A DNA stretch of 64,000 nucleotides. Source: the human T2T-CHM13v2.0 reference genome, Homo sapiens. The translations under genes were made by a program, and so were the position numbers. The stretch spans positions 1,056,001 through 1,120,000 of the forward strand of contig CP068257.2 in NCBI GenBank assembly GCA_009914755.4, in the 5' to 3' direction. The first letter of the stretch is position 1. Each line of letters opens with the position of its first letter. Positions 1 to 64,000 of this stretch are shown here, piece by piece. Under the pieces are notes generated by a model. The model had not been told where the DNA came from, made no database searches, and worked only from the letters and a program-made list of their open reading frames with translations.

Positions 1-3000
1 CCTGGTCTCTGCCTACTGGGGACATTGTGACTTATCTCTGCAATGATCTCCCAGGTGCTGTAACTATTGCCTAGGCTCTGGCTACACGGCATTGTGACAT
101 ATCACTGCACTGATCACCCTGGTGATATAACACTTGTCTAGGCTCTGCCTACAAGGGGCTTGTGACATATCCCTGCAATGATCACCTACGTGATGTACCA
201 ATTGTCAAGGCTCTGCCTACAGGGACATTGCGATGAATCTCTGCACTGATCACCTAGGTCATGGAACCCTTGTCTAGGTTCTGCATACAGTGGCATTGTG
301 ACATATCTCTACACTGATCACCCAGGTGATGTAACTCTTTCCTAGGATCTGCCTACAGGATACTTTGTGACATATCCCTGCAATTTTCACCCAGATGATG
401 TACCACTTTTCAAGGCTCTGGCTACAGGGACATTGCGATGTATCTCTGCACTGATCACCTAGGTCATGTAACTCTTGTCTAGTCTATGCCTACAATGGCA
501 TTGTGACATATCTCTGCACTAATCATCCAAGTGATGTAACACTTGTCTAGGATCTGCCTAAAGGGACTTTGTGACATAATTCTGCACTGATCATCCAGGT
601 GAGTGGGCTTTTGTCTAGGCTCTGCCTAAGGGGTCATTATGACATATTTCTGCACTGATCACCAAGGTGACGAACTGTTGTCTTGGATCTGCCTATGGGG
701 TCATTGTGACATATCTCTGCACTGATCACCCAGGTGATGTAACTGTTGTATAAGCTCTGCCTACAGGGGAATTGTAAGAGATCTCGCCACTCATCACCCA
801 AGTGATGTAACCATTTTCTAGGCTTTGCCTACAGGGGGCTTTGTGACATATCTTTGCACTGATCACCCAGGTGATGTAACTCATCTAAGTTCTGCCTACA
901 GGAGCTTTGTGACATATCTCTGCACTGATCACTTAGGTGATGTAACACTTTTATAAGCACTGCCTACAGGGAATTTTGACAAATCTCTGCAGTGATCACC
1001 TAGGTGATGTAACTCTTTTCTAGAATCTGCCTACAGGGTGCTTTGTGACATATCCCTCCAATGATCATGCAGGTGATGTACCAGTTGTCAAAGCTCTGCC
1101 TACTGGGACATTGTGATGTATCTCTGCACTGATCACCTAGGTCATGTAACTCTTGTCTAGACTCTGCCTTCAGTGGCACTGTGACATATCTCTGCACAGA
1201 TCAGCAAGATGATTCAACTCTTCTCTAGGATCTGCCTACAGGGGGTATTGTGAAATATCACTGCACTGATCAACTAGGTGGTGTAACTCTTGTCTGGGCT
1301 CTGCCTACGGGGTCGTTTTTACATATCCCTGAACTGATGACAAAAGTGTTGTAACTCTTGCCTAGGATTTGCCTACAGGGGACATTATGACATATCTCTG
1401 CACTGATCACCCAGGTGATGCAACTCTTTTCTGTGCTCTGCCTACAGGGGACATTGTGACATATCTCTGCACTGATCACCCAGGTGATGCAACTCTTCTC
1501 TATGCTCTGCCTACAGGGGGCATATTGACATATCTCTGCACTGATCACCCAGGTGATGTAACTCTTTTTTAGTCTCTGCCTACAGAGGGCGTTGTGACAT
1601 GACTCTGCACGGATCACCAGGGTTATGGAACTCTTGTCTATGCTCTGCCTACGGAGGCATTGTGACTTATCTCTGCACTGATCACCCAGGAGATGTGACA
1701 CTTGTCCAAGCTCTGCCTAGAGGGACATTGGGACATATCTCTGCACTGATCGCTGAAGTGATGTAAAACTTGTCTAGACTTTGCCTACTGTGGGATTTAT
1801 GACATATCTCTGCACTGATCACCCAGGTGATGTAACTATTTTTTAGGCTCTACTTACAGGGGGTATGGTGAGATATCTCTGCACTGATCACCCAGGTGAT
1901 GTAACTGTTGCCTAGGCGCTGCCTACAGGGGCATTTTAACATATCACTGAATGGATCACCGAGATGATGTAACTCTTGTTTAGGCTTCGCGGTCACGGGA
2001 CATTGAGACATATCTCTGCACTGATCACCGAGGTGATGCAACTCTTTTCTGGGATGTGCTTACAGGGGGCATTGTGACATATCTCTGCCCTGATCCCCCA
2101 GGTTATGTCGCTTTTGTCAAGGATATGGCTACAGGGGCATGGTGACATGTCACTGCACTGATCACACAGCTGATGTAACACTTGTCTAGGCTCTGGCTAC
2201 AGGGGCCTTGTGACACATCTCTGCACTGATCACCCAGGTGATGTAACCATTGTCTAGGCTCTCCCAAATGGGGCATTGTGACATAACTCTGAACTGATCA
2301 CGCAGGTGATGGGACTCTTGTCTAGGCTCTGCCTACAGGGGCATTGTGACATATCTCTGCAGTGATCACGCAGGTGATGTAACTCTTGTCTATATCTGCC
2401 TACTGGCGGCATTGTGGCATATTTCTGCACTGATCACCCAGGTGATGGGCTCTTGTCTTGGATCTGCCTATGGGGTCATAGTGACATATCTCTGCACTGA
2501 TCACTCTTGTGATGTAACGCTTGCCTAAGCTGCGCCTAAAGGGGAATTGTGACAGATATCTCCACTGATCACCCAGGTGATGTAACAATTTTCTGGTATT
2601 TGTCTAGAGGGGGCTTTGTGACATATCTTTGCACTGATCACCCAGGAGATGTATCTCTTGTTTAGACTCTGCCTACAGGTGCTTTGTGACATATTTCTGT
2701 ACTGATCACCCAGGTGATGTAACTCTTCTCTAGGCTCCGCCTACAGGGGTTATTGTGACGTATCTCTGCACTGATCACCCAGGTGATGTAGTTCTTGTCT
2801 AGGCTCCACCTAAGGGGGTATTGTGACGTATCTCTGCACTTATCACCCAGGTGATGTAACATTTATCTAGGCTCTGCCTGCAGGGGCGTTTTGACATAGC
2901 TCTGCACTGATCACCTAGATTATGTAACTCTTGTCCACTCTCTGCCTACAGGGGGCATTGTGAAATATATCCGCATTGATCACCCAGGTGATGGGACTCT

Positions 3001-6000
3001 TCTCTATACTCTGCTTAGAGAGGCATATGTAACATATCTCTGCACTGCTCACCCAGGTGATGTAACTCTTGTGTAGGCTCTGCTTACAGGGGAATTGTGA
3101 GATATCCCTGCACTGATCACCCAGCTGATGTAACTCTGGTCTAAGCTCTGCCTAAAGGGGCATTGTGACAGACCTCTGCACTGATCACTCAGGTGATGTA
3201 ACTAATGTCTAGGCTTTGCTTAAAGGGGCCTTGTCACATATCTTTTGCCCTGTCACCCAGGCGATGTTACTCTTGTCTAGGCTCTGCTAACAGGGGGTAT
3301 TTTGACATATCTCTGAACTGATTACCTAAGTGATGTAACACTTGTGTAGGCTCTGTCTACAGGGGAATTTTGACATATCTCTGCACTGTTAACCAAGGTG
3401 ATGTAACTCTTGTCTAGGCTGTGCTCACAGGGGGATTGAGACATATCTCTGCACTGATCCCGAGGCGATCCTGGTCTCTGCCTACTGGGGATATTGTGAC
3501 ATATCTCTGCACTGATCTCCCAGGTGCTGTAACTTTAGTCCAGGCTCTGGTTACACGGCATTGTGACATATCACTGCACTGATCACCTAGGTGATATAAC
3601 TCTTTTCTGGGCTCTGCCTACAGGGGGCTTGTGACATATCTCTGCACAGATCACCCAGGTGATATAACTCTTCACTAGGATCTGCCTACAGGGTGCTTTG
3701 TGACATATCCCTGCAATTATCACTAATGTGATATACCACTTGTCAAGGCTCTGCCTACAGGGGCATTGTGATGTATCTCTGCACTGATCACCTAGGTCAT
3801 GTAACTCTTGTCTAGGCTCTGCCTACAATGGCATTGTGACATATCTCTGCACTGATCACCCAGGTGATGTAACTCTTGCCTAGGCTCCAACTACAGGGAT
3901 ATTGTGACGTATCTCTGCCCTGATCACCCAGGTGATATAACTCTTGTCTAGGCTCCACCTACAGGGGTATTGTGACATATCTCTGCACTGATCACCCAGG
4001 TGATGTAACATTTTTCTAGGCTCTGCCTACAAGGGCATTTTGACATAGCTCTTCACAGATCACCTAGGTTATGTAACTCTTTTACACTCTCTGCCTACAG
4101 GGGGCATTGAGAAATATCTCTGCACTGATCACACAGGTGATGGGACTCTTCTCTAGGCCCTGCCTACTGGGGGCATGTTCACATATTTGTGCCCTTATCA
4201 CTCAGATGACGGACTCTTGTCTGGGATTTGCCTATGGGGGCATTGTGACATATCTCTGCTCTGATCACCCAGGTGATGTAACTCTTTTCTAGTGTCTGCC
4301 TACAGAGGGCGTTGTGACATCACTCTGCACGGTTCACCTGGTTATGTAACTCTTCTATAGGCTCTGGCTATGAGGGCATTGTGACATAACTCTGCACTAA
4401 TCACCCACGAGATGTGACTGTTGTCTAAGCTCTGCCTAGAGGGACATTGGGACATATCTCTGCACTGATCGCTGAGGTGATGTAACACTTGTCAAGGCTT
4501 TGCCTACAGTGGGATTTATGACCTATATCTGCACTGATCACCCAGGTGATGTAAGTCTTTTATAGGCTCTGCCTACAGGGGCATTTTAACATATCACTGC
4601 ACTGATCACCAAGATGATGTAACTCTTGTATAGCCTTCGCTGACAGGCGTCATTGAGACATATCTCTGCACTGATCACCGAGGTGATGCAACTCTTGTCT
4701 GGGATCTGCTTACAGGGGGCATTGTGACATATCTCTGCCCTGATCACCCAGGTGATGTAACTCTTGTCTGGACTCTGCCTAATGGAGACATTGTGACATA
4801 TTTCCGCACTGATCACCCAGGTGTTGTCACTTTTGTCAAGGATATGGCTACAGGGACATTTTGACATGTCACTGCACTGATCACACAGCTGATGTAACTC
4901 TTGTCTAGGCTCTGGCTACAGGGAGCTTGTGACACATCTCTGCACTGATCACCCAGGTGATGTAACCCTTTTCTAGACTCTTCCAAAAGGGGACATTGTG
5001 ACATAACTCTGCACTGATAACCCAGGTGATGGGACTCTAGTCGAGGCTCTGCCTACAGGGTCATTGCGACATATCTCTGCAGTGATCACGCAGGTGATGT
5101 AACTCTTGTGTATATATGCCTACTGGAGGCATTGTGGCATATTTCTGCACTGATCACCCAGGTGATGGACTCTTGTCTTGGATCTGCCTATGGGGGCATA
5201 GTGACATATCTCTACACCGATCACTCATGTGATGTAACGTTTGTCTAAGCTGCGCCTAAAGGGGAATTGTGATAGATATCTCCACTGATCACCCAGGTCG
5301 TGTAACAATTTTCTAAGATTTGTCTACAGGGGTCTTTGCGAAATACCTTTGCACTGATCACCCAGGAGAAGTAACTCTTGTCTAGGCTCGGCCTACAGGG
5401 GCTTTGTGACATATTTCTGCACTGATCACCCAGGTGATGTAACTCTTCTTTAGGCTCTGCCTTCAGGGGCTTTGTGACATATCTCTGCACTGATCACCCA
5501 GGTGATGTAAGTCTTGTCTACGCTCCACCTACAGGGGGTATTTTGACATGTCTCTGCACTGATCACCCAGGTGATGTAACATTTATCTAGTCTCTGCCTA
5601 CAAGGGCGTTTTGACATACCTCTGCACAGATCACCTAGGTTATGTAACTCTTGTCCACTCTCTGCCTTCAGGGGGCATTGTGAAATATCTCTGCACTGAT
5701 CACCCAGGTGATGGGACTCTTCTCTATACTCTGCCTAGAGGAGGATTTGACATATCTCTGCACTGATCACCCCAGTGATGAAACACTTGTCTACACCCTC
5801 TCTACAGGAGGCTTTACGACTTATCCCTGCACTGACCACCAGGTGATGTAACACTTGTCTAGGGTCTGTCTACATGGGAATTTTCACATATCTCTACTCT
5901 GATCACCTAAGTGGTGTAACACTTTTCTAGGTTCAGTCTACTGGGGATTTCTGACATACCTATGCACTGATCACCGAGGTGATGTAAATCATTTCCAGGC

Positions 6001-6138
6001 TTTTTGTACAGGGGACATTGTGATATATCTCAACATTGATCCCCCAAATGGTGCAAATCTTCTCTAGGCTCCACAGGGAGGGGGCATTGTGACATATTTC
6101 TGAACTGATCATCCAGGAGATGTAACTATTCTCCAGGC
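1..6138 (+). repeat. Beta-satellite array (68-bp Sau3A-family monomers), orientation F (monomer approx. ctgcctacaggggcattgtgacatatctctgcactgatcacccaggtgatgtaactcttgtctaggctctg)
   Basis: Strict approx. 68-bp periodicity with a conserved GATC (Sau3A) core 'ctgatcacccaggtgatgtaac' in every monomer. About 90 monomers. The last ~400 bp (5750-6138) are more diverged monomers, and the same block recurs next to other D4Z4-like units. Confidence 0.9.
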
Positions 6139-8590
<2,452 letters not shown>

Positions 8591-11500
8591 CTAGGCTCTG
8601 CCTACAGGGGCTTTGTGACACATCTCTGCACTGATCATCCAGGTGATGGGACTTTTGTCTAGGCTCTGCCTATGTGGGCATTGTGACATATGTCTGCACT
8701 GATCACCCAGATGATAGGACTCTTGTCTAGGCTCTGTGTATGAGGGCTTTGTGACATATCTCTGCACTGATAACCCAGGTGATGTAACGCTTGACTAGTC
8801 ACTGCTTACGGGGCAAAGTGACATATCACTGCATTGATCACCGAGGTGATGTAACTCTTGTCCAGGCTCTGCCTATAGTGGCCTTGTGACATATCTCTGC
8901 ACTGATCATCTAGGTGATGTAACTCTTGCTTATGCTCTGCCTGCAGGAGCATTGTGAAATCTCTCTGCACCGATCACCCAGGTGATGGGACTGTTCTCTA
9001 GGCTCTGCCTACTGGGGGCATTGTCACATATTTCTGCACTGATCACCCAGGTGACGGACACTTGTCTTGGATTTGCCTATGGGGGCATTGTGATATATCT
9101 CTGCACTGATCACCCATGTGATTTAACTGTGGTCTAAGCTCTGCCAAAAGGGTCATAGTGACAGATCTCTGCACGGATCACTAAGGTGATGTAACTATTG
9201 TCTAGGCTCTGCTTAAAGGGGCCTTGTCACATATCTCTGCACTGATCACCCAGGTGATGTAACTCTGGTCTAGGCTCTTCTTAAAGGGGGTATTGTGACA
9301 TATCTCTGCTCTGATCACCTAAGTGATGTAACAATTGTGTAGGCTCTGTCTACAGGGGCCTTTTGACATATCTCTGCACTGTTAACCGAGGTGATGTAAC
9401 TCTTGTGTAGGCTGTGCCCACAGGGGGATTGAGAGATATCTCTGCATTGATCCCGAGGTGATCCAAATTTTGCCTGGTCTCTGCCTGCTGGGGACATTGT
9501 GACATATCTATGCACTGATCTCCCAGGTAACTTTAGTCTAGGCTCTGGAGACAAGGCATCGTGACATATCACTGCACTGATCACCCAGGCGATATAACTC
9601 TTGTCTAGGCTCTGCCTACAGGGCACTTTATAACATATCCCTGCAATAATCACCCAGGTGATGTACCACTTGTCAAGGCTCTGCCTACAGGGACTTTGCG
9701 ATGTATCTCTGCACTGATAACTAGGTCATGTAACTCTTGTCTAGGTTCTGCATACAGGGGCATTGTGACATATCTCTGTACTGATCATCCAAGTGATGTA
9801 ACTCTTGTCTAGGATCTGCATAAAGGGACTTTGTGACATAAGTCAGCACTGATAATCCAGGTGATGGGGGTTTTGTCTATGCTCTGCCTAAGGGGGCATT
9901 GTGACAGATTTCTGCACTGATCACCCAGGTGACGGACTCTTGTCTTGGATCTGCCTATGGTGGCATTGTGACATATCTCTGCACTGATCACCCAGGTGAT
10001 GTAACTGATGTATAACTCTGCCTACAGGGGAATTGTGAGAGATCTCGCCACTGATCACCCAAGTGATGTAAGTATTCTCTAGGCTTTCCCTACAGGGGGC
10101 TTTGTGACATACTTTTGCACTGATCACCCAGATGATGTATCTCATCTAACTTCTGCCTACTGGAGCTTTGTGACATATCTCTGCGCTGATCACTTAGGTG
10201 ATGTAACACTTTTATAAGCACTGCCTACAGGGAATTTTGACCAATCTGTGCTCTGTTCACCTTGGTGATGTAACTCTTGTCTATCCTCTGGCCAAAGGGC
10301 GCATTGTGAAATAACTCTGCACTGATCACCCAGGTGATTCAACTCTTGTCAAGGTTCTGCCTACAGGGGGTATTGTGAAATATCTCTGCACTGATCAACT
10401 AGGTGATGTAACTCTTGTCTAGGCTCTCCCTACGTAGGCGTTTTCACATATCCCTGAACTGATGACAAAGGTGACGTAACCCTTGCCTAGGCTTTGCCTA
10501 CAGGGGACATTGTGACATATCTCTGCACTAATCACCCAGGTGATGCAACTCTCCTCTATAATCCGCCTACAGGGGACATTGTGACATATCTCTGCACTGA
10601 TAACCCAGGTGATGTAACTCTTGTCTAAGCTCTGCTTACAAGGGGTATTGTGACATATCTCTGCACTGATCACGTGAGTGATGTAACACTTGTGTAGGCT
10701 CTGCCTACAGGGACATCTTGACATATATCTGCACCGTTAACCGAGGTGATGTAATTCCTGTCTAGGCTGTGCCCACAGGGGAATTGAGACATATCTCTGC
10801 ACTGATACCGAGGTGATCCAACTCTTGCCTGGTATCTTCCTACTAGGGACATTGTGACATATCTCTGCACTGATCTCCCAGTTGCTGTAACTTTAGTCTA
10901 GACTCCGGCTACACGGCATTGTGACATATCACTGCACTGATCTCCCAGGTGATATAACTCTTGTGTAGGCTCTGCCTACAGGGGACTTGTAACATCTCTG
11001 CACTGATCACCCAGGTGATATAACTTTTCTTTAGGATCTGCCTACAGGATGCTATGTGACATATCCCTGCAATGATCACCCAGGTGATATACCACTTGTC
11101 AAGGCTCTGCTTACAGGGGCATTGCGATGTATCTCTGCACTGATCACCTAGGTCATGTAACTCTTGTCTAGGCTCTGCCTACAGTGGCATTGTGACATAT
11201 CTCTGCACTGATCACCCAGGTGCTGTAACCCTTCTCTAGTATATGTCTAAAGGGACTTTGTGACATAACTCTGCACTGATCATCCAAATGATGGGGCCTT
11301 CGTCTAGGCTCTGCCGAAGGGGGCATTGTGACATATTTCTGCACTGATCACCCAGGTGACAGACTCTTGTCTTGGATCTGCCTATGGGGGCATCGTGGCA
11401 TATCTCTGCACTGATCACCCAGGGGATGTAACTGTTGTATAAGCTCTGCCTACAGGGGAATTGTGAGAGATCTCGCCACTGATCACCCGTGTGATCTAAC

Positions 11501-14500
11501 TATTGTCTAGGATTTGCCTACAGGGTGCTTTGTGACATACATTTGCACTGATAACCCAGTTGATGTAGCTCATCTAAGTTCTGCCTCCAGGAGCTTTGTG
11601 ACATAACTCTGCACTGATCACTTAGGTGATGTAACACTTTTATAAGCACTGCCTACAGGGAATTTTGACAAATCTCTGCACTGATCGCCTAGGTGATTTA
11701 CTCTTGTCTACCCTCTGCCCAAAGGGGGCATTGTGAGATATCTCTGCACTGATCACCCAGGTGATTCAACTCTTGTCTAGGATCTGCCTACAGGGGGTAT
11801 TGTGAAATATCTCTGCACTGATCAACTAGGTGATGTAACTCTTGTCTAGGCTCTGCCTACAGGGGCCTTTTCAAATATCCCTGAACTGATGACAAAGGTG
11901 ATGTAACTCTTGCCTAGGCTTTGCCTACAGGGGACATTGTGATATATCTCTGCACTGATCACCCCGTTGATGCAACTCTTCTCTATGCTCTGCCTACAGG
12001 GGACATTGTGACATATCTCTGCACTGTTCACCCAGGGGATGTAACTCTTTTCTAGTCTCTGGCCTACAGAGGGCGTTGTGACATCACTCTGCACGGATCA
12101 CCTGGGTTATGTAACTCTTGTCTAGGTTCTGCCTATGGGGGCATTGTGACTTATCTCTGCACTGATCACCCAGAAGATGTGACTCCTGTCTAAGCTCTGC
12201 CTAGAGGGACATTGGGACATATCTCTGCACTGATCACTGAGGTGATGTAAATCTTGTGTATGTTTTGCCTACTGTGGGAATTATGACATATCTCTGTACT
12301 GATCACCCTGGTGATGTAACTCTTGCCTATGCTCTGCTTACAGGGGGTATTGTGAGATATCTCTGCACTGATCACCCAGGTGATGTAACTCTTGTCTAGT
12401 CTCTGCCTACAGGGGCATTTTAACATATCTCGCCACTGATCACCGAGATGATGTAGCTCTTTTATAGGCTTAGCCAACAGGGGTGAATCAGACATATCTC
12501 TACACTGATCACCGAGGTGATTCAACTCTTGTCTGGGATCTGCTTACAGGAGGCATTGTGACATATCTCTGCCCTGATCACCCAGGTGATGTAACTCTTG
12601 TCTAGGCTCGGCCTACTTAAGACATTGTGACATATCTCCGCACTGATCACCCAGGTGATGTCACTTTTGTCAAGGATATGGCTACAGGGACATTGTGACA
12701 TGACACTGCACTGATCACACAGCTGATGTAACCCTTGTCTAGGCTCTGCCAAAAGGGGGCTTTGTGACATAACTCTGCACTGATCACCCAGGTGATTGGA
12801 CTCTTGACTAGGCTCTGCCTACAGGGGCATTGTGACATATCTCTGCAGTGATCACGCAGGTGATGCAACTCTTGTCTATATCTGCCTAATGGTGGCACTG
12901 TGGCATATTTCTGCACTGATCACCCAGGTGATGGACTCTAGTCTTGGATCTGCCTATGGGGGCATAGTGACATATCTCTGTACTGATAACTCATGTGATG
13001 TAACGCTTGTCTAAGTTGCGCCTAAAGGGGAATTGTCACAGATATCTCCATTGATCACCCAGGTGATGAAACAATTTTCTGGGATTTGTCTACAGGGGCT
13101 TTGTGACATATCTTTGCACTGATCACCCAGGAGATGTAACTCTTGGCTAGGCTCGGCCTACAGGGGCTTTGTGACATATTTCTGCACTGATCACCCAGGA
13201 GATGTAACTCTTGTTTAGGCTCTGCCTACAGGGTCTTTGTGACATATTTCTGTACTGATCACCCTGGTGATGTAATTCTTGTCTAGTTTCCACCTACAGG
13301 AGGTATTGTGACATATCTCTGCACTAATCACACAGGTGATGTAACACTTGTCTAGACTCTGCCTATTGGGGAGTTATCAAATATCCCTGATCTGATGAAA
13401 AAGGTGATGTAACTCCTCTCTAATCGCTGCCAACAGGGGCGTTTTCACATATCCCTGAACTGATGACAAAGGTCATGTAACTCTTGCCTAGGCTTTGCCT
13501 ACACGGGACATTGTGACATATGTCTGCACTGATCACCCAGGTGATGCATCTCTTCTCTATGCTCTTCCTACAGGGGACCTTGTGACATATCTCTGCACTG
13601 ATCACCCAGGTGATCTAACTATTTTCTAGTCTCTGCATACAGAGGGCGTTGTGACATCACTCTGCACGGATGACCCGTGTTATGTAACTCTTGTCTAGGG
13701 TCTGCCTATGGGGGCATTGTGACTTATCTCTGCACTGATCACCCAGGAGATGTGACTCTTGTCTAAGCTCTGCCTAGAGGGACATTGAGACATATCTCTG
13801 CACTGATCGCTGAGGTGATGTAAAACTTGTCTAGGCTTTGCCTACAGTGGGATTTATGACATATCTCTGCAGTGATCACCCAGGTGATGTAACTCTTGTC
13901 TAGGCTCTGCTTACAGGGTGTATTATGAGATATCTCTGCACTGATCACCCAGATGACGTAACTACTGTCTAGGCTCTGCCGACAGGGGTGTTTTCACATA
14001 TCACTGCACTGATCACCGAGATGATGTAACGCTTTTATAGGCTTCGCCGACCTGGGGCATTGAGACATATCTCTGCACTGATCACCGAGGTGATGCAACT
14101 TTTGTCTGGGATCTGCTTACAGGGGGCATTGTGACATATCTCTGCCCTGATCACACAGGGGATGTAACTCTTGTCTAGGCTCGGCCTACTAGAGACATTG
14201 TGACATATCTCCGCACTGATGACCCAGGTGTTGTGACTTTTGTCAAGGATATGGCTACAAGGACATTGTGACATGTCACTTCACTGATCAAACTGCTGAT
14301 GTAACACATGTCTAGGCTCTGGCTACAGGGTGCTTGCGACACATCTCTGCACTGATCACCCAGGTGATATAACCCATGTCTAGACTCTGCCAAAAGGGGG
14401 CATTGTGACATAAGTCTGCACTGATCACCCAGGTGATGGGACTCTTGTCTAGGCTCTGCTTACAGGGGCATTGTGGCATATCTCTGCAGTGATCACGCAG

Positions 14501-16971
14501 GTGATGTAACTCTTGTCTATATCTGCCTACTGGCGGCAATGTGGCATATTTCTGCACTGATCACCCAGGTGATTGACTCTTGTCTTGGATCTGCCTATGG
14601 TGGCATAGTGACATATCTCTGCTCTGATCACGCATATGATGTAACACTTGTCTAAGCTGTCCCTAAAGGGGAATTGCGACAGATATCTCCACTGATCAGC
14701 CAGTTGATATAACAATTTTCTGGGATTTGTCTACACGGGTCTTTTTGACATATCTTTGCACTGGTCACCCAGGAGATGTAATTGCTTTCTTGGTTCGGCC
14801 TACAGGAGCTTTGTGACATATTTCTGCACTGATCACCCAGGTGATGTAACTCTTCTTTAGGCTCTGCCTACAGGGGCTTTGTGACAAATTTCTGCACTGA
14901 TCACCCATGTGATGTAACTCTTGTCTAGGCTATACCTACAGGGGTTACTGTGATGTACATCTGCACTGATCACCCAGGTGATGTAACTCTTTTCTAGGAT
15001 CTGCCTACAGTGTGCTTTTTGACATATCCCTGCAGTGATCACCCAGGTGATGTACCACTTGTCAAGGCTCTGCCTACAGGGACATTGCGATGTATCTCTG
15101 CACTGATCACCTAGGTCATGTAACTATTTTCTAGGCTCTGCCTACGGTGGCATTGTGACAACTCTGCACTGATCACCCAGGTGATGGGACTCTTGTCTAG
15201 GCTCTGCCTACAGGGGCATTGTTACATATCTCTGCAGTGATCACGGAGTTGATGTAGCTCTTGTCTATATCTGCCTACTAGCGGCATTGTGGCGTATTTC
15301 TGCACTCATCACCCAGGTGATGGACTCTTATCTTGGATCTGCCTATGGGGGCATAGTGACATATCTCTGCACTGATCACTCATGTGATGTAACGTGTTTC
15401 TAAGCTTCGCCTAAATGGGAATTGTGACAGATATCTCCACCGATCACCCAGGTGATGTAACAATTTTCTGGGATTTGTCTACAGGGGGCTTTGTGACATA
15501 TCTTAGCACTGATCACCCAGGTGATGTAACTCTTGTCTAGGCTCCACCTACAGGGTGTATTGTGACGTATCTCTGCACTGATCACCCAGGTGATGTAACA
15601 TTTATCTAGGCTCTGGTGCGTTTTGACATAGCTCTGCACAGATCACCTAGGTTATGTAACTCTTGTCCACTCTCTGCCTACAGGGGGCATTGTGAAATAT
15701 CTCTGCACTTATCACCCAGGTGATGGGACTCTTCTCTATACTCTGCCTAGAGTTGGAACTGTGACATATCTCTGCACTGATCACCCAGGTGATGGAAGGC
15801 TTGTCTAGGCTCTATCTATGGGGGCATTGTGTCAAATATCTGCACTGATCACCCAGATGATGTAACTCTTTTCTAGGTCCTGTCTACAGGGATTTTTGTG
15901 ACGTATCACTGCACTGATCACCTAGGTGATGTAAGCCTTGTATGGGCTTTTCCTACAGAAGGCTTTGTGACATATCTATGCACTGATCTCTGAGGTGATG
16001 CAACTCTTGTCTAGGCACTGCCTACAGGGGACGTTGGTACATATCTCTGCACTGATCACCCAGGTGATGGACTCTTGTCTTAGATCTGCCCACATGGACA
16101 TTGTGACACATCTCTGACCTGATCAAACAAGTGATGAAACTCTTGTCTAGGCTCTGCCTACAGGGGCTTTGTGACACATCTCTGCACTGATCACCCTGGG
16201 GAGGGAACTCTGGTCTACGGTCTGCCTACAGGAGGCTTTATGACTTATACCTGCACTGATAAACTAGGTGATGTAACACTTGTCTAGACTCTGCCTTCAC
16301 GGGAATTCTCACATATCTCTGAACTGATCACCCAGTTAATGTAACTCATTTCTAGGTTCAGCCTATAGGAGCGTTTTGACATATCTCTGCACTGATCACT
16401 AAGGTGATGTAACCCTTGTCTTAGCTCTGCCTACAGGGGCATTGTGAAAGATCTCTCCACTGCTCACCCAGGTGATGTAACAATTGTCTGGGTTTTGCCT
16501 ACAGGGAACTTTGTGATATACATTTCCACTGATCAAACAGATGATGTAACCCTTGTCAAAGTTCTGCTTACAGGGGCTTTGTGACATAGCCCTGCACTGA
16601 TCACCCCAGGGAGGAAACACTTTTCTACACTCTGCCTACAGGAGGCTTTATGACTTATCCCTGCACTGATCCTTAGGTGATGTAATACTTGTCTGGGCTC
16701 TGTCTACAAGTGAATTTTCACATATCTGTACACTGATCACCTAAGTGATGTAACCCTTGTGTAGGTTCAGCCTACTGGGGATTTCTGACATACATATGCA
16801 CTGATCACCGAGGTGATGTAAATTATTTCCAGGCTTTTTGTACAGGGGACATTGTGATATATCTCTGCACTGATCACCCAAATGATGCAAATCTTCCCTA
16901 GACTCCGCAGGAAGAGGACATTGTGACATATTTCTGAACTGATCATCCAGGAGATGTAACTATTCTCCAGG
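8591..16971 (+). repeat. Beta-satellite array, orientation F
   Basis: Same 68-bp monomer family and orientation as 1-6138. Ends with the same diverged approx. 400-bp monomer block (16560-16971) immediately before the next D4Z4-like unit. Confidence 0.9.
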
Positions 16972-19790
<2,819 letters not shown>

Positions 19791-22700
19791 CCTGTCTAGG
19801 CTCTGCCTACAGGGGCTTTGTGACATATCTCTGCAGTGATCACCCAGGTGATGGGACTTTTGTCTAGCCTCTGCCTATGGGGGCATTGTGACATATCTCT
19901 TCACTGATCACCCAGGTGATGTAACTGTTGTGTTGGATCTGCCTATGGGGGCATTGTGAGATATTTCTGCACTGGTCACCCAGGTGATGGGACCCTTGTC
20001 TAGGCTCTGTGTACGGGGGCTTTGTGACATATCTCTGCACTGATCACCCAGGTGATGTAACGCTTGACTAGGCTCTGTCTACGGGGCATAGTGACATATC
20101 ACTACATTGATCACCGAGGTGATGTAACTCTTGCCCAGACTCGGCCAATAAAGGGCCTTGTGACATATCTCTGCGCTGGTCACCAAGGTGATATAACAGT
20201 TGCTTACACTCTGGCTGCAGGGGCATTGTGAAATATCTCTGCACTGATCCCCCAGGTGATGGGACTCATTTCTAGGCTCTGCCTCCTGGGGGAATTGTCA
20301 TATATTTCTGCACTGATCACCCAGGTAACAGACTCTTGTCTTGGATTTGCCTATGGGGGCATTGTGACATATCTCTGCACTGATCACCCAGGTGATGTAA
20401 CCCTGGTCTAAGCTCTGCCTAAAGGGGCATTGTGACAGGTCTCTGCAATGATCACTCAGGTGATGTAACTATTGTCTAGGCTCTGCTTAAATGGGCCTTG
20501 TCACATATCACTGCACTGATCACCCAGGTGACGTAACTCTTGTCTAGGCTCTGCTTTCAGGTGGTATTGTGACATATCTCTGCACTGATCACATAAGTGA
20601 TGTAACAATTGTGTAGGCTCTGCCTACAGGGGCATTTTGACATATCTCTGCACTGTTAAACGAGGTGATGTAACTCTTGTCTAGGCTGTGCCCACAGGGG
20701 TATTGATACACGTCTCTGCACTGATCCCGAGGTGATCGAACTCTTGTCTGGTCTCTGCCTACTGGGGACATTGTGACATAACTCTGCACTGATCTCCCAG
20801 GTGCTGTAACTTCAATCTAGGCTCTGGCTACACGGCATTGTGACATATCACTGCACTGATCAACCAGGTGATATAACTCTTGTATAGGCTCTGCCTACAG
20901 GGGGTTTGTGACACATCTCTGCATTAATCACCCAGGTGATATAACTCTTCTCTAGGATCTGCATACAGGGTGCTTTGTGACATATCCCTGCAATGATCAC
21001 CCAGGTGATATACCACTTGTCAAGGCTCTGCCTACAGGGGCATTGTGACAGAACACTGCACTGATCACCCAGGTGATGGGACCCTTGTCTAGTCTCTTCC
21101 AACCGTGGCATTGTGACATATCTCTGCACAGATCACGCAGGTGATGTAAATCTTTTCTAGGATCTACCTACAGGGTGCTTTGTGACATGTCTCTGCAGTG
21201 ATCACCCAGGTGATATACCACTTGTCAAGGCTCCGCCTACAGGGACATTGCGATGTATCTCTGCACTGATCACCTATGTCATGTAACTCTTGTCTAGTCT
21301 CTGCCTACAGTGGCATTGTGACATATCTCTGCACTGATCATCCAAGTGATGTAACTCTTGTCTAAGATCTGCCTAAAGGGACTTTGTAACATAACTCTGC
21401 ACTGATCATCCAGGTGATGGGGCTTTTGTCTAGGCTCTGCCTAAGGGGGCATTGTGACAGATTTCTGCACTGATCACCCAGGTGACGGACTCTTGTCTTG
21501 GATCTGCCTATGGGCGCATTTTGACATACCTCTGCACTGATCACCCAGGTGATGTAACTATTGTATAAGCTCTCCCTACAGGGGAATTGTGAGAGATCTC
21601 ACCACTGATCACCCAAGTGATATAATTATTGTCTAGGCTTTGCCTACAGTGGGCTTTGTGACATACCATTGCACTGATCAGCCAGGTGATGTAACTCATC
21701 TAAGTTTTGTCTACAGAAGCTTTGTGACATATCTCTACACTGATCACTTAGGTGATGTAACGATTTTATAAGCACTGCCTACAGGGAATTTTGACAAATC
21801 TCTGCACTGATCACCTAGGTGATGTAACTCTTGTCTACCCTCTGCCCAGAGGGGGCATTGTGAAATATCTCTGCACTGATCACCCAGGTGATTCAACTCT
21901 TGTCTAGGATCTGGCTACAGGGGGTATTGTGAAATATCTCTGCACTGATCAACCAGGTGACGTAAATGTTGTCTAGTCTCTGTCTTGTCTATGCTCTGCC
22001 TACAGGGGCAATGTGACATATCTCTGCAGTGATCACGCAGGTGATGTAACTATTGTCTATATCTGCCTACTGATGGCATTGTGGCATATTTCTGCACTGA
22101 TCACCCAGGTGATGGACTCATGTCTTGGATCTGCCTATGAGGCATAGTGACATATCTCTGCACTGATCACTCATGTGATCAAACGCTTGTCTAAGCTGCG
22201 CCTAAAGGGGAATTGTGACAGATATCTCCACTGATCACCCAGGTGATGTAACAATTTTCTGGGATTTGTCTACTGGGGGCTTTGTGACACATCTTTGCAC
22301 TGATCACCCAGGAGATGTAACTCTTGTCTAGGCTCGGCCTACAGGTGTTTTGTGATATAGTTCTGCACTGATCACCCAGGTGATGTAACACTTGTCTAGG
22401 CTCCGCCTACAGGGGCTTTGTGACATATCTCTGCACTGATCACCCGGGTGATGTAACTCTTGTCTAGGCTCCACCTACAGGGGGTATTGTGACGTATCTC
22501 TCCACTGATCACCCAGGTGATGTAACATTTTTCTAGGCTCTGCCTACTGGGGCGTTTTGACATAGCTATGCACAGATCACCTAGGTTGTGTTACTCTTGT
22601 CCACTTTCTGCCTACAGGGGGCATTGTGAAATATCTCTGCACTGATCACCCAGGTAATGGGACCTTTCTCTTTACTCTGCCTAGAGGAGGATTTGTGACA

Positions 22701-25700
22701 TATCTCTGCACTGAACACCCAGGTGATGTGCCACTTGTCAAGGCTCTGCCTACAGGACATTGTGATGTATCTCTGCACTGATCACCTAGGTGATGTAACT
22801 CTTGTCTAGGCTGTTTCTACAGTGGCATTGTGACATATCTCTGCACTGATCATCCAAGTGAAGTAACTCTTGTCTAGTATCTGCCTAAAGGGACTTTGTG
22901 ACATAACTCTGCACTGATCATCCAGGTGATGGGCTTTTGTCTAGGCTCTGCCTAGGGGGCATTGTGGCATATTTCTGCACTGATCACCCAGGGGATGGAC
23001 TCTTGTCTTGGATCTGCCTATGGGGGCATTGTGACATATCTCTGCACTGATCACCCAGGTGATGTAACTGTTGTATAAGCTCTGCCTACAAGGGAATTGT
23101 GAGAGATCTCGCCACTGATCACCCAAGTGATGTAACTATTCTCTAGGCTTTGCCTATAGGGGGCTTTGTGACATACCTTTGCACTGATCAGCCAGGTGAC
23201 GTAACTAAGCTAAGTTCTGCCTACAGGAGCTTTGTGACATATCTCTGCACTGATCACTTAGGTGATGTAACACTTTTACAAGCACTGCCTACAGGGAATT
23301 TTGACGAATCTCTGCACGGATCATGTAGGTGATGTAACTCTTGTATACCCTCTGCCCAAAGGGGGCATTGTGAAATATCTCTGCACTGATCACCCAGGAG
23401 ATTCAACTCTTTTCTACGATCTGCCTACAGGGGGTATTGTGAGATATCTCTGCACTGATCAACTAGGTGTTGTAAATAGTTTCTAGGCTCTGCCTACAGG
23501 GGCGTTTTCACGTTTCCCTGAACTGATGACAAAGGTGACGTAACTCTTGCCTTGGCTTTGCCTACAGGGGACATTGTGACATACCTCTGCACTGATCACC
23601 CAGGTGATGCCACTCCTCTCTATGCTCTGCCTTCAGGGGACATTGTGACATATCTCTGCAATGATCACCGAGGTGATGTAACTCTTTTCTAGTCTCTGCC
23701 TACAGAGGGCGTTGTGACATCACTCTGCATGGATCACCCGGGTTATGTAACTCTGGTCTAGGCTCTACCTATAGGGGTATTGTGACTTATCTCTGCACTG
23801 ATCACCCAGGAGATGTGACACTTGTCTATGCTCTGCATAGAGGGACATTGGGACATATCTCTGCACTGATCACTGAGGTGATGTAAAAGTTGTCTAGGCT
23901 TTGCCTACAGTGGGATTTATGACATATCTCTGCACTGATCACCCAGGTGATGTAACTCTTCTCTAGGATCTGCCTACAGGGTGCTTTGTGACATATCCCT
24001 GCAATGATTACCCAGGTGATATACCACTTATCAAGGCTCTGCCTACAGGGACATTGCGATGTATGCCTGCATTGATCACCTAGGTAATGTAACTCTTGTC
24101 TAGGCTCTGCCTACAGTGGCATTGTGACAGATGTCTGCACTGATCACCCAGGTGATGCAACTCTTCTCCATGCTCTGCCTACAGGGGACATTGTGACATA
24201 TCTCTGCACTGATCACCAAGGTGATTCAGCTCTTCTTTATGCTCTGCCTTCAGAGGGCATTGCGAAATATCTCTGCACTGATCACTCAGGTGATGTAACT
24301 CTTTTCTAGTCTCTGCCTACAGAAGGCGTTGTGACTTCACTGTGCACGGATCACCCGGGTTATGTAACTGTTGTCTAGGCTCTGCCTATGGGGGCATTGT
24401 GACTTATCTCTGCACTGATCACCCAGGAGATGTGACTCTTGTCTAAGCTCTGCCTGGAGGGACATTGGGACATATCTCTGCACTGATCGCTCAGGTGATG
24501 TAAAATATTTGTAGGCTATTCCTACAGTGGGATTTATGACTTATCTCTGCACTGGTCACCCAGGTGATGTAACTCTTGTCTAGGCTCTGCTTACAGGGCG
24601 TATTGTGAGTTATCTCTGCACTGATCACACTGGTGATGTAACGCTTGTCTAGGCTCTGCCTACAGGAGCATTTTAACATATCACTGCACTGACAACCGAG
24701 ATGATGTAACTCCTGTATAGGCTTTGCCGACAGGGGGCATTGAGACATACCTCTGCACTGATCACCGAGGTGATGCAACTCTTCTCTATGCTCTGCCTAC
24801 AGGGGGCATTGTGACATATCTCTGCAATGATCATCCAAGTGATGTAACATTTGTCTAGGATCTGCCTCAAGTGGCTTTGTGACATAATTCTGCACGGATC
24901 ATCCAGGTGATGGGGATTTTGTCTAGGCTCTGCCTAAGGGGCATTGTGACATGTTTCTGCACTGATCACCCAGGTGACGGACTCTTGTCTTGGATCTGCC
25001 TATGGGGGCATTGTGACATATCTCTGCACTAATAACCCAGGTGATGTAACCGTTGTATAAGCTCTGCCTACAGGGGAATTGTGAGAGATCTCGCCACTGA
25101 TCACCTAGGTGATGTATCTATTGTCTAGGCTTTGTCTACAGGGGGCTTTGTGACATACTTTTGCACTTATCACACAGGTGATGTAACTCATCTAAGTTCT
25201 GCCTACAGGAGCTTTGTGACATATCTCTGCACTGATCATTTAGGTGATGTAACACTTTTATAAGCACTGCCTACAGGGAATTTTGACAAATCTCTGCACT
25301 GATCACCTTGGTGATGTAACTCTTCTCTACCCTCTGCCCAAAGGCGGCATTGTGAAATATCTCTGCATTGATCATCCAAGTGATTCAACTCTTGTCCAGG
25401 ATCTGCCTACAGAGATTATTGTGAAATATCTCTGCACTGATAAACTAGGTGATGCAATTCTTCTCTATGCTCTGCCTACAGGGGACATTGTGACTTATCT
25501 CTGCACTGATCACCCAGGAGATGAAACTCTTTTCTAGTCTGTGCCTACAGAGGGCGTTGTGACATCACTCTGCACGGATCACCCGGGTTATGTAACTCTT
25601 ATCTATGCTCTGTCTATGGGGGCGTCGTGACTTATCTTTGCACTGATCACCCTGGAGATGTGACTCTTGTCTAAGCTCTGCCTAGAGGGACATTGGGACA

Positions 25701-26099
25701 TATCCCTGCACTGATAGCTGAGGTGATGCAAAACTTGTCTAGGCTTTGCCTGCAGTGGGATTTATGACAAATCTCTGCACTGATCACCCAGGTGATGTAT
25801 CTCTTTTCAATACCCTCTGCTTACAGAGGGTATTGTGAGATATCTCTGCACTGATCACCCAGGTGATGTAACTCTTGTGTAGGCTCTGCCTACAGGGGCC
25901 TTTTCACATATCACTGCACTGATCACCGAGATGATGTAACTCTTCTATAGGCTTCGCTGACAGGGGGCATTGAGACATATCTCTGCACTGATCACCGAGG
26001 TGATGCATCTCTTGTCTGGGATGTGCTTACAGGGGGCATTGTGAAATATCTCTGCCCTGATCACCCAGGTGATGTAACTCTTGTCTAGGCTCTGCTTAC
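19791..26099 (+). repeat. Beta-satellite array, orientation F
   Basis: 68-bp monomers, same orientation as the arrays to the left. Confidence 0.9.
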
Positions 26100-27852
26100 T
26101 GCAGTCGGAAGGTGTTGGGAGAACCTCAGCCAAAATTTCACAGATGGACAAGGGCACAGAGAGGCGAGCGACCTCCTTGCACGTCACAAGGGGTGCACAA
26201 TGAGAGCAGGTCTAGCCAGGAGGCTGGCAAAGAGAGCTAGAGGTCTGCGTTTCGCTGCCAGGCGCTCCATTGTGGCAGTTGGGAGGCTGCAGGTGCACGG
26301 GCGGGCTGGCGACGGTGGCGCAGAGGTGCACATGAGGCGAGCCACCGGAGGGGTGTCAGGACTGGACGCTGTGGGTTGCCCGTGTTTCGCGGGACAGGGG
26401 TCTCCGACCAGCCCAGGGGAGGATGCATTTTCCGGGGGTGGGGTTTGGGGTGGGGTGGGGGTGGTCAGGCGGGGGTGGGGTGGTGGAAAGGCATGAGTGC
26501 TCTGCCCTGGCTGCTCCCACAGCCCAGGCGGCTGCCCGCAAACCCACGCGTGTGCAGTAGGTGGCCCACCTGCTGGTACCTGGGCTGGATCTGAGATCCC
26601 CAGGATGCCCAGGAAAGAATGGCAGTTCTCCGCTGTGTAGACTCTCTCACCAGGCCTAGATCTAGAAGGCAGCAATCCCAGGCCGGTCAGCCTGGTTGAG
26701 GGAGCAGGTGGAAGACACGCCGCTCCATAGCCAGCCAGGTGTTCCCCGCGAAAGAGAGGCCACCGCCCTGCCCCGACCTGACCCCGTCCCAAACCCGCGA
26801 CCTAAAGTTCCTCCATCAGAGCCCGGCATTCTTCCTAGCTGAGTGGTGCTTCCAGCAAGACGGCCTCTTGCAAGACCTCCAGCTCCCCCAGGGCCTCCGA
26901 TTCTAGGAATGTTGCGCCTGCTGCAGAATCTCCGGGCTCACAAGGAGCTCATCCAGCAGCCCGGAGGGGAGTGCAGATGAGCACTCCAGCTCCTGGAGCA
27001 CCTGGGAGGGCGCCAGCAGGCCTTACATCTGCCCCTGCCGCACGGAGGCCTCCAGGGGCACGGGCAGGCGAGGTGGAGCTGCCCCGGCTTGGAGTTCCCC
27101 CGCAGCCCCGGTGACCTGCGGTCCCTAGCCCCTGCCCAACCACGGACTCCCCTGGGACGCGGGTGGCACAAGCACACCATGGCCCTGTGGCCCTGCTTGA
27201 GCGGGCCCAGGCTGTCCCACCGCCCAAGGGCCCCACAGGGCGTCACGCTGCAAGACCCGGCCCTCCCGGCTTTTGCCCGGTTGCGGAGGCAACCGAGGAG
27301 CCTGAGGGTGGGAGATCGCCCCTTCCGGAGGAGCAGGGGCGGCGTAGGCAAAATTCCCGCGTGCCGGGACAGGTTGGGAGATCCCTTCTGCCGGCGCGGC
27401 CTGGCTGGGCTGGAGCACGGGGACGGCCCTCGCTCCCTGGATCATGAAGCACCCTGTAGGAGAGCCCCAGGCACGCAGGGCACGTGGGGTGCCAGAAGCC
27501 CTATCCCCGGAAAATGCATCCTCACCTGGGCTGGGTGTAGACCCCCATCCGCGAAATATCAGGCCCGCCCACCGTGCAGGCCTAACACACCTTCAGCGGC
27601 TCGCCTCCTCTGCGCCTCCCCGCCACCATCGCCAGCCCGCCAGTGACCCTGTAGCCTCCCAATTGCCACCATGGAACGCCTGGTGTCGGAATGCAGACCT
27701 CTAGCTCTCTTTGCCAGCCTCCTCACTAGACCTGCGCTCATTGCGCAACCCGGCTGACGTGCAAGGGAGCCCGCTGGCCTCTCTGTGCCCTTGTCCGTCC
27801 GTGAAATTCCAGCTGAGGCTCTCCCAACACCTTTCGATGCTCTTTACTCAAA
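26100..27852. repeat. D4Z4-like unit C: inversion-junction fragment. Antisense 3' flank plus DUX4L C-terminal half (26100 to about 27490) fused to a sense-oriented copy of the 3' flank (about 27495-27852)
   Basis: 26100-26470 and 27495-27852 are inverted, roughly 85% similar copies of the D4Z4-like 3' flank (…ccccggaaaatgcatcc…gccaccatggagcgcctgg…tctagctctctttgccagcctcc…gtgaaattccagctgagg…). The switch from antisense DUX4 body (…ggcacgcagggcacgtggggtgc) to sense 3' flank (ccccggaaaatgcatcctc…) lies at about 27488-27500. Confidence 0.8.
26806..27490 (-). pseudogene. DUX4L: DUX4-like pseudogene fragment (C-terminal half only), truncated at the inversion breakpoint
   Basis: Reverse complement reads …[54 protein letters not shown] degraded C-terminus. 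It is homologous to the units B/D C-terminal regions and has no homeobox part. Confidence 0.7.
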
Positions 27853-30800
27853 GCCTGGAGAATAGTTACATCTCCTGGATGATCAGTTCAGAAATATGTC
27901 ACAATGCCCACTCCCTGCGGAGCCTAGAGAAGATTTGCATCATTTGGGTGATCAGTGCAGAGATATATCACAATGTCCCCTGTACAAAAAGCCTGGAAAT
28001 GATTTACATCACCTCGGTGATCAGTGCATAGGTATGTCAGAAATCCCCAGTAGGCTGAACCTAGACAAGGGTTACATTACTTAGGTGATCAGTGTAGAGA
28101 TATGTGAAAATTCCCGTGTAGATATTTGACACAATGCCCCCGTAGACAGAGCCTAGACAAGACTTCCATTACCTGGGTGATCAGTTCAGATATATGTCAC
28201 AAATCCCCCTCTAGTCAGAGTATAGAGAAGAGTCCCATCACCTGGGTGATCAGTGAAGAGATATTTCACCATGCCCCCTGTAGGCAGAGAGTGGACAAGA
28301 GTTACATAACCTAGGTGATCTGTGCAGAGCTATGTCAAAATGCCCCTGTAGGCAGATCCTAGGTAAATGTTACATCACATTGTTGATCAGTGCAGAGATA
28401 CGTCTCAATACACCTTGTAGGTGGAGCCTAGACAAGAGTTACATCACCTGTGTGATAGGTGCAGAGATATGTCACAATACCCCCTGTAGGTGGAGCCTAG
28501 AGAAGAGTTACCTCACCTGGGTGATCAGTGCAGAAATATGTCACAAAGCCCCTGTAGGCCAAACCTAGACAAGCGTTACATCTCCTGGGTGATCAGTGCA
28601 AAGATATGTCACAAAGCCCCCTGTAGACAAATCCCAGAAAATTGTTACATCACCTGAATGATCAGTGGAGATATCTGTTCCATTTCCCCTTTAGGCGCAG
28701 TTTAGACAAGCGTTACATCACATGAGTAATCAGTGCAGAGATATGTCACTATGACCCCATAGGCAGATAAAAGACAAGAGTCTATCACCTGGGTGGTCAG
28801 TGCAGAAATATGCCACAATGCCGCCTGTAGGCCGATATAGACAAGAGTTACATCACCTGCGTGATCACTGCAGAGATATGTCACAATGCCCCTGTAGGCA
28901 GAGCCTAGACAAGGGTCCCATCACCTGGGTGATCAGTGCAGAGTTATGTCACAATGCCCCCTTTTGTCAGAGCCTACACAAGGGTTACATCACGTGGGTG
29001 ATCAGTGCAGATGTGTGTCACACGCCCCCTGTAGCCAGACCCTAGACAAGAGTTACATCAGCTGTGTAATCAGCGCAGTGACATGTCACAATGTCCCTGT
29101 AGCCAAATCCTTGAGAAATATGACATCACCTGGTTGATCAATGCGGAGATATGTCACAATGTCTCCAGTAGGCAGAGCCTAGACAAGAGTTGCATCACCT
29201 CGGTGATCAGTGCACAGATATGTCTCAATGCCCCCTGTCGTCAAAGCCTATACAAGAGTTACATCATCTCTGTGATCAGTGCAGTGATATGTTAAAATGC
29301 CCCTGTAGGCAGAGCCTAGACAAGAGTTACATCACCTGAGTGATCAGTGCAGAGATATGTCATAAATCCCACTGTAGGCAAAGCCTTGACAAGTTTTACA
29401 TCACCTCAGCGATTAGTGCAGATATATGTCCCAATGTCCCTCTGGGCAGAGCTTAGAAAAGAGTCACACCTCCTGGGTGATCAGTGCAGAGATAAGGCAC
29501 AATGCCCCCTTAGGCAGAGCCTAGACAAGAGTTACATAACCCGGGTGATCCGTGCAGAGTGATGTCACAACTCCCTCTGTAGGCAGAGACTAGAAAAGAG
29601 TTACATCACCTGGGTAAGCAGTGCAGAGGTATGTCACAATGCTCCCTGTAGGCATAGCATAGAGAAGAGTTGCATCACCTGGGTGATCAGTGCAGAGAGA
29701 TGTCACAATGTGCCCTGTAGTCAGAGCATAGAGAACAGTTGCATCACCTGTGTGATCCGTGCAGAAATATGTCACAAAGCCCCCATACACAGAGCCTAGA
29801 CAAGAGTCCCATCACCTGGGTGATCAGTGCACAAATATGTCACAATGCCCCAATAGGCAGATCCAACACAAGAGTTACATCACCTGGGTGATCAGTGTAG
29901 AGATATGTCACAATGCCCCCATAGGCAGAGCCTAGACAAAAGTTCCATCACCTGGTTGATCAATGCAGAGATATGTCATAAAGCCCCTTTAGGCAGAGCC
30001 TAGACAAGAGTTACATAACCAGGGTGATCCGTGCAGAGATATTTCACAATACCCCCTGTAGGGTGATCCAAGACAAGAGTTGAATCACCTGGGTGGTCAG
30101 TGCAGAGATATTTCACAATGCCCCCTTTGGGCAGAGGGTAGACAAGAGTTACATCACCTAGGTGATCAGTGCTGAGATTTGTCAAAATACCCTGTAGGCA
30201 GTGCTTATAAAAGTGTTATATCACCTAAGTGGGCAGTGCAAAGATATGTCACAAAGCTGCTGTAGGCAGAACTTAGATAAGTTACATCACCTGGGTGATC
30301 AGTGCAAAGGTATGTCACAAAGCCCCCTGTAGGCAAAGCCTAGACAATAGTTACTGAACTTGGGTGATCAGAGGCGAGATCTCTCACAGTTCCCCTGTAG
30401 GCAGAGCTTATACAACAGTTACATCACCTGGGTGATCAGTGTAGAGATATGTCACAATGCCCCCATAGGCAGATCCAAGAGAAGAGTCCGTCACCTGGAT
30501 GATCAGTGCAGAAATATGTCACAATGCCACCTTAGGCAGAGCCTAGACAAAAACCTCATCACCTGTATGATCAGTGCAGCGTTATGTCACAAAGTCCCTT
30601 TAGGCAGATCCTAGACAAGTGTTACATCACCTGGATGATCAGTGCAGAAATATGTCACAATGCCACTGCAGGCAGAGTCTAGACAAGTGTTACATGACCT
30701 AGTTGATCAGTGCAGAGATACATCACAATGCCCCTGTAGGCAGATCTTTGACAAGTGGTACATCACCCGGGTGATCATTGCAGGGATGTGTCACAAAGCA

Positions 30801-33800
30801 CATTGTAGGGAGATCCTACAAAAGAGTTACATCACCTGGGTGATCAGTGCAGAGATATGTCACAATGCCACTGTAGGCAGAGCCTAGACAAGATTTACAT
30901 TACCTAAGTGATCAGTGCAGAGATACATCGCAATGCCCCTGTAGGCAGAGCCTTGACAAGCGGTATATCACCTGGGTGATCAGTGCAGAGATATGTCACA
31001 ATGCCGTGTAGCCAAAGCCTAGACTAAAATTACAGCACCTGGGAGATCAGTGCAGAGGTATGTGACAATGTCCCCAGTAGGCAGAGACCAGGCAAGAGTT
31101 GGATCACCTCGGGATCAGTGCAGAGATATGTCTCAATCACCGTCTGGGCACAGCCTAGACAAGAGTTACATCACCTCGGTTAACAGTGCAGAGATATGTC
31201 AAAACGCCCCTGTAGGCAGAGCCTACACAATTGTTACATCACTTAGGTGATAAGTGCATAGATATGTCACAATATGCCCTGTAAGCAGAGCCTAGACAAG
31301 AGTTACATAACCTGGGTGATCAGTGCAGAGATATGTGACAAGGCCCCTTTAAGCAGAGCATAGACAATACTTACATCACCTGAGTGATCAGTGCACAGAT
31401 CTATCAAAATGCCCCTTTAGGCAGAGCTTAGACCAGAGTTACATCACCTGGGTGATCAGTGCAGAGAGATGTCACAATGCCCCCATAGGCAAATCCAAGA
31501 CAAGACTCCGTCACCTGGGTGATCAGTGCAGAAATATGTGACAATGACCCCAGCAGGCAGAGCCTATAGAAGAATCCCATCACCTGGGTGATCAGTGCAG
31601 AGATATTTCACAATGCGCCTGCAGGCAGAGCATAAGCAAGAGTTACATCACCAAAAGATCAGTGCAGAGATATGTCACAAGCCCCCCAATAGGCAGAGCC
31701 TGGACAAGAGTTACATCACCTTCGTGATCAATGCAGTGATATGTCACTATGCCCCGTAGGCAGTGCCTAGTCAAGCGTTACATCACCTGGGTGATCAGTA
31801 CAGAGATATGTCACAAAGCCCCCAAACACAGAGCCTAGACAAGAGTCCCATCACCTTGGTGATCAGTGAAGAAATATGTCACAATGCCCCCATAGGCAGA
31901 TACAACACAAGAGTTACATCACCTGGATGATCCGTGTAGAGATATGTCACAATGCCCACATAGGCAGGGCCTAGACAAAAGTCCCATCACCTGGGTGATC
32001 CGTGCAGAGTGATGTCACAACGCCCTCTGTAGGCAGAGACTAGAAAATTGTTGCATCACCTAGGTGATCAGTGCAGAGATATGTTTAAATGCCCCCTGTC
32101 GGTGAAGCCTATACAAGAGTTACATCATCTCGGTGATCAGTGCAGTGATATGTTAAAATGCCCCTGTAGGCTAGGCAAGAGTTACATCACCAGGGTTATC
32201 AGTGCAGAGATATCTACAATACGCCCTGTAAGCAGAGCCTAGACAAGTGTTACATCAGCTGGTGATCAGTGCAGAGATATGTCATAAATCCCACTGTAGG
32301 CAAAGCCTATACAAGTTTTCCATCACCTCAGCGATCAGTGCAGAGATATGTCCCAATGCCCCTCTAGGCAGAGCATAGACAAGAGTTACATAACCCGGGT
32401 GATCCGTGCAGAATGATGTCACAACGACCTCTGTAGACAGAGACTAGAAAAGAGTTACATCACCTGGGTGATCAGTGCAGAGATATGTCACAATGCCCCC
32501 TGTAGGCAGAGCATAGAGAAGAGTTGCATCACCTGGGTGATCAGTGCAGAGATATGTCACAATATCCCCTATAGGCAAAGCCTAGGCAAGAGTTACATCA
32601 CCTTTGTCATTCATTCAGTGATATGTGAAAATGCCCCAGTAGGCAGAGCCTAGACAAGAGTTACATCACCTAGTTGATCAGTGCAAAGATATTTCACAAT
32701 ACCTAAATTCCCTGTAGGCTGTGCTTATAAAAGTGTTACATCACATAAGAGATCAGTGCAGAGATATGTCACAAAGCTCCTGCAGGCAGAACTTAGATGA
32801 GTTACACAACCTGTGTGATCAGTGCAAAGGTATGTCACAAAGCCCCCTGTATTCAAAGCCTAGACTATCGTTACATCACTTGGGTGATCAGTGGCGAGAT
32901 CTCTCACAATTCCCCTGTAGGCAGAGCTTATACAACTGTTACATCACCTGGGTGATCAGTGCAGGGATATGTCCCAATGCCCCAATAGGCAGATCCAAGA
33001 CAAGAGTCCATCACCTGGGTGATCAGTGCAAAGGTATGTCACAAAGCCCCCTGTAGGAAAAGCCTAGACAATAGTTACATAACTTGGGTGATCAGTGGCA
33101 AGATCTCTCACAATTCCCCTGTAGGCAGAGCTTATACAACAGTTACATCACCTGGGTGATCAGTGCAGAGATATTTCACAATACCCCTGCAGGCAGAGCG
33201 TAAGCAAGTGTTACATCACCTAGGTGATCAGTGTAGAAATATGTCACAAGGCCCCCTATGGGCAGAGACTGGAGAAGAATTACATCACCTCGGTGATCAA
33301 TGCAGTGATATATCACTATGCCCCGTAGGCAGAGCCTAGTCAAGCATTACATCACCTGGGAGATCAGTGCAGAGATATTTCACAATACCCCCCGTAGGCA
33401 GATCCTAGACAAGAGTTGAATCACCTGGTTGATCAGTGCAGAGATATATCACAATGCCCCCTTTGGGCCGAGGGGAGACAAGAGTTACATCACCTAGGTG
33501 ATCAGTGCAGAGATTTGTCAAAATTCCCTGTAGGCAGTGCTTATAAAAGTGTTACATCACCTAAGTGATCAGTGCAGAGTTATGTCACAAAGCTCCTGTA
33601 GGCAGAACTTAGATGAGTTACGTCACCTCTGTGATTAGTGCTATGGTATGTCACAAAGCCCCCTTTAGGCAAAGCCTAGACAAGAGTTACATCACTTGGG
33701 TGATCAGTGGCAGGATCTCTCACAATTCCCCTGTCGGCAGAGCTTATACAACATTTACATCACCTGGGTGATCAGTGCAGACATACGTCCCGATGCCCCC

Positions 33801-34779
33801 ATAGGCAGATCCAAGACAAGAGTCCGTCACCTTGGTGATCATTGCAGAAATATGTCACAATGCCCCCTTAGGCAGAGCCTAGACAAAAGCCCCATCACCT
33901 GGATGATCAGTGCAGATTTATGTCACAAAGTCCCTCTAGGTAGATCCTAAACAAGAGTTACATCACCTGGGTGATCAGTGCAGACATATGTCACACTGCC
34001 TCTGTAGGCAGCGCCTAGACAAGTGTTACATGACCTAGGTGATCAGTGCAGAGATACATCGCAATGACCCTGTAGGCAGAACCTTCACAAGTGGTATATC
34101 AGGTGGGTGATCATTGCAGGTATATGTCACAAGGCACCCTGTAGGCCGATCCTAGAGAAGAGTTATATCACCTGGGTAATCAGTGCAGAGATATGTCACA
34201 AGCCCCCTGTAGGCAGAGCCTAGTCAAGAGTTATATCTCCTGGGTGATCAGTGCAGTTATATGTCACGATGTCGTGTAGCCAGAGCCTAGACTAAAGTTA
34301 CAGCACCTTGGAGAACATTGCAGATATATTTCGCAATGCCCCTGCAGGCAGACCGTAAGGAAGAGTTACATCACCTAGATGATCAGTGCAGAGATATGTC
34401 ACAAGGCCCCCTATAGGCAGAGCCTGGACAAGAGTTGCATCATCTCGGTGATCAATGTAGTGATATGTCACTATGCCCTGTAGGCAGAGCCTAGTCAAGC
34501 GTTACATCACCAGGGTGATCAGTGCAGAGATATGTCACAAAGCCCCCATAAACAGAGGCTACACAAGTGCCCCATCACTTTGGTGATCAGTGCAGAAATA
34601 TGTCACAATGCCCCCACAGGCACACCCAAGAGAAGAGTTACATCACCTGGGTGATCAGTGTAGAGATATTTCACAATTCCCCCTTAGGCAGAGCTTAGAC
34701 AAAAGTCCCATCACCTGGGTGATAAAAGCAGAGATATGTCACAAACCCCCTGTAGGCAGAGCCTAAACAAGAGTTACTT
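27853..34779 (-). repeat. Beta-satellite array, orientation R (reverse complement of the monomer seen at 1-26099)
   Basis: Monomer approx. cagagcctagacaagagttacatcacctgggtgatcagtgcagagatatgtcacaatgcccctgtaggcaga, the exact reverse complement of the left-hand arrays. Begins with the reverse complement of the diverged flank-associated monomer block. Confidence 0.9.
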
Positions 34780-37569
<2,790 letters not shown>

Positions 37570-40500
37570 CCTGGAGAATAGTTACATCTCCTGGATGATC
37601 AGTTCAGAAATGTGTCACAATGCCCCTTCCTGCGGAGACTAGAGAAGATTTGCATCATTTGAGTGATCAGTGTAGAGATATATCACAATGTCCTCTGTAT
37701 AAAAAGCCTGGAAATGATTTACATCACCTCGGAGATCAGTGCATAGGTATGTCAGAAATCCCCAGTAGGCTGAACCTAGACAAGGGTTACATCACTTAGG
37801 TGATCAGGGTAGAGATACCTGAAAATTCCCGTGTAGACAGAGCCTAGACAAGTGTTACATCACCTAGTGATCAGTGCAGGGATAAGTTGTAAAGCCTCCT
37901 GTAGGCAGAGTGTAGACAAGTGTTTCCTCTCTGGGGTGATCAGTGCAGAGTTATGTCACAAAGCCCCTTTAAGCAGAACCTCGACAAGGGTTACATCACC
38001 TGTTTGATCAGTGGAAATGTATATCACAAAGCCCCCGTAGGCAAAGCCCAGACAATTGTTACATCACCTGGGTGAGCAGTGGAGAGATCTGTCACAATGA
38101 TTCTGTCGGCAGAACTTAGACAAGGGTTACATCACCTGGGTGATCAGTGCAGAGATATGTCAAAACGCTACTGTAGGCTGAACCTAGGAATGAGTTACAC
38201 CAACTGGGTGATCAGTGCAGAGATATGTGAGAATTCCCGTGTAGGCAGAGTCTAGACAAGTGTTACATCACCTAGGTTATCAGTGCAGGTATAAGTCATA
38301 AAGCCTCCTGTAGGCAGAGCGTAGACAAGAGTTCCCTCCCCAGGATAATCAGTGCAGAGATGTGTCACAAAGCCCCTGTAGGCAGAGCCTAGACAAGAGT
38401 TACATGACCTAGGTGATCAGTGCAGAGACACATCGCAATGTCCCTGTAGGCAGAACCTTGACAAGTGGTACATCACCTGGGTGATCATTGCAGGGATATG
38501 TCACAAAGCACCTTGTAGGCAGACCACAGAGAAAAGTTATATCACCTGGGTGATCAGTGCAGAGATATGTAAAAAGCCCCCTGTAGGCAGAGCATAGACA
38601 AGAGTTACATCACCTGGGTGATCAGTGCAGAGATTTGACACAATGCCCCCATAGACAGAGCCTTGACAAGACTTCCATTACCTGGGTGATCTGTGTAGAG
38701 ATATGTCACAAATCCCCCTCCAGGCAGAGTATAGAGTAGAGTCCCATCACCTGGGTGATCAGTGCAGAGATATTTCACAATGCCCCTTGTACGCAGAGAG
38801 TGGACAAGAGTTACATAACCTAGGTGATCTGTGCAGAGCTATGTCAAAACGCCCCTGTAGGCAGAGGCTAGATAAATGTTACATCACCTGGGTGATCAGT
38901 GCAGAGATACGTCACAATACCCCATGTAGGTGGAGCCCAGACAAGAGTTACATCACCTGGGTGATCAGTGCAGAGATACGTCACAATAACCCCTGTAGGT
39001 GGAGCCTAGACATTAGTTACATCACCTGGGTGATCAGTGCAGAGATATGTAACAAAGCCCCTGTAGGCAGAGCCTAAACAAGAGTTACATCACCAGGGCG
39101 ATCAATTTAGAAATATGTCACAAAGCCCCGTAGGCCGAGCCTAGACAAGACTTACATCTCCTGGGTGATCAGTGCAAAGATATGTCACAAAGCCAACTGT
39201 AGACAAATCCCATAAAATTGTTACATCACCTGAGTGATCAGTGGAGATATCTGTCACAATTCCCCTTTAGGCGAAGCTTAGAAACACGTTACATCACATG
39301 AGTGATCAGTGCAGAGATATGTCACTATGCCCCCATAGGCAGATCCAAGACAAGAGTCCATCACCTGGGTGATCAGTGCAGAAATAAGCCACAATACCGC
39401 CAGTAGGCAGATATAGACAAGAGTTACATCACCTGCGTGATCACTGCAGAGATAAGTCACAATGCCCCTGTAGGAAGAGCCTAGAGAAGAGTCCCATCAT
39501 CTGGGTGATCAGTGCAGAGTTATGTCTCAATGCCCCCTTTTGGCAGAGCCTAGACAAGCGTTACATCACCAGGGTGATCAGTGCAGGGAAGTGTCACAAG
39601 CCCCCAGTAGCCAGAGCCTAGACAAGAGTTATATCAGCTTTGTGATCAGTGCAGTGACATGTCACAATGTCCATGTAGCCATATCATTGAGAAAAGTGAC
39701 ATCACCTTGGTGATCAGTGTGGAGATATGTCACAATGTCTCCAGTAGTCAGAGCCTAGACAAGAGTTACATCACCTGGATGATCAGGGCAGAGACATGTC
39801 ACAATGCCCCCTGTAAGCAGATCCCAGACAAGAGTTGCATCACCTCGGTGATCAGTGGAGAGATACGTCTCAATGCCCCCTGTCAGCGAAGCCTATACAA
39901 GAGTTACATCATCTCGGTGATCAGTGCAGTGATATGTGAAAATGCCCCTGTAGGCAGAGCCTAGACAAGAGTTACATCACCTGGGTGATCAGTGCAGAGA
40001 TATCTCATGGTACCCCCTGTAAGCAGAGCCTAGACAAGAGTTACATCACCTGGGTGATCAGTGCAGAGATATGTCATAAAATCCACTGTAGGCAAAGCCT
40101 AGACAAGTTTTACATCACCTCAGCGATCAGTGCAGAGATATGTCCCAATGTGCCTCTAGGCAGAGCTTAGAGAAGAGTCACATCTCCTGGGTGATCAGTG
40201 CGGAGATAAGTCACAATGCCCCCGTAGGCTGAGCCTAGACAAGAGTTACATAACCCGGTTGATCCGTGCAGAGATAAGTCCCAATGCTCCCATAGTCAGA
40301 GCCTAGAAAAGTGTTACATAACCCAGGTGATCCGTGCAGAGTGATGTCACACCGCCCTCTGTAGGTAGAGACTAGAAAAGAGTTACATCATCTGGGTGAT
40401 CAGTGCAGAGATATGTCGCAATGCCCACTGTAGGCAGATCATAGAGAAGAGTTGCATCACCTGGGTGATCAGTGCAGAAATATGTCACAATGCCCTCTTT

Positions 40501-41869
40501 GGCAGAGCCTAGACAAAAGCCCCAACACCTGGATGATCAGTGCAGAGTTATGTCACAATGCCACTGTAGGCAGAGCTGAGACAAGCGTTACATGACCTAG
40601 ATGATCAGTGCAGAGATACATCGCAATGCCCCTGCAGGCAGAGCCTTGAGAAGTGGTATATCACCTGGGTGATCATTGCAGGGATATGTCACAAAGCACC
40701 CTGTAGGCAGATCCTAGAGGAGAGTTATATCACCTGGGTGATCAGTGCAGATATATGTCACAAGCCCCCTGTAGGCAGAGCCTAGACAAGAGTTATATCA
40801 CCTGGGTGATCAGTGCAGTGATATGTCACAATGCCGTGTAGCCAGAGCCTAGACTAAACTTACAGCACCTGGGAGATCAGTGCAGAGATATGTCACAATG
40901 TCCCCAGTAGGCAGAGACCAGGCAAGAGTTGGATCACCTCGGCATCAGTGCAGAGATATGTCTCAATCCCCGTGTGGGCATAGCCTAGACAAGAGTTACA
41001 TCACCTCGGTTAACAGTGCAGAGATATGTCAAAATGCCCCTGTAGGCAGAGCCTACACAACTGTTACATCACTGAGGTTATCAGTGCAGATATATGTCAC
41101 AATACCCCCTGTAAGCAGAGCCTAGACAAGAGATACATCACCTGGGTGATCAGTGCAGAGATATGTGACAAGGCCCCTTTTAACAGAGCCTAGACAATAG
41201 TTACATCACCTGAGTGGTCAGTAAATAGATCTGTCACAATGCCCCTTTAGGCAGAGCTTAGACCAGAGTTACATCAGCTGGGTGATCAGTGAAGAGATAT
41301 GTCAGAATGCCCCCATAGGCTCATCCAAGACAAGATTCCTTCACCTGGGTGATCAGTGCAGAAATATATGACAATGCCCCCAGTAGGCAGAGCCTAGAGA
41401 AGAGTCCCATCACCTGGATGATCAGTGTAGAGATATTTCACAATGCCCCTGCAGGCAGAGCGTAAGCAAGTGTTACATCACCTAGATGATCAAGTGCAGA
41501 GATATGTCACAAGGCCCCCTATAGGCAGAGCCTGGACAAGAGTTACAACACCTCGAAGATCAATGCAGTGATATGTCACTATGCCCCGAAGGCAGAGCCT
41601 AGTCAAGCGTTGCATCACCTGGTTGATCAGTGCAGAGATATGTCACAAAGCCCCCATACACAGAGCCTAGACAAGAGTCCCATCACCTGGGTGATCAGTG
41701 CAGATATATGTCACAATGCCCTCATAGGCTGATCCAACACAAGAGTTACATCACCTGGGTGATCAGTGTAGGGACATGTCAAAATGTCCCCATAGGCAGA
41801 GCCTAGACAAAAGACCCATCACCTGGGTGATCAGTGCAGAGATGTGTCACAAAGCCCCTGTAGGCAGAG
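37570..41869 (-). repeat. Beta-satellite array, orientation R
   Basis: 68-bp monomers, R orientation. Confidence 0.9.
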
Positions 41870-44542
<2,673 letters not shown>

Positions 44543-45162
44543 CAAGGCCTGGCACACACCGGGGACGCTGAGCGTTTCAGGTGGGAGGGAAGGCGGGCAG
44601 AGATGGAGAGAGGAACCAGAGACCTAAAGGGGCAGAAGGATGGGCGGAGGGAATTTAGCAGGGGGGAAAGGAGGGAAGGAGGGAGGGAGGGAAGCAGGGA
44701 GGAACGAAGGGAAAGAAAGAGAGACGCAGTGACTGGGTGCGGGCGGGAGGGAGCCAGGGAGAGAGGGAGGAAGGCAGAGAAGAAAAGTGGTCTTCGGCCT
44801 CTCGGAGGAACGGGACCCCCGCCCTCCGGGAAAATGGTAAGCATCCGGCACAAGCTGAGGGCTCAGGAAACAGCCGCCGCGTCTGCCGGCGGAGCAGTCA
44901 TTCGCTCCGTTTCCGTGGCCCAGGGAATGGGCAGTTTCCTCTGAGACAAAAGACCGGGACTCGGGTTGGCATCGGGTTTTCACCGGCATGGATCACAGAC
45001 CGCACATCCCCAGGCTGAGCCCCACAATGGAGCACGAGGCCGACAGCCCCGACCGCGGAGGAGCCACACTTGGGACGAAGGAGGCGTGATGTTGGTTTCC
45101 GCGTGGCTTTGCCCTCTGCAAGGCGGCTTGTTGCTCACTTCTCTCCGGCCCCCGAAAAGTTG
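44543..45162. other. About 620-bp non-satellite spacer between tandem D4Z4-like units E and F. Contains a purine-rich (GGAAGG/GGGAGG) low-complexity tract at about 44640-44800
   Basis: No similarity to the beta-satellite monomer or to the 3' flanks of units A-D and G. It replaces the beta-satellite array found between all other unit pairs. Confidence 0.7.
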
Positions 45163-45537
45163 GCCATGCTGTTTGCTCCCGGAGATCTGCGGGCACCCGG
45201 AAACATGCAGGGAAGGGTGGTAGACTGGCATGGTGCCTTCGCTCTCCTTGCCAGTTTCCAAACCGGCCACACTGCAGACTCCCCATGTTGCTGCACACAG
45301 GAATCTATCGTCAGGCCATCACGCTTGGGAGGCATCTTCTCTCTGGGGTCTCACTCTGGTCTCCTATGTGGAAATGAATGAGAGCCACACGCCTGCGTGG
45401 GTGAGACTTTCCCGGCAACGGCGACACCCACAGGCACTGCCTCCTTCACGGAGAGAGGGCCTGGAACACTCAAGACTCAAAGGGAGGTTCAGTTCCACAC
45501 TCTCCTCTACCCTCCCAGTCCGGTTTCTCCCTGCTGA

Positions 45538-47224
<1,687 letters not shown>

Positions 47225-47929
47225 GACGTGGGGTTGGGACGGGGTCGGGTCGGGGCAGGGCGGTGGCCTCTCTTTCGCGGGGAACACCTGGCTGGCTATG
47301 GAGTGGTGTGTCTTCCCCCTGCCACCTCCACCGAGCTGACCAGCCTGGGATTCCTGCCTTCTAGGTCTAGGCCTGGTGAGAGACTCCACGCAGTGGATAA
47401 CTGCCATTCTTTCCTGAGCATCCCGAGGATCCCAGATCCGGCCCAGGTACCAGCAGGTGGGCGGCCTACTGTGCACGGGTGGGTTTATGGGCAGCCGCCT
47501 GGGCAGTGAGAGCAGCCCGGACAGAGTTCTCATGCCTTTCCAGCACTCCACCACCGCCTGACAACCCTCTCCCCACACCCACCCCCAACTCCCGGAAAAT
47601 GCGTCCTCCCCTGGGCTGGGTGGATACCGCCGTCCCACAAAACACCAGGCACATGCAGCGTCCAGGCCTGACACCCCACTGGCATCTCGCCTCCTCTGTG
47701 CCTCCGTGCCACCTTCGCCGGACCGCCCGTGCCCCTGCAGCCTCCCAGCTGCCACAATGGAGCGCCTAGCTGTGGAACGCAGAAATCTAGCTCTCTTTGC
47801 CATCCTCCTGGCTAGACCTGCGCTCATTGCAGACACTGGCTGACGTGCAAGGGAGCATGGTGGCCTCTCTATGCTGGTGTCCGTCCGTGGAATTCCAGCT
47901 GAGGCTTTCCCAACACCTTGAGAATAGAT

Positions 47930-50900
47930 ACAACTCCTGGATGATCAGTTCAGAAATATGTCACAATGGCCCCTCCCTGTGGAGCCTAGAGAAGATTTGA
48001 ATTATTTGGGTGATCTGTGCAGAGATATATCACAAGGTCCCCTGTACAAAAAGCATGGAAATGATTTACATCACCTCGGTGATCAGTGCATAGGTGTGTC
48101 AGAAATCCCCAGTAGGCTGAACCTAGACAAGGGTTACATTACTTAGGTGATCAGTGTAGAGATATGTGAAAATTCCGGTGTAGACAGAGCCTAGACAAGT
48201 GTTACATCAACTAGTGATCAGCGCAGGGATAAGTCGTAAAGCCTCCCATAGGCAGAGTGTAGACAAGTGTTTCCTCCCTGGGGTGATCAGTGTAGAGATA
48301 GGTCACAAAGCCCCTGTAAGCAGAACCTTGACAAAAGTTACATCACCTGTTTGATCAGTGGAAATGTATATCACAAAGCCCCCTGTAGGCAAAGCCCAGA
48401 CAACAGTTACATGACATGGGTGAGCAGTGGAGACATCTGTCACAATGCCCCTCTAGGCAGAGCTTAGACAAGGGTTACATCACCTGAGTGATCAGTGAAG
48501 AGATATGTCAAAACGCTCCTGTAGGCTGAACCTAGACAGGAGTTACATCACCCGGGTGATCAGTGCAGAGATATGTGACAATTCCCGTGTAGGCATAGTC
48601 TACACAAGTGTTACATCACCTAGGTTATCAGTACAGGTATAAGTCATAAAGCCTCCTGTAGGCAGAGCGTAGACAAGAGTTCCCTCCCCAGGGTGATCAG
48701 TGCAGAGATGTGTCACAAAGCCCCTGTAGGCAGAGCCTAGACAAGAGTTTCATCACATGGTTGATCAGTTCAGAGATGTGTCACAATGTCCATGTAGGCA
48801 GATCAAAGACAAGAGTCCATCACATGGGTGATCAGGGCAGAGATATGTACCAATATCCCCTGTAGGCAGTGCCTAGACAAGAGTTGCATCACCTCAGAGA
48901 TCAGTGCATAGATATGTCACAAAGCCTTCTGTAGGCAAAGCCCATACAAGGTTTACATCACCTAGGTGATCAGTGCAGTGATATGCCACACAATTCCCTG
49001 TAGACACAGACTAGACAAGAGTTACATAACCTGGGTGATCCGTACAGATATTTGACACAATGCACCAATAGATAGAGCCTAGACAAGACTTCCATCACAT
49101 GGGTGATCAGTCCAGAGTTATGTCACAAATCCGCCTCTAGGCAGAGTATGTAGAAGAGTCCCATCACCTGGGTGATCAGTGCAGAGATATTTCACAATGC
49201 CCCCTGTGGGCAGAGAGTGGACAAGAGTTACATAAGATAGGTGATCTGTGCAGAGCAATGTCAAAACGCCCCTGTAAGCAGAGCCTAGATAAATGTTACA
49301 TCACCTGGGTGATCAGTGTGGAGATACGTCACAATACCCCCGGTAGGTGGAGTATAGACAAGTGTTACATCACCTTGGTGATCAGTACAGAAATATGTCA
49401 CAAAGCCCCTGTAAGCAGAGCCTAAACAAGAGTAACATCACCTGGGTGATCAGTGCAGAAATATGTCACAAAGCCTCTGTGTGCCGAGCCTAAGCAAGAG
49501 TTACATCTCCTGGGTGATCAGAGCAAAGATATGTCACAAAGCCCCCTGTAGACAAATCCCAGAAAATTGTTGCATCACCTGGGTGATCCATGGAGATATC
49601 TGTCTCAATTCCCCTTTAGGCGCAGTTTAGACAAGCATTACATCACATGAGTGATCAGTGCGGATATATGTCACTTTGCCCCCATAGGCAGATCCAAGAC
49701 AAGAGTCCATCACCAGGGTGATCAGTGAAGAAATATGCCACAACGCCGCCAGTAGGCAGATATAGACAAGAGTTACATCACCTGCGTGATCACTGCAGAG
49801 ATATGTCACAATGCACCTGTAGGCAGAGCCTAGACAAGAGTCCCATCACCTGGGTGATCAGTGCAGAGTTATGTCGCAATACCCCCTTTTGGCAGATCCT
49901 AGACAATGGTTACATCACCTGGGTGATCAGTGAAGAGATGTGTCACAAGCCCCTGTAGCCAGAGCCTAGACATGAGTTACATCAGCTGTGTGATCAGTGC
50001 AGTGACATGTCACAATGTCCCTGTAGCCATATCCTGGACAAAAGTGACATCACCTGGATGATCAGTGTAGAGATATGTCACAATGTCTCCAGTAGGGAGA
50101 GCCTAGACAAGAGTTACATCACCTGGGTGATCCGGGCAGAGATATGTCACAATGCCCCCTGTAAGGAGATCAGAGGCAAGAGTTAAATCACCTCAGTGAT
50201 CAGTGCACAGATATGTCTCAATGCCCCCTGTCAGCGAAGCCTATAGAAGAGTTACATCATCTCGGTGATCAGTGCAGTGATATGTTAAAATGCCCCTGTA
50301 GGCAGAGCCTGGACAAGAGTTACATCACCTGGGTGATCAGTGCAGAGATATCTCCCAATACACCCTGTAAGCAGAGCCTAGACAAGAGTTACATCACCTG
50401 GGTGATCAGTGCAGATATGTCATAAATCCCACTGTAGGCAAAGCCTAGACAAGTTTTACATCACCTAAAGGATCAGTGCAGAGATATGTCCCAATGTCCC
50501 TCTAGGCAGAGCTTAGACAAGAGTCACATCTCCTGGGTGATCAGTGCAGAGATAAGTCACAATGCCCTCATAGGCAGAGGCTAGACAACAGTTACACAAC
50601 ACGGGTGATCCGTGCAGAGTGATGTCACAACGCCCTCTGTAGGCAGAGACTAGAAAAGAGTTACATCACCTGGGTGATCAGTGCAGAAATGTGTCACAAT
50701 GTCCCCTGTAGGCTGAGCATAGAGAAGAGTTGCATCACCTCTGTGATCAGTGCAGAGATATGTCACAATGTCCCCTGTAGGCAGAGCATAGAGAAGAGTT
50801 GCATCACCTGGGTGGTCAGTGAAGAGATATGTCACAATGTCCCAAGTAGGCAAAGCCTAGGCAAGAGTTACATGACCTTTGTCATCAGTTCAGGGATATG

Positions 50901-53900
50901 TGAAAACGCCCCTGTAGGCAGAGCCTGAACAAGTGTTACATCCCCTAGTTGATCAGTGCAGAGATATTTCACAATACACCCTGTAGGCAGATCCTAGACA
51001 AGAGTTGAATCACCTGGGTGATCAGTGCAGAGATATTTCACAATGCCCCCTTTGGGCAGAGGATAAATAAGAGTTACATCACCAAGGTGATCAGTACAGA
51101 GAGTTGTCAAAATTCCCTATAAGCAGTGATTATAAAAGTGTAACATCACCTAAGTGATCAGTTCAGAGATATGTCACCAAGCTCCTGTAGGCAGAACTTA
51201 GGTGAGTTAGGTCACCTGAGTGATCAGTGCAAAGGTATGTCAAAAGCCCCCTGTAGGCAAAGTCTAGACAATAGTTACATCACTTGGGTGATCAGTGGCG
51301 AGATCACTGACAATTCCCCTGTAGGCAGAGCTTATACAACCTTTACATCACCTGGGTGATCAGTGCAGAGATATGTCCCAATGCCCCCATAGGCAGATCC
51401 AAGACAAGAGTCCGTCACCTGGGTGATCAGTGCAGAAATATGTCACAATGCCCCCTTAGGCAGAGCCTAGACAAAAGCCCCATCACGTGGATGATCAGTG
51501 CAGAGATATGTCACAATGCCACTGTAGGCAGAGCCTAGACAAGTGTTACCTGACCTAGGTGATCAGTGCAGAGATACATCGCAATGTCCCTGTAGGCAGA
51601 GCCCTGACAAGTGGTACATCACCTGTGTGATCATTGCAGGGATATGTCACAAAGCACGCTGTAGGCAGATCCTAGAACAGAGTTACATCACTTGGGTGAT
51701 CAGTGCAGAGATATGTCACAATGCCACTGTGGGCAGAGCCTAGACAAGGATTACATGACCTAGGTGGTCAGTACAGAGATACATCCCAATGCCCCTGTAG
51801 ACAGAGCCTTGACAGGTAGTATATCACCTGAGTGATAATTTCAGGGATATGTCACAAAGAACCCTATAGACAGATCCTAGAGAAGAGTTGTATCTCCTGG
51901 GTGATCAGTGCAGAGATATGTCACAATGCCGTGTAGCCGGAGCCTAGACTAAATTTACAGCACCTGGGAGATCAGTGCAGAGACACGTCACAATGTCCCC
52001 AGTAGCCAGAGACCAGGCAAGAGTTGCATCACCTCAGGATCAGTGCAGAGATACGTCTCAATCCCCCAGTGGGCACAGCCTAGACAAGAGTTACATCACC
52101 TCAGTTAAACAGTGCAGGGATACGTCAAAATGCCCCTGTAGGCAGAGCCTACAAAAGTGTTACATCACTTAGATGATCACTGCAGAGATATGTCACAAAA
52201 CCCCCTGTAAGCAGAACCTAGACCAGAGTTACATCACCTGGGTGATCAGTGCAGGGATATGTGAGAATTCCCGTGTAGGCAGAGCCTAGAGAAGAGTTAC
52301 ATCACCTAGGTTATCAGTGCAGGTATAAGTCATAAAGCCTCCTGTACGCAGAGTGCAGACAAGAGTTTCGTCCCCAGGGTGATCAGTGCAGAGATGTGTC
52401 ACAAAGCCCCCGTAGGCAGAGCCTAGACAAGAGTTTCATCACTTGGTTGATCAGTTCAGAGACGTGTCACAATGTCCATGTAGCAGATCTAAGACAAGAG
52501 TCCATCACCTGGGTGATCAGTGCAGAAATATGTACCAATGTCCCCTGTAGGCAGTGCCTAGACAAGAGTTTCATCACCTCACTGATCAGTGCACAGATAT
52601 GTCACAAAGCCTTCTGTAGGCAAAGCCCATACAAGGCTTATATCACCTAGGTGATCATTGCAGTGATTTGTCACAAAATTCCCTGTAGACAGAGCCTAGA
52701 AAAGAGTTAAATCACCTGGGTGATCAGTGCAGATATTTGACACAATGCCCCCATAGACAAAGCCTAGACAAGACTTACATCACCTGGGTGATCAGTGCAG
52801 AGATATGTCACAAATCCTCCTCTAGGCAGAGTATAGAGAAGAGTCCCATCACCTGGGTGATCAGTGCAGAGATATTTCACAATGCTCCCTGTAGGCAGAG
52901 AGTGGAAAAGCGTCACATAACCTAGTAGATCTGTGCAGAGCTATGTCAAAACGCCCCAGTAGGCAGACCCTAGATAAATGTTACATCACCTGGGTGATCA
53001 GTGCAGAGATACGTCACAATACCCCTGTAGGTGGAGCCTAGACAAGAGTTACATCACCTGAGTTATCAGTGCAGAAATATGTCACAAAGCCCATGTAGGT
53101 CGAGACTGGACAAGAGTTACATCTCCTGGGTGATCAGTGCAAAGATATGTCACAAAGCCCCCAGTAGACATATCCCAGAAAATTTTTACATCACCTGGGT
53201 GATCCATGGAGATATCTGTCACAATTCCCCTTTAGGCACAGCTTAGACAAGCGTTACATCACATGAGTGATCAGTGCAGAGATATGTCACTATGACCTCA
53301 TTGGCAGATCCAAGACAAGAGTCCATCACCTGTGTGATCAGTGCAGAAATATGCCACAATGCCGCCAGTAGTCAGATAAAGACAAGAGTTACATCACCTG
53401 CGTGATCACTGCAGATATATGTCACAATGCCCATGTAGGCAGAGCCAATTCAAGAGTCCCATCACCTGGGTGATCAGTGCAGAGATGTGTCACAATCCCC
53501 CTGTAGCCAGAGCATAGACAAGATTTGCAGCAGCTCTGTGAACAGTGCAGTGACATGTCACAATGTCCCTGTAGCAATATCCTTGATAATAGTGACATCA
53601 CCTGGGTGATCAGTGTGGAGATATGTCACAATGTCTCCAGTTGGCAGAACCTAGACAAGAGTTACATCACCTGGGTGATCAGTGCAGAGATCTGTCAGAA
53701 AGCTCCTTTGGGCAGAGCTTAGACCAGAGTTACATCACCTGGGTGATCAGTGCAAGGATATGTCACAAAGCCCCTGTAGGCAGAGCCTAAACAAGAGTTA
53801 CATCACCTGGGTGATCAGTGCAGAAATATGTCACAAAGCCTCTGTAGGCCGAGCCTAGACAAGAGTTACATCTCCTGGGTGATCAGTGCAAAGATATGTC

Positions 53901-56509
53901 ACAAAGCCCCCTGTAGACAAATCTCAGAAAATTGTTACATCACCTGGGTGAACAATGGAGATATCTGTCACAATTCCCCTTTAGGCGCAGCTTAGACAAG
54001 CGTTACATCACATGAGTGATCAGTGCAGAGATATGTCACTATGCCCCCATAGGCAGATCCAAGACAAGAGTCCATCACCTGGGTGATCAGTGCAGAGTTA
54101 TGTCACAATGCCCCTTTTGGGCATAGCCTAGAAAATGGTTCCAACACCTGGGTGATCAGTGCAGAGATGTGTCACAAGACCCCTGTATCCAGAGCCTAGA
54201 CAAGTGTTACATCAGCTGTGTGATCAGTGCAGTGACATGTCACAATGTCTCTCTGGCCATATCCTTGACAAAAGTGAAATCACCTGGGTGATCAGTGCGG
54301 AGATACATCACAATGCCTCCAGTAGGCAGAGCCTAGACAAGTGTTACATCACCTGGGTGATCAGGGCAGAGTTATGTCACAATGCCCCCTGTAAGCAGAT
54401 CCCAGACAAGAGTTGCATCACCTCGGTGATCAGTGCAGAGATATGTCCCAATGCCCCCTGTCGGCGAAGCCTATACAAGAGTACATCATCTCGGTGATCA
54501 GTGCAGTGATATGTGAAAATGCCTTTGTAGGCAGAGCCTACAAAAGAGTTACATCGCCTGAGTGATCAATGCAGAGATTTGTCACAATGCCCCCTGTAGG
54601 CAGAGCATAGAGAATAGTTGCATCACATGGGTGATCAGTACAGAGATATATCACAATGTCCCCTGTAGGCAGAGCATAGAGAAGAGTTGCATCACCTGGG
54701 TGATCAGCGCAGAGACATTTCACAATGTCCCCTGTAGGCAAAGCCTAGGAAAGAGTTGCATCTCCTGGGTTATCAGTGCAGATATATGTCACAATGTCCC
54801 CTGTAGGCAAAGCCTAGGCAAGAGTTACATCACCTTTGTCATCAGTTCAGGGATATGTGAAAACGTCCCTGTAGGCAGAGCTTAGAAAATAGTTACACTA
54901 CCTAGTTGATCAGCGCAGAGATATATCACAATAACCCCTGTAGGCAGATCCTAGACAAGGGTTGAATCACCTGGGTGTTCAGTGCACAGATATTTCACAA
55001 TGCCCCCTTGGGCAGAGGGTAGACAGCAGTTACATCACCTAGGTGATCAGTGCAGAGATTTCTCAAAATTCCCTGTAGGCAGTGCTTATAAAAGTGTTAC
55101 ATCACCTAAGTGATCAGTGCAGAGATATGTCACAAAGCTCCCATAGGCAGAACTTAGATGAGTTACATCACCTGGGTGATCAGTGCAAAGGTATGTCACA
55201 AAGCGCCCTGTAGGCAAAGCCTAGACAATAGTTACATCACTTGGGTGATCAGTGGCGAGATCTCTCACAATTCCCCTGTTGGCAGAGCTTATACAACAAT
55301 TACATCACCTGGGTGATCAGTGCAGAGATATGTCACAGTGACCCCATAGGCACATCCAAGACAAGAGTCCATCACCTGGGTGATCGGTGCAGAAATATGT
55401 CACAATGCCCCCTTAGGCAGAGCCTAGACAAAAACCCCATCACCTGGATGATCAGTGCAGAATTATGTCACAAAGTCCCTTTAGGCAGATCCTAGACAAG
55501 AGTTACATCTCTTGGATGATCAGTGCAGAGATATGTCACAATACCACTGTAGGCAGAGCCGAGACAAGGGTTACATGACCTAGGTGATCACTGCAGAGAT
55601 ACATTGCAATGTTCCTGTAGGCAGAGCCTTGAGAAGTGGTATATCACATGGGTGACCATTGCAGGTGTATGTCACAAAGCACCCTTTAGGCAGATCCTAG
55701 AGAAGAGTTATATCACCTGGGTGATCAGTGCAGAGATATGTCAAAGGCACCCTGTAGGCAGAGCCTAGACAAGAGTTATATCACCTGGGTGATCAGTGCA
55801 GAGATACGTCAAAATGTCCCCAGTAGGCAGAGACCAGGCAAGAGTTGGATCACCTCGGGAGCAGTGCGGAGATATGTCTCAATCCCCCTGTGGGCACAGC
55901 CTACACAAGGGTTACATCACCTCGGGTAACAGTGCAGAGATATGTCACAATACCCCCTGTAAGCACAGCCTAGACAAGAGTTACATCACCTGGGTGATCA
56001 GTGCAGAGATAGGTGACAAGGCCCCTTTAAGCAGAGCCTAGACAATAGTTATATCACCTGAGTGATCAGTGCGGAGATTTGTCACAATGCCCCTTTAGGC
56101 AGAGCTTAACTAGAGTTACATCACCACGGTGATGAGTGCAGAGATATGTCACTAGGCCCCCTATACGCAGAGCCTGGAGAAGGGTTACATCACCTCGGTG
56201 ATTTATGAAGTGATATATCACTATGCCCCATAGGCAGAGCCTAGTCAAGCGTTACATCACCTGGGTAATCAGTGCAGAGTTATGTCGCAAAGCCCCCATA
56301 CACAGAACCTAGACAAGAGTCCCATCACCCGGATGATCAGTGCAGAAATATGTCACAATTCCCCCCATAGGCAGATCCAACACAAGAGTTACATCACCTG
56401 GGTGATCAGTGTAGAGTTATGTCACAATGCCCCCATAGGCAGAGCCTAGACAAAACTCCCATCACGTGGGTAATCAGTGCAGAGATATGTCAAAAAGCCC
56501 CTGTAGGCA
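47930..56509 (-). repeat. Beta-satellite array, orientation R
   Basis: 68-bp monomers, R orientation, about 126 monomers. Confidence 0.9.
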
Positions 56510-61357
<4,848 letters not shown>

Positions 61358-64000
61358 AGATCTGACTCAACGCGAGTGGAATGAAATGGAATGTAATGCA
61401 ATGGAACTGAGTGGAATCAACCTGATTGGAATGGAATGGAATGGAATGGCATGGAATCAACCCGAGCGGAAAGGAATGGAATGGAATGGAGTGGAATGGA
61501 ATGTAATGTAATGGAATGGAATGGAATGGAATCAACACGATGGGAATGGAACGGAATGGAATGGGATGGGATGGAATGGAATGGAATGGAACTTAATCAA
61601 CACGAATGGAATGGAACGGAATGTAATGTAATGTAATGGAATGGAATGGAATGGAATGGAATGGAATGAAATGAAAAGGAACGGAATGGAATCAACACGA
61701 GTGGAATGGAATGGAACGGAATGGAATCAACCCGAGTGGAATGAAATGGAATGTAATGCAATGGGATGGGGTGGAATCAACCCGAGTGGAATGGAATGGA
61801 ATGGAATGGAATGGAATGGAATGAAATGGAATGGATCGGAATGGAATCCAATGGAATCAACTGGAATTCAATGGAATGGAATGGAATGGAATAAATCCGG
61901 GTGGAGTGGAATGGAATGTAATGGAGTGGAATGTAGTGGAATTTAGTGGAATGGAATGGAATGGAATGGAATGAAATGGATTGGATTGGAATGGAATCCA
62001 ATGGAATCACCTGGAATGGAATGGAATGGAATGGAATAAATCCGGGTGGAGTGGAATTGAATGTAATGGAGTGGAATGGAATGGAATTTAGTGGAATGGA
62101 ATGTAATGTAATGGAATGGAATGGAATGGAATGGAATCAACCCGAAAGGAAAGGAACGGAATGGAATGGAAAGGAATGGAATGGAATGGAATGGAATGGA
62201 ATGGAATGGAATGGAATGGAATGGAATGCAATGGAAAGGAACGGAATGGAAAGGAATGGAATGGAATGAACCCGAATGGAATGGAATGGATTGGAATGGA
62301 ATGGAATGGAATCAAGCCGAGCGTAAAGGAATGGAATGGAATGGATTGGACTGGAATGTAATGGAATGGAATGAAATGGAATGGAATCAACACGAATGGA
62401 ATGGAACGGAATGGAATGGAAGGGGATGGAATGGAATGGAATGGAAGTTAATCAACACGAATGGAATGGAACGGAATGGACTGGAATGGAATGGAATGAA
62501 CCCGAGTGGAATGGAATGGATTGGAATGGAATGGAATGTAATCAACCCGAGCGGAAAGGAATGGAATGGAATGGAGTAGAATGGAATGTAATGCAATGGA
62601 ATGGAATGGGATGGAATCAACACGAATGGAATGGAACGGAATGGAATGGGATGGGATGGAATGGAATGGAATGGAAGTTAATCAACCCGAATGGAATGGA
62701 ACGGAATGGAATGGAAAGGAAAGGAACGGAATGGAATGGAATGGAATGGAATGGAATGGAATCAACCCGAATGGGATGGAATGGAATGGAATGGAATGGA
62801 ATGGAATGGAATGGAATGTCATGAAATGGAATGGATCGGAATGGAATCCAATGGAATCAATTGGAATGGAATGGAATGGAATGGAATGGAATAGAATAAA
62901 TCCGGGTGGAGTGGAATGGAATGTAATGGAGTGGAATGTAATGGAATTTAGTGGAATGTAATGGAATGGAATGGCATGGAATGAAATGGATTGGATCGGA
63001 ATAGAATCCAACGGAATCAACTGGAATGGAATGGAATGGAATGGAATGGAATAAATCTGGGTGGAGTGGAATGGAATGTAATGGAGTGGAATGGAATGGA
63101 ATTTAGTGGAATGTAATGGAATGGAATGGAATGGAATGGAATGGAATAGAATGCAATGGAATGGAATGGAATGAAATGGATTGGATCGGAATGGAATTCA
63201 ATGGAATCAACTGGAATGGAATGGAATGAAATGGAATGGTATAAATCCCGGTGGAGTGGAATGGAATGTAATGGAGTGGAATGGAATTGAATTTAGTGGA
63301 ATGGAATGGAATGGAATGGAATGGAATGGAATGGAATGGAATGGAATGGAATGGAATGGAATCAACCCGAATGGAATGGAACGGAATGGAATGGAAAGGG
63401 ATTGAATGGAATGGAATGGAATGGAATGGAATGGAATCAACCCGAATGGGATGGCATCGAATGGAATTGAATGGAATGGAATGGAATGGAGTGGAATGGA
63501 ATGGAATGGAATCATCCCAAGTGTAATGGAATGGAATGGAGTGCAATGGAACCCACCCGAGTGGAATGGAATGGAATGGAATGGAATGGAAAGGAATGGA
63601 ATGGATTGGAATGGAACGGAATGGAGTGGAATGGAATAAACACCAGGGGAATGAAATGCATTGGAATGGAATGGAATGGAATGGAATGGAATGGAATGGA
63701 ATGGAATGAAATCAAACCGAGTGGAATGGAACAGAATGGAATGGAATGGAAAGGAATGAATGGAATGGAATGGTGTGGAATCAACAGGAGAGGAATGGAA
63801 TGGAATGGAATGGAACGGAACGGAATGGAAAGGAATGGAATGGAATCAACCCGAGCGGAAAGGAATGGAATGGAATGGAGTGGAATGTAATGTAATGTAA
63901 TGGAATGGAATGGAATGGAATCAACACGAATGGAATGGAACGGAATGGAATGGGATGGGATGGAATGGAATGGAATGGAAGTTAATCAATACGAATGGAA
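61358..64000 (+). repeat. HSat3-type classical satellite, (GGAAT)n on the + strand, with interspersed CAACCCGAGT / ATCAACACGAATGG motifs and internal higher-order sub-blocks
   Basis: Pure pentameric ggaat/ggaac/ggagt/gtaat variants. The recurring 'atcaacccgagcggaaaggaatggaatggaatggagtggaatg…' block occurs at about 61450, 62545 and 63843. A second recurring block 'ggaataaatccgggtggagtggaatggaatgtaatggagtggaatg' occurs at about 61888, 62035, 62893, 63050 and 63240. Confidence 0.9.

What the first reader, a model, noticed from the sequence alone, without database searches (positions are those of the whole stretch)
26100..27852. Orientation-switch (inversion) junction of the whole beta-satellite/D4Z4 domain, marked by an inverted-repeat-flanked DUX4L fragment
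Left of about 27490 every beta-satellite monomer and every D4Z4-like unit (A, B, C-arm1) is in one orientation; right of it all (C-arm2, D, E, F, G) are reverse-complemented. The switch occurs inside unit C. An antisense DUX4 body (…ggcacgcagggcacgtggggtgc) is fused, with a possible 'cccc' microhomology, to a sense-oriented copy of the 3' flank (ccccggaaaatgcatcc…). This leaves two inverted arms of about 360 bp at roughly 85% identity (26100-26470 and 27495-27852) around a roughly 1-kb DUX4 C-terminal fragment. A structure like this could extrude a hairpin or cruciform. It also marks the breakpoint of an inversion much larger than the window, because the arms are divergent rather than a recent perfect palindrome (units B and D are not mirror images).
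Basis: seen in the sequence. Interest (0 to 1): 0.6.

Follow-up and report, generated by a model that had tools for sequence, protein, structure and literature searches.

The report
Strand-switch breakpoint in beta-satellite/D4Z4 array
This is a real, old rearrangement scar where a human beta-satellite/D4Z4-like repeat array flips orientation inside one truncated DUX4 pseudogene unit; such flips are already known to occur by the hundred in these arrays, so it is an ordinary example with no sign of a function.

Summary
The window is a human LSau/beta-satellite composite array: 68-bp beta-satellite interspersed with D4Z4-like DUX4 pseudogene units, abutting HSat3 at 61.4 kb. Orientation changes exactly once, inside unit C. 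The junction lies at 27499-27508. An antisense unit, truncated at about DUX4 residue 188, is joined to the last ~360 bp of a sense unit. The join is between non-homologous positions and overlaps by CCCC, or by an imperfect ~10-bp C-rich motif. This leaves inverted arms at 26101-26437 and 27505-27840 (82% identical) around a 1,067-bp spacer.

The arms are no closer to each other than any two units in the window (79-86%). The flanks show no mirror symmetry, and only arm 2 keeps the canonical unit-adjacent beta-satellite. The junction therefore most likely joined two already distinct units by microhomology-mediated repair, not by a fold-back duplication.

Four independent metagenome contigs carrying human contaminant DNA span the junction at ~99% identity, so it is not an assembly artefact.

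Cruciform extrusion is unlikely given the 1-kb spacer and 18% mismatch. The claim of an inversion much larger than the window is unproven, because the right-hand domain ends at HSat3 inside the window. Strand switches in beta-satellite arrays are already catalogued by the hundred. Interest is low.

The parts
7..26099 (-). Left domain. It holds about 20.9 kb of 68-bp beta-satellite plus D4Z4-like units A (6125-8573) and B (16959-19752). The DUX4 sense is on the minus strand throughout.
26101..26437 (-). Arm 1. This is the last ~340 bp of a D4Z4-like unit (the 3' flank downstream of the DUX4 remnant), in antisense. The beta-satellite on its outer side is generic, not the canonical unit-adjacent type.
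26438..27504 (-). The 1,067-bp spacer, which is the continuation of the same antisense unit. It contains a G-rich run, the 3' UTR-like region, and DUX4 C-terminal remnants: residues 390-424 at 26909-26805 and residues 203-388 at 27460-26912. The remnant extends to about residue 188 at the junction. It is frameshifted, has stop codons, and keeps no homeobox.
27499..27508 (.). The junction, CCCTATCCCC. The certain microhomology is CCCC at 27505-27508. Both parental sequence types carry a CCCCAYYCCCC-like motif here, so the overlap may be up to ~10 bp and imperfect. No inserted bases are present.
27505..27840 (+). Arm 2. This is the last ~340 bp of a second D4Z4-like unit, in sense orientation, 82% identical to the reverse complement of arm 1.
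27841..28128 (+). The canonical unit-adjacent, pLAM-type variant beta-satellite monomers that follow arm 2. They differ at only a few positions from the flanks of units A, B, D, F and G.
27864..61360 (+). Right domain. It holds about 21.6 kb of beta-satellite in the opposite orientation plus units D (34810-37585), E (41912-44541), F (45169-47925) and G (56559-59345). The DUX4 sense is on the plus strand. The domain ends at HSat3 (TGGAA)n, which starts at 61377.

Best explanation
This is a germline strand-switch (inversion) breakpoint inside a human LSau/beta-satellite composite array.

A break or a stalled fork inside one D4Z4-like unit, at about DUX4 codon 188, was repaired by joining it to a non-homologous position ~360 bp from the 3' end of a different unit lying in the opposite orientation. 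The join used a short C-rich microhomology (CCCC, possibly ~10 bp imperfect). That points to alternative end joining or a microhomology-mediated template switch.

The result is two 5'-truncated units joined head to head, each with its 3' end and beta-satellite pointing outward. The 337-bp 'inverted arms' are simply the part of the unit present on both sides of the join. They were already diverged copies when they were joined. The junction has no function. It is a stable rearrangement scar carried in several human haplotypes.

Shown: the single switch, the junction position, the microhomology, the absence of mirror symmetry, and the presence of the junction in independent samples.
Inferred: the repair pathway, the claim that two distinct units were joined, and the age.
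For: - One switch only.
- The two colinear segments meet at 27499-27508 at non-homologous unit positions, ~1,400 bp versus ~360 bp from the unit 3' end. They share CCCC and there is no filler.
- The unit identity matrix is star-like. Over the arm segment all eight copies are 79-86% alike, and C1-C2 at 80.7% sits at the low end. Units do not cluster by side of the junction. The mirror pair B-D is not elevated.
- The flanking beta-satellite in mirror register is 78% identical, the same as any other register.
- Arm 2 keeps the canonical unit-adjacent beta-satellite monomers shared by A, B, D, F and G. Arm 1 is followed by generic beta-satellite at ~69%.
- The arms differ by 55 substitutions, 26 of them transversions, plus indels. 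This is deep divergence and not only CpG decay.
- The exact 31-bp junction sequence occurs in 6 metagenome contigs. Four of them are ~99% identical to the window over 1.0-5.9 kb spanning the junction. They differ from the window and from each other at scattered sites, so several haplotypes or near-identical copies carry it.
- The class is documented. [quoted passage not shown] Hundreds of strand switches, scaling with array length, are reported across 320 assemblies (10.64898/2026.07.22.740206).
Against: - The partner breakpoint is not in the window. A balanced two-break inversion, an inverted insertion, and a very old inverted duplication later scrambled by array turnover therefore remain formally open.
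- The first-tier spacing is roughly symmetric. The beta-satellite blocks are 6,347 bp and 6,946 bp to full-length units B and D. This could be a faint relic of a fold-back, although the second tier is not symmetric (8,385 bp versus 4,326 bp).
- A 4-bp overlap in a C-rich context is weak evidence for any specific repair pathway.
- The chromosome of origin could not be determined with these tools.
Confidence: 0.85

Rival explanations
1. Fold-back inversion, meaning an inverted duplication with a spacer. A replication fork or broken end in unit C switched template at the CCCC to the complementary strand ~1 kb behind and copied back outward. This would create an initially perfect palindrome with a 1,067-bp spacer that has since decayed.
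For: - The geometry fits: a ~1-kb spacer, a microhomology junction and no filler.
- The distances from unit C to the next full-length units are similar, at 6,347 bp and 6,946 bp.
Against: - The arms (80.7-82%) are no more alike than unrelated unit pairs (79-86%), and mirror pair B-D is not elevated.
- The beta-satellite in mirror register is at background, 78%.
- Arm 2 has the canonical flanking monomers and arm 1 does not.
- If the event predates the amplification burst, units should cluster by side of the junction. They do not. Unit B on the left shares its 1.5-kb flank structure with F and G on the right at 88-93%.
Confidence: 0.1
2. Assembly artefact. The apparent switch is a mis-join between two oppositely oriented reads or contigs in a hard-to-assemble satellite.
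For: Satellite arrays are prone to mis-assembly, and no read data are available here.
Against: - The junction 31-mer is present in six independently assembled metagenome contigs.
- Four of them are colinear with the window at ~99% across the whole of unit C or large parts of it. L006 covers 25661-28371 and L004 covers ~22100-27950.
Confidence: 0.02
3. Structure-forming or functional inverted repeat. The arms would extrude a cruciform or hairpin that makes the site fragile or acts as a boundary. Alternatively, read-through transcription would give a hairpin RNA.
For: As a single strand, the 1,753-nt segment folds with 296 arm-to-arm base pairs in the minimum-energy structure. Divergent, widely spaced inverted repeats can anneal in long single-stranded DNA (PMC10164571).
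Against: - 18% mismatch, a longest perfect run of 31 bp and a 1,067-bp GC-rich spacer.
- In duplex DNA such parameters abolish inverted-repeat instability.
- The junction is stable across several haplotypes.
- The surrounding tens of kilobases are equally 'inverted repeat', so the arms are not special.
- There is no evidence of transcription.
Confidence: 0.03

Closest known systems
Strand switches (inversion breakpoints) in beta-satellite / LSAU-BSAT composite arrays of T2T human assemblies (Altemose et al., 10.1101/2021.07.12.452052; Asian pangenome centromere preprint, 10.64898/2026.07.22.740206)
   Same: There is an abrupt, single change of strand within a contiguous beta-satellite composite array next to HSat3. 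The composition is the same: 68-bp monomers plus LSau/D4Z4-like units.
   Different: Those studies count and map switches at array scale. This report resolves one junction to the base: it lies inside a D4Z4-like unit, at non-homologous positions, with CCCC microhomology. Whether this particular breakpoint is in their tables could not be checked.
Divergent 5'-truncated D4Z4-pLAM copies in LSAU-BSAT regions of the acrocentric short arms and pericentric chr1 (Butterfield et al. 2023, PMC10620044)
   Same: The units are ~2.8 kb with a DUX4-like double-homeobox ORF remnant, and a pLAM-like 3' end runs straight into beta-satellite.
   Different: Unit C is not a standard copy. It is a composite of the 3' 1.4 kb of one unit and the 3' 0.36 kb of another in opposite orientation.
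Yq11 DUXY locus (Schmidt et al. 2009, PMC2671837)
   Same: It has the same imperfect tandem arrangement of beta-satellite blocks, LSau repeats and DUX4-related pseudogenes. Beta-satellite monomer identity there is ~70-75%.
   Different: The DUXY genes are all head-to-tail, number four, and have different block sizes. The window has 7-8 units and a strand switch, so it is not that locus.
Fold-back inversions / inverted duplications with spacer (breakage-fusion-bridge or template-switch products)
   Same: Two copies of the same sequence face each other across a ~1-kb spacer and are joined at a microhomology.
   Different: The defining mirror identity of arms and flanks is absent.

Membership tests
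LSau/beta-satellite (LSAU-BSAT) composite satellite array | Tandem 68-bp beta-satellite (Sau3A family) monomers | tested here: met
   TRF finds period 68 (and multiples 137 and 205) across 7-26099 and 27864-61342. The conserved core GATCAGTGC is present 329 times.
LSau/beta-satellite (LSAU-BSAT) composite satellite array | Interspersed GC-rich D4Z4/LSau-like units carrying DUX4-like double-homeobox sequence | tested here: met
   There are seven to eight units at 62-69% GC. tblastn with DUX4 (sequence recalled from memory) hits every unit at 70-86%. The unit B ORF matches solved DUX4 homeodomain structures at E=1.5e-68.
LSau/beta-satellite (LSAU-BSAT) composite satellite array | Location on acrocentric short arms, pericentric chr1 or related sites | not testable with these tools
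   No human reference is available. Adjacency to HSat3 is compatible with such a location. The Yq11 DUXY locus is excluded by its structure.
Satellite strand switch / inversion breakpoint | The same satellite family continues on the opposite strand across a point within one contiguous array | tested here: met
Satellite strand switch / inversion breakpoint | The junction is reproducible in independent sequence data and is not an assembly artefact | tested here: met
   Six metagenome contigs contain the junction 31-mer. Four are ~99% colinear over 1.0-5.9 kb.
Fold-back inversion (inverted duplication with spacer) | Arms and outward flanks are mirror copies, closer to each other than to other paralogues | tested here: not met
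   Arms are 80.7-82% identical against 79-86% for any unit pair. Mirror-register beta-satellite is at the 78% background. The flanks are of different types.
Fold-back inversion (inverted duplication with spacer) | Short spacer and a microhomology junction | tested here: met
   The spacer is 1,067 bp and the overlap is CCCC.
NAHR-mediated inversion between inverted repeats | The breakpoint lies within homologous sequence in the same register on both sides | tested here: not met
   The junction joins unit position ~1,400 bp from the 3' end to position ~360 bp from the 3' end.
Cruciform-forming palindrome (PATRR-like or short-spacer inverted repeat) | Near-perfect arms with a spacer of at most a few tens of bp | tested here: not met
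   82% identity, a longest perfect run of 31 bp and a spacer of 1,067 bp. Thresholds are taken from PMC10164571.

The most novel reading that the evidence does not exclude
Unit C may be transcribed through on either strand. If so, the two 337-bp arms, which derive from the DUX4 3' flank (pLAM-proximal region), would pair into a long imperfect hairpin RNA. In the single-strand fold 296 arm-to-arm pairs form. Such a hairpin could feed Dicer/AGO small-RNA silencing of D4Z4-family repeats in trans. Strand-switch units of this type would then be sources of repeat-silencing RNA and not inert scars. Nothing here shows transcription. The idea rests only on the geometry and on my recollection that D4Z4 yields small RNAs.
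Probability: 0.03. Interest if true: 0.6.

Novelty: already known. Interest (0 to 1): 0.15.

Why it matters
The finding matters little by itself. It is one of hundreds of strand switches already counted in human beta-satellite arrays.

The modest added value is base-level anatomy. This switch lies inside a D4Z4-like unit, not in the 68-bp satellite. It is a non-homologous, microhomology-mediated join between two already diverged units, and it is stable across haplotypes.

If many switches share this anatomy, that would argue they arise by end joining or template switching at the GC-rich units. It would argue against satellite-to-satellite recombination. Unique junction sequences like this one could also serve as markers for anchoring and comparing acrocentric or pericentromeric haplotypes.

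Tried and rejected
1. Mirror-symmetry tests for a fold-back.
- Antidiagonal k-mer histogram.
- Long-HSP identity of the flanking beta-satellite blocks in every register.
- Unit-by-unit identity matrices.
- Flank matrices.
- None showed excess mirror identity, so the fold-back model was downgraded.

2. Paralogous copies of the junction.
- Contigs L002 and L003 carry the exact junction but are only 85-90% identical overall.
- Their profiles are mosaic: ~200 bp identical around the junction, then an abrupt drop, with better matches to other units of the window.
- At k-mer coverage as low as 0.6-4x (contig names of L001 and L003), this is best read as chimeric short-read assembly. I did not count them as paralogues.
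- The same applies to the outer ends of L004 and L005.

3. A degenerate junction pattern (GAAGCCCNNNCCCCGGAAAATG).
- The scan of genome contigs gave 13 hits, all unrelated bacterial chance matches.
- The scan of viral contigs gave 0 hits.

4. The Yq11 DUXY locus as the source. It was rejected on structure.

5. An intact DUX4-like gene in unit B. tblastn gave a single 424-residue HSP, but the ORF stops inside homeodomain 2, so it is a pseudogene.

7. The bacterial-type tools (promoter/terminator scan, tRNA, Rfam) were not used, because they are irrelevant to human satellite DNA.

Full report
WHAT THE WINDOW IS

TRF finds 68-bp tandem repeats over 7-26099 and 27864-61342, and (TGGAA)n from 61377 to the end. 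The 68-bp consensus contains the beta-satellite core GATCAGTGC. The (TGGAA)n block is HSat3-type.

GC-rich blocks of 2.4-2.8 kb (62-69% GC) interrupt the satellite:
- A, 6125-8573
- B, 16959-19752
- C, 26100-27863 (shorter, 1.76 kb)
- D, 34810-37585
- E, 41912-44541
- F, 45169-47925
- G, 56559-59345

A tblastn search with the DUX4 protein (424 aa, recalled from memory) hits every block at 70-86% identity. The unit B ORF at 18521-19042(-) matches solved DUX4 double-homeodomain structures at E=1.5e-68.

This is the LSau/beta-satellite composite ('LSAU-BSAT') architecture. It is described for the acrocentric short arms, pericentric chr1 and Yq11 (PMC10620044; PMC2671837; 10.1101/2021.07.12.452052). 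The chromosome of origin cannot be determined with these tools. The Yq11 DUXY locus is excluded because it has four head-to-tail genes and different block sizes.

CHECK OF THE OBSERVATION

The orientation switch is real, sharp and unique in the window.
- GCACTGATC occurs 168 times left of 27505 and never right of it. Its complement occurs 0 times left and 161 times right.
- A beta-satellite probe hits only the + strand up to 26099 and only the - strand from 27864.
- In a 20-mer self dot-plot, all forward matches lie on the same side of 27500. All 65,261 inverted matches are left-versus-right.

Unit C is a composite.
- 26104-27501 is colinear with B 16987-18382 and with the reverse complement of D, E, F and G, at 84-86%.
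- 27505-27863 matches the first ~360 bp of the same units on the other strand.

The inverted arms are 26101-26437 and 27505-27840.
- They are 280/340 identical (82%), E=1e-82, or 279/339 in a global alignment.
- The repeat finder recovers them as two gapless pieces.
Arm 1 ends at 26437, and 26438-26470 is an unpaired G-rich run.

The 1,067-bp spacer (26438-27504) carries antisense DUX4 residues 203-388 and 390-424 in different frames and with stop codons. By colinearity with unit B, the remnant starts at about residue 188. Neither homeobox survives.

THE JUNCTION

I aligned the junction with both kinds of parental sequence from the other units.
- Left parent type: ...GTGCGGGAAGCCCCGTTCCCCACGCGCC...
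- Unit C: ...GTGCCAGAAGCCCTAT-CCCCGGAAAATGCATCC...
- Right parent type: ...CACCCCACCCCCGGAAAATGCATCC...

Colinearity with the left type runs through 27501, and through 27508 against unit F. Colinearity with the right type starts at 27505, and at 27499 against unit D. The certain overlap is CCCC at 27505-27508. Because both parents carry a CCCCAYYCCCC-like motif, the overlap may be up to ~10 bp and imperfect. No bases are inserted.

The two joined positions are non-homologous, at ~1,400 bp and ~360 bp from the unit 3' end. NAHR in register is therefore excluded. The signature is that of microhomology-mediated end joining or a template switch.

FOLD-BACK, OR A JOIN OF TWO DISTINCT UNITS?

A fold-back predicts arms and outward flanks that are mirror copies. 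Four tests speak against it.
1. Over the arm segment the eight copies are 79-86% identical to one another in a star-like matrix. C1-C2 is 80.7%, at the low end. There is no clustering by side, and the mirror pair B-D (84.7%, 86.3%, 86.8% in three segments) is not elevated.
2. The beta-satellite blocks on either side of C are 78% identical in mirror register. That is the same as in any other register or against any other block (77-81%).
3. Beta-satellite directly 3' of the units is position-specific and well conserved among A, B, D, F and G (85-92% over the first 500 bp; B, F and G are 88-93% over 1.5 kb). Arm 2 keeps these canonical monomers over its first ~265 bp. Arm 1 is followed by generic beta-satellite at ~69%.
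4. B on the left shares this extended flank structure with F and G on the right. Units on the two sides therefore do not form separate lineages.

The arms differ by 55 substitutions (29 transitions, 26 transversions, only 10 of them CpG transitions) and 5 gap columns. This is deep divergence.

The simplest reading is that two already diverged units were joined. The only hint of symmetry is the similar distance to the next full-length units (6,347 bp versus 6,946 bp). The next tier is not symmetric (8,385 bp versus 4,326 bp).

IS IT AN ARTEFACT, AND IS IT SHARED?

The 31-mer across the junction occurs in six metagenome contigs, one of them named as human gut metagenome. These are presumably human contaminant DNA.
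- L006 (2,710 bp) is 99.1% identical over 25661-28371. It covers all of unit C and both satellite flanks.
- L004 is 98-100% identical over ~22100-27950.
- L001 is ~99% over 26720-27743, and L005 is ~99% over 27051-28050.
- These contigs differ from the window and from each other at 47 scattered sites. Several haplotypes or near-identical paralogues therefore carry the same junction.

This rules out a private mis-assembly and argues for a common or fixed variant. L002, L003 and the outer ends of L004 and L005 are mosaic. I treat them as short-read chimeras, not as evidence for diverged paralogous junctions.

Cruciform or hairpin. As a single strand the segment does fold arm-on-arm, with 296 pairs in the minimum-energy structure under DNA parameters. 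However, the arms have 18% mismatch, a longest perfect run of 31 bp, and a 1,067-bp GC-rich spacer. In duplex DNA, inverted-repeat instability drops ~40-fold from a 12-bp to a 20-bp spacer, drops ~300-fold by 100 bp, and disappears at 75% identity. Only in long resected single-stranded DNA do such repeats interact (PMC10164571). The arms are also not special. Tens of kilobases on each side are mutually inverted at ~78%.

Size of the inversion. Arm divergence is uninformative because it equals ordinary inter-unit divergence. The left domain runs off the window (at least 26 kb). The right domain ends inside the window, at the HSat3 boundary near 61.37 kb, after ~34 kb. No reciprocal junction is present in the window.

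COMPARISON WITH WHAT IS KNOWN

Strand switches in beta-satellite arrays are documented. [quoted passage not shown] A survey of 320 assemblies reports hundreds of switches. They correlate with array length (r=0.90), are scattered along the arrays without hotspots, and are interpreted as stochastic by-products of array expansion.

The unit type matches the 5'-truncated D4Z4-pLAM copies, of which 319 are reported in CHM13. The finding is therefore an ordinary member of a known class. The only increment is the base-pair anatomy of one junction.

VERDICT

The best explanation is an old, stable, microhomology-mediated non-homologous join between two distinct D4Z4-like units, which created a strand switch in an LSAU-BSAT array (confidence 0.85). 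It is already known as a kind, and interest is low (0.15).

Noticed in passing
window 59483-59802: An AluY-like element is inserted into beta-satellite just 3' of unit G. It has a long poly(A) tail and a target-site duplication AAAAAGCCTGGAAATG on both sides.
   Followed up: partly
window 41912-47925 (especially 44542-45168): Units E and F are joined directly, with no beta-satellite between them. E lacks the last ~170 bp (the pLAM-like part) and is followed by a 627-bp GC-rich segment found nowhere else in the window. This looks like a true D4Z4-D4Z4 tandem junction that includes the 5' part missing from the common 5'-truncated copies (compare PMC10620044).
   Followed up: partly
window 6125-8573 (unit A): Unit A has an internal ~350-bp deletion relative to unit D (D coordinates 36169-36521). 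The deletion removes about DUX4 residues 191-314.
   Followed up: no
window 17690-18955 (-), ORF 18521-19042 (-): Unit B gives a single-frame tblastn hit to all 424 DUX4 residues at 79.5% identity. However, the ORF stops inside the second homeodomain after 173 aa, counting a 29-aa upstream extension. It is a pseudogene, not an intact DUX4 paralogue.
   Followed up: yes
window: the 0.3-1.5 kb of beta-satellite next to the 3' end of each unit (e.g. 15459-16958, 37586-39085, 47926-49425, 59346-60800): The beta-satellite adjacent to unit 3' ends is position-specific. It is better conserved between units (85-93%) than the GC-rich unit bodies (79-88%) or the interior satellite (~78%). The amplified repeat was therefore a composite of unit plus flanking monomers. 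Unit C's left flank lacks this signature.
   Followed up: partly
window 61343-61400: There is a direct beta-satellite-to-HSat3 boundary...CCCCATAGTCAGATCTGACTCAACGCGAGTGGAATGAAATGGAATG.... The (TGGAA)n block continues to the end of the window with G-rich strand bias (GC skew +0.7). This could be the other end of the right-hand inverted block. That possibility was not tested.
   Followed up: no
L002, L003, and the ends of L004 and L005 (metagenome contigs): Short-read metagenome assemblies of contaminating human satellite DNA are mosaic. About 200 bp matches the window's junction exactly, and the flanks match other D4Z4-like units or satellite blocks better. This is a caution against using such contigs as evidence for paralogues.
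   Followed up: yes
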